DNA of 64,000 nucleotides from Ascidiella aspersa (lineage: Eukaryota). The stretch is from NCBI GenBank assembly GCA_963924565.1, contig OZ004608.1, forward strand, positions 17,546,001-17,610,000, written 5' to 3'. Every line of letters starts with the position of its first letter. The stretch's first letter is position 1. Below the pieces are notes generated by a model. The model was not told the DNA's origin. It did not search any database and saw only the letters and a list, made by a program, of their open reading frames with translations. Both the position numbers and the translations under genes were made by a program. Positions 1 to 64,000 of this stretch are shown in pieces.

Positions 1-283
1 CCCTGCCTGTGCCGAATACCGTGCCAGGTACCTACTTGCTTACGACCTGTATACTTTGCACTACATTTATTATTTACGCATACGTAGGCTACATCAATCC
101 CGTGTTATATCAGCATTATCAGATGCAATGTAAAATGGACAGTGGCCTACCAATTTTTAACATATGAATGTTTAAAGGCCACAAAATAATCGTATTGAAT
201 TTACACGATTATTTTTCAAGTGTCGGTGTACGCTGGTCACAGGTTAAGCAGGAAGGGTAAAATATTATATTTTTCGACTTCAG

Positions 284-3200
284 TGTCATCGAGTGCTCAC
301 CGATCTTCACGTGCTTCTGGGGGTCATCGCCACCGTCAGCCCTGCGCCAGCCAATTACCCGGATTTCCACCACACTGCACTCCCACCTCTGCTGGAATCG
401 ACTTCATCCCACCAAGGTATACTTTAAGTAATGTGCCTGCATATTTGTGTATAATACTTGTGGCTGTTGCGGTTGTCCAATGTTTGTCACATTTGCACGT
501 CAAGGTGGCCGCAGTTAACGAGCTGTCGTTGCTGTAAACAACAGAGGTTTAACTTGCCACCCGGTCGATGCTTAAGAAAGGTTTGCACCTGTTATTTGCA
601 AATTGCTAGGGTGGGCCATCGATTATACTTCGTATTAGGTCGGCCGACCTCAACCGTAATTATTGCACAGCGCTGGTCTGTTGTTGCTAACAATCGAATT
701 GTCCGGAATTATTGTTTTTTCATGCAACTATCTGCGATCTTTGAAAGTTGATGGGCTATGAAGCCACTTCTAAAACCCCCCGGTGGCTGACAAGAAACGT
801 GGTCACCAATCGCGGACAGGTCATGTCGCCAAAGCATACGCTTACGTTTCGTTTTGGCCAAACGCACACTCGCATGTCATTTATCTGCCATGGCAGCTGT
901 ATCAACGTCTAACGTCGCCTTTGTTTTCTCTCGCAGCGCTTTTCTGCCACAACCGTCGACCGCTTCCCCCTCCTCTGTACTCCCGGCCGCCCTCTCGCAA
1001 CCTCAATCCGTCTCCGAGTTCTTGACTCCCACATCGTCCGACATCGGCGCTCAGCAGCCCGTCGGTGCACTGGGAGGCCCCACCGCCGGTCTGCTGTACA
1101 AGTCGGCCACTGCCAGTACCCCGACGCTGTCATCGCCCGTAGCGCCACTGCCACGCAACATCGCCTTAGACAAAGCAACAAGCGACTTGGACAAGTTGTT
1201 TGGCGCCGTCGCCTCGTCGTCTCCCCTCGCCAACAACAGCAGTAGCAGCAGTCGTAGCAGTGGCGCCACACAAAAGCTCGTGAAACCAGGATCTGCCCCA
1301 GGCGCTCCTGCAATTAAGACGTCGAGCGCTGGTGGCAGCGGCAGTGGCAGCCCGCAACCAATTTCTGCTGCCAGCAGTTCGACTTGCACGCAGGGTGTGC
1401 CAGCAGCCCAACGCCGTATCTCTACTACAAGTGGTAAAATTACATCGGGCGTCGGATCGCTATCTCATCACGGATCACCACTCTCAGGTACTATCTATTG
1501 CCACGGCCAATTTTAATTTTCGTTTCCAGGTGGCAAATATGAACCGAATCGGTAAATTACAACAGTCCAAACTTCACCACTTAAAATTCATTTTTTTAAA
1601 CGGAAAACTCACTCCACCACAAAATAAAATATTTAAGACCTCTCACGCACTGTACTGCTTTCCGAAAGGGCGTTCACCCGTCGCAGCGCGTTTGGATCTG
1701 GTCTCTTTATTTATTTATGCACTAGCTTATTTTACCCCGGCGCGCCGTCGCCTCTTATTAATATCCTCGCGCGCTGTTGTTGTCACCGAATCGATAGCAC
1801 CCAGCGCCGCGACCCAAACGCCACTCACACGCGAATCCTCCTTCTGCAGGAACGAGGGTCGTGCGCCAGATGCAGCGTCTGCGGCGCCTTTGTGGCTCAC
1901 ACCAGCAGTGCGTGGCCTACAGCAGCCCGGAGCTCGCGTCGGAAATTTCGTCGATCGTCCACGCAGCCAAGCACCATTCCGGTTCCGAGTCAGGCGGCAG
2001 CGGCTCGTCTCACCACCGACGAAGCACAAAGGTAGGTCACAATGTAGAACCAGACTGTATTTTATCCTAGATAACGGCTCTATGTCGCGTTTAAAGCCGA
2101 TGAACAATTTGGCTTCGATACTGCAAGTATATCTAGTTTCATTTAAACCGTTACAACGTGTGACACAATCATGTTTCTTATGGGAACAAAATGCCACTAC
2201 TACATTTTTTAACTAATCATCTTCTTTCACGTTTTGTCGCCTCAACGGTCCCTTAGTCCCCATTGCCTATTTAAAACTGTCGATGCTCTTATTGATGCAA
2301 ATTTGTTGCCAGCACTTCAGCCAAAATAATTTAAAGTTAAAGTGGAAAACGGGGAAATGTACACATGTAGTTGGAAAGAAGTGTGAAAGTGAATCGAGCT
2401 ATTAGAGAGTAAAAAGGGCCTGTGACTTTTTATATCACGCCTGTCGGATGCGCTCGCCCCCTTTTCCAACTTGCAGAAGGCCATTTTCCACTTTACAGAA
2501 AGCGTGTCGAGTGACACTGTCCGTGCATGCCGTATGTACGCACCGACAAAACCTTAAAATTTTCTTCCAATGGTCGGATGGAACTAACCCGACCCTGCTT
2601 TACGGAAACGTTGCGCTTGTTGTTTCACGGTTTTAATTCTAAATCCAGCTAGTGTTTTTGAATGAATGCTCTTAAAATAATAGTTTATCATCCCGTGAAT
2701 GCTCCGTGTAGTTTTCGGCTCTCGTAGTGAAGACAACTTTTTACAAATTGTGGTCATTTCGTACAAGAGATATACTCCGCAGTCACACCCTCGTTTCGTC
2801 GTATTTCAACTTTTCTTGGAAATTTTAGAGTTCTCAGCGTGATCGAGCTCGTCCTTCGGCGTCGTCTTCATCATCTTCTTCCTCCTCGGCTTCCTCTTCC
2901 GCTCGAGCTAACGCCGCAACTCCACCGGCGTCAGGAGCCTGCATTGACAGTTTTACAACGCACGGGCCCGGCATTTTCTCCGGAACATTTTCAGGTGCGT
3001 TAAGTGTTTCCGCTGCACCTGTTGGAATTATTGTGTTTGCTATATTGTCGCATTGTTTTCTTGTCCGCTTCACTGAGATTTTTGCTAAGCACATTCACGA
3101 TTTACGCTCACTGAAGTTTTCATAAACGTAGCCCTACCAATATCCAGAAAAGTGCGTTGTTTTTGTGTAATGTTGGTTAACCGAGTGTCGTATACAGGGC

Positions 3201-6200
3201 CCGAATGAAAGCTCCACTGGCAAATTATCTAGGCTTGCGCTCGATCTAATGCTCCTTTTGGCGGTTGTTCGTGTTCGCGTGTTATTGTTTCACCTCCTCT
3301 TGGTGTGTATAAATAAACCGACCACCTTCCGCGCGCGCCGCTCGCCGAAATAACAAACTTTCCAGACTGCTACTGCTCTGTAGTCACGGCGTTGTTGTGT
3401 GGTGTGACGTGCCCCGTATGTTGATAAATGGTGCTGTTTACGTTGGTGTCATTTTCTGCTTATATCGTCGGAAAGCGCTGGCGAGGCGTCCGTCCGTCCG
3501 CCAGCCTGTTCGTCCCAGTGACGACTCCCACGGGCGCCACGAAGTGATTCCTTTCAAAGCGGCTAAAATTATCGTACTTAAATATAAACTCGCTTCCTTG
3601 ATCCGAGTCCTATCGTTTGTTGCAACAGCTACTGTTGCACCAACGCGCAGTCCACTCGAACGACCACATGTGACCTAGAAAAAAGCAGACCCGCGCTCCT
3701 TTTTGCCGAACGCGGCCTAAAGTGTGGAAGTCGTTCGCTGTTGACCGAACAAACGAGTCGCTGTGCTTTAAAAGAACAACTTCCTTGAGTGGCTGTGCGG
3801 TCGGGAAACCGATTTTTGTTGCCGCAGGTTAGCGGGGTCGAAGCCGAATGGTCACGTAAGAAAACGGGACGGCCGCTAGGCAGTGCGAAAAAGTAAGCAA
3901 GGCGGGTTCCGCTCTCTTAATGCATTATTATCGCGCCGTGTTCGAGCTTGCGAGCACAAGCGCTCTCGGCAAATAGTTGGCATACTTGGCTCGGCGCGGG
4001 AGTCTCCTCTCTTGATTTCGCCCAAGCGCGCACGAAAGTCAACGGAGCCTAACCCGCTGAGTGGCGGTTTCTCCTTCAGGCGCTAACAAAACAAGTTCCG
4101 TACCGTGCTGTGCCATCGTTCGCGAATTACGATTGGCCGCACACACAGCCCCGAACGCGTAAAAAGTTTACATTTGCAACGTAAGAGTTTGGTGTCCTGT
4201 CATTATTTTAGCATATAGGGTCGCGGTGAACAGAACGACACTGCTGTACAGCCGCAAAACAGCAGTCGGCTGTGCGTGCCGCTGGTAGTCGCCAGTTCCG
4301 TGCGAGTTCGTGCTTTGCGCGATCACCCGGGCAATTTCCACTCTTTGTTCGTCGCGCGTTCGTCCGGATCAAATTGTGACGCCGCTGCGCCGCCTGACGT
4401 CACACAGTGCATTGAGGCTCGACTCCCGTCAGGCCGTCCTCGTAAATCAGCGCCTTGATGTAAGACGAACGATGACTAGTGAACTGTACTTTTAGAGCCC
4501 TCTCGAGTGCATAATTCCATCGGCGCTTTTCTTATTCTCAGCGCGAAATATGATTACGGTAGCGAAACGAGAAGACTGCCATTACTCATAGGCCAGGCGT
4601 GCCTTTGGTGCCACGAACGTGCTTTGGCATGGATGGTAGAAGCGTCTTCAGTCGGCGCACGCTAAACGACTAAACCGGGTACCGACCCAGACACCGAAAT
4701 AGAATCCCGATCAATATTTATAAATGGCAACGCACGATGCGTACGTCCCACTGTCGCCTTGCGCTGGCTACTCTGCAATATGAAGGCCGTTCTGTTGTGT
4801 TAACCTCCGCAATAGGTCCCTCGCCGACCCAACGCGTTATGAAGGAAAACAATGTTAACTGCCTACCCGGTCGCGACGTCGTCCAATACCATACACGCTT
4901 GTCGTTGATCTGCCCTGTTATGTAACCTTTATCTAAATAGCATTGCACCCCAGGTCTATAGATCACATCATTCACATTCGACCTGCTTCGCGCGCTTCAA
5001 ATATATAATACTTTTTTATTGCTTGTACAGTTTTTGCTTCGTAATTAACATCTGACTTCATTAGCTCATGTGAAGTTAAAGTAAAAATAATCAAACGACT
5101 ATGAAATGTAGATGCTTTGTACAATCTCCTGTTGTTATTCCTGTTCAATATCAAATGCTTATTCGATATTATCGACCAGGCTTCATTGTAGTTTATTGTT
5201 TTCTTAGGGTCGCTGCACCCAAACATCCAAGACAAGGAAGGACGACCAAAACGTGATCCGCAAACTATTCTACAGATTCTCACTGACTTACTGAGCGCCA
5301 CCAACCAGTACCAGGTAAGCCCACTTATAGTAAAATTGAGTTTTATGGTTCATGACCCTTAACCGCCTTAATTGCGGTAACATTGCATATCTATCCCGTT
5401 ATTGTGTTTATACGTTTCTGGCGTATAATAAAAAAGTATTGCCACCCAAAATATGTGTGGAAGCAATTACGCACCTTCGGTCAAACACCCACCCACACAC
5501 ACACTTCATTCGTTCCAAATATAAAAACAAACCTCCCTTCAGTCTGAATTAAGGTCGCCAACTTCATCCGAGTTTAAACGTTGGCGCCATCAATTGTGGC
5601 GCTAAATCTCGTCCTCCTACAGTGAAACTGTCACACTAAAATATAGGCCTTAAATTGTGAACCAATCTGGTGGGCTACGAGAGCATTAAGTTTCGACTCG
5701 AAAGCAGCGATTTAAACGCGGAAAAGGCTCTATGCTGTTGCTACGAAATTCCCCTTCGCTTTAACCGTGATTCAGAATCACTCCGGTAAACAAGCTGAAC
5801 TGTTGGCAATTCGCGCCGCGCTACGCTGGCATCGACCATCGCACCGCGCCAGGCCATTATTAGTCATCGCCCAAATTGCGCCATAGTGCGCACCCGCTCG
5901 CCCGGGCTCAGGGCCGCTTCCAAGTAAAGGCAACCATTTAGAGTCGGCTTCTCCGTTTGCACCGCACGCCGCTCGTTAACATTCGGGCCGACGCCGACCG
6001 TTGCCGGGGGTCGTTCCTCGAACTGAGCAATGTGCACTCAGTAGCGACAGTGGACGGTTCAAACGTGTTTATTATACCAACGCCCGGGTGGCCTTTGACC
6101 AATTGACTTGACGACCCTTGCATACCTGGCGTGGCTTAACCGAGTTTTATTGACACCCTTTGGTTGTTTTATTTTATTGTGCTCTGCAATTATTAATAAG

Positions 6201-7842
6201 AAAAGAATAACCGATGTGAGTCATTCACCTGTTGCTGGAAATATTCTTGCCCGAGGCCATATTTGTCGTCGAAATTTAATTTTCCAATAACTTACGACGG
6301 TTTACTTGACGTGTTGCGTATTATTGGCTGCTGGAATAGTTGCATATAGACATTTTAGGGTTTCTAAGCGACTATTTAATAACCAAGAGGTTGTCTAAGC
6401 TTAAACTGTTAAGCCAAAATCAATAACAACATACGTCGCGTGCTTGATCTTCACCTTGAACGTCGCGTTGATAACTGAAGTTTTCTACCGATCGGAAAAA
6501 AATAATGAGTTGTGCTTAAAGCCTTAACCTAACTATTTGCATTTCTTAAGGGCCAGACGGGAAACATCGGCATGCTCCCTCAGTTACTTCGTGATCACTT
6601 CGCCAAGCAACAAGGCGTTGCTACGTCGTCTTCGACATCCCCTCCACCCACTGTTTTAACGACCGAGAAAGTAAGTCGATTTTGTCACCTTTCGTTAAGT
6701 TTTGATGGATGTTCGTTTTTTTTTTGCGCTTCACCCTTCTAAGGTTATTGTCGAACCCTTATCTTATTCTGCTGAAACAACGATGTCCCGTAAAACGATT
6801 TTAACGGCGTTTCAGTATTAATTTGACCCTGGCCGTAAAATATCTTTATTTGGCTTAACAAATTCACACCTATCAACCCACCTTTGTTTTTCATAGCAGG
6901 AACCCCGACCCAGTCGTTCACAAACATCGCGCACCAGGCACCAGCCTTACCATTACCACCACCATCACCACCACAACCACCCACACCATCACCATCACGC
7001 GTATCAGCAACCCCAGCATCCCAGGATGACCAACTTCCCACCATTCAACCCGTACTTATTGGGTGCAGCACCGGGTCTTCCGCCCACCTACCCCACTTAC
7101 CCCATGGGTTCCGTTGACCCTGCTGCCCTTTACAAGCACTACACTCGTTCCGGGGAGGGCGCCGATCTCATTCCCGGGGCCGCCCCTTCGCATCACCCCT
7201 ACCGCTTATCTACTCGCAAATCGCAATATCGCCGCGACGAGATGAAACAGGCCAAAACCAGTTCTAGCCGGTCACCATACTGCTGCAATCCTGCCGGTTC
7301 CAGTCGGAGCCGCAAGCAAGCCCCCAGTATCAACAGTAAGTTGATCGTTTTGGGTTATTCAATGAACGACATGTCGTGTTCTCGACTTACAATATAGTAT
7401 TCATTCGAATTAAGGAACTGATGATGCCACTTGGCGAAATATATTTTCCTTTTGAACAAAACGTCTGATCCTGTTTTTACTCATGTTTTTAACTGTGACT
7501 TGACAGTATAGTATAATTCGTTTGGCGAAGTGATATCGAGTCTTATCGCTGTTCTGTCTCTTTTCAGTGACTCGCCTGATGCAGCTGCAGCAGGAGAATC
7601 ACAACACCAGGGAAAAGATGCGTCAGCTCACCGAGCGAATGCAACAGCGCCGTCTCCGACGCCAAATGCGCCGCGACGCATGTGGCCCCTACAAGCGCGG
7701 ATCAGGCGCCGTCGACGCCGCAAGCGGTTCGGTTGGCGAGCATCAAGTCAAAGAAAGAAAGATGAGCACCGGGGGCGTGGTCTCCACTGGCGGGCGTGGC
7801 GAGGACAAAGCCGCAAACAGCCTAGAGGTGCGGTTCTATTGA
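284..7842 (+). CDS. MIDN: Midnolin (ubiquitin-independent proteasome adaptor), 5'-partial; exons 284-416, 937-1487, 1850-2031, 2829-2994, 5208-5314, 6551-6670, 6897-7335, 7568-7842
   Basis: All listed introns are GT-AG and phase-compatible. The spliced product contains [22 protein letters not shown]|[35 protein letters not shown] (Catch2-like; cf. vertebrate [25 protein letters not shown]...RDIGTILQILNDLLSAT) and [34 protein letters not shown] (C-helix/NLS; cf. QQKRLRRKARRDARGPY). The Ubl domain is not seen and presumably lies upstream of the window. Confidence 0.92.
7412..7451 (+). ncRNA. Minimal type I hammerhead ribozyme motif in the last midnolin intron
   Basis: AAGGAA-CTGATGA-T-GCCACTTGGC-GAAA-TATA-TT-TTCCTT: perfect 6-bp stem I, intact CUGAUGA/GAAA core, stem II GCC/GGC, palindromic minimal stem III, predicted cleavage after 7445. 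Confidence 0.85.
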
Positions 7843-9480
7843 TTTTTTTCCCTCGACCGCTCGATTTTCGTTTTCAATGCTGCACCCACGACAGACAAAG
7901 ACTGCGGTAATCGATGGTGCCGCTCGGTAATTTTCACGCCCCGGCACCAACGAAGGCGCGGCCCCGTGTATTATTTGGCCACGCGATGTGCTATCCGATA
8001 AGCACTCACGCCGCTGATACGATACGCGACCTGCCTTCCCGTTCGTGACGGCGTAGTTTATATCCCCCTTAACAGCAAACCATCAAACTTCAAAAAACAA
8101 GGTTTACGATAGGGTTGAAGTTTAATTTGGCCACAGACGATAGGTATCGTGCTACAGGGCTGTTTTCGCAAAGTCACATTCACTTGCTAAAAATACCCTG
8201 TCGCAGATGAATTTGCACTCCGCGATAACAGTCGACCCCATGTTCCAATGCCATACCATACCATACCGACTGCGTCATCAGATGTTGACGCACACACAGT
8301 GACGGTTTAATTTGCTGGTCGACCCGTTTCGTCTGCCAGCGCTATATTTAGCGGAGAAGGCGAGAACCGGCCTGTTGCCCGACTGCATGGATGGGCGATC
8401 CTTTAACGCGCGTTTTACCTTTCTCAGGTACAAATCGACGATCTGAGCGATTACGCCGAAGAGCGGAAAGCCGAGGTGACGCACGAAACCCCAGAGACCG
8501 TCACTGTGTGAAGGAACTACAGCACGACGAGCGAATGACACTTTTATGCGGTGTTTTTGGATGACCAAACGATGACTGCTACAACAGCTACGTCGAATCC
8601 GACAACCGCTGTCCACAACCCGCCACGACATACGTAAATACGAGGCGCCAGTTGCTCGCTCGCCACAGGACGGCGGGCATCGAGCCGGAAGCGGTGTCAC
8701 GCTTTAGTGGCTTCTCTTTCTCTCTCACTCTCTTTGTTGATATGTGTTACAGCAGCAACATCAGCCTCTATCGTCCCATCATGCGAGCGGCGACGACAAG
8801 CTTTTTACTCTTTTTTTGCTTCTACCGCTACTTATACGATCGTAGTGTTTTGTTGCTTACACTTTTGCGTTTATTTTCTACGTACTGGTGACTCGCCCTG
8901 GCACTAAACCAGGCCGAAAACCAAACGCTTCTTGTTTAAATGTTTTGCGGTCGTCTGGCTACTTTGCCTGCAGTGGTCAACCCGCACGTTTATCGTGTGG
9001 CGTGATGTGCCGCCGTTAATCGTAACCCGGAGTCTTTGTGTGTATGGCGCGGAGTGCTAATTATGAATCTTGTTACGTAGTTTTCCGTTTTGCTTCTTTC
9101 CTCGGCCATAAACCTCCATCACTACCTCCCGCTGTGTTCACGAGCACGCACCGGTCTGCAATTGTGTGTATCCCCTGTCGTAAGCGCGCAACACCGATCT
9201 CTTTACCCCCCCCCCCATTTCTTTTGAGGACCTCTTTCACACAACCTCGTGTCCGTGAGCGATTAATCTGTATCTTTCGTAGTGTGGTGTTTTTTCGCAA
9301 GTCTACCGATTTCCGGACTACAACTGATAGGTAAATTAAATCCGTGTGGACATTGTGGGAATAAGCAATTATATTATGCTTTTGTTTTTGTGAAGCAAAA
9401 AACTCTCGCTTGTTGTAAGCGTCTCCGCTCTTCACTTTGAATTGGTTTTGTCTTGCTTTCTCAAATTTCCCTAATAAACG
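7843..9480 (+). other. Probable long midnolin 3' UTR, to at least the AATAAA at 9473-9478
   Basis: No credible ORF. U-rich tracts are interspersed with CpG-rich sequence; the first canonical AATAAA I noticed is at 9473. The true end is uncertain and may extend to ~9.95 kb. Confidence 0.5.
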
Positions 9481-10817
9481 AAAGCGTATACATATATTTG
9501 CATATCTCTATCTATTATTTTTTGCCATTGCTTTCTCTTGTTTTTGTATACACCCGAAGAATGTGCGCCACTGTGGCTGCACATGAGCTGCAGTTCGATT
9601 AGTGTTTTCGCCCCACTTTGGTTATCAGTTTTGTTATTTAGCGAATACCCTTTCGACCAATCCTTGTCCGATTTTGTTTCGCGGGCTTTTGTGTGTGACA
9701 TCACAGCGCTATCTTGGGTGCTTTTTCTCATCTCATTTGCCATCGCAGGCAAACGACTCTAGTCCATGTTTTTCTTCTCCCACTTACTTGCGTTCGCACC
9801 CTTATCCCTCCTTTAGCCCCATTACGCACCCACATTCTGTTGTATGTTTATTCTCTTTTTTTTCACTCGGCGTCGCCCCCTCGCGACGTCTTGTCTCTGT
9901 ACGATAACATGTCCATGTACTGGGTTGTGAATACAAGCAACTTGTCGAAAACGTGTTTAATGAGATGTATCCTTTATTCCTTTAAATGGTTTGATAAGAA
10001 ACGACTGTATAAAATGTTATTTGAGTTTTTTAAATCGTGCATTTGCCAGGAGTTTAAAATTACAAGGTTTGCGAAAGAAAACGAAACATAATTGCCAGAA
10101 AAATAAGAATGAATAAGTTACGACAATTCTTCAGTCTTGCTTTGCCCCAGACACTTACGACAGAAATCGAGACAGTACTTCATCATAATTATCACGGCTG
10201 TGAGTGGCGCACGATTCTCGCTGTTCATCGTCGTTTTGGAAGTCCAGCTCGAACTGCATCCGGTCGCCGTACGCAGAAACACTCTACCTTACTGTATCAT
10301 CGAACTGTGTTACTCTTTAACCGCAATTAAGCGCTCATTTGTCGGATCAGGATCTTCATCTGCCTTATTTCGGGCGCGCCTTAAAGAAAAGCGTACCATC
10401 GGTCGTGTTTGTCGGCCGCTATTAGAGGAATACTAATTATGAGCAGCAACATCATTATGTAGCAGACTGACGTGACACTGCCAGGCTTACTGGAACGTGA
10501 CTAGTTCAAGCGTCACGATTGGCGAAATACGTCGAAATCGGTGACCCAGGCATCGCCTAAAACGCCAACTGGTAGCCTAAGGACGAGCGTCATACGCGGA
10601 AAATGTTACTAATCGCCGCCTGTAACTGTACCTACGCAAAAACGTCGATTCCCCTTTACTTGTGATTGTTGAACTGTAACATAGTTTGATCGCTTAAACC
10701 AGTGTTTGTCAACCTTTTTTGCTTTGGGGCGCACCTTGCGAGCTAAGCTAGCGCGAAATTTTTGAGGTGTACCTTCGGCTTTATATTTGCATATCTTTAA
10801 AGAGACTCCAGCCTTGT

Positions 10818-11110
10818 GACCAGAATAAGAACAAATCCAACTTCGGAATAAAAGATAGTCAGGAATAGGAGTAACACCTAATAGTCGTAATAATGATGAA
10901 ATAGGAATCAGACCTAAATAAGGCCTATACAACCTTTTATCTAACCCAAAACACCATCCATAACTATCAATAACTGCCAGAATATTTTCAACCCTAACCC
11001 AATTGCTAACACCACCAACTACCGCCCATAATCCCAAACAGAGGCAGAAAATCCGGGGCCAAAACAGCGGCGACCAAATGTCGATAGCAAACTGCCAATA
11101 CCAAACAGGT
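10818..11110 (+). repeat. Dispersed repeat with TAACCC-like motifs; related copy at ~31103-31245
   Basis: Shared colinear motifs cagaataa...ttcggaataa...aaataag(g/a)cct(a/g)tacaacctttta...ccc(a/c)aaac in both locations. Confidence 0.5.
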
Positions 11111-14100
11111 GTCCGCCAATCATCCCTTTTCGCTACACTTCTGGGCGTAATTTTGTCCAGTTAAATCCAATTACGTTTAATTTTGGGCTTAATTCGACGT
11201 TTTTAGGTCTTATCTAGTCCATTTTAGATTATACTCTGCCGTGGTCATTAGCCTACTGCGAATTTGGCGTTATTATGTCGGTAGTCTTAGTAGTACTATG
11301 ATTTTATAGATTGTCTGACTTAGATGCTGTTGCTTTGTAGGTCTTATTGTGTTTTCTACTTAAAAGTACTGTGGAATCAATGAGCTAAGCCTAACAGAAG
11401 CGTATAAATACATGTTTTATATGTTAAATTATTTTTTCCTTTTGCTCGCGACGCACCTAGCAGCCTTCCATGGCGCACCAGTGCGCCGGGGGAGAAGCGC
11501 TGGCTTAAACTAAAGCACAAGATTTGGCGTCTACTGTAAGTAGTTACATTTTACTCCCTTTGGCAAAACGTCGTGCTTAGTTGTTGTGGCGGAAATAGAT
11601 TCACAATAAACGCCATTTGTTCTAACGCATCTCGCCAATCAAATTCTGATTATTTATCTTTGTCGATTAGAAGTTAAGAAAACCTTTCTGAAAGAAACGA
11701 AATTGTTTCTAGCTTTTTTTTTATTTGAAGAATACCCGTGTGCCGTGTATCGTGTTCTACAATTCACTCTATGTCATGAAAAAAACTGCAATTTGAGCAG
11801 TGGCCGTCATTTCGATAGCTGTTTTATTTCTATAGGACTAAATTTGCAGTTGAAATTTTTTCTCTTGTCTTTAAAACTCCATAGCAACCGCCTTCGCGTA
11901 ACTGGTCAGTGAAAAATGATCGGTTACAGTATTTTTATGAGTTCCAAGACAGGGCTAATTTCAAAGCTTCTCAACCAGCAATCGACAGAACAGCCCTGAG
12001 GCTATAGAACCTCAGCAAATTGGTGGCAGCGGACGTACAACTTTCTCGTTAAAACGAGAAAATTATTGAGGCCATGTTTTGTGATTGGTGAACTGTTGGC
12101 CTTGATGCTGCATACTCCACAAGATAAATGCATGTTTGCCAGTAGCGCGATGTAAATGTCTTCTCACCGCAAGATCACTCATTTATCTGTAATAAGCTGG
12201 CTAAAGGATATTATTATGAGCTCTAATGTTTTTCCAAATAGCGCCTTGTGGCAACGCCGTTCTTGACAAACCACACGTGACTCGACGGAAAGCTTTAGCT
12301 GTGTGGTACGAAGTGACGCAAATTTTTAAAGCAGTAATAAATGCTAGACCTTGAACACATCAAGCTAAATGAAAAAGTTGTTCAGCAAGTCCCGTATAGA
12401 CAATTTCACTGCCTGGATTGCAAAAGGCAAACTTAGCGCATGAGAAACGGTTTTGATTACAGCCCCGGCGAGGTTAATAGTGATAAACATTCCTAATGCT
12501 CTCACTGACATTAATATTAAAAAAATGAAGCGGCCTTAAGACTATGCACTTGAACTTAGAGTTATCGACATTCGATTTAAATTTCCGACACCACGGTTGG
12601 CAAATATTATATTTTGATGAGCCCTGCTTTAATGGATAACGTTGAACTTTTGAATAATAAGGTAAGTTCCAGCACCGGTAGCAACTATTTTATTTCATTT
12701 ACCCGCTAGAAGCGCTGTTGGTGCTTAACGTGCAAAAGGTTGTGTAAATTGTACTCCAGATAAAAAAAATTGTACTCGAGATGGAATGGAAAGAAAAAAT
12801 ATTTGGTCTAGTGGTACAAATTGTGGCAAGGGATAGCCATTTAATTTTCCAAAAATCTAGCGTATTGTAAAACTGAACAGATAGCTGACCAGGCGGGAGG
12901 TAAATGATATCAACATTTAAACTCAGTTTTTTTGACAGTTTGCTTGCACATATTATCAAAGCTTCTGATTCTGACGGCAACTATGGGGACGATAATTAAA
13001 GACAGGCGAGAAGGAAGAGAAAACACAAAATATTTTTCCAATTTTAGAAAACGTCATGCTGGAAAAAAATCGATCCACCGTCTTAAACATGGTGACCAGT
13101 GACCGCATATCTACAGATAAAAAATAAATATTAACAGAGTTATCACGTTTTTTAAGACTTAAGACGCAATATGAAATGCGTAGAGTCACAAATCGATCTT
13201 ACCTGGCGAGCACAAACCTCCCTAAAGTGAACGGGTCACAACTAAAAATGACCGAATAGCCTATGTCAAAGGACGAAAATAAGTTTGCTTAAAATATGTT
13301 TGCACAATGGTTAGAAATAATTTACCGGGGTTCGACAGATTTTTATAAAATTGGGGACGGTTCCTGGACTTATGCGTTAGATACAGTTAATTGGGATTTT
13401 ATTTATTCTGCCTTAAATGCGTTTGTTTGGGGATAAATTTATAAACTGGATAAAATGTGGCTACTCTAGACCACCAAGCAGAATAACAAATAACATTTTG
13501 TTATCAAAGGGATTGAAAATTAACATGGGGGACGACAAGCGATATTCTATCACCGACATTATTTTTACAGTAATATCTGACTCAGTCCCTTGGCAAAGAA
13601 GGGTTTAAACGAATAAAACTGAAAATAACGAATATAAAGCATCACTCCTTGCTGATAGCTCGTTAATATTCCTTCGAGGCGATCAAATTGATATGGTATT
13701 TCGTGCACTTTAATTGTTTGAAGAAATGTCCGGATGCACAGTCAATATGAAAAAAAATCCCTCGCGTTTTTCTTTATAGGCCCAAAACGGTACAAAAAAA
13801 ACCCTACGCAGAAAAGGCCTCACACGGTCAATCACGTCATTTCGTTATATAGGTGTAAAAATCCCAATTTAAGACGGAAATCAATTGATTTTGCTAAACT
13901 TTGGGAATTTAATCGGTATGACTAGCATAATCTTAAACATCTGATCCGGCGCGTTAACCCTTTTGGGACGTAGGCCTATGTATTTTAAAAAGCTTTTGTA
14001 GCTGTATTTTTACGAAAAATAAAAACAGATTATTCCACAGTTTATTTTGGACTTCAGATAGAAAATAATAGCAAATCAATCGCAATCCTCGAACTGGGAG

Positions 14101-15079
14101 GTGCAAACATGTTAAATATCGAATGTTATATTGTAGCTTTAAACCTTAAATAGATGGCAAAATTCTGGATATTGAATACAAAGCACCCTGGAAACTCTCA
14201 GAAAAAAATTAGTTATATAAATGCAGTAATGTAGTGGTTGTTTAGACTTTAGAGACAACATTTTAACAACCTCAAAACAATGCACTAAAATTGTCCCCTG
14301 CAAACAACTAGAAAAAATATCAGACCTCAAAAAATATCATTCAAGCAAAACGCACAGAAAATTAATGTGGGCGTTAAAGAGGGTCAGGCGAAAATCCCAA
14401 ACATTTTACCAAAAGCCTCTCATCGATGCAGCAATACTCGATCACCCATACTTAAGCTACTCGATTCTAAAGGCAAATACCTAAGTATAACCAACTGGCA
14501 ATACAATACAACATTCATCAAAGTACGGTAACAGCGGTTTTAAAAACTTCATTAAAATTAGTGCCGCAACAACGAAAAGTGTCGCCAAATAGTAAAATAC
14601 TCCAAATCTCATATAACCGCTATAACTGGCGTCACGATTTACTTTTTTGTAGCAAATTCCACCGAAATTTGTATTAATGTAGATACTGAACAATATATAT
14701 TGCAAGAATTATTAATTTGATAATTGTTATGGTGCTTTTGGCCTTGGATGAATATAAAATACTTTCCAATTAGACGTTAATAAGCACCTAACTGTATTCT
14801 ACGGCAACATTAAAAAGTAACAAATTATGGCAACTTTCCGCGTATGCGTTTAATTTTTACAAAGTTTTGAGGTTTATGTCTGCCGACATTGCAGTTGAAT
14901 GGTGACAATTTGATGTAGCTGTCAAAGTGTCTATAGCTGCTGGCAGCCACCAAGCACTTCAAAACCGGTAAGGAATATTTTGGGTTACCACACCGCTACA
15001 ACTAGACACATGTAACTAAAATAGAAAACTGAATAGTAGGCCGAGTAGTTACTAGCCGGAGAACAATCAGCAGAACTCG

Positions 15080-15092
15080 GTCTCCTAGCGAC
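15080..15092 (+). promoter_or_regulatory. RFX X-box-like element upstream of the CIMIP2-like gene
   Basis: GTCTCCTAGCGAC resembles the GTTNCCTAGCAAC variant. It lies in a CpG-rich patch ~680 bp upstream of the ATG of a predicted ciliary gene. Confidence 0.35.
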
Positions 15093-15761
15093 AAGACACG
15101 CCTGGCCGCCTGCGTCAACAATTCCAGGCGTTTTGGCACCTCATATTTCAGCCAACGTGGTGGAGTGAAGTTTCACTCTGTTGACGTTATGACTCGACAG
15201 CCCACTTGAAAGCAATTGTTTCGAAAGTACTCAAAATGAACAGCCCCGCGTACCAGCCTAATTTTTGTCATTTGAACGAGATTGTCAGGTTAAAATATAG
15301 GATCACAGCTGTATATGTCCGGGGAATTTCGCTTTAAATAATTAGGTATACTTGTATTCTGTCTATAGTAGGTTGATGTCTTCAGCAGAAGCCCCTTACA
15401 TTAGAAATTAAACACGCAACTTATGAATCGCTTATTGGTGGCTAGCACAGCCTCAGGTTTACTAGTGTAATTTATAAACCTTATTTTGGGGTGCTGTCAG
15501 AAACACCTGAAGATCAGCTTTTGTCCAGTAACGGCTGTGGGATTAGCCTGTATACACAAAGAGCCTAAAATAATCGCAAATGTAAACTATACAATTCTGT
15601 ACAGCCTCCACAGCGGCATTATAACATTGGAAGCGGATGAAACCAAACGTCACAAGGACTATTGTAACCATATTATTGCGTATGGAAACGCAACAATACA
15701 CTGTAAGTGGTTACCTGTAAAACAGTAAAATCACTGAAATATAGAAGCATAAAGAACAATC

Positions 15762-17305
15762 ATGGCACCCGAAACAAAACAAGCAAGTTGCCCGGTGATC
15801 GCCAACTTACCGCCTTCAAGTCACCTTAGAGACAGTGAAAGGCCGATTTGGTCCCGAGGTGGTACACTTGTAAGACGACCCCCCGTGCGACACTACATTC
15901 CCAAGCACCCTTTCTACTACACAAGTACCGAGCTCTTTGGTAAGAACTTTATGACTTATCTAGATCTATTTTAAAAACTAATATTAAGAGCCTCCATAAA
16001 ATTGGTATGCTACCTAACCTAAAAAGAATTGTTTTGTGTTTAGGTTTTTTTCATGAATTAAAAAATAAATTAACCCAAGTTGACCAAACATTCTTGCATT
16101 GGAGGATGAGTCACCTAAGAAATTTTCTGTCGATTTACCTGCGCATCAGCCTCCGGCCCTTGAATGAAGTTTGTTTGTTTTTGCAGACACGCAACACAAG
16201 ACCCAAGCCACCTACGAGGAGGAAACCAAAAAGTTCGTTGCTGCAGTGGGCGCCGAGCAGGAGGGCCTAACTAGGAGGGCCTTTTCAGCGCCTCTGAGTA
16301 GAGCGTCGAAAATGCGCACTACACCCTGTTCAAAAGAACGACTAGCACGACCAAAAACGGTAGGAAATAGTGCTGTTCGTGCGTTACTAAGAAACTGCAG
16401 TGTATTGCGAAGTTATGTATTTTGTTTTGTTTATGATAATGCAAAACAGACGTATGTTTATGTACCTTTTTAAACATCAAGTTGTTGGCATTTTTTGTAG
16501 GTTTAAAAACATGCTTTTATTTAGAGTCAAACGACCTTGAAGCGCCAAGGTCTTATCCAAATGGATCGACCAGAGGTGGTCCCCTGGCTAAGCACCCCGG
16601 TACCTGGCATGCGGACTATTGAAATGTATGATCTCTACAGACGCGCGGCTCTTGATCAAAAGAACACGAACGTTTACCACATACAGTCCGGTCTGCTACC
16701 CAAGTACATGGGCTACGTTCCCGGTAAGCAAGGGTTGCTATAGTTAGTTATTTCCGCTGTTTAGGAATCATTTTAATGAAAAGTAGTTTTATTTCACCGG
16801 GCGTCAGTGATTACAATAACACTACTCCCATGTGATTGACCGGTTGGTGGCGGCCTGCTGGTTGAAATTGTTTTACCGAACACCTTATTGTAAACGGTTC
16901 TTTTGAAAAAAAAAACAGCCAAAAAAACGGATGTACAAGAAAAAAATGGTTTGTGAAAGTTGGACGGGAGGGTGTAAAGTACAGTCTTAGTACACAACTT
17001 CCAAATCATAATGTCAATTCACCTGATCGAAATGAACGGATTATGTATGTGAATCTATAGGTTATTTATTAAAGAACAAAAACTACGTTGTTATCTACCC
17101 TATAGTGGGCAAAGTTACCAGAAGGTTCACGAGCCTACACCTGTAGATTGGACGTACAATAATAGAAGTTACTAACAGAAGCTTTATGTCATTTACAGGC
17201 CTTAAGTTTCGCTACGGATCAACATTTGGCATGTTGACGTACAACGCTAAAGAGGTCGGAGTTGAGCGAAGCGCGACCTGGGGTGGCTCTGTGTCGCTGT
17301 TTTGA
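15762..17305 (+). CDS. CIMIP2/FAM166-like (DUF2475-type) ciliary microtubule inner protein; exons 15762-15939, 16187-16359, 16525-16723, 17199-17305
   Basis: Four phase-compatible GT-AG exons. The C-terminus GLLPKYMGYVPG|LKFRYGSTFG matches the PxYxGYVPG..FRYGxT(F/Y)G repeat of FAM166-type MIPs. The exact orthologue is not determined. Confidence 0.7.
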
Positions 17306-17987
17306 CCATAAGAACCACATTATCGAAGCACCTACTTCAACTATTATGTGCTGCGGTGCCCGGTGCCGCGATTTTTAGCGCTTTTTTGAACGGTGTCAGC
17401 TTACCCAAATACACGCCGACGTGTACCGTATTTCACCGAATCGTTTGCTATGTAGGCGCACAGGCAATCTGAATGTACGATTTCGATACTGTTTTAAGGT
17501 CAGGATAACGGCCTCGTGGTTCGTCGATTGCTTCACGCGTGGCAAGTGTTGACGAAACTTCGCTCCACTACCTTTTACATGTGCCGTTTGAAATCATTTT
17601 TCTGGACTTACTTAACAAACCTCTAAGTTGTAAAATCCCATTTTACTAACTTTAGTTCCGTATAATATTAAGCTCCCGATTGCGTGCACATTTAGACCTA
17701 CCCGACTTGCGGTTTAAACCGTCAAAACAGGGGAGTTTTAAAAAGATGCTGTATCGGTTTAATAAGCTTGACCTTACGTAAACTTATTTACTTTTCTAAT
17801 TACCTAAACGAGACTATGCATATAACGATATCATTATGTTGGACACAAAATGAATACTCAACATTGACACCTATGCAGACGAAAATAAATTCGTTCGTCT
17901 GGCCAACACTTGAGACGTTGTAAAATAGTTTTATTTGATTGTGGCAGTTTGCATAGAAATGGTCAACGGTTATATATTTTGTAAAGC

Positions 17988-20900
17988 TTAGCGCTTTGTA
18001 CGCTTTTGAAAGATCTTTCTTGAGCCACTGGCTCCACCAAACGGACGTTTGCTTTTGAATTTGCTTGTTTCGTTCTTATTTTTTGGAAGTTCACCTGCTG
18101 ACTCGTACTTTTTGTGCAAGAACTCGTGCAACTGTGAAAACAGATAAATAGCTTGTATCATAACATGTTTATTTTAAAGAATTTATTACCTTATACGCCT
18201 TCATAAAGTAATGATGCCTGGTGTTTTCTCAACCTACTTCGATCGAGTGTAGGGTTCCGTACATCTATTCTAGCCTATCGTAATGTAATCAATTTAGATT
18301 TACAAAGTTTGTTTCTATCATTTTGTCCAATTACATATGTTGTCTTATATAGGTTGTAATAGTTCTAATTACCTCCGATTTGCGACTTTGCGATTACCTA
18401 TTATTTTAATAACTGTGTTTACTTTTATATCAACACTTTTTTCTCAAGAAACCTATTGTTCGTTAACAAAGTGTGTTGCGCGCAATTTCAAACTTTAATT
18501 AGTGTATAGGCTCAACAACATGCGCTAGCAGTAATACATTGATCATACATTCATGCTTAACCAAACAGCTTTTAGCTATTCACCCAAAACACATATTTTT
18601 ACCTGGTTTGCATTGACCTTGCTGTCAAGTATTTTAGCAAGCTGTTGTTCTGTAAGCTGACACAGCTCCCGCAAGTCTCCAACATGGTGAAGAACTCGGC
18701 GGCAGTTCTTGCTGTCAATTCCAGGCAATTTCAGCAGGAAATCCTGATGGTAGTAAAAAATATATTGTTAATTCTTGTATGGCAAATAGGTTCGCATTGT
18801 AGGGACGAAAATGACACAAAGCCTGTCAGCTATCTCAAGTTTTTAAGTTGATTGTACAATACTTTACTAAATTTAGAGATCATAGGGTTGATAAGAACAA
18901 GTAAAAAAAATTGTTTTTTTTAAAGGCATTGTTGCGGTCTTGCAACATCTTTAGCCGTTAGTAATTACTTAAGGAATACTAAATTAACACACTCAGTACC
19001 CCAATGGGTTTTAAACATTCGTGCATTTCATAGGCGCCGGTTACCACGCTATTTACCTCGCCACTCTGCGTTATGACTAGCATGTGATATCACTCGTTTA
19101 TTGTGTAGATAATGTTGGATCATTAGGATAGTAATAAGGATAGAAATTCGATATAGGAATTGGTATAGCATATTTGTCGCTATGTATTGCTGCCGTTTTG
19201 AAGATATATTCTATGATAAGGGAAAATGTTATGTAAACGTCTTTGATTATAGTTGTTGATTGTTAGTCCATAATGTATGCAATTTATTGTAATGCGCAAG
19301 CTCGTTTTTGTTGTCAATAATTAATAATGGTATTTACGTTTCTTGGTATTTTTGAGAATCAGGCAGATAGTCTTACTGCGGCAGAACATTAGCGCTAAGA
19401 TATAAATAACCAGAACTCACGCTAAATTGTTATTTACGGTATGTAAGGTCGTTAAATTGGTACCAGAGTATCGTAAAAGGCATTGATTAAATTATTAAAA
19501 TTTACGAACCGGGCACACGTAAATTATTACGCTATGTAACAGGTATTACCAAGCATCAGTAACAGGTATTACCAAGGTACTTCGTCATCGGTGGACACAT
19601 GATATTAAAAAACAAGCTTACATATGGTCCTGAGTTGTATTTCTGCTCACTAGACTGTTTGCCCTCGCCATTCTCTACACCGATAGCTGACGCAGTTTCG
19701 CTGTCAGGCTGCTGTCTATAAAAATTATACATAAGACATAAACAAACTTAAATTCAATAATAAGAAATACTCTAGTTTGTGTATAGATTTTTCGACAGGA
19801 AACTATTTCCTATTTTCGTATTATTATCGAGGCGTTTGAACCACAAAGGCACAGCACTAAAAGGACGAAAAAAATATTTGCGTCTCAATCGCAAAAATAG
19901 TTTCTATCGGCTGTCGACGCAATCGCTCGCTGACGCGCGGCGTTATTCTTGTCGGAGAAAAGAACCCGGCAAGTTTCCACAACTGCAGCACGTAAGCCAA
20001 GACGGCATTCACTACAGACGTGCGCCGTTGTATGCTAATCCAAAGCTTCAACCGGCACGCCAGGGAGCGTCCGAATACCTCAGCCGCCGGCCGTCTTTCT
20101 CCTGCACGGCGTTGACGTCACACCTTAGTTCGGCCGCAAACAAGCGCATCTTAGAGACTCAAGGCTGGCGCTCTGTTTCGATGTTTAAGCGACAAGCCTA
20201 TGAACGTTATCGTCAGAAAAAAATGGCTTCGTTATACTGGTAACTCAGAAATCGTTGTGAATGAATTCGACTTCAACCTAAAATCTAACTTCAGTTTTAA
20301 ATTAAAACGTACTTTAAACAAAACGCTACAAATTTTGGCATTAGTCCTGTTTGGAATCGGAGAAGCATCCGCGCGACAAACAGAACAAACTTTTAACAGG
20401 TAGATTTTTCGTTAATTTTTTGCGGATATTTCCGACATAAGTACACCGTTTAAAGGCTTTTGGACAATGTTTACGTTAGGGGTGGCAACTTTTTCTAGTC
20501 GCGGGTCTAAACTACATGTTACATTCCACGCAGAAACAAGATTGCACAAAGCAAAAAAAAATGTGAGGAATGGCCTCGTGCTCAGTTTGTAAAATAGGTC
20601 AAGGGCAGCATGATTTGCGTGGGCGGGCTGGATCTCACCCGCTGGCCGTATGTTGCTCACCCCTGGTTTACGCCATAGGCCAGGAAAAGCTTATTTTCGA
20701 TCACACAAGATTATTTCAGCCTGCTAACAAAAGCGCAGATGCAGGAACGCACCTGTTGAGCTTGATCTCGTGGAAGAGCTGGGCGGCGGCAGAGGGCGAA
20801 GAGCACCACGCTAATCGCAGTTGAGGAAAGTGGAGGAGTAGAAGACTCAACTTCTGGTTGAGCTCCTTCAGAGTCAGCTTCGCCCCCGCCAAAGTGCCGC

Positions 20901-23900
20901 GAGCCTGAAACAAAGGCTAAGGAGTTACGCAAAGCGCGTCAGTGTTTGACTGCTTGGGAAGGGTTACAAACATCAAACAAGCAAGTTAAGTTAAAAACAT
21001 ATTGTGTTGAGTCATAACGGAATGTCAAGTTGGAAACATATTGCCCAACGTCCGTTAGGAGTTATAAACAAACATCAATTAGAGTAAAAACTCATATCGA
21101 AAAACTTCTTAATTTGACGATATATACCTTTTAAAACTGTATGGCGATGTTTAACTTGTTTTTAAACATTGGGTTTGTTATGGTGATAAAATTGGTATAA
21201 ATACTCAAATCATTCGCCTGTTTAACTTTATTTACTTTACAACCAAAAATATAAATTTCTTGAGGCCACAGCCGCACCTGAAATGAAAATGCCTTGTTGG
21301 CATCAAACTCAATTAAGAGAAGCGGTTTCTTGTAGTATCTAGTCATGGCCACACACTGGCTATACAGTCGACCAGTGTTGAGGGAACCGATTAGATCGCT
21401 TATGCTCTTTCGTTCCACGCATATCTCCGGCGTGAGAATGTAGTCACCAATCTAAAAAATAATGGGCGGTTTACGTTTAAAAGAACTTTATTTAATTTTG
21501 TTAAAAATAGTACACAAGGATTGTCCACCAGAAAAAAGGGAAATTTTACACAGTTCTTTCAGTTTAGCACTTATTGGTTGACAATTTTGCCTGTAAATAG
21601 AAAATATTATAGAAAAGCACAGTGTGATTTGACTTAGTGACTTAGTAAGCTTTTTTTCATATACTGAATTGGGTTGCCTTGCCAATTTAAAATGTCCGAA
21701 AATACAGTATCGGTACAGATCCGATACCAAAATAAGGTATGTGTTTCAGACATTATTTGTGGTCCACCCACGCACTTTCTACCTTAAACGGTAATGTTTT
21801 ATAAAATAATAAATTAACAATCGAAGGTGACATACGCTTATAACGCCAAAATAATTTTTGGCTTAATAACCTGGAAAGTATTACTTTTAAACGTTTTAAT
21901 GGCAATCTTTTACTTTTCATAAATGACGCTAATCGGCATCAGTTTGAACCATGGTACTTTTTTGACCAAAATATCGGGTATCTTATATTTTTCCTGCAAA
22001 AATGTTATAACACAATAACCATAGCTTAAAACTACCTAAATTTGAAATTACTTGCTGCAGGGTTTATCTTAACATTGTTCAAATTGTTTGTTGGTTGGCG
22101 TATATAACTACACACCAAGATTGTAGAAATGTCTTCTACATAATGACAGGTAATTTTACTTACAAAAAGCTGTCCAAACACGAAAGACGTGTATTTTGCG
22201 ACCGTGAAAGCCAAAATTCTAAATTAAATAAGATGTACAACAATTAAACAGGGACAGGGACGTCATACTAACCAAGATGACCCTCGATATAATATTATCC
22301 AACTAGTTCAAATATTAAAATATCAGCACAGGCAAAATGCTTTATGAAACCCATTTGGTTTAGTACATATGTTGACCAACCTCCAGTGTGACAGGCTCGA
22401 TCTCTACTCCCCTCTTGTGGATAAGCGACGGTAGTTCGCTCCGGAATTCTCTCATATCGACGATCACGGTCTGCGTGGTGTCGGCACCTGAAGATGAGCT
22501 ACAACGCAAAATGAACTGTGAGTCTGAAACTGTTGTTTGACCTAGTGCTAATTAAAAAGTGTAGGCTATCAACTTCATTCACGCGATGCACAATAATAAC
22601 AAATCTGCAAACCTTTGCCCGCCAGCTGCCCTCGTGTTGACCTTGATTTCATAGGAGGGAGCCACACTGCGTATGAACTGTGGGTCGTCAGCACTTTTTC
22701 CCTCGCGCTCCTTCGGTACGACCATTGTCTTTAAATAAGGGAATTAAAAATACTTAACCACCACAATCTCGCCTTAAACGCGAAAACAACTCGAATGTGA
22801 GACCCGCGTTTTAGCTCTAACTGGTTAGTTCGTAGATGTGATGCAAATGGGAATTAGCTTATTAACCGTCGTCGCACAATCAAAGCAGAAAAAATAACTT
22901 CAATTTAATTACTATGATCTACCTCTTTAGGTAGACATTTACAAAATTTGAATTAGTCAAACATAAATATGACCATATGTAAACATTAACATGTCAAACT
23001 AATTTGTTTATCGAAATCGTTAAAAATATTTTACATCATCAAAAGTAAAGTTATACAGAAAAAAATAACTAATGAACTACGAGACTGATTTCCAAGTTAT
23101 AAGTTTAGATAGCTCTGTTGTTGCCATTGTTGAGGTTCAAAGAGCAAAATAATGGGCTACACTCACCGACTTTTCATGGATAAGTGAGTGAAAGGCTTCC
23201 TTTTCCCTACGAAGTGCAGTGAGATAGACCTGCTCCTCAGCGGACGACTGGTAAGTAAGGAAATACACGCGCAGGGGAACACCTGGGTGACAGGCCTTGT
23301 AGACCTCTAGTTGACGGACAAAATGCATGCTGCTGTCATACAGGACCACATACCTGCGAATACCATTGTTGTTACAATTCATTGGCCACCTAATCAAGTT
23401 TGATTTTTTGTTTAAAATCCCCATAGACAGAATCCTGATAAACCTGAGCTATTGCACGTATTTATGTTTACAAATAAAGTATTGTCTTCACGAATCAACC
23501 TGTTCTCACAAAGCAATAAAACCTGAAATTGACAAACCAGAGTAATCCAGGATCAGACAAATTTTAAAGGAATATATATATTTCGCCTATACTGGCTTCG
23601 TCAGTTGCTATAAGTAAAGTAAAATACATGTACACAGGAAAGTAACCATAAAATTAATAAAAAGTCAAAAACGTATAAAAGCCGTATAGATTAAGTTAAA
23701 GTTAAAAACAAAACATCAGGCTGTCAGAAGAAAAATATTGCTTTCTGAAAGGTGATTCAATGCAAAGCGGTGCAGGCGGACAACGCAATCTGACGTGACA
23801 TTCGATAAGAACAAGTCGAAATGGAAAGGATAAAGAAAAGTACATAGGGCATACATAGCGTAAAAGGGGTTATCTAATGCGAGGCAAAATCATTTTTGTA

Positions 23901-26900
23901 TGTCTATAGTGGCATTAGTTATTTTTAACTATTTAGCTTCGCTAAAATCCAGTCGACTCATTGGCGGCAGTTCTAAAAACCTAATTTTAAAACACTCCGA
24001 AATGGCGGGTTTAGACAGGTGTTCAACAACATTTTGTTTTTAAACTTTTTACTTATTCTATACTGCTTTCATATGTTTTCGACTTTTTTATTAATTTCAA
24101 CATTACTTGCAGGTGTAGCCAACTTATGTTTCATTGCAAAAGAATGGTTAATGATAAAAGCGTCACAACTCACAAGAATACTTACAACACATTTTGAGCG
24201 GTAGTTGCATTCCCAGCCAGCGATGTAGGTTAATTTGTTACGTCAAAAAACGCTCTTATTAGGTTTGTCCACACAACAATTGGTCATTTTATGTTCCGCT
24301 TGTGTGCGACAGCTACTGTAATGACGTAACACATATTCGACGCGATCGACAAGGTGAAATGTGGTGATCGACGTGTTGCCTACCCCGGACTTAAAGGAAC
24401 TGGCGATGGCAAAATATATATTCATCTAAAAATGTCTGATCCTGGTTTTACTCTAGTTTTTAAACTTGGAATTTTATTGATAAACAGTGATGATCGACAG
24501 GCGGAAACTGCCGGTGGTGTTGGATACCATAAAGATACACCCTTTAATAAAAATAATATATATCTTAACAAAAGCAATTTCAAGTAATCTAAGAATGGCA
24601 AAAATATCTTGATGGAACTAATGAAAGTATTATTCTTAAGTGACATTTTATTTATCATTGAAGAAAATAAAACAAAATAAATGATTAATCCGTGTTTACC
24701 TTGGTGCAATAACTTCCAGTGTCCTTGATAAACTGTATGGGTCTGGGTTGCTGTGCAGAGAATGCAAGTATGTTTCAGGGCAACTCAACACTTTCATCAT
24801 TTTCACCTTATCTTCAACTTCCTCATTAGAAGCGGAACTTTGCAGACATGCAGTAAAGCTAACTGTGTCATTGTTTTTATGCTGTGATTTGTGAGATGAC
24901 ATGGCTGCAGTTACTTTTCCATCTTTGAACCCAGACACCATTTGAGTTAGAGTAAGCGTGTTTTTGTTCACATCCTTGGCTGGGTGTAAAGAAAAAACAA
25001 AATTGTAGTAATATAGTGTAATATACTCATTCCTAACTTCAGTGCCAATCAATTTTTATTAAAATTCAAAAAAATGCTTTGACAGCAGATTAGGACATTA
25101 GAAAATGAATACATAAAATTAGTTCAAAAAATATTTAGCATAGGCTTACTAACAGTGTTGTAAAGCCAATGACTTAAGTCTTATTTACATTTTCGTAGTT
25201 TGCTAATCAAAATATTGCTCAGAATCAAGTTAACAATATTTATAATTTAACATTTTATAGTTTTTTGCAGATGACTTAACTTGGATTTTAGTTATTTCAA
25301 AATGTCTGTTTACAACACTACTGATTATTGCACTATTTACCTTTTTCAGCAAGTGGAAGAGAAATATTCTTTTTAAACACCCGATTGTATATTTTTATTA
25401 ATGCTGTTCTACTTCCTTCAGTAAGAAAATCTCTTAAAATGTAACATCCTCGCATATCACTTGCACAGATTAATACTTTTCCTTCACCCACTATACCAAA
25501 AAAATATTAAAACAATTTATATTAAATGTATACTTTTAATATATCATACCATTTCTATATATATTTTATAGTTATTGAGTTTGTATAAGGTATTTTTAAT
25601 ACATTTTGTGCTTGACGTTTGCTTGTTGGCTTCCCTGATTTCATCTAAAATCTCCAACAAAATGTTCCATTTTGGTGAAACTTCAAGTTTTAGCTCCTTA
25701 TCAGTGTCTGTGCTTTTATTTGCTTGTTTGGTCCTTAAAATACAATGGTATTTATATTTGTGAAAAAAACATAAAAATAAAAAGCCTTACACTTTCTCCC
25801 CAAATACTCGGAATCTTGCTTGATGAAACAATTTATCAGCAGCATCAAGAAAGATCCATCCTGGATTTTGCCCAAATGCTTTTCTGGTTCCACTTGACCC
25901 CTCTTAAGTACAGCCAGTATTAACTGATTAAAGTAAACTGAAATATTTTACAACAAGAAGTACCAAGCATGCTGAGAAAGGTTGCACAGTCATATTGTGA
26001 CAATGCTTGAAGCAGTAATCTCAATGTTCGCAGATCTGCAACAAGGTGCTTTGTTTTTGAGCCTAATTCATTCCAGATTGGATCAAGTTGATTTCGGACA
26101 CTTCTATCAAATGACTTCCCAAGACTGTTTTCAACAGTGAAGTTATCTGTATCAAGCTAAAGATACAGGAATGCATTTGAAATTATAACAAACAAAAAAA
26201 GAATAAAATAATTGTTTACCCCAGGATTGCTGGCTTTCAATTCTTTTAAACAAGCAGACACTATTTCCAGCAAACAAGTTTGAATCTTTCTCATTGATGG
26301 TGTCAACTCAACACCTATTTCTATGGCTTCTGGCTTTAATAAACCAAAATAATTATGTACATTTAATAAACAATAAAAAATTAATATTAATAAAAAGTAC
26401 ATTTTAAAGGTTTTTACCTTGTGTTTGTCTAAGCATGCTATAACACTGGAATGAAAGCGTGGCCATAGGAATACTTTTCCTACAAACAGATTTTTCATAA
26501 TTTTTTCCAATTTCCCATATTCTCCAGTTAGTAAAATTGGATTGTCTGTGAAGGCCTTGATAAAGCCTTCCTTATTCTTTTGGCGATAAAGTCTCATTAT
26601 GAAAGGTTCCATGCTCGTGTCTGCCATTTTATGGGCCTAAATTAAAATATTATTAATTGATCAATTCTTCCCTTTAGCTTTACAAACAAATATAAATGTG
26701 ATTACATTAGATTTAGAACATTATTATACTTATATACATACCGTGGTAATCATTTATATACCTTAAGAACAAGAATACCAGAAATCAAATGAACGGGTAT
26801 GCGATCAACTAATAAATCCATGACAAGAATGCGGGAGGAAGCAAAGAATACTCCACCTTGGCTATACATCTTTTTGCGTTGTTGTGCATTAAATTCTGAT

Positions 26901-27497
26901 GTTAAGACAGTGGGGAGCTGCTTGATGTTTAAGGCTCTATATATATGCAATAGTCATTTAACCAAATATTTTGACTTTAGTTTTAATTTTTTAATAAACT
27001 AAAGTTTAGTAAAACAGGGTTAAGAACTGCAATGTTTATATGCAAAACAGTTTGCTTGATATAAATTTTGTTAGAAGTATATACTTTGAATAATATTACT
27101 TACAATCTAACAAGTTTTTTTTTTATGTCAACCAATTCGCTTTCAAACTACATAGTTTTTAAGCCAACATCTCAAACTAAAACTATCCAATTGAGCTAGT
27201 AATTAATTTTAATTAAAAATTTACTCAAGTTTTTCTTTATAGTATTCTTGCTGCATTTGGTCCGAATTTAAAACAAACACAAGCTCATTCAGATCACAAT
27301 AAAGTCTTAAAAAGTTCAAACATATTCGTTCCAAGCCAAGACCCTAAAAAATAACATAAATTGCCTAGTTAGGTTGTTTTAATTTTATACAAAATAGAAT
27401 AACAACGTAAATTTACCTCACACAAAACAAGTAGGCCATTTTCTTGAAACATGTCGAGAAACAGTTGGTTCTCGTATTCCAGTAATGAGGACTCCAT
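17988..27497 (-). CDS. ERCC4: DNA repair endonuclease XPF, multi-exon
   Basis: N-terminus [20 protein letters not shown]; LWPRFH; [16 protein letters not shown]; [20 protein letters not shown]; nuclease [31 protein letters not shown]; C-terminal HhH2 DFLLKLPGI; stop at 17988-17990. Confidence 0.97.
20477..20665 (-). mobile_element. Degenerate hAT-type MITE in an XPF intron
   Basis: Ends taggggtggcaac / gttgctcacccctg; internal catacggcc..cgggt motif related to the 58678-59986 element. Confidence 0.55.
23568..23609 (-). ncRNA. Minimal type I hammerhead ribozyme motif in an XPF intron (sense to XPF)
   Basis: Minus strand reads AGCAA-CTGACGA-A-GCCAGTATAGGC-GAAA-TATATA-TA-TTCCT: intact core, stem II GCC/GGC, AU-palindromic stem III, stem I with one C-C mismatch. 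Confidence 0.75.
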
Positions 27498-27810
27498 GTT
27501 GAACGGAAGTAAAACCAGCGTCAAGTGCTCGACGGTGGGTCACTGCCTGTTTGGTGAAATTAAGTTTAACCAGTTTTTTACTGGTCACGGTTAATGTTGA
27601 ATTGCGCCAAAGAGATTTAAACGCCAAGTTGATTGCGCCGAGTCATAATTGCTAACATGACTTGTATTTGTTATGCTTCACTAAGCATCTTCCCACGCTT
27701 TAAAATTGCGGCATTATTTTTAAAAACAAAACAAATTAGATATTAATTATCCGCATTTATCGATTCGCTTGTTAGTTCTTTTAATAGCAATCTTTGTTTT
27801 ATGGTACACC

Positions 27811-29094
27811 CAGTGGTGGGATTCAAATTTTTTGTAAGCCGATTCTATCACAAAAGTCGTATATTTCAGCCGGTTCTGTTACAAAAAGTCATATTTTCCG
27901 GGAAATAATTAGAGTAGTTGCAAGAACAGGATGCAACCCCAGGTTCCTGCGAATGTTGCGAACTGCTAACCACTGAATTCCATCACTGCTAACAGCCACA
28001 CTAAAAGCAGCAGTCGTCTCATGACTAGGGCGATTATTTTGTGACCTATGAAATTAGAAATTTTAACCTAAAAATTAGAAATTTTGACCTAAAAAAATAT
28101 TTTTTTGACAGATTAGAAATAAATTGATTTGAACAACCTATTGTCGTTTGAACTACTGCATTAGAGTCTTGGCGTGGTCATTCACACGTTTTAGATGCTT
28201 TGCTGACTATACCGGTTGAACACAAATCAGATGTTTTTTCGAGTTTATGCAAAACTGATGAAAATGCTTATTGGTATTTTCGTCATTTAAAAAAGACAAA
28301 CAAACATTACACTGGTTATTTTAGAAAAATGTTGTGTAAACAGTTGAAATAGGCATGCAACATTTAAAAAAAAAATAAAAATATTAACAAAGATCTAATT
28401 ATCAAAATAGGAAGTGGGATAATTGCAAATCACAAGCGAAAAAGACAGCAAATACTGTTCGAAACATTTGACCAAATCAGAAATAACAACTATAATGCAA
28501 AAACGAAGTTCTAGATGAGCCTAATGCGTTAAACTGGGCCTGGGTGGTTAATACTGCATGCAAGTTCTCTTGTGCCGCATATTGCTCCAATGAAGACATA
28601 ATACTGTTAAAATGTCGTTAAATATAACTCAAAACTAAATTTTCTTGCTAACATTTTAACTGAACGATAGTTTCAAAAAGCTGGCTAGGGTTTATTCAAA
28701 TTTTTAAACGGTTTATGTGCATTTTTAATCGATTTTGACTTGAAATAATTTTGACCTAACGTGTAAATTTTGACAAAATTTTGATGTCAAAAAATAATCG
28801 CCCTACTCATGACTTGTACTTCTGACGCAACATTTAAATTTTCAGACAAACATCCTCAAGAGAAAAATCACTCCAATTATACAAATTAACACAATGTATG
28901 ATTGTTACGGGCGACCTTGACCATTGCCAATTTAAAAAAAAACATGTGAGCTACTTGGATCTCAAAAATCAATGTATGAATAAGAAGTAAACATCCATTG
29001 ACAGTAACCATATTGCTTACCGTTTCGCTGATCTCATAAAATTTCGAGAGACGGTTCTATAGAAGCGGTGCGAACCATCTGAATCCCACCACTG
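27811..29094. mobile_element. CAGTGGTGGGATTCA-terminated non-autonomous DNA element(s)
   Basis: cagtggtgggattca at 27811 is matched by inverted tgaatcccaccactg at ~29080-29094; a degenerate inner right end at ~27974-27988 suggests there may be two copies. Confidence 0.55.
28026..28805. mobile_element. hAT-type MITE, 780 bp
   Basis: TIR TAGGGCGATTATTTT / AAAATAATCGCCCTA; perfect 8-bp TSD CTCATGAC (28018-28025, 28806-28813). Confidence 0.9.
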
Positions 29095-30725
29095 CTAACC
29101 AACAGTAACACAATTAAGGTGTTAAATAGAGATATTTATTCCGTTGGTTGGTAGAAAACAAAGTTTTTAAAAACAAACGTGCTTACGAAATGCTAAATCC
29201 CTAACAAAACAATCATTTATTCTATTGCTGCTCCAATCAAGGAGAATTCACATGAATTAAATTGTATGTCAAAGAAAATGCAAAGGGATTGGAGCCTGTT
29301 TATTTTTAGACAAAAATCAGTTTGAAAAAGTACTCTTCTGAACAACAGCAAGGTGTTTGGGCCCATTCCTCTTGGTTATTTAACAAGCCTCAAAAAAAAG
29401 ATGACAAAATTATACTTGTTTTAGAGCCGATAACCTACTATCGATACAAATAGGCCATATGTGTACAACTAATTAACTTTTTACTTGGACACAAGCAAAG
29501 GTATTTTTATGTGTTTGTGGGAGAGCATAGTATCAGTTTATTACAATAATAAAAAAAAACTTGTTAAAGTGCCAACATATTTTAACGTTTTCTTGACGAT
29601 TAAATGCCACTGAATCTAAATATAACATCTGTTTCTTGTATTGATATTTTAAAGATATTGATATTTTCAAGTTGTAAGTAGAAAAAATGCTAACTTTAAC
29701 ATCTGCTAACACATGTAAGCGAGAATATCAGTTACTTGCATATTGAAAATGTTTCCCAGACAGGTTGCATTCCTTATTCGGAAAGAGAAACTGCAAATTT
29801 ATGTATAAATGCAATTGTAGCATCCCTTTACTTTAGTAATAATAAGGTATTAAAAAACACTCTGAAATTTAAAACAAGGGCTGAGGAGCTACAGTAAAAT
29901 AGCATTGGCTCCAGCTCTGGAGCACCAAAAATATATCCAATAACAAAGGGGAAGTTTCTTAAGTTCTTCAGCACAGGATAAATTGCGTTAAGTTTGCCAC
30001 ACTAAACTCTTTAGTAGTTTTCATTTAAGTAATTTATAATTTTTTTAAGGTTAAGCAGATAAAAACTTCATTGCTTTAGCTCAACGATTTTTTTAAATGA
30101 CTTTTGCTGCAGCAAAATGCTCAACTCCGGGTTCCAGCTCTGGCTCCCCTGCCTTACTTTAGAATTCATTTTACCCACACAAGTTATTTAGTGCAGACTG
30201 TAATCTTGTAGCAAAAGAGAAACCAAAGTTAATATGTACACATTTTTAGTAGATTTTTGGAGCAGACCAAATTTGTAAAAAAAGGTTATTTTTGGATCGA
30301 GCGTCATCGAAATAACCCAAAACCTGTTTGAACTTTCTATGTACCAAAATGTGTGTTGACCAATGTTATTGAAGCAACGGTGCCTATTTCACACATTTTT
30401 ACAAGATTTTTATTTTTGTAAACTAAAATCCCAAAACTGGATTTTTTTAGAACGAAAATGGAATTTATATCTTTTCAGGTACGCTGTCTTACTTTTATGG
30501 AATAGTGCATGTGTATGTTTTGGCACGATAATTTTTTATGTTGGACAGAACTATAAACTGCAAAAATTGTAGGTCATGTATAAATGATTTGTTTGCAACA
30601 GTGACCAAATGTACAGGACATATCACAATCAAATCATTGAGTGATGAAAAATTCTTACTTGTTTTATCAGGCTTTGTTTAGTATTGCTTTGCACTGTTTA
30701 ACTTGTGGTCAACCAATTTCCTATT

Positions 30726-33020
30726 ATGGCACAGGCAAAGATGAACCTTAATTTTCTTTCACAGGTAAGCATACACAAAACTAGCTTCTCTATATGGTTT
30801 TAACACATGTGCTCACAATTACAGGCTATAACAGGAACCCAACAGCTTCGTTCAACTGTCACCAATGTTTTCAATCTACTCTGTGAAGGAGTAAAACCCG
30901 ATGAGGAGGAAGATGGCAAGAGCGAAGAGTCAGATAGTTCTGTTAGTGTAGGAAAGGACGGGAAAAAGTTTCTTCAGCGATTTCAAGAATATTTGGAAGC
31001 AGTCAACAAAGATTTTAAGTAAAAAATAACTTCCACTAGCTTGTTTTAACATAGTTGTTGTTTGGGAGCTTGGTAAGATTGAAATTAAAACAACATCAAA
31101 GTCAGAATAAAACACAGTTCGGAATAAGACCAAAATAGGACTAATACATAATATTTATAATAATGTCTAAATCAGATTAAGTCCTAAACCTCTCAAAATA
31201 AGACCTGTACAACCTTTTAGTTAGCCCCAAACCACAACTCTAACTTGATCACAAACTCTCCTATGGCGCCAAGGCAGTGCTCTTCAACCAGTGTGCAAAT
31301 ATGCATGGGGTGCAACATTACGTAAAGATATACAAGGGTGCATCACAAACGTTTATTGAACCAATAATATTCTTAAGTTAAGTTTGACTTTATTAGACTT
31401 CTAAATTTTTTTAAATGCTGTTTTATTACATGCAGTAGTACTTGCAAGAAGCTTGCAGCTATAATCTAACTCTCACCGACAGTGTGTAAAACTTTGACAG
31501 GTCCGCTCGGTTTAATTCACTTGATGATATTGGTATGCATAATAATTTTTCATATCACTTTTTACCTCAGTTTACCTTTTAAGTAAATAGGGTGCATGAG
31601 TTCGTCAAAACAACTTTAGGGGTTTACTAAACCAAACAAGGTTGAAGAGCACTGATCTAGGGCACCCAACATCAACACTAAAACAGCCAATGCCAGGCAT
31701 GTGTCCCTATTCAATTCATACCCTTCCCTCAACTGTGTGTTCTCCTCAAAAATTGCATTCGTTTTCCTTTTTTTTCAAGTTTTTGACAGAATGGTTGTTT
31801 TAATTCTTCTTCAAATTTTGGCTTTGGAAAGAATGACACTAGTTTTAGCTATTAAGTTTAGTCCATCAATAGTAAGATACTAATCTTTATATTACAGTGA
31901 AGTGGAAAAATGTTGTAACAACATGACTTCCATGTCAGACATACAGACGTTGGGTCCATCAGGACCCCTTTGTTTGGATTCAATTGCTGATAAAAATTGT
32001 ACATACAGGGATGCCGTGCTAACTTACCAGGTAAAATACTTTTAAAAATGCCTCAGTTGGTAAAATCTTTTTATGAAGGTTGACATGACTTTGTTTTTAG
32101 TGGAGCAATAAAATGCATGAGTATGCTCAAATAGCTGTGGGTGTCATGGCTAATAATCCAATCAAAAGGTCACAGCCACAATCTGGGGCAGTATTTGCTA
32201 AACGTAGAAGGGCTGTTCCGCCCAAGTTCAACATCTTACCAAGCCAGTAAGTTGGTTTAAAATAATTTCATCCAATAGTTTGAATTATGTTTACCGACAA
32301 ATAATCTAATATATTTGGTATTATAGTATAGTTAAATACTTAGTCTGTTTTGAAATAAACTGTTGAACAATATTTCATGTTGATTAATCTTGCCAACCTA
32401 ACATTTAGGCATGTTGATGGCACACTGAATAACTTGCGTCGCCAGTTGACAGACACAAACATGAAGATACTACAATCGTCTGGCGACACAAGAGTGGTGC
32501 AAGTAACAGTTGGCAGAGTGTTTGTTGTCATCATAATGCTTCGCAGTCTCATGATCGAGAAAGTTTTGGTACTAGTCATGAATTTACCTAAAATATGTGC
32601 TATGTCTTTATGTGGTAGCCTAAACTTTTGCTGTCAACATAACCTTTATGTGTAGGTAAAGGGCTTAGATGAGCATATTTTGCTTGAAAACAACACAGTA
32701 GATCTGTTTGATGACTCTCAGTATGAATGTATAAGAAGGATTACTGATCACGCTATGTCGGCAGTTTTGCAATACAGCACACATCAAACCTCACCACCAG
32801 AGTTTCACCTTAAATATCTACTGGTATAATATGTTAAAAAAACTAACAATAAATTTAACCTTAAAATAATATATCCTTTTTTCAGTATTGGCTTGCAAGC
32901 TACAAGAACTTGTTTTCTGACCCCTGTTCTGTTTGCGGTAAGCATTTGGACAATGGACTCCCACCACTGTGGAGAGATTTCAGGACACCAGTACCTTGCC
33001 ATGACTCTTGTAGACCCTAA
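30726..33020 (+). CDS. MED27: Mediator subunit 27; exons 30726-30764, 30825-31018, 31898-32030, 32101-32246, 32409-32568, 32656-32823, 32886-33020
   Basis: Spliced product has LRSTVTNVF, YQWSNKMHEYA, LRSLMIEKVLVKG, RITDHA and the C-terminal WLASYKNLFSDPCSVCGKHLDNGLPPLWRDFRTPVPCHDSCRP typical of MED27. Confidence 0.95.
31275..31654. mobile_element. hAT-Charlie-like MITE in MED27 intron 2
   Basis: Perfect 15-bp TIR CAGTGCTCTTCAACC / GGTTGAAGAGCACTG; no clear TSD. Confidence 0.7.
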
Positions 33021-33621
33021 AAACTTTCTGGCTTGAAAGAGTTAAAAGTATGCATTCCGAGAGTATTGAGAGGAATCTGGTCTGGTTGAGTTTTTAATGC
33101 TGTTTTTGGGTTGAAAAATACCAGCCATTGTAAATCATTCAATTTATTTACTTAAATTGCTAGTAAAAAAGTCAAAGTAAGGCATGATGCGATTTTGTAG
33201 GTAAAGCGATAATAAATCAATACAGGTTGCTGTTACTGTGTATATGGCTCACAAACTTGTATCACATGTCTGAAAAACTACATAGTGAGGTGATTGTAAA
33301 TAATTACAAACAAAGATTCTTAATGTTTGGCAATAAATTCAAAACAGTCAGTGTTATACGAGCTATCCAAATGGGTTGGTATTAAAAGCTAACACAGGTA
33401 TAATTTGGTGGATTGTAAGTTAACCTAAATAATAATTAGAATAGCAGTTTTTCAATGCATAACCAATAACCATTTATTCGGTGAAACTGCTGCATTTCAT
33501 ATCTATGTTCACGATACAAATTAAAATATGTTTACATGATGTTCTTGTTTCGTTGTGTGTGATTTTAAGCGACAACATTCTCTTCTGTCATGATGGACTA
33601 TAAAATAACCCTGGAGGGAAA

Positions 33622-36600
33622 CTAGATTTGTTTCATAGTTTTAATATTAGATGAAACTTGAAATGGGCACCCAGTAGCTTCCTTAATATCATCGACAGTC
33701 AGACCTTCAGCAATTTCGATCAGTATGAGGCCCTTGGATTTGTCAACATCAAACACACACTGGCAAGAAAAAAAATCAGTTTATAATCTTGGTAGTTATA
33801 GGATCTGTTTGAAAAAACTAACGTACCTTGTCAGTGATTATTGTGTTAACGCATTGCTTTCCTGTCAAAGGTAGGTTGCATTCACTTAGAATTTTATGCT
33901 TTCCTCCTTTGGCAACATGCTCCATGGTTACAACAACTTTGGTACGCGCACTTCCTACCAGGTCCATTGCACCACCCATGCCCTTTACTATTTTACCCTG
34001 AAATAACAAACATAGCATTTAAGATTTTATTCTCTGACCTAAAAACTATTTGTCAACCTCAATGACATGGAAGTTTTTGACTTATGCTTGATTTGTACTT
34101 TGAATTAAAATCATGTTTTAAGTATTTTTACCTTTGTAATAACAACTACTAAACTAATAGTATTACTTAAGGTGTCATTAGCGGAATTTTTTTTGTTAAA
34201 AAATGTTTTAGAATCAGATAAATTTGTAAAGCGATATGTTTTATTCTGTGAACTAGTGTAAAAACGACAACATGTTCCTCAATCCCAATATATCCTATAT
34301 TCTTATAAATACATTATAGTAAAAGTGGTAGTAAATCAAAATTAAAGAAACATTTTTAAGGAGATTGTATAAAAGCAACATCATTTTTTATATTAGTTGC
34401 ATCTTACTGGTATCATCCAGTTAGCCAAATCCCCATATTGTGACACTTGCATGGCACCAAGCACAGTTAGGTCAATGTGACCGCCTCTGATCATTGCAAA
34501 GCTGTTGTCACTTGAGAAGTATGATGCACCAGGGACCACTGTCACTGTTTCCTTTCCTGCATTGATAAGGTCTGCATCCTCTTTTCCTACATTAGGAAAC
34601 GGACCCTGCAAGTAAAATGTTACCAATGTACCAACAACAATGGTAAATGTTTTTACCGAAGAATGGGTCACTTTTTTGTTTTGCATAAACTGTTGTAAGT
34701 GTTTTAACAGAAAATTACATACAGCCTTGGTATTGCTGCAGTTCCTGATTCAACCAGATGTTGTCTAATCCAGGGCTTCCCAAACGAGGGGTCGCAGCGA
34801 AAAGTATACCAATTTTACACAAAATAAGCCTACTGCATATTATACCATTGGACTTCTCTAATGTTCATTTTGAAACACAGTTCTTAAAATTTGTGCAGTC
34901 GCGCAAAACAATATTCTTATCTAATCTGTAGATTCTATGTGGGCGGGCCTAGCTCTAGTACTCGACAGTTGAACTTTGTTAATGCTAAGCATAAGATAGA
35001 ACTTGCTGATCTATTTTTATACATAAATTTTGGTCAAAAATCACACTTTTTGTCTCATTGTTGATCTTTACTGTAAGTTACAGTTCGAAGTGACATGAGC
35101 CAAACTTAAAAAAAGAATGGGTAATAAAAGCTGGCATGTTGATTTTAGACAAATGTCACATCCCCAAACAGTTATCTGTGTTAAAATGTTCTACATAAAC
35201 CAAAACACTTTGATTGTTGAGGTGTGTTCTTTTTTTACGATTGTTAACATTAATATAAATCTGTTTTTACTTAATTGGCAGTAAATAATTAAAGAAAAAT
35301 CAAACTATTAGGTATTTTTATTTAGAAACAGAATACTTCTTACCTTAATTAGAGATTTAAATCCTGTTTAGTTTAAAAAAGTTACTCTGTTTTTGACAAA
35401 AAACACAAATTGGTATATATATTAATTTGAGTAAGCTCTACCAATCCTATGACTAGTCTTTCATGCAATAAAACATAGAAAAGTGATTTTACTATAGTTC
35501 TCACCAAGCCCATTACTCCATTTTCACTCTGCAAAGTGACATTCATGCCTTCTGGAATAAAATTGCTGGCAAGCATTGGCATTCCGATGCCAAGATTTGC
35601 GTACATACCATCTTTGAATTCAAGAGCTGCTCTTCGAACAATTCTTTCCCTCATCAGAGCAGCTGGACTCGATGTGGATACTGTAGAACTCTCTTTTGGC
35701 TTGAAGTGAGTAAGTCTCTGTAATTCAAAACTTGATTTGAATTTTAAACGGTCTATGTATACTATTAAAAAATCATTTGTGGCTAAACAATCATACAATA
35801 GTGCATTCTTTAGGTATTAATAGCCTAGATGACATAAGAAGCTGAATGGGACTAAAAAGACTAAAACCTGAAAATACCTGTTGTTGATAGTCAAACCCTC
35901 ACTTGAATGTACATTTAACACAATAAATCTGTTACACCTGTAGCTAATGTTGGCCTTGGTGCTGGTTTAGTAGCATTTACAATTTTCAGGATTTATTTCC
36001 TGAATTCGCTTAACAGTAACCACATATATTTATATTATTGCCATTCAGTGTACCTCAATTCGTTTTTCGTATGACTCTCCCTTGACAACTCGTTGTACAT
36101 ATACACCAGGTACATGAACATGTTCTGCAGGTATTTCACCATTCTCAACAATTTCTTCCACCTCCACAATAGTTGTCCGAGCAGCCTGAACCAAATATGT
36201 TAAACTGGATAGTTATAGACATGGTTAGCAGGTATAAAAATGCAGGTTATAGTCTATATACACACATTAAGAGAAACTAGAAAAAAATTGGCAATTTAAA
36301 TAGTTTTTACTGAAAGTGAATGAAAAAATTAATGCTCTGTTACATTGCAAAACCTATATACCTTGCACATTGGAGCATTGAAATTTTGTGTTGTCATTCT
36401 AAATATCAAATTTCCGGCTTTATCAGCCTTCCAAGCTTTAATTAATCCAAAGTCACCAGTAATAGACCTTTCCATAACAAAGTTTTGACCATCAAAGCTT
36501 CGAGCCTAAAATAATTTTAAACAACAACAGAATAATTTTTTTTTGAATAATAAACTAAAAATTTAAAAAAGTGGACATGATACCTCTCTTTTTTCACTTT

Positions 36601-38124
36601 TTTGTTCGATTTCTCCCTTGTTATCATATTTTATTGGTGCACCTCCTAAATGAATTAAAGTACCATAACCTGTTGGTGTAAAGAAAGCAGGAATACCAGC
36701 TCCACCAGCTCTAATACGTTCTGCCAATGTTCCTTGGGGTGTTAATTCAACCTGAATAAACAAGTCACTTTAATAAATTTCTTATAAATATGTTACTTGT
36801 AATACTTGCCTAACATACCTCAAGTTCACCCGATAAATATTGTCTTTCAAACTCTGCATTTTCACCAACATACGATGAAATCATACGTTTAATTTGTTGT
36901 TGTTTTAAAAGCAAACCCAGACCAAAGTCATCCACACTAAATATGAAAACAACATTCAAACATATCATATCAATTGCATTTAAAAATTCCTAAAAATTAA
37001 GTGTTATTAACACAATATCGTTATTTTGATGTGATGCACCAACCCAGCATTGTTGCTAACAACTGTCAGGTTTTTGCTTTTCTTTCGTAGCAAGGCATTA
37101 ATAAGATTTTCTGGAATTCCACACAGACCAAACCCTCCAACCAAAAGTTTGGATCCATCAGTAATATCAGCGACAGCACTGTCCATGTCATTGTAAAATT
37201 TCACCTTCCGCAAAGAAGTTGTTGAAAAACAGCAAACCTGGAGAAAGAATCAAACTTGAAATTTGACTATTGAATTTTTGGACTAGCATTAAGCACTTTC
37301 AGAGCAAGGTTGGGCAACTATTTCATATAACGGAGCACATCATAACAGAAGGGCCAAAATTAACCCACATTAATAAAATTATATTTTAGTTTTAAAAGAA
37401 ATAGTATTGTTTTGATAAGCTGGTATGTGTGGTATGTATGTTGAATTAGATTTTCTAAAAGTAAATTTTTTTTTCAGTAAAAATTAAAAAAAAAACATTA
37501 CTGATGATGTGGGTAAAAAGTCGTGTATAGCTTTTAAGTGCACTTAAATCGATCTTAGATTAACTTCACTTATTTTTTCCCAATGATTTAACTTGGACAT
37601 TATGATATGGATCGTTCACTGAATAACGTGTACTGTTTTGAAAATAAGTGGCTGGCAGAGTATTATACAGGTCTGCACTAGGTTGTACAGTAAAACTGTT
37701 TCGTCTTTTGTGTTGGGGTTAATAGGTTTAGAAGCAATATTATTAAAATAAATTACCGAAAATACATGTATAATATTGTTTGAGGTGCTGTACTTTATGG
37801 TACTGTATCTCGGAAGGATATCACAAACACCACTGCCAACTGTTAAAAGTATGGCCAATGTAATCAAGATTTTTTTAATAAACCAAACCTACAGTGCCCC
37901 AAAAAATCTAATACGTTCATGATTTTTTAATGCGTTTCACCAGCGGGTGCACTTTTGACCTTAGGTGCATCAGGCCACCGCGATTTTATAGGTAGTTAAC
38001 CCGCGAGATTGCCATTTCGCCATACTTTACAGACTTGTCTGGCCTTCAGTAAGATTACATTACCAACCTTCGGATTAAAACCTTTCGGGTTGAGTAGAAA
38101 TCGTCCGATGCGATTTAAAGGCAT
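33622..38124 (-). CDS. OXCT1: Succinyl-CoA:3-ketoacid CoA transferase (SCOT), mitochondrial, multi-exon
   Basis: [43 protein letters not shown], catalytic [14 protein letters not shown]; N-terminal presequence-like [11 protein letters not shown]; stop at 33622-33624. Confidence 0.97.
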
Positions 38125-38595
38125 CTTTATTATGATTGTTGTACTTTTAGCGAGGTAAACTGACAAGCGAATAATGAAAAGTTATATGGGCAAAACAGCA
38201 GATGTAAACAATACCCAGCTGATTTACACGTTACGGTTGAAAAGTTTGGACGAATCATGTCGGACATAAAAGGGTGTGTGTGATGGACATATTGAATTAT
38301 AAAATCAGTGTTTATACATCGTGTAACAGTGTTAACTAAAATGATATATATTTTCAATATTTACCCTAGATTTTCTAAAGTTCTTAGCTGTATTCAAATT
38401 TCTTTAAGCAAAGAAAACTTTAAAATTTTTTATGTAAGTTACTAGAATTGCACTGCCTCTAGTGGCTCAACGGTCGTTTAGAAGTGCAAGCTTGTGACTA
38501 TAGTAACGCGAATTTGCTATCTATGTGCAAGGTATTTGCGTATTAAACAAACTTTTTATTTTGCATAAAGCGCATTGGGCCCAAAAGTCTGAAGC
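38125..38595. promoter_or_regulatory. Bidirectional promoter region OXCT1/DNAI3 with an X-box-like GTGACTATAGTAAC at 38494-38507
   Basis: Head-to-head ATGs are ~470 bp apart. The 14-mer is one mismatch from the RFX X-box consensus and lies ~90 bp upstream of an axonemal dynein gene. Confidence 0.6.
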
Positions 38596-41500
38596 ATGTC
38601 CGACAACAGGACTCCCACCCCATCAGGAAGCAGAAAGGGGAGTGGAAAGGGTGCAAAAAATCCCCCGAAAGAAGGTATGATATAAGAAACTTATTAAAAA
38701 TGCCTGAATAAAATACCTGACTTAATTAATTATTAACTGTCTAAATTCCACCTGAGAAAAATTTTATGATAAAAGTTTACGATAAAAGCATTTTCATATG
38801 CTGGTAAATATTGGTTGTGGCTTTTTCATCCCTGAAATTCTCTATAGCCTTCCGGTACCAGATGGGAAGGACTTTTCCGTTAGCAAACATTGCGTCTTGT
38901 GTGAACCAACTTATGGGCTAAACACATTTTTTCGTGTTCAGATAGTTAATTTTATACACTATCACAATGCCATGTTTTATTAGTAATTGATGCAAATGTC
39001 TATAATTTCATTAAACACCGATTGGGCCTATGTCTACTGTGGATACACCTACCCAAAGGGCGTTGTCCTAATTGGGAAATATTACTATATAGTGTTAAAA
39101 GATTTGGCCTGGTTAAGCCCATGTTAAAAATTTAGGCCTGCACAGGGTATTTAGTTGCTTTCTCAGTGCTAGCTGTAGCCGCATATTTTCCTAGAAAATC
39201 GGTGCAAATGCATTCAGCCACGAACAATCCCTAATAAAAGCAATTTAATGGTTTGTTGGTACTATTTGCGCAAATTTTAGCAAAAACTTGGTTACAGCCA
39301 TTTTGTTCTACTTAATCTAGATAAATAATAAAGAATAATTTCACTCCCCGAATTTTTTTTCCTAAATTTTTTTGTGTGACCACAGGCTAGAGCAGGGGTT
39401 CTTAACCTTTTTTGCCTTATATTTCTGTCCAGATCAAACTCCCATTTACCCAAAATCTAATTTTACCCATTTTGATATTTTACCAAGTACTAAAAATATA
39501 AAACAGCGTTAGTCAACAAATTATAGCTCGCTCGTCTCAACGCTAACTCTAAACGCACAGTTATAGCTACCGTATACTACTCCAAACAACTCCACTAAGA
39601 ATACCTTCAAAAATAAACAACAGCAAACTGATTCTGAAAAAATAGCTAGGCTAGCCGTAAGCAGATACAAGAAAAACCATACTATTACGTCACATAAAAA
39701 TAAAATGTGTAATACCGGCCACAAAAATGATCACTATGATGAAACAATTGTAAAAATAATAAAATATCCTTGTGCTTGTTTGGTTGTTTTAAAATTTAAA
39801 AGGACTTAAAACAACAAAAAAGTGTAAGTAATAAAGCAACTTATCACTTACAGCTGTGACATTGTTTGTTACAACCATAATTCTAGATATTCAGGTTAAG
39901 CTGATTACCCACCTGCTATCCTTAAATTACCCACATGTGGGTAATTACCCATAGGTTAAGAACCACTGGGCTAGAGCCTAGTGGACTTTCCCTGTTTACA
40001 CTTCAAAATGGTAATTTTTGTAAAATAATATAGTCAATGTTTTTGACACTTATCAAGAATAAATAGGTTTTTGCAAGGGGCATGGTCATGGTTAAGAAAC
40101 CTTGAGGTGGGAAACTTTTATATGTGCCTATGCCTCAAATCTTCCTGAAATCTAAAATACAAGTTTTGCTGAAAGAATTTTTTTTAAAGGATTGGATTTA
40201 ACTAAATTTATCCAATTGCTTTGCGAAAGAACAAGAGGTTTGTTCAGCATTCAGACACATTATTACATCTTCTTTTGGATTTTTATGGTCACCAAACAAT
40301 AATACTGTTTGGCAACATTTTGTATTAACAGATATAGCAACCATGGCATTGCTATTTCAGGGCAACCACAAAACCTTACAATAGTAAATATAATTAAACT
40401 GTTTGTTTTATATAATAGAATTAGTCCCTAAAAAGTCTTCCGTAACCAAAGTGCCTTCAAGTGTCAGCATGGAAGGTATGTTCTGTTGTTTTTATTGATT
40501 TCAAGACATCTTTTAAAAACTCTTTATGTTGTGTTAATAGGAATTCCCCCCAAGCATATTGTCCCACTTTTTATGGCAACCAAAACTCAAGAGATTTTTG
40601 AATGCATATGTGATGAGCATGTTACTGAGGAGGAACCATTCAAGTTGATTAAAAAAGAGGATATCATTACAGACATGAAAATGCGTGCAGCTATTTCTGA
40701 TTTTCATCCTGTTAAGCAAATTGTTTTGGTACTTATTTGTTGTTTTACACTATTTAATTATTTAGTTTTATAATTTAGTTATGTCTATATTTAAATTTGT
40801 TTGTATGTTTGCCTTTATAAAGCTAACTAAGTAGTTCTATATAACTATGGTACTAAACAATGCTTTTCAAAAGTTACAACTCTTTAAAACTTATAAGTTT
40901 ACCTCAATTAGTTTTGTAAGTTTTTATCATACTTGATATACCGAAGTTGTGATAAACTTTGTAAACAAGTTAAACTAAGTTTTCATATGGATCTCATTGC
41001 CGCTTGAGTGTGTATAAATACATTACTATAATTTACAGGATTACCCTGGAGAGACTTTGCTGGTAGCCTATGATCCAGACTTTAAATATGGGCAGAATTT
41101 TTTTCTTTGTATCACCGAAGAATCAAAAAATAAAATAATCAACCCTATGAGCGAAGAAGGCGAGGCAGCAGCAGGTTTACCTATAATACAAATTTGTAAA
41201 CATGAATATCATGGTCTGAAGTCATTGTATTTATTTTGTATAGTACAAGATTATGGTAAACAGATGGTTCAAATTTTGATAAACAGCTTTTTTTATTTTG
41301 TTTAAATCTCATTTAGAACTCAAATAAACTTTTCAAAAACTCCTCATTTAATAAAAGTAAGTTTCTGTTGCATTCTAACATCGCGTTTAATAAATATAGT
41401 AATTTTAAAATTAGTGTTACATGATTACTACAATTACACAACATAATATTGATTTTACAAAATTGAAATTCAAAATTATTTCTGTTGATTACCTTAGAAT

Positions 41501-44500
41501 GTTACCCTTTGTATACATCGTTTAAGCTATACTTAAACATGTCCAATGTATTTTTTATCATTTTATGTCATGTTCTAGATGGTGGTGCTGCTGCAGCTGC
41601 TGAAGAAGTGCCCCAGGAGGACAGAGTATATACATACCAACCACCAGAGGCAAAGGAGTGGGCAACACAGGGTAGCCAGGTTGAAGTTGAAGATGAAATG
41701 GTATTGGACACTAGGGAAAAGGTAACTTGAATGTTTACAAGTAAACTCAGAGCAATTTTTTACAGGGGATAAATCTGCATACTTACCTTTGGTCTCCGGC
41801 CTAAATTATGTTGTTGTGGCTAAAAAATAAACAAAAAACAAAAGCAATTTCATTAAGGATAAATGCATGGTTCACTTATTGATATAAGTTGATCCATAGC
41901 TTGTCACATAAAACTTACAGTAGTTTATGTCTAAAAAGGTTAAATCTAATATTATAAGTATAACTATACATTTTTTAACATTATTAAATATTTAATTTGA
42001 TTAGCTTAAGTTCTGTTGTCAGTTGTTCTGCTCAGATAAAACTTTGTAATATCTATCTTTCTTACAACATATCAGGAAAACTTTAAGTATAGTTTTACAT
42101 GCACTAAATCCAAATGACATTATAGATTCGCAAAATTATAATAAATGGTGCTTATCAAATCTAAGTGAAGTCCAGTAGCGGTATGAAGTCAGAGTAATAG
42201 TCCAGCGAAGTAAAGTAAAACAAACGTTTTCTAAGTAAGTAAAACAGTTGTTACGTGTTCATAAAATAAAGCTGTAACGCAGTACGTTCGATGTATAACC
42301 CGTTTTGCGACTGTGAAAAACCTGGCCTTACAAACATTTCCATGAGAAAAACGTGAAGTAATGTTTTAGCAAGATTGCAGCCCTAACTCATGTTGCGATA
42401 TGCAACACCCTCCAACAAAATTGAAGTACCACTGTAAAAAGCCTACTGGAGGGTCTGTCGTTTAATTACAAAAATTATTTAGATAAAAGTCAGAGCATCT
42501 CGGGTGCGAAGGGAGTTTGGTTCTGCTTACAAGTTCATCGACCGTGATGCCGACCCAGCATCAACAGACCAGGGTTTGTCAGCTTCCTACTTGTCATGCA
42601 ACTCTTACTCAGACAAAAACTTCACCATTAGAAAGGTGGAATTAGACACTGCAGTGCAAGCAGTGCCAGAGCTGTTGGATGGGTCTTCTCAAACTGACTG
42701 GTGAGTTAATACTTACCTTGTGACATGAAAATGTACTGAATTGTATGTAGTTTTGTAATGGCAACACTGAAACTGTGTCAGACATTATAGGAAAATTTAT
42801 TTTTGCTTGTTTTAATTGTTATCATTTTAGAAAGCTATCGAATAAGTGTATTGCTAATATGTTTTCAGTTCTATACACATTAGTGAATAAATATAATAAA
42901 TACTGTTTTCAAGCACAGAAAATAAGTATACAGATATGCAACATAATTTTATATGGACTTTAATAGCTGTAGTAATTTAGCCAATCATCTGATCGTTTTA
43001 ACATTACTTTCTGCCTTTAATTTGTTACAGCCTAAAACTTTTTTAAAGACTGGTTAACTGTTGTGTTCCTAAATAAAGTATATGGTATGATATTTTCAGG
43101 AAGCATCCTGTTAATGCCTCTAACCAATATGAGGCAAGAGCCCTGACTGAGGAAGAAGCAAAACAAGCCCTGGATGCTGCTGAGTTTGAAGAGTTTGTTA
43201 AAGATGCACTACCCAGGTGCCATCATAATTTTGTAGCGTTTACAACGAGGCGCTATTTTGCTAGTTAAATTTTTTTTCTTGGCATAAATAAGGGTTGTTA
43301 ACAGGGATGTCTGATACCTGATATGTATCGCCATCTGATACCAAATGATGTCATTACAATGATAGCAAATTAGATAAAATTGAAACTTTCAAAGGTTGTT
43401 TTTTTGAGGTTGTTAGGCCATAATTTGCTTTAGAGCTTGAAGGTCTATTGACGTCCAGTTGTTAAACTACTTTTTTTATACATTACCCGATATTATAGAA
43501 CATTCGTATTTATAAATGACAAATTATTGTTGGAAATACTTGTAACTGTACAAAATTCTTACTGAAAAAAAATGTGAAATACGCTCCAATAAAATTGTAT
43601 CAATTTATAGATTTGATCTTGCTCTTCAGCAAAACACCATTATGGACGTTTTTTTCAACGACTGGGAAGTTCTAGGAGACGAAGATACTACGTTTGGAAG
43701 CAAGTCGGACAGTCACTTAAAAGTAGGTAGTTATTATTCAGTTTATTCAGCATTGTTATAAGTTGATAGTTATAGCGAAACGACATTGTAGTATCTCTTC
43801 GGACAAGAATTTATCTTTTTTTTCTGTCTAACTTAAGACTTTTACCTTGACACAAACTTTCTGTATTTTTTCTTGACCATGTACCGCACTGTGACCCCGA
43901 AATATTGTTTCATACTTCGTAAAATTAAATAGATTAAAAGTGTAGGGATGAACTAAAACTCATAAAACGCTACTAAGCTTTTGGGGTGATCCAGGGAGGG
44001 AAAGAGATTCAGCCTTCCACAAACTGGATTTGCTGCCTGATTAACTATTCCCAGTACATGCAAACATTTTTGCGTTTGCGCTAATTTAAGTTATGTTGTA
44101 TGTCTTAGCCCCTTAAGAAAAAAAGAAGGCGTTTTAGCTTAAAGGCGCCGCGCGTCTTACCCTGTAAATTAAAATTTTTGAAAAGTTAAACGCAATAAAG
44201 AAGGCGTTTTCCGTATTTGTGATACAAAAAATAACATTTTAAACTGATTTACGAATAAACCTGATCAAATTCACTCTAAATAGTTAAAAACTGGCTAAAC
44301 ATCAGCAAGGTCGTTTATCTTATTAAAGTAACCTATTTACTGTTCAGGGAGGATCTAGGGGAGGCTGCACTAGGTCATACGCCTAAAACTCTCAACTTTT
44401 TCTAAGTAAATACATATGCGTGACCTTCTCGGAGAAAAGGCTTTTCCCCCCTCATATATTTTTATCCGCTTTTAGAAAATCTATTTTCGGCTGCATAACA

Positions 44501-47500
44501 AATTTTTTTAAAGATTGATTGTTTTATGACATGGGTGAGGGGCTATGATTATGTGAAAACTTCTGTAATGGGGCGACAATGCATATAAGTTCCATTGTAC
44601 TATACGATAAGTTAGATATAGTATCAGTACTCTCGCTCCCCGTGTTGGTTGGCGCCTCCCCAAAAGAACACTGGTTTATCAACATCGACCCTAGATAACT
44701 CAAATAGTGCAGTTTTATAATTAACTAACTTTTTGCCTTTAGGAATACCAATCATTCACCGACCTGCAGTACAGTAAGGACAAAACTGTGACGTGCGTGG
44801 ATTGGCATCCAATGGTAAGGCGAATATTTTTTTACACCCGTATTTTTTGGATTTCAATACATATGTTTAGATCAAGGGAGTGATGGCGGTGTCGTGTTGC
44901 GAGCGGCTTACTTTTGACGAGCGAATCGACGGCGCAAATCGCCTCCTTATGAACCCTTCTCTTGTGCTGATTTGGAGCTTCGCTGATCCCATCCATCCCC
45001 AGGTAGGTGTCGTTTAGTTAATATCCGTATTTCGCAACCTTCCTACCCTTTGGAAAAACAAATTGCTGAAAGACATTAAAAAACAAAATAATTGTAAAGA
45101 GGAATAGACATTTGTCTTTCGACAGGGCTTAACGTCTTTGACCTTTTTTCATATCCGATTTTTTTTGTTTTACCGTGTCTCTGAAAAGACCAAAGGCCCC
45201 CTCAAAATTACGTTTCCCTGGGTTGCATTTTATAATTAAACTTTCCTTGATTTTTTCAACACCCGAATTAAATTCACAAATTTTGATCAGTTGCTATTGG
45301 AAGGACCGGACGACATCAGCTGTTTCAAGTTCTGTCCCACCAACCCCAACATCGTGGCGGGAGGCTGCATCAACGGCCAGCTCGTGCTGTGGGACATCAC
45401 CGAGTTCGCTGACAAACTCACCAGCAGCCGAGTGAGCAACCCCAAGTCGCATCACAAGAAAGCGGTATGTTAATTAACGCGCGTTGTGATTGCCAAGTAC
45501 CAAATTAAAACTAATACACCAAATAAAACTAATGATTGAAAGTTGCGACAAAGCGACCTTGTAGAATTTGTAATTTTATAAAAGTGGCTATCGATATCAA
45601 ATCGTTGGATGACGGATTATTTTTTTTAATTATGCATTGTTTATGATAAACATTCAAGCGGTATAATTCATAGAAGTTAGTAAACTATTTTTTATTGATG
45701 AATCGTTTTTCATTTGTTTAAAATAGTTTGAGTGTCGCACTAACATATTTGCAGGTTATTCTGCTCGAAATCCCTTCTTTGACATTTATCGACAATGAGA
45801 ATCATTAGTGTTTAACGAAACGCTCTATTTATGTGTTAAATAAGACTTAACTCGCTGCAGGTATGCTATATTTATAAATAACATATAAAGTGATGAAAAG
45901 TTACAATCCATGGGCTGTTTTTTGTATCAACTTTAGGTTGCCTTGTGTCGTATCTTCTTGTAATGCTTTAATACAGGGGTCGGCAACCTTGGCCCGTGAC
46001 CCGATAATGTAATACTTGGCCCGACACTTATTCTACAAACTAGGCACGAGGCCATCCCTCATATTTTTAGCTATTTCAACCACTTAAATGCGAAAATGTT
46101 TCGCACTTTACACAAAATCTCTTTTAATATCTAAAGGCACCGTGCTCACCCTGTTACTATCAAAATTAGAAGTTGTTAACTGAATATATCTGATTGCTTT
46201 TTAATGAGCTCCGCGCGATTTTATTGAGTCTTTTAAATATGAGCAATGAGCATAACATTTCACGCGCCTATTTAAATTACACCAAAAACTTGTTTTATTT
46301 CACCTTTCATCTTGATCATGGATGACGTGGCCGTGTCGTCTTAAATGTTAAACCTTCTAAACGCGCTTCGCGCGATAGTTTCACTTACTGTCTCCTTAAA
46401 TTTCATTGGACTGATTTTGATTGGAAAAAATCATACGTCCGCCCGATTTATAGCTTTTCTAATAAAATCTTAAAAAGTACACGTTTTGAGCGCGACGTAA
46501 AAAAGGTTGCCGACCCCTGCTTAAAACATAACACGACTTGGTTTATATTTTTGCACAGGCCATGTTTGGTGAAGAAACGCCGCCTGAAACACCCACAGTG
46601 CGCTACTGCTGCGTATCCGCCATCGAACACAGCCATCGAAATATCATCACATCTGTCGACTGGGTTCCTGACCATTACGAGGTAAAGGTCCACAGTGGAG
46701 ATTAAACTTTGTCATTTTTGTTGGTCGATACCGTTTATAGTTTTTTACGGGGATTGTGCACAACCATGCTTTTGACTGTCTTCGGAAAAATATCATCCTA
46801 TATTTCAATAGATCCATATGTCAAGTCCACATTTTAGTTACAAAATGATTAAATTACCCCCAGCTTCAGGAGAAACCTACCTATCTTTTTTGTATTAATA
46901 ATAAATTTCGATAATAATAGTGTTGGTTTTGGGAATTTAGTTAACAGGTAAAGTCATGCGACGTAATGTTGTGATAACTGATTTTCCACTTTACCTTTTG
47001 CCTATGCAACGCACAATAAAGTTTTTCAAATAATTTAAACCACTGATGCTACCTAAAGCTTGTATTGCTCTTTTATTTTTGATTTTTTTCTTAGAAAAAG
47101 GGTTCTTTGGTTTTTACTAAAATATTCGTGCAACAGATGGACTTTGTGTTTTTTTTGTCAGTTCAACCGGTTCGGTATCCCGGTAGAGAACCGGATGTGC
47201 GAGTCGTGTCAAATTATTACTTGTGGAACTGATGGACACGTCATGGTCTGGGACACGAGGCCGGCAAAAGTCTCTACAAGGGATCAGGTATGCCATATAG
47301 TACTGCCTTCACGAATACTTATGACTTATAACCCGTTTAAATGTTGGACTGTCCTAAAAATAAAAGATTGGGTAAACGGCGCGAGTATTTTCGCTATATT
47401 TAGCTTTAGTTGCTTCTGTACAAACAGCTTTCCTGTAACTCAGCCTTTCTTAAACTGGGGTAAATTTGCTCGTTTTAGGGGGTAAATAAGCTAGCAACAT

Positions 47501-50500
47501 CCTTATCTTGTTATTTAGTTGTTACGTGATTTGCTGTTTAAATTCATCAGATTTTTCGGCAGTCACGGCCTAGATTTAGGTAGTGTGTCTGTGAGCAAAA
47601 ACGTGTCGGCGAGCAATTTAAATTTTTGTGCAATTTAGGCCTAGAAAGGAAGTGCTTTAATAGGAGCAATAACTGTACTTTTTAACACAGGGTATGGCTT
47701 AACTGGTCCAGTAATTATCTATTATACAGACACTGACCAACTCGTTCCTAAAAAGCAAGGGTCGCAAAATAACTGATGTAATTCATTACTTATGTTTTTT
47801 TAAACAATTTTATATATTCGAGGTAAATCTGATATTAATCTTTGTTAAAGAGGTAAAACATACGAAAAAGGTTAAGAACCCCTGCTTTAACTGAAGGAAA
47901 AACCTTCGCCCGAAGTTCTTGGCGTTTCGCAAACCTTTAAGCACCTGGACCTTTCGTGGAAGCCCATCATTAAACTCGCAATGCCGAAGACTGACAGCAG
48001 CGGAGACTACAGCCCTATTAAATTCAGTATTGCCGAACGACAAGGGGTTCGAGATCATGGTACGACTTTTGTTACGTCATCTTCTTATATTTGTAGTTCA
48101 AATTTCAAGACAACATGTCAGTACTGTGTATGAGTATAACTATCATAGTTTGTAAGTATTACTTTATATCAGTTTTATCAAAAAGTTGCAACGAGTTATT
48201 TACGAAAAACGTTTACTTGTAGCTAATTGAATAATTTTGCTAACTAGCTACTTTTTGTAATTTGGCAAGTTGTCATATAAACCTAAAGACAACAAAAAAT
48301 TTTTCGAGCCAAAGAACGATGCACTTTAACTATTAACTGTAAAACATGGGACTATTGAAATGAAAACAATAAATATATCAATTGATTGTCAAATCGTGTA
48401 CCAGCGATTTTAACAAATTCAGACGACGTCAAGCTTCTAAATTTTTTCATTGTTATACAACTTTCACAAGTTGTCAAATGTGATAATTCATTTGGACAAA
48501 CAGCAAGGGAAATTTAGTTTTCTGTTTATTAAAAAAATAATTTAATCTGCATTTTAAGATGGACTTCTGTAGCCACGAAATGCTGCGTATTGACTCAAAT
48601 ATGTTTTTTGGCTAGTTCCCCTTCCAGCCGGGGGCAAGCCCGAGGGCGGTGGAGGCATGACGAAGATTCCGTCGGCAAAGAATCAGAAGGCGTTGGACTG
48701 CATTAGCACGCGGTACTTTATCGGCACAGAGGACGGCGAGGTCGTATGCGCCGACATGAAGATGGAAAAAGATAACGAAACTGGAAAGCCCAACGGTCAG
48801 TCAGCGTTGCCTCATTTTTGGAACTATTTTGTGTCACAGTTTTTTTAGGCCTGAGCCGGAAGGATACGATAGCCAGCTGCTTTGTAAATAGATTCATGAA
48901 CGGGGTTGAAAGAACTCACCTGCACGTTGTTAAAATGGTTAAGCATTGTAATTTTAGAATAACGAATTAAACGGTATTTTTAATTTCTCACCTGATCATG
49001 TCTATATCATCGCCTTAAATCGGGGATGGAATCTTCCTATATCTAACAGATATTGTGCAGTGATGTGGTGGTGTGATTTACACCAATCTAAAGCTCGTGT
49101 TAATATATTAGGGATCGTTTTAATTTATTGCATAACAGCTTTAACATAGAAGTAACTGATAAAAAGTTGCCGCTTTTGTATTTGGTAGAAAAAAAATAAG
49201 ATTCCTGGAAAATAACAGGGCGCTTACTATTCTGCCGGAATAGAATAATTTCATTCTGCTAGAAGAAAAAGAATCAACCATTACTTTCCCTTTTGTTTTA
49301 CGATAAATTATATATTATTCATTGTTTCGTTTGTTTTGTTGTTGATGAAGTCCCGAAACCAACGTGGGCGGTAACCCCGCACGACGGTCCGGTCAATACG
49401 TTACAACGAAATCCCTTCTTCAATGACGTCATACTCAGCGTGGGCGGATGGACTTTTGGAATCTGGCGAGATAACGTCCTGGTACAGTTACTGCAAACTT
49501 CCTAGATTACAAGACTACCTCTGTACACTTTTCTAGAGTTTATAGTACTTTCAGTAATGCAGTGACTGAATAAAGTAATTAACGTCATCACGATTTATGG
49601 TCGACATTGCACGTTGACAATTTGGAAAGTGATTTAAAATACGCTAAATGAATACATATATTATTTAACGGTCCTTTTTTCGTTTACAAAGCAAGATAAA
49701 GTACCGTAAAGTGATGTTTTTAAATGGTGTATCGCCTTTCGATGTACACTTGTGCTCCTTAAGGTTAGATGCTTATCAATACAAGTAAAAACTCAAACAT
49801 TCTTATCTGTCGTAATTAAATTCAGCCATCTTATAACAAAATATGTTTTGCCAAATAGGAATCGTCAGTCTTTTATTCAATTAGAGTATACAAAAAAAAA
49901 TGCATAAACAAGCTGTTGTGTGTTAGCGCCTGGCAAATATTCTCCAAACTAAGTGTATGAATCCGACTTTCAATTACTGGTTTTTAGAGTGGAGCGATTC
50001 TTCAATCAGCTTGTGCCTCCAAACTCTACACAGCCGGTCACTGGAGCACGACGAGACCTGCCGTATTTTTTCTCGGCACCAAAGATGGAAATGTTGAGGT
50101 ATATGAAAAAATAAATTGGTTTGCTTTTAAGTTTTGTTTCTCTAGGACTCAATGAATGAAACGCTTAGCTAAAATGAATACACATTATGTAGTATATAGG
50201 ATGTCTGTATTACAAATTAATCTTTACGGTTTTTATAACCGTGTGTTGTATCGGCCACCAGGCTTCCCGGGGGTTTATTATAACAGAATTACTAATAGCT
50301 AAAACATTTAAACAGACAAATTTGTTGTTAAAACGTATAGTTTTTAAGCATTTTATTATAATTTTTATATTACCAACTGTAACAACTGTTAATCAGGGGC
50401 GTAGCTAGGATTTTTTAGATATATAAATGAGATTTGCGAGAAGCGCGAAGAATGTTTGTATTTTTGTATTTCAAATATCTTAAAAACTATGAGGAACGAT

Positions 50501-51558
50501 TTACCCGCAGCCTTGAGGTTGCTCACCACTGGAATAAATCTACATTGTTGATTTCGTTAAATGGTCTGGTTAATTAAAATTAGTAGTTAGCCTACAGTAT
50601 ACATTTAATAGAAAAATCAGGATAGTTATAAGCATTATAATATATCGTCGAAGCCTAAACTTACAAGCGTAATTTACTAATGGCACAAACTTAACAACGA
50701 TTAAAATGCTATATTTGTTAAAATTTTCTCTATGCATAGCCTTAAGTGTAAAAATCTTGCTTTTCCAACAAAAACTGTGAAGTTTACGTTTCAAGGTTTG
50801 GGATTTGCTGGATCGCACCCACGAGCCCCTTTTGGTGCAGAACGTCACCGCCGCTCAGGTGACGCAAATCGTTCCTTGGGTCGTTTCTAAAAAACAGCAG
50901 CTGATTGCGGTTTCCGATAACGTGGGCACCCTACACATTCTCGAGATACCGTGGAATCTTCGGCATCCGGCCGCAGGCGAGGTTTGTGCTTGCACTTCTG
51001 TCGAATTTCACGGAAAAATAAAATCGGTTTTCAATTCGATGTGCGACGGAAACAGTATTTAATTTAAACCTGGTGCAGTCTTAATTTTTTTTTTTTTAGA
51101 AAGGTTTTTTTCCGGTTAACTATTGAAAGTGTCGATCTATTGTATAGCTCGGGCTTTTGAAAATCCATTAAACGTAATATCAGGCGTGTTAACTATAGAA
51201 ACAAGGCGTCCAAAGCTATGTCGAACGCGAGACGAAGCGTCTGGAATATTTTGAACGACGAGCGGTGATGAGAGGAAATCAGAAAAGTGATGGCATGAAA
51301 AAAGCGGTTTGTACTGTTTCTTGTAGATTGTAGGTTATTTACAGTTTCATGTGTAAACTAAAGAAGATTGCCGTAGTACCTGTTTACTCTTCAGTTGCTA
51401 ATTACTATCCTACAACGTTTAATCAGGCCAAGGCTGAGGAAAAATCAGAAGAACAATTGGATGAAGAATACAAGGCAGAATTTCAAAGCTATCTTGTGCT
51501 GGAGAAAAAATTGCTTCAACAACTTGGAATTCTGGAAGAGGACAAACCGGAGCTGTAA
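38596..51558 (+). CDS. DNAI3: Dynein axonemal intermediate chain 3 (WDR63, IC140-like), about 20 exons
   Basis: KTQEIFEC..DEHVTEEEPFKLIKKEDI..RAAISDFHPVK, YDPDFKYGQNF, EYQSFTDL, IWSFADPIHPQLLLEGPDDI..FCPTNPNIVAGGCINGQLVLWDI, FKHLDLSWKP, GTEDGE, RNPFF, WSTTRPAVFF, GTLHILEIP; all match WDR63. Confidence 0.95.
39393..39968. mobile_element. hAT-Charlie-like MITE in DNAI3 intron 1
   Basis: TIR CAGGGGTTCTTAACC / GGTTAAGAACCACTG; perfect TSD GGCTAGAG. Confidence 0.9.
45974..46519. mobile_element. hAT-Charlie-like MITE in a DNAI3 intron
   Basis: Perfect TIR CAGGGGTCGGCAACCT / AGGTTGCCGACCCCTG; TSD degenerate (ctttaata/cttaaaac). Confidence 0.8.
47441..47884. mobile_element. hAT-Charlie-like MITE abutting a DNAI3 splice acceptor
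   Basis: Ends cagcctttcttaaac / gttaagaacccctg; TSD ctgtaact / ctttaact (1 mismatch). Confidence 0.75.
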
Positions 51559-52094
51559 AACATGCTCCCTTCGATTTTTTTTATTAAAAGTTGTTCCATG
51601 AAAATGTACGTTTTTTATGAAAATATTTTTATTACATGCGCTTCTATATTTACAAAAAAAAAGAAAAGTCAGGTGATCTGATTTCTGTTTATTGCTGCGC
51701 ATAAATTGCAGAGATGTGATTCTAGAATCTATACTGACAGCCAATGCAGACTGTGATACTAAACTACGTAGTATATTGTGCTCATATAGAAACTAGGGTA
51801 CGCTCTATGAGAACCGGAAACTTTTATGCGCTTGCGATTACACAACAAGGTCGATTTATTGCATAACGTAACAATAGAAAATTGATTGCCGTAAGCTCGT
51901 AAAGAAGCTTGAACAAAACAATACGAACTAATTTACAAGTTTTCTAAGGTCTATCTAGGCCTACAAGTGTTCTTAAAATAAAATTTCATAGCAGCGTTTT
52001 TATGTAGGCCTATGTTTTATATAATTTAGTTTCTCTGAATTGTTGAAGTAGGAAAAATGTTGTAAAAGAGAATTCAATTGTGTAATATTATTAC

Positions 52095-52486
52095 AAATTA
52101 AAAAACAGCTCCTCTGGTAATTGTAATTGTTAACCAACGTTTCGGCAACCTATGCAAGCCGCCTTCGTCAGGGTGAATAACACTGAACGCTTGTACAATA
52201 AACGAAAAATGCAAGGAAAAACGCGAGCAATGAAACGATAAGAAAACAATTAGCGATAGTGTTTAGTCCTTCCGCAGTTGCTTATAGCATCACGTCTGTT
52301 TTGATGTTCATGGTGTTACCCTTCTTATTGATGTTCCAAGATTCCAAATAATATTTTCCTGTAGGCTCACTCTCGTGCTATTATTGAAGCGGCACCAAAA
52401 TAAATTTGGTGGCTTTGGGAAAGAGTATGGTTTGAGAGTGCAGACTTTTTTTTCGTCGTTGTTTGCCACGTCCCTCTGATGTTCGA
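52095..52486 (-). mobile_element. Decayed Penelope-like retroelement 3' end (GIY-YIG endonuclease tail plus hammerhead-bearing repeat)
   Basis: The minus strand translates, through two frameshifts and a stop, to EHQRDVANND..SALSNHTLSQSHQIYFGAASIIARE..YLESWNINKKGNTMNIKTD. This is the EH..SAL..H..H..LESW.I..MN pattern of PLE endonucleases, and it is followed by a hammerhead motif. Confidence 0.8.
52127..52180 (-). ncRNA. Penelope-associated minimal hammerhead ribozyme
   Basis: Minus strand reads TTATTCACC-CTGACGA-A-GGCGGCTT-GCAT-AGGTTGCC-GAAA-CGTT-GGTTAACAA: intact core, 8-bp stem II with G-U pairs, palindromic ACGU stem III, imperfect stem I. Confidence 0.8.
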
Positions 52487-52773
52487 TATAATATTATTGT
52501 TACATAGAGTTTAATTAAGTGATGCTACATTGTTAATTTACATTGCTTATATTATTTTATTCAATTTTGATTTGATAAATAGTACACGACGAGCCCCTGA
52601 CAAACTCTTGCGTCCCCTAGGGTTTGATCCACAAGTTTAAATAGTTTTAGGCTTCCAAATTGACAGGGTAGTCAAAAATATCCCTTGTTGTTTTTGCGAT
52701 ATACCTTTAGTTAAAATATTTATTTTATTGTTGACTTGATTTCGGTCACAAAAGGGCATGTACACATAGACTC

Positions 52774-53114
52774 CAGGGCTGCGGAGTCGGTTAAAACTAA
52801 CACGAGTCCCGAGTCCGATTCCGATCAAATGTGCGATTTTGTCGAGTCCCGAGTCCGGCCTTGACTCTACATCCTGTATTTCGCCAATTTACGTCACTAA
52901 AATAACGTGGATGTAATACTTATAGGGTTGTCGTGTAGGCTGTTTCATTCACTCACAATACATGGTTCGAAAATCTTCCACCATATGCTATTCCACCAGT
53001 TGTCGGCCAAATCAGTTTACAAATTTGGTACTGCGCATGAGCATTTCGGACTCCGGACTCGGGTACTAGTTTTACGTTATCTTACTCGAGTCCGACTCCG
53101 ACTCCACAGCCCTG
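52774..53114. mobile_element. hAT-type MITE with GAGTC subterminal repeats
   Basis: TIR CAGGGCTGCGGAGTCGG / CCGACTCCACAGCCCTG; TSD atagactc / atagaccc. Confidence 0.85.
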
Positions 53115-54276
53115 ATAGACCCCTTCATTTTCTTACTTGTCGGATGGAAAACTATTGTAAACGTTTGCCTTGCCTACTTTTTATCTCGTTTTTGCACGCA
53201 AACCCCTTTTGTGGCCTTCTAGATAAGAGGTGTCAAACTTAAGTCTTACTGAAGACCGCACAAAATTATATGATCACGCCAGGGGCATCACTGAAATAAC
53301 AAAAAACAACAGGATATTCAAATATATTTGTTGTATCTGATGTTCACCATGCTTAATTTATAGTAGGTATGCACACAAATGGTTTTAGAAGTTTTATATA
53401 TACAAGGTGTATCCTCCAGTCATTTATCGGCGTAGCCAGGGGGCACAGAGGCCATGCCCTTACCCCCAAATTTTATAAATATTGTACTCTTATAATTTTG
53501 TTTTGTAGCATATTCGAGCAGTACCACAGCAGTCGATCACAGGCGCAGGCGCAAAACTTCGAATAATACACGGGCCGCATTTGTGTGTGTGAAGGACGAC
53601 CTGCGGCGCGTGGGCCACATAGTTAACACCCGTTTTCTGAATAGTTTTTAGCTTGTTTACCTAAAAACGTGTCCCCCCGAAAATAGCATTATGGTAGACA
53701 TCTTTAGAAACCTCTACCGTATTCCTTTCTTAAATACTGCAAAATATTTTAAAGTAATAAGCGAAACATGATATTTCTTGGTTAGCAAAGCTATAATTTA
53801 TAGTATAACCTTGATGAAATTTCAATTTTAACCAAATGTTTTACACCTACTAAATTATGCATTAAAACGAAAAATTTACCCCGCTTGTTAAAAAAAAGTT
53901 AGACTACAATCAGCCTAAAAGACCAGTCATGCGTATCGTAATGCTTACATTATTGTAAATCCATCCTCAAAGCAGCTGTTTGTTTTTCCTTTGTTTTTAG
54001 ATTAAGGACTATGCTTAAAACTTAAAGTGAAAGTTTATTTGATGTATGGTTAGCAACATCTGACATATTAGACTAAAAATGTTCGCGATTTAATTTGGTT
54101 GAGCATATGCGATAATGTATTGCCGAAGTGTGACTGAATAAATTCCCAACAAACAATCATAGCACACGGCTGCATAAATTTGACCCTCGTTTTCATACGC
54201 GTCGCACAACACACAGAACCAACCACACATCGAAAACACGATTGCAGCTATGAAACGAACTGTTAATCTGCGTGAA

Positions 54277-54748
54277 ATGTCTGCTACTTCGCCGTCTGCG
54301 GGTCCAACCAGTCAAGAAGCACAAACCAAAAAAATAATGATGGACTTGCAGCAGGAAAAGAAACGTCTTCGAATGATTCAGCAAGGAAGGTAAGCTTTGT
54401 AGGTGTACATTAGGGCTAGGCAGATTAGCAACTATTGATTTGTGTTTGTACTTATATAGATTTTCAAAAATAATAATGTGTATTATTTGCAGTGGAAACG
54501 TACCAGTAAAACATATGCCTTCGAACTTGCAACCGCCTATTGATGCAAGCCAGCATATGTTGGCCAATCAGAGAAATGCTCTACAGGTAATTTTCGAAAA
54601 CCCAGGGTACGTGTTTCAAAATTTAATGACGCTTTGTTTGTTTTGTCAGATGGCCCATTCTACATCTTTCGGTTTCTTTATAACGCAGTCGTCGTCGTTC
54701 GGTAACATAATCCTGCCAGTTATTCCAAGAGTTGGGCCAAACGAGTGA
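54277..54748 (+). CDS. INIP: SOSS complex subunit C (INTS3- and NABP-interacting protein); exons 54277-54389, 54493-54586, 54650-54748 (in-frame upstream ATG at 54250)
   Basis: Spliced product ..KIMMDLQQEKKRL..QHMLANQRNALQMAHSTSFGFFITQSSSFGNIILPVIPR matches the human C9orf80 C-terminus QQKAALQHAHAHSSGYFITQDSAFGNLILPVLPR. Confidence 0.92.
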
Positions 54749-55038
54749 CAGCATACCCAAATCTTATGCCGGTTTAACACTATCACACAAGTATTAAACC
54801 ATGCATTTGACGCTCAGCATACACAAATTGACATACCTTCTACGCAGAAAACGGCTATACCTGCTCATCCTTTACCTTGTACTAAACTTACCGTTAAATC
54901 AGTAGTCCAGCAAAGCCTTTTTCCCGTTAATATGTTTTTTCAGTGTTACTGACCACATATTTTCACTGCCGGTAATTTTTTAAAGATGGCTTGTTAGGAT
55001 AGAAAATTGTTTTTTATTACTACATTCTGGTTGCTGTG

Positions 55039-55476
55039 ATGACCCTAAGTTCACTGATTGGTCGTAAATTTTCGTCAGTTGCAAGCGTCGGACAATCGGT
55101 GACGCGCCGCCGCCGTTTTACGCAGCAAGAAGTGAGCGAATTCGCGCGATTAACGGGTGACTACAACCCTATCCACCTCGATGAAACTGGCGCCACAAAA
55201 TCCGGTGTTTTTTCGGCTGCAGTAGTTCACGGAACCTTGGTTTGCGGTTTTGTTTCTGGTATATTTGGTACAAAACTGCCAGGCCCTGGATCGGTTTTGT
55301 TCGCGCAGGAAATGCGTTTTCCGAAACCTCTCTACGTTGACGAAGAGCTTACAGCGTGTGTGACGGTCGCAGCCGTGAAAAAAATGTTTGTTGAATGTAA
55401 GGTTCACTGCTTTGTTGGAGAAAAGGTCATAATGACCGGAAAAGTCACGGTTGCAGTTCCAACAGGAAAAAAATAG
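55039..55476 (+). CDS. HTD2: Mitochondrial hydroxyacyl-thioester dehydratase type 2 (MaoC/hotdog fold), intronless
   Basis: FTQQEVSEFARLTGDYNPIHLD..VVHG..SGIFGTKLPGPG..QEMRFPKPLYV follows human HTD2 colinearly; short R/S/L-rich N-terminus resembling a presequence. Confidence 0.9.
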   Translation: MTLSSLIGRKFSSVASVGQSVTRRRRFTQQEVSEFARLTGDYNPIHLDETGATKSGVFSAAVVHGTLVCGFVSGIFGTKLPGPGSVLFAQEMRFPKPLYVDEELTACVTVAAVKKMFVECKVHCFVGEKVIMTGKVTVAVPTGKK

Positions 55477-56919
55477 TTTTAAATATTTGATTACGAAGTA
55501 CATTTACATACTTAATGATTCTGTAAAGCTAAGTGTTTAATACAGACTACTGTACAACTTACGTTTCTGAATTAAAAACTAACATAACAATGTGAAAAAG
55601 GCGTTTTGTATCCCATTCCACACGACACGTGCTTTACAAAAAGTGTTACCGAAAATGTATTGCCTGCGTGGTTCGTTTATTTTAAGTATTTTAGTCTGTA
55701 GGCCTATCCTAATGTTTTGTTTAATGAAACGGTACACCTAATTGTTCAGGAATTCAGCAGTGGCTAACCACGGCTAGCCAGCCCCATATGACTACTCACC
55801 CAGGTTAACCGGCTCGCATTTCGGTAAAGTGATTTTTGCAGAAACACCGTAGGCTACCGGTAAATAATGTCTTTTTTTAACAAGAATTCTAGTTTTCCTA
55901 AGGTTACGTGTTTTAGACGTTACGTTTAACGTCATCTCTGACAATTTTTTTGTGATTAGGTTAGAACAGTTAACGATCCGGTAAAAAAATATTCTGCTTT
56001 TGCCCCTTGATTAGCCTTCTCGCCTGATTCGCCTAGACTTTTGCATTGCACTTAGATCCTACATTAGTTTATGTAGAATCCAATTAAACATTTAGAAAAT
56101 TGTTTCTTAACCCTATTGGGGCGCCAACCAGTTATGAAGGCATGAGCTCTATATACAATGCCTATTTATTTATAAAGTGATCGTAATATTTCAATGTTAC
56201 GCTTCGTGTTCATTTTACTTTTATACTGTGATATGCTGCTTTACGGTACGTCGAATTACTATGCAAGGTTCATGATTTGGGACCTGCAAGTTTTGAGCTA
56301 CTAATAGTGTAAAATTGTTTAAAACAAACTGGTATAGTTGAAGTACTTCTATGTGGTTTTTCAACCAGGGTTGGGCGTCACCATGCAATGCCCATAGGCC
56401 TACTATAGTGTTTGCCAAATTTAACAATGTATCTCCAAAAACGTTTTGGTTTGGTAGACATTTTCTCTTTTCGAAAAATGACTTGACTTGGTCTTAAGTC
56501 ATTGTGTCCAATAAAATTGAACACTTCGAACTCTAACTCTGCTAATTGACGTGTGCACATTCAGAAAAACTGCGCACATTACCATCTCAAAATGTGCACA
56601 CATTTCGGCGTTTACATTTATACACATTCTAAACGCCACGGCCTCGTCTGTTGCACACGAGTATAGGTGCAGGAAAGGCCCTTTTTTGGGGGAAAAGTGA
56701 TTTTTTCAAAGGCATGTGTGACCAGGCCACTTTTAAAGTCACCTTTAATATGGCCATGTTAAAAGGACAATTGTGTGCCATACACCTGATCACGTTTTAG
56801 AAAAAGACGTCGCGGAACTCTCTGAAGTCACAATAAGTACCACAATTTTGAGTTAAACAGCACATGATCAAAATATTTTATGTTTCTGTTCCCCTGATAC
56901 CAACAGGCTCGTGGGATAG

Positions 56920-57446
56920 TTTTGCACAATGTGCGCACATTTTAAAATGGCATTAAATGTGCGCACTTTTTTGCAGTGTGCGTACTATTTAGAGTCGCTT
57001 TTTGAGTTGGGATTAGTGTTAGAGTTTGGAGATAGAGTCTAAGTTAAATAAATAGTTAGAGTTGGTAAAACAAGAGGAACAGCTGTGGAAGATTAGGAGT
57101 CCGGCTTTGAGGAAGAGTTGGTGGAACAGTCGGAGTTAAAGTTTGATAAAGAGTCGGAAGAAGAGTGAATGAAAGAGGCAGAGAAAAAGTAAAAAAAGAG
57201 TTGATGATAGAGTCGAAGCAAAATTCAGAGAAAGATTTTCAGGGAAACATGTTTTGAAGAAGGGATAAACGAAGAGTTTAGAGGTAAAGAGGGCTAGAGG
57301 ATTAGAGACAGAGGACAAAACGATAGAAAGGAAAAGGAAAACAGTTAGAAGAAGAGGCACAAAATTGTTTCCGCGTTACCTATCTTAAACCGTTCGCACA
57401 TTTTTAAAGGAATTTGAATTTTAAAATGTGCGCACATTGTGCAAAA
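56920..57446. mobile_element. Inverted-repeat element with a purine-rich core
   Basis: Perfect 29-bp inverted repeat TTTTGCACAATGTGCGCACATTTTAAAAT (56920-56948 / 57418-57446) around an A/G-rich tract; related fragment at ~56530-56605. Confidence 0.75.
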
Positions 57447-58639
57447 AATGCTCGTAACCAAACAGGGGGTGGATACGTTGAAAACTATTTGTCTTACATA
57501 ATTAGCAACGTTGACTAGTTTACGACTTTAGTATGCCTCATTGTGCGACACTCAAGATCGCACAATGTCCACATTTATAGTACACAAATGAATTTTAGGG
57601 ACGTTGAGTTATTTTTGACAGGAATGCAACGATAAACTTTCGGTAAACTTTGCTTGTGCGGTTAACAAAAACAGACAAACAAGCACAAGAATTGCTTTGG
57701 CCAAACACCTATCACAAAACTTACACTCAGTCATTCGAACTGCAGCTGTGATCAAGAAGCAGCATTCAAATAGGGCTATAGGCCTACAAAACACTGCAAT
57801 TTGGATTTTTTCCGTCTTTTGAATGGCAACTCTTACGTAATTGCTCTGAACGCGAATTACGAGAATGAAATCCAGTGTTGTGAAAAATCTATGACAACGC
57901 TAAATTATTTATACTTTTGGTACCGGTAGCCTATATATCGTAAGTTTGTTTAAAATAAGAATAAGTATTTTTTTAGATCAAGAAAAGTGCTCTGAAACCG
58001 GAGTGCCGCGGGACAACAAGTGTGCCGCGATATTCCCTGAGGTGTATTAGCCTACTTTCATTTCAAGGATACATTTTAATAATAAGTAGAATTACCACAA
58101 ATATATACATCGAATAAATCGTTATGCTTTTTTGGATTTACCGTTTGGTGAGCGAACGTTTCCTCTAAAACTGCCGCAACTTTTCAAAAATCTATTCTTG
58201 GGAAACTTTTTAAAATGGCACTTTTAGTCTATGCTAAAAAGTCGCATCGTGAAAAAAAGCGGAAATAGGCCCTGAATAATATAAATCGTTATGTTGGGGT
58301 AAGCATGTATGGAGTCACTTTTTTACTTTACCGTTTGGTGAGCGAAAATTTATTCTAAAGATGCAGAAAGTTTTGATCTATTGTTCTCGTGTTGGATTCT
58401 ATTTGAATAAGATTTTAAGCATAACTGATGATACAATTTGCGTAACTATAGTATTCTGTTCTTTTTAAATTAAGTTATTGTTTAAGATCTTTTTTATAAC
58501 CTTTTTGGTTCTGTTTAGATCTAAAATCTCGTATTTAAAAAAATAGGAATAGGTCGAATTAAAGTTTAGAATTCCTACTAGCGATGCTGAAAGTTCGAAA
58601 AAACAAGTTGGAAATATCGTTCGGACATTTTCTCTACAT

Positions 58640-60206
58640 TAGGGGTTCTTAAACTGGGGTCCATGGACCCCTTAGGGCAAGGGTGGGCAACATACGGCCC
58701 GCGGGCCGGATCCGGCCGCCGCTTAGTCACCACTCGGTATTGTTGTTTCAATTAGCAGTTCGCCTGTCACCTTACTCAAGTAATCTCAAAACAGGCCTGA
58801 TAACAAAAAGATATTTTTTGGTGAAACGAAAAGACTTCTTAACGACGTAAAAAAAACAGGCGTGTAAGCTACAGCAATGCGCATTTACACTTAATTAATT
58901 TTACTCCAAATTTTTCGATATAAAATCCTGAAAATTATTATGAACGAAGTATTTAATTTTCCGGTGTTCGTATATTAGCGTTAAGCCGGTCAAGCGTTCT
59001 TCGCCGCATGCCGCCCTATTGAACATTTTTATTAGCCTCGTGTAAAAAAGGTTTCAAAAAAAGGAGCGCTTCGCCGTCGTAGTTGTAACAGGCAGAGTCA
59101 TTGCACGCTTCATACAACCGGCGAAATCCAACTGCAAATATCACCGAAAAATTTTTAATCCTTGGATTCCAATCCAAAAGGAATTCGTATCTAATTCTGC
59201 AGTTTATGTCTAGTAATTTGAACCAATATAATTTGAAGTTTTACCGCCATGGTTACGCCTAATTGTACATACGCGAGTGGCAAGTTTAGATAAGGCCTGT
59301 CGCTGTGGCGACACATTGAAAGGGCTTGCTTTCAATGTAGCCGGGTACGGCAGTGTCTGCAGTTTTTGGGCGACCAATTACTTCGACTCGCAATAACATT
59401 AACCTAACAATTAGGTGTCAGTTAAGCGGTATTGGGCGAGCCACTAATTTGCTTAACTGCGTTAAGTTGCAAAAGTAACATTCCCTCGTAAAACGTGCGG
59501 GCCTTGGTTGAAATGCGCTAAAGGGTTATTTAAGGCCACCTTTAGGCCAATATTCAGCGAGGTTACGCACAGCGTAATCGTGCCTGTGGGTCCTGTAGTG
59601 TAGGATATATTTTAAAATTAATCCCTCCCTCAAACAAAATCAAGGTTAAATAATTAGAAAATAGATTTTCGAAAACCAAAGTTTTTTGAACATCCAACGA
59701 AGTGCAACAGTTTGTGTTTGATACATCACAGAGGATGTTGTGACACCGCAATTCCATAGCGTTTCGCGCGCAATTGAAATCATGTGACTTGAATGCCTCA
59801 ACGATGTGTAGCGTTTTTTAAGGTCGAACAGATAATTTTAAACAGCCGTAAGCTCCTAATAATTGCCGTTGACAGCGTCTCTAGATTCTAGAATACACGA
59901 AACTTAAATTTTTTTTTGAATACGGCCCGCCAAGTACTTCATTTTGCCATATCCGGCCCGTCGACTGGAGAAGTTGCCCGCCCCTGCCTTAGGGGTACGT
60001 GAAGGTCTAATTGAAATATTAGTGTATATTTATGAAGTAATCATGCAGATTTTCAAAGAAAACTTTCGGACCGAAATCAACAGATTTCTGAAGTCTATTT
60101 GAATCGTGACGTCAATTTAGGTCGACCGTGTTTTAATTTTCTTGGCTACCGTGGTGCACGCGAAGCAAATTAAAGGTCCAGGTTTAAAAATGTTCAAGAA
60201 CCCCTG
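58640..60206. mobile_element. hAT-Charlie-like MITE (outer host of a nested insertion)
   Basis: Ends taggggttcttaaac / gttcaagaacccctg; TSD ctctacat / ctctatat. Confidence 0.8.
58678..59986. mobile_element. Non-autonomous hAT element nested in the previous MITE
   Basis: Ends caagggtgggcaac / gttgcccgcccctg, CGGCCCG subterminal motifs, perfect TSD CCTTAGGG. Confidence 0.88.
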
Positions 60207-60359
60207 CTCTATATTTTTTATATAGTTCATCACCAAATCGAAATACATGTTAAATTGTTGCATTGTTGTTTTATCATAATTAATAATAATTATTTGAAAT
60301 ACAAATTTGGTATTTAAAAAGGAGAAAATATATCCGGTCATGATGTTATGTTAATCGCC

Positions 60360-61760
60360 TTATTGCCATTTAATTCAAAAAGTAACCATTCAATTCAAGA
60401 TATTGCCATTACATTTATTAACTAGACGTTCCATATCACATGCTCTGCAAAAATCCAAATGATGTTATCATATTCACCATATTGCTCTTTGATCCGAAAA
60501 GTAGCTATTCCATTGCAAATATTGCAATTAAAATGGTTAGTTGGACATTACATTCGAAACGTTGCTAAAATCCATACTATGCTGTTTAATTCGCAAATCA
60601 GTCATTCCATTGTAAGTATTGCCATTTCAATCGTTAACTAGACGTTTCATTCGACGTGTTGTTAAAACCAGTGACGCGCGGTGAGGTTCCTAGATGGTGA
60701 GGCACATATTTTGTCGATTCAAGAATCGTACTAATAAAAATAAAAAAAAGTTTCAACTTTTTTTGTTTAGCTTTTTCCATTGTATGAACTGCGCATCGAA
60801 CACAAATAAATATGCTAGCAAACCGTTTCGAGCAGCAACTGACTGAGTTTTAGCGCAATAAAAATGACTAAAAAGTAGTAAAACTACATTAATATAACAA
60901 ACGTAATAATGACTATACATCGTTTATGACGTAACAGTGCATGACAATTAAAGGTGTGACATGTCGATGATCGACTGTTGTGGTAGGCTACTGCTCATAA
61001 AAGCCACAAAACAAATTATTATTAAGAGTACAATATTTATTAATTTTTGGATGGCCATAGCCCCCCTGGCTACGCCTATGACAGCCACACATCCACTTCT
61101 TTTTTACCAATCTCTTTGAAAGTTGCGTATTATTTTTTTTGTCCAGTAGTCTGATGCAAAACTGTTAAATTTGCAACAGTTCTGCCTTTATTTATGACTT
61201 TAACTTTAGAGATTTACACTACAAGAAGTCAATGTACACGCAATATGTGGGCATTTAAGCTGGACAAAAAAAGGTTTCATAGCGTGGTCACAATTGCCAA
61301 GTCACAATTGAGGCATGCCTCAAATCATAGCTGAATCGTTCATCATGTTTTCCGAGAGAATTTGCGAAAGAAAAAGGAACGCATAATGCAGTGTATGGCA
61401 CATTTGTAATCTGAAGTGAGGCACGGCTTGGCACTGCCTCTGCCTCACTTCGCGTATTCAATGATTTTTACCGCGTGAACGCTTGATATTAATAACGCAG
61501 CAGAATTAGAAGAAAAAAATAAAGCACGCTTTAGGTATAGAAACATAAAATTTGCGGTAGAGATTAACTGATATAGCTTTTGCTTGATATATATTCTGCT
61601 TTGCCAGATGTTGGTAGGTGAGGTAGTGCCTCACCTGACTGCACGTCCCTGGTTAAAACCCTAAACACGGTATTCCATTTGCCATGTTGCTGTTTGATTC
61701 GCAAAATAGCCATTCCATTCGTTAACTAGGCGTTTCATTTGACATGTTAAAATCCTAAAT
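60360..61760 (+). repeat. Degenerate tandem repeat (ccatt..ttaactagacgttt.cat units) interrupted by a transposon
   Basis: Recurrent tattgccatt / gttaactag(a/g)cgtttcatt / gttaaaa motifs at 60360-60668 resume at 61652-61760. Confidence 0.55.
60669..61651. mobile_element. Non-autonomous hAT element (Tip100-like termini), 983 bp
   Basis: Ends CAGTGACGCGCGGT / ACTGCACGTCCCTG, repeated GTGAGGCA subterminal motifs, perfect TSD GTTAAAAC. Confidence 0.88.
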
Positions 61761-62021
61761 ATGCTAACTAAGCCATGCGCCACCATTTGTTGCCATTTCC
61801 CTTTTTCTGGTGCCGTTCGCCAAGTTGCTCTTCTATTCAACATGTTGTGAAAAACGCAAAGATGTCATTCGACGTTATGCTGTTTGATTTGTACGCGCCG
61901 TATCCGCAAATTTAAAACAATTGTAAAGTAAGTTGCTTTCTTATAAGTTGCCGTTTCAAAAGCTATTTTGCTATTACATGTCTGAAAGTTGTAAATAAAA
62001 TTTGTTCTGATAATCACAAAT

Positions 62022-62425
62022 TAGGGTTCCTCTTTTTCCCGGATTTTTTCACTCCCGAGTAACGGGATTAAAAAATTCCCGGGAATCCCGACAAAAAATT
62101 ATACCTAATTACGTTATATTAGCTCCAAACATTTAATTTGATTTAATAAGAAAGCGAATGCAGGGAGCATTTTTATTCATAAAATAAATTTAATCAAGTT
62201 TTTTCCTCTGGTAAGCGCTAATAAAGCAACTCATCAAACCATAGAGATCAGTGGTGTGGTAATAATTTTTTCTTTATACATTCACAAACGACAAGTTTTT
62301 TCAAAGTTTTGCTATGTTGCCGAATAACCGAGATAATCAAAAAAGTCCCTAGATTCAGGATCGCTATTTCGCGGGATGGAAATCCCGGGAATTTCCCGTC
62401 GAAACATTCCGTGAGAGGAACCCAA
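62022..62425. mobile_element. hAT-type MITE
   Basis: Ends TAGGGTTCCTCT / AGAGGAACCCAA, CCCGGGAAT subterminal motifs, perfect TSD TCACAAAT. Confidence 0.88.
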
Positions 62426-64000
62426 TCACAAATAAGATATGTGAATTACAAAGTGGACAAATGGATTGCATAGTAATCATTACAATCAGCACAGAGTAGC
62501 TGTGTAAAATATAAAGTAAAGGAATTATAAAATGCGCGTTTGCCTAATAAATATTTCTCATTAAAATCCATAAAGTGGTAGTTTTGCGGCTTTGGCTTTT
62601 CATACTTTTTAACATTGGAGATTTTGCATGCTGAACTTTGGAGCTGCCTCCCTTTGGTCTAAAAACACTGAGCAAAGCAGCATTTTTGTTCAGAACAAAA
62701 ATTAGATTCGAATTAGAACTGAAACACACTAGCAATTTACCAATTAGCAGCAGATCACTAAATTTGTCAAACTATTAGGAGACAGCGGACTCGATGAACC
62801 TTACAGTCTTTCGCAGTCTCCTGGAAACGTCAAATATTTCAAAACATTGTGATTTCGTTTTTATGGATGTTGCAAATAAAATCTTATCTATTTTATTGAC
62901 ATCTTAAATTATTTACTGGTCAAACTCTGCTTATACACACCCCTTACACGGTTTTGTTTCTTGTTTTATTATTATAGATAAACGGATTACAAACCTAAAC
63001 AGATGTAACTACTTAGTATGTCAAGCAATGAAGCAGGTAAAATCTATGGATATTTGAGAACAACAAGATGGATTTTTAAGAATTTTTCACAAAATATTGG
63101 ATTAGTATAGGGCATGTTTGGTAAACCTATTTTATTGTATCGCATTAATTACAGCCCTTAATCAATAAAAAGAAACACCCTGGCCTTACGTTTAATTGTA
63201 AAAGCAGGCTGCTGTATTTTTTTAGACTATTTAGCCTTGGTTTGCAATCCACTGGTCTGCATTTTGTGGCACTTGCAAATCCGAGATTTTTTTAAAGAAA
63301 TTTGTGTACACACTTGAATTCAAAACTTGCACAACTAAATTTCACAAAAAATGTCAATTGTGTTGTGTTAGATTCCCCAAACTCAGGTGTGCATAAAATC
63401 CTAGTTGCAAACCTGAGATCTTGAGCTAAAGTGAAATGAAACGCAGACTAGACTATTCATAGAAAAAAAAGCTTGTGTGAAATTATGCATTTGCATGTAT
63501 AAGAATACTCACATAATGTTAACAAAGCTGCTGCAAACTAAATTTGATGGGGAGTCTTACTCTGGTATAGTTATATAAAAAAACACCTGGTTAGTTACAG
63601 TTTATGGGTGGAAAGTTAAAATTGAATGGGCTATAGAACATTATTATCCAAAAGTGCCATACGACCCATGGCAATCGCTGAACAGTTTCCCTGGTCTAGG
63701 TGTTATTACTATCATGGTTATGATTTTTTAATTGTTTTTTGTTTTACAACTTAAACCCCTGACCATAATCATAAGTATGTAACATGAACATTTTTAAAGC
63801 GTAGGATTAAAATCTCCATAAATGGGCCCCAACATTGTGTGTTTTTAGAACTAGAAAATATTTTGGTAAAAAATCCTTCCACTTCAAACCAACCTTTAGC
63901 ATGTTAAATATTGTGTATATATATATATATGGAACACCTATTTATGTAGTACAAAAAATACCAATAACTATAATTGTCGTTTCTATGACTGTGATAAGTG

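What the first reader, a model, noticed from the sequence alone, without database searches (positions are those of the whole stretch)
54250..55600. INIP-HTD2 tandem: candidate bicistronic transcript or operon with a host gene other than RPP14
Seen: an intronless HTD2 ORF starts only 290 bp after the INIP stop on the same strand. The spacer has no AATAAA (only ATTAAA at 54793) but does have a strong acceptor-like TATGTTTTTTCAG ending at 54943 with no obvious donor partner, then a 3-codon uORF (ATG GCT TGT TAG). Established: vertebrate HTD2 is translated from the 3' part of the bicistronic RPP14 mRNA, and tunicates resolve operons by SL trans-splicing. Inference: HTD2 here rides behind a different small nuclear housekeeping gene. 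That would argue that the passenger architecture, rather than the RNase P-mtFAS link, is what recurs.
Basis: partly seen in the sequence, partly recalled or inferred. Interest (0 to 1): 0.78.

Follow-up and report, generated by a model that had tools for sequence, protein, structure and literature searches.

The report
Sea-squirt INIP–HTD2 two-gene operon
In this sea-squirt genome the mitochondrial fatty-acid enzyme gene HTD2 sits 290 bases behind the DNA-repair gene INIP and is transcribed with it, most likely as one of the ordinary two-gene operons of sea squirts, which shows that HTD2's vertebrate partner RPP14 is not its partner here.

Summary
A three-exon INIP (SOSS-C) gene ends at 54748.

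RNA supports co-transcription. One spliced RNA contig of 1608 nt runs from the INIP leader through the unspliced spacer and HTD2. Stranded reads from a second study cover the spacer on the + strand. The only splice joints listed in the gene pair are the two INIP introns.

The genome carries 354 exact copies of the Ciona spliced leader plus donor, in tandem arrays. RPP14 lies 22 Mb away with its own AATAAA and no HTD2 behind it.

The layout matches a published Ciona-type operon junction at 54943|54944: an orphan acceptor, no AATAAA, and an intronless downstream gene. No leader-joined or poly(A) read was seen, so a stable bicistronic mRNA or overlapping separate transcripts remain possible.

The scan has noted other operon-type junctions elsewhere in this genome, but not this pair. 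It is a new member of a known kind, of moderate interest.

The parts
53991..54249 (+). Transcribed 5' leader of INIP. The true 5' end is not mapped. An acceptor-like TTTGTTTTTCCTTTGTTTTTAG ends at 54000.
   Evidence: The X3 RNA contig starts at 53991, which coincides with a SNP bubble at 54021. X4 depth is 2.8 in bin 53956-54139 and 0 in the four bins covering 53220-53955.
54250..54389 (+). INIP exon 1, coding from the ATG at 54250
   Evidence: Sequence. RNA joint 54387>54491 with cut +2, GT..AG, 7 X4 reads and the X3 contig.
54390..54492 (+). INIP intron 1 (103 nt, GT..AG)
   Evidence: joints table.
54493..54586 (+). INIP exon 2
   Evidence: joints. The frame was worked out by hand.
54587..54649 (+). 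INIP intron 2 (63 nt, GT..AG)
   Evidence: Joint 54583>54647 with cut +3, 8 X4 reads and the X3 contig.
54650..54748 (+). INIP exon 3 coding part, with TGA at 54746-54748. This is the SOSS-C domain end.
   Evidence: Pfam PF15925, E 2.8e-12. It is the only SOSSC match in the genome.
54749..54943 (+). Spacer part 1: proposed INIP 3'UTR, which would also be the outron of HTD2. It holds ATTAAA at 54793, no AATAAA, and three ATGs.
   Evidence: It is covered by RNA (X3 contig; X4 depth 6.9-10.5) with no splice joint listed.
54931..54943 (+). Orphan acceptor-like TATGTTTTTTCAG: the proposed trans-splice acceptor and INIP poly(A) addition point
   Evidence: Best pyrimidine score of the 12 spacer AGs. 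No cis-splice joint uses it. Its function is inferred from the Ciona operon model (PMC1488885).
54944..55038 (+). Proposed HTD2 5'UTR (95 nt), with a 3-codon uORF at 54986-54997
   Evidence: The 5' end is not mapped.
55039..55476 (+). Intronless HTD2 ORF, 145 aa plus stop
   Evidence: It is the only HTD2 match in the genome. X4 depth is 7-13.5.
55477..55764 (+). HTD2 3' region, with ATTAAA at 55571. The 3' end is not mapped.
   Evidence: The X3 contig runs to 55764, where it ends at a SNP bubble (55765). X4 depth falls to 1.0 in bin 55428-55611.

Best explanation
INIP and HTD2 form a two-gene operon of the kind described in the ascidian Ciona. One promoter, upstream of about 53991, drives a primary transcript that runs through INIP (3 exons), the 290-nt spacer and the intronless HTD2 ORF. 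The transcript is then resolved at the orphan acceptor. INIP mRNA would end and receive poly(A) at or just before the G of CAG at 54943. HTD2 mRNA would receive the 16-nt spliced leader at 54944. That gives HTD2 a 95-nt 5'UTR with a single 3-codon uORF and removes the three other upstream ATGs.

Shown: the gene identities, the splicing of INIP, RNA that crosses the spacer on the + strand without splicing, spliced-leader genes in the genome, and RPP14 lying elsewhere.

Inferred: the position of the junction, leader addition to HTD2, and poly(A) addition to INIP at the acceptor.
For: (1) Co-transcription. X3 behaves as an RNA run: both INIP introns are removed and depth is zero in flanking intergenic bins. 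It gives one contig of 1608 nt, depth 174.5, laid as 53991-54387 / 54491-54583 / 54647-55764. X4 is stranded RNA reads of the same species from another study. It covers every bin from 53956 to 55611, almost only with the first mate on the - strand, which means RNA on the + strand. Depths are 6.9 and 10.5 in the two spacer bins.
(2) The only joints listed in the gene pair are the two INIP introns, so the acceptor at 54943 has no cis donor.
(3) The genome holds 354 exact matches to the published Ciona leader plus GT, against 0 for the reversed control, many of them in tandem at 584-bp spacing (leader sequence taken from PMC7986045).
(4) The locus fits published Ciona operon traits. The upstream poly(A) is added at the G of the downstream trans-splice AG. 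16 of 18 upstream cistrons lack AATAAA within 40 nt. Unresolved dicistronic cDNAs exist. 12 of 12 downstream genes in unbiased candidate operons are leader-spliced (PMC1488885, sections 13, 14, 17). Single-exon genes make up 38% of operon genes against 15% of others (PMC2760879, passages). Here there is no AATAAA in the spacer, the strongest spacer acceptor is at 54943, and the downstream gene is intronless.
(5) Three of the four spacer ATGs, including a 34-codon ORF, lie upstream of 54944 and would hamper HTD2 translation from an unresolved mRNA (inference).
Against: No read joined to the leader and no poly(A)-tailed read was seen. None of the 23 loose ends shown lies in 53956-55800, but 140 more rows were not shown. 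The table of molecule starts and ends is empty. Only 128 X4 reads were laid, from about 6% of the run, so this absence is underpowered.

Bin depths of 6.9, 10.5 and 13.5 fit an operon, an INIP end near the ATTAAA with a separate HTD2 start, or a single mRNA with 3' bias about equally well (my arithmetic).

The tool warns that a contig across two genes does not prove a single transcript. Assembly also clips short tips, so the contig cannot show or exclude a leader. The mRNA ends are unmapped, so the defining 'no intercistronic DNA' feature is untested. No other species could be checked for the same pairing.
Confidence: 0.6

Rival explanations
1. A stable bicistronic mRNA, as in vertebrate RPP14/HTD2. 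The mature polyadenylated mRNA carries both ORFs, and HTD2 is translated by leaky scanning or reinitiation after INIP.
For: One spliced contig holds both ORFs, and read cover across the spacer is unbroken. No leader-joined reads were listed. Vertebrate HTD2 is read from the 3' part of RPP14 mRNA (passages of PMC4705651 and PMC5932603).
Against: A ribosome would have to pass the 110-codon INIP ORF and four further ATGs, one of which opens a 34-codon ORF. The organism has the leader machinery, and in Ciona all tested downstream genes of such pairs are leader-spliced. X4 depth about doubles from the spacer to HTD2, though on few reads.
Confidence: 0.15
2. Two separate transcription units that overlap or abut. 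HTD2 has its own promoter within INIP exon 3 or the spacer, with or without leader splicing at 54944. INIP ends after the ATTAAA at 54793. The contig was joined by overlapping ends or by low-level read-through.
For: ATTAAA at 54793 is a usable poly(A) signal variant (function recalled). HTD2 depth (13.5) is higher than spacer depth (6.9). The tool cautions that a contig across two genes shows no single transcript.
Against: RNA k-mers are continuous through 54815-54944 in X3. No pile-up of read starts or ends was reported in the spacer, though on thin data. In Ciona such tight same-strand pairs behave as operons.
Confidence: 0.2
3. The acceptor at 54943 is a cis-splice site that joins an upstream INIP donor to an HTD2 exon, producing an alternative isoform or a fusion.
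For: Strong acceptor-like sequence.
Against: No such joint appears among the 15 joints shown (1 more was not shown), although 7-8 reads support each INIP intron. HTD2 has its own ATG and presequence-like N-terminus.
Confidence: 0.03

Closest known systems
Ciona intestinalis SL-resolved operons (Satou et al. 2006, PMC1488885; Satou et al. 2008, PMC2760879)
   Same: A same-strand housekeeping gene pair. An orphan AG acceptor precedes the downstream gene. The upstream gene has no AATAAA. The downstream gene is intronless. Dicistronic RNA is detectable. The genome has the identical 16-nt leader.
   Different: Leader addition and poly(A) addition at the same AG are not shown here. The distance between coding sequences is 290 bp, and the mRNA ends that define 'no intercistronic DNA' are unmapped. 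This pair is not reported in the papers I could search.
Vertebrate bicistronic RPP14/HTD2 mRNA (Autio et al. 2008, seen only as cited in PMC4705651, PMC5932603 and PMC11837024)
   Same: The HTD2 ortholog is an intronless ORF downstream of a small nuclear housekeeping protein's ORF on the same transcript.
   Different: The upstream gene is INIP, not RPP14. RPP14 is 22 Mb away with its own AATAAA. The organism can resolve polycistrons by trans-splicing, which vertebrates cannot do.
ARMC7–HTD2 fused gene models of insects and porcelain crabs (found here)
   Same: HTD2 sits directly 3' of another small nuclear-protein gene.
   Different: There the two parts are annotated as a single ORF, a fusion protein. 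65 of the 120 listed hits cover at least 84% of the 311-aa ARMC7+MaoC query (my count). Here the two ORFs are separate, and ARMC7 is on another chromosome.

Membership tests
Ciona-type SL-resolved operon | Neighbouring genes on the same strand, transcribed as one precursor | tested here: met
   One spliced RNA contig covers 53991-55764, and stranded read cover runs through the spacer. Caveat: overlapping separate transcripts are not excluded.
Ciona-type SL-resolved operon | The downstream mRNA carries the spliced leader at an AG acceptor | tested here: inconclusive
   No loose end is listed at 54944 among the 23 shown (140 not shown).
Ciona-type SL-resolved operon | No intercistronic DNA: the upstream poly(A) is added at the G of the downstream acceptor AG | tested here: inconclusive
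   No molecule-end pile-ups were reported. The mRNA ends are unmapped.
Ciona-type SL-resolved operon | The upstream cistron usually lacks AATAAA within 40 nt of its 3' end (16 of 18 in Ciona) | tested here: met
   There is no AATAAA anywhere in 54749-55038. This is conditional on the proposed junction.
Ciona-type SL-resolved operon | The organism has SL RNA genes | tested here: met
   354 exact matches to the Ciona leader plus GT against 0 for the control, in tandem arrays of 584-bp period.
Vertebrate-type RPP14/HTD2 bicistronic gene | The HTD2 ORF lies in the 3' part of the RPP14 mRNA | tested here: not met
   The only RPP14 match is at C2:39598715, 22 Mb from HTD2. It has AATAAA about 75 nt after its stop, and the next same-strand gene has an L27_2 domain.
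Vertebrate-type RPP14/HTD2 bicistronic gene | The mature polyadenylated mRNA holds both ORFs, and the second is translated from it | not testable with these tools
   This needs long-read cDNA and translation data.
[quoted passage not shown] | A MaoC/hotdog dehydratase domain with the conserved Asp and His of the G-D-x-N-P-x-H stretch | tested here: met
   PF01575, E 1.1e-17. D41 and H46 are invariant in the alignment. The best PDB match is 3ir3, HTD2, at E 1.2e-28. The name 'hydratase 2 motif' is recalled.
[quoted passage not shown] | A mitochondrial presequence and dehydratase activity | not tested
   The N-terminal 27 residues have six Arg/Lys and no acidic residue (read). No predictor or assay was run.
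INIP / SOSS complex subunit C | A match to the SOSSC family above the curated cut-off | tested here: met
   Exon 3 alone scores 48.3 bits against a cut-off of 27, matching profile positions 75-101 of 101. The six-frame genome search matches positions 66-101. Exons 1 and 2 alone gave no hit.

The most novel reading that the evidence does not exclude
HTD2 is a serial hitch-hiker. In at least three animal lineages it is expressed from the 3' end of the transcript of a small nuclear housekeeping gene: RPP14 in vertebrates (bicistronic mRNA), ARMC7 in insects and porcelain crabs (fused ORF), and INIP in this ascidian (operon or bicistronic mRNA). If so, the vertebrate RPP14–HTD2 linkage reflects a general way of expressing HTD2 rather than a functional tie between RNase P and mitochondrial fatty-acid synthesis. 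The ascidian form may include a translated bicistronic mRNA.
Probability: 0.2. Interest if true: 0.6.

Novelty: new member of a known kind. Interest (0 to 1): 0.4.

Why it matters
The vertebrate RPP14/HTD2 bicistronic gene is a textbook example of a functional downstream ORF. [quoted passage not shown]

In a tunicate, the sister group of vertebrates, HTD2 is co-transcribed with a different gene and RPP14 stands alone. In insects HTD2 is fused to a third gene, ARMC7. Together these weaken the specific RNase P argument. They suggest a testable alternative: HTD2 tends to borrow the promoter of a small housekeeping gene.

As an operon, the locus is one of probably more than a thousand in an ascidian genome and is not remarkable in itself.

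Tried and rejected
A scan of metagenome contigs with a three-sequence HTD2 alignment gave 20 loci, all at 45% identity or less, probably bacterial MaoC genes. I did not use them.

As an indirect synteny probe, I ran Pfam on 20 long HTD2 hits chosen from the 150 listed by the search of protein representatives. I picked those with extra N- or C-terminal length. One had Rpp14+MaoC (Tetraodon), two had ARM+MaoC (a crab and a wasp), one had GNAT+MaoC, and none had SOSSC. The other 130 listed hits were not scanned.

The search for homologous proteins with HTD2 gave only 10 hits and no named tunicate. The listing of cluster members gave no names for P0001 or P0002. Rfam found nothing in 50000-60000. 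Autio et al. 2008 is not held, so I cite it only through reviews.

Literature searches for HTD2+INIP, HTD2+Ciona and ARMC7+HTD2 each returned one unrelated paper. Within that library the pairing is therefore not in print.

They include the operon tables of PMC1488885, the operon list of PMC2760879 and the GFF files of PMC7986045. They might show whether Ciona's INIP and HTD2 are already an annotated operon.

I rejected the cis-splicing reading of the 54943 acceptor because no joint was listed. I rejected using bin depths to choose between the models because all three fit within counting noise.

The bacterial promoter/terminator scan, structure prediction and fold search were not run because they do not bear on the question. 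The species was not identified beyond 'ascidian with the Ciona leader; HTD2 60% identical to Phallusia'.
Full report
WHAT IS THERE. On the + strand, a three-exon gene starts with ATG at 54250 and ends with TGA at 54746-54748. An uninterrupted 145-codon ORF runs from ATG 55039 to the stop at 55474-55476. The spacer is 290 bp.

The third exon of the first gene matches Pfam SOSSC (INIP / SOSS complex subunit C) at E 2.8e-12. Exons 1 and 2 on their own gave nothing.

The second ORF is a MaoC-type dehydratase (E 1.1e-17). Its best solved relative is 3ir3, '3-hydroxyacyl-thioester dehydratase 2' (E 1.2e-28). The protein atlas places it with chordate HTD2 clusters. Its closest named relative among 1.84 billion representatives is Phallusia mammillata HTD2 at 60% identity. 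The conserved Asp and His of the G-D-x-N-P-x-H stretch are present. The first 27 residues are basic and lack acidic residues, as expected for a mitochondrial presequence (read; no predictor was run).

Each gene gave a single match in the 308.6-Mb genome.

THE SPACER. The spacer also has ATGs at 54766 (3 codons), 54801 (34 codons) and 54932 (6 codons).

Of the 12 AG dinucleotides in the spacer, the one at 54943 has the most pyrimidine-rich upstream 19 nt. Its fraction is 0.74, the 96th percentile of 3245 AGs on the window's + strand. This is a crude score of my own, not a trained splice model.

X4 is a stranded paired RNA-seq run of the same species from a different study. About 6% of it was read and 128 reads were laid. 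Its reads lie almost entirely with the first mate on the - strand, which means RNA of the + strand.

- Depth is zero in the four bins covering 53220-53955.
- It is 2.8 in 53956-54139 and 6.0, 3.7 and 6.7 across the three bins covering 54140-54691 (INIP exons and introns).
- It is 6.9 and 10.5 in the two bins that hold the spacer.
- It is 13.5 and 7.1 over HTD2, then 1.0 after 55428.

The only joints listed in the gene pair are the two INIP introns: 54389|54493 with 7 reads and 54586|54650 with 8 reads, both GT..AG. Fifteen joints were shown and one was not.

X3 has no recorded kind, but it behaves as RNA. It has zero depth in the intergenic bins, and it contains a contig of 1608 nt (depth 174.5) laid as 53991-54387 / 54491-54583 / 54647-55764. 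That is spliced INIP, the unspliced spacer, HTD2 and its 3' region in one piece. Both ends of that contig sit exactly 30 letters from polymorphic sites (54021 and 55765), so they are assembly breaks, not transcript ends. X1 and X2 keep the introns and cover the intergenic DNA, so they are DNA runs.

LIMITS OF THAT EVIDENCE. The tool itself warns that a contig across two genes does not prove a single molecule. Assembly also removes short tips, so a 16-nt leader or a poly(A) tail could not appear in the X3 contig.

In X4, no loose end in 53956-55800 is among the 23 shown (140 were not shown), and no pile-up of molecule starts or ends was reported. With roughly 8-16 reads per 184-nt bin, that absence has little weight.

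The bin depths fit three models about equally well: (a) a junction at 54943|54944 with INIP at about 7x and HTD2 at about 13x; (b) INIP ending near 54815 and HTD2 starting at 54944; (c) one mRNA with rising 3' cover. What is shown is that RNA of the + strand crosses the whole spacer unspliced, and that the 54943 acceptor is not used with any cis donor at a detectable level.

THE ORGANISM. The published 16-nt Ciona leader (text of PMC7986045) followed by GT occurs 354 times exactly in this genome. The reversed control occurs 0 times. Many copies are in tandem at 584-bp spacing on contig C3. Earlier notes of this scan also call the genome a sea squirt and describe its leader genes. I treated those as leads and tested the leader claim myself. 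The genome is therefore that of an ascidian with the Ciona-type trans-splicing system.

COMPARISON WITH KNOWN ASCIDIAN OPERONS. I read sections 13, 14 and 17 of Satou et al. 2006 (PMC1488885). These are the relevant traits:

- Poly(A) is added at the G of the AG that serves as the downstream trans-splice acceptor.
- 16 of 18 upstream cistrons lack AATAAA within 40 nt.
- Unresolved dicistronic cDNAs are found.
- All 12 downstream genes of unbiased candidate operons are leader-spliced.

Passages of Satou et al. 2008 (PMC2760879) report 1,310 operons holding 2,909 genes, about a fifth of all genes. Single-exon genes make up 38% of operon genes against 15% elsewhere. PMC7986045 (passages) reports a median intercistronic distance of 1 bp. 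PMC11155486 (passages) finds trans-splice acceptor sites in 9850 of 12,397 non-operonic Ciona genes.

Together they describe such a junction at 54943|54944. INIP would then have a 195-nt 3'UTR. HTD2 would have a 95-nt 5'UTR that keeps only the 3-codon uORF and sheds the three other ATGs.

I give this reading 0.6. I give 0.15 to a stable bicistronic mRNA, 0.2 to separate overlapping units, and about 0.03 to cis-splicing into 54944.

RPP14 AND THE EVOLUTIONARY CLAIM. The only RPP14 (PF01900) match in the genome is an intronless 122-codon ORF at C2:39598715-39599023, 22 Mb from HTD2. It has AATAAA about 75 nt after its stop. The next same-strand ORF encodes an L27_2 domain, not HTD2. So the vertebrate RPP14–HTD2 link, described in passages of PMC4705651, PMC5932603 and PMC11837024, is absent here.

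It therefore remains open whether the link arose in vertebrates or was lost in tunicates.

As a substitute, I looked for gene models in which HTD2 is fused to something upstream. I scanned 20 long hits chosen from the 150 best. One was Rpp14+MaoC (Tetraodon), two were ARM-repeat+MaoC (the crab Petrolisthes cinctipes and the wasp Trichogramma brassicae), one was GNAT+MaoC, and none had SOSSC. The crab and wasp proteins align over both parts (E 5e-76), and the N-terminal part resembles ARMC7.

Searching with the crab protein found 422 relatives at E 1e-10 or better. Of the 120 listed, 65 cover at least 84% of the ARMC7+MaoC query (my count). They are annotated in Hymenoptera, Lepidoptera, Coleoptera, Hemiptera, Thysanoptera, Neuroptera, Diptera (including several Drosophila), a mayfly and two porcelain crabs. 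Shrimps, a crayfish, cockroaches, termites, damselflies, amphioxus, a sea urchin and molluscs have stand-alone ARMC7 of about 185-210 aa. In this ascidian ARMC7 is an intronless gene on another chromosome.

HTD2 therefore lies directly 3' of three different small nuclear-protein genes in three lineages. It remains weak for three reasons. The insect case is annotated as a fusion, not a second cistron. I did not verify those models. And an ascidian gene has roughly a one-in-five chance of being in an operon anyway.

VERDICT. The most economical reading is an ordinary ascidian operon, a new member of a known kind.

I found no paper that mentions INIP with HTD2, HTD2 with Ciona, or ARMC7 with HTD2 in a relevant way. 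The supplementary operon lists, which might already contain the Ciona counterpart, were closed. The scan has noted other operon-type junctions in this genome, but not this one.

Noticed in passing
Proteins P0035, P0098, P0165-P0282: ARMC7 and HTD2 (MaoC) are annotated as one fused protein of about 280-410 aa in many insects (including several Drosophila species) and two Petrolisthes crabs. Shrimps, a crayfish, cockroaches, termites and non-arthropods have stand-alone ARMC7. My ARMC7+HTD2 literature search found no relevant paper.
   Followed up: partly
window 53980-54000: A very strong acceptor-like tract, TTTGTTTTTCCTTTGTTTTTAG (99.9th percentile of my pyrimidine score), lies at the start of the transcribed INIP leader. 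The roughly 250-nt leader downstream of it holds several ATGs. INIP itself may be leader-spliced here or nearer its ATG. The X3 contig includes 10 nt upstream of this AG.
   Followed up: partly
window 52668-53219: A very high-copy repeat: summed contig depth is about 41,000-50,000 in X1 against about 100 for single-copy DNA. RNA reads lie on both strands, and there are many loose ends.
   Followed up: no
window 55815/55816: An insertion polymorphism. Contigs of X1, X2 and X3 and 2 X4 reads carry 52 extra letters between these positions.
   Followed up: no
L001 1483-2517 (G000:C2:39598697-39599731): RPP14 is intronless. It is preceded by an acceptor-like TATATTTGCAG and followed by AATAAA. About 460 bp further on the same strand is an L27_2-domain gene that starts behind another acceptor-like TTTATTTCAG.
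   Followed up: partly
G000:C3 about 5.22-5.45 Mb: Spliced-leader RNA genes lie in tandem arrays of 584-bp period on both strands, interrupted by gaps of about 8 kb. This is consistent with earlier notes of the scan about retrotransposons inserted in the array.
   Followed up: no
P0012 (Phallusia mammillata HTD2, CAB3254706.1): The deposited 195-aa ORF begins 43 codons upstream of the likely true start, in sequence that looks non-coding. The Phallusia transcript model therefore extends at least about 130 nt upstream of HTD2's ATG. This hints at a similar long leader or co-transcription there.
   Followed up: no
window 55796-55979: A small island of + strand RNA cover (depth 3.2 in X4), separated from HTD2 by bins of depth 0.5-1.0. 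X3 depth there is 11 against 174 for the operon contig. It could be low-level read-through or a separate element.
   Followed up: no
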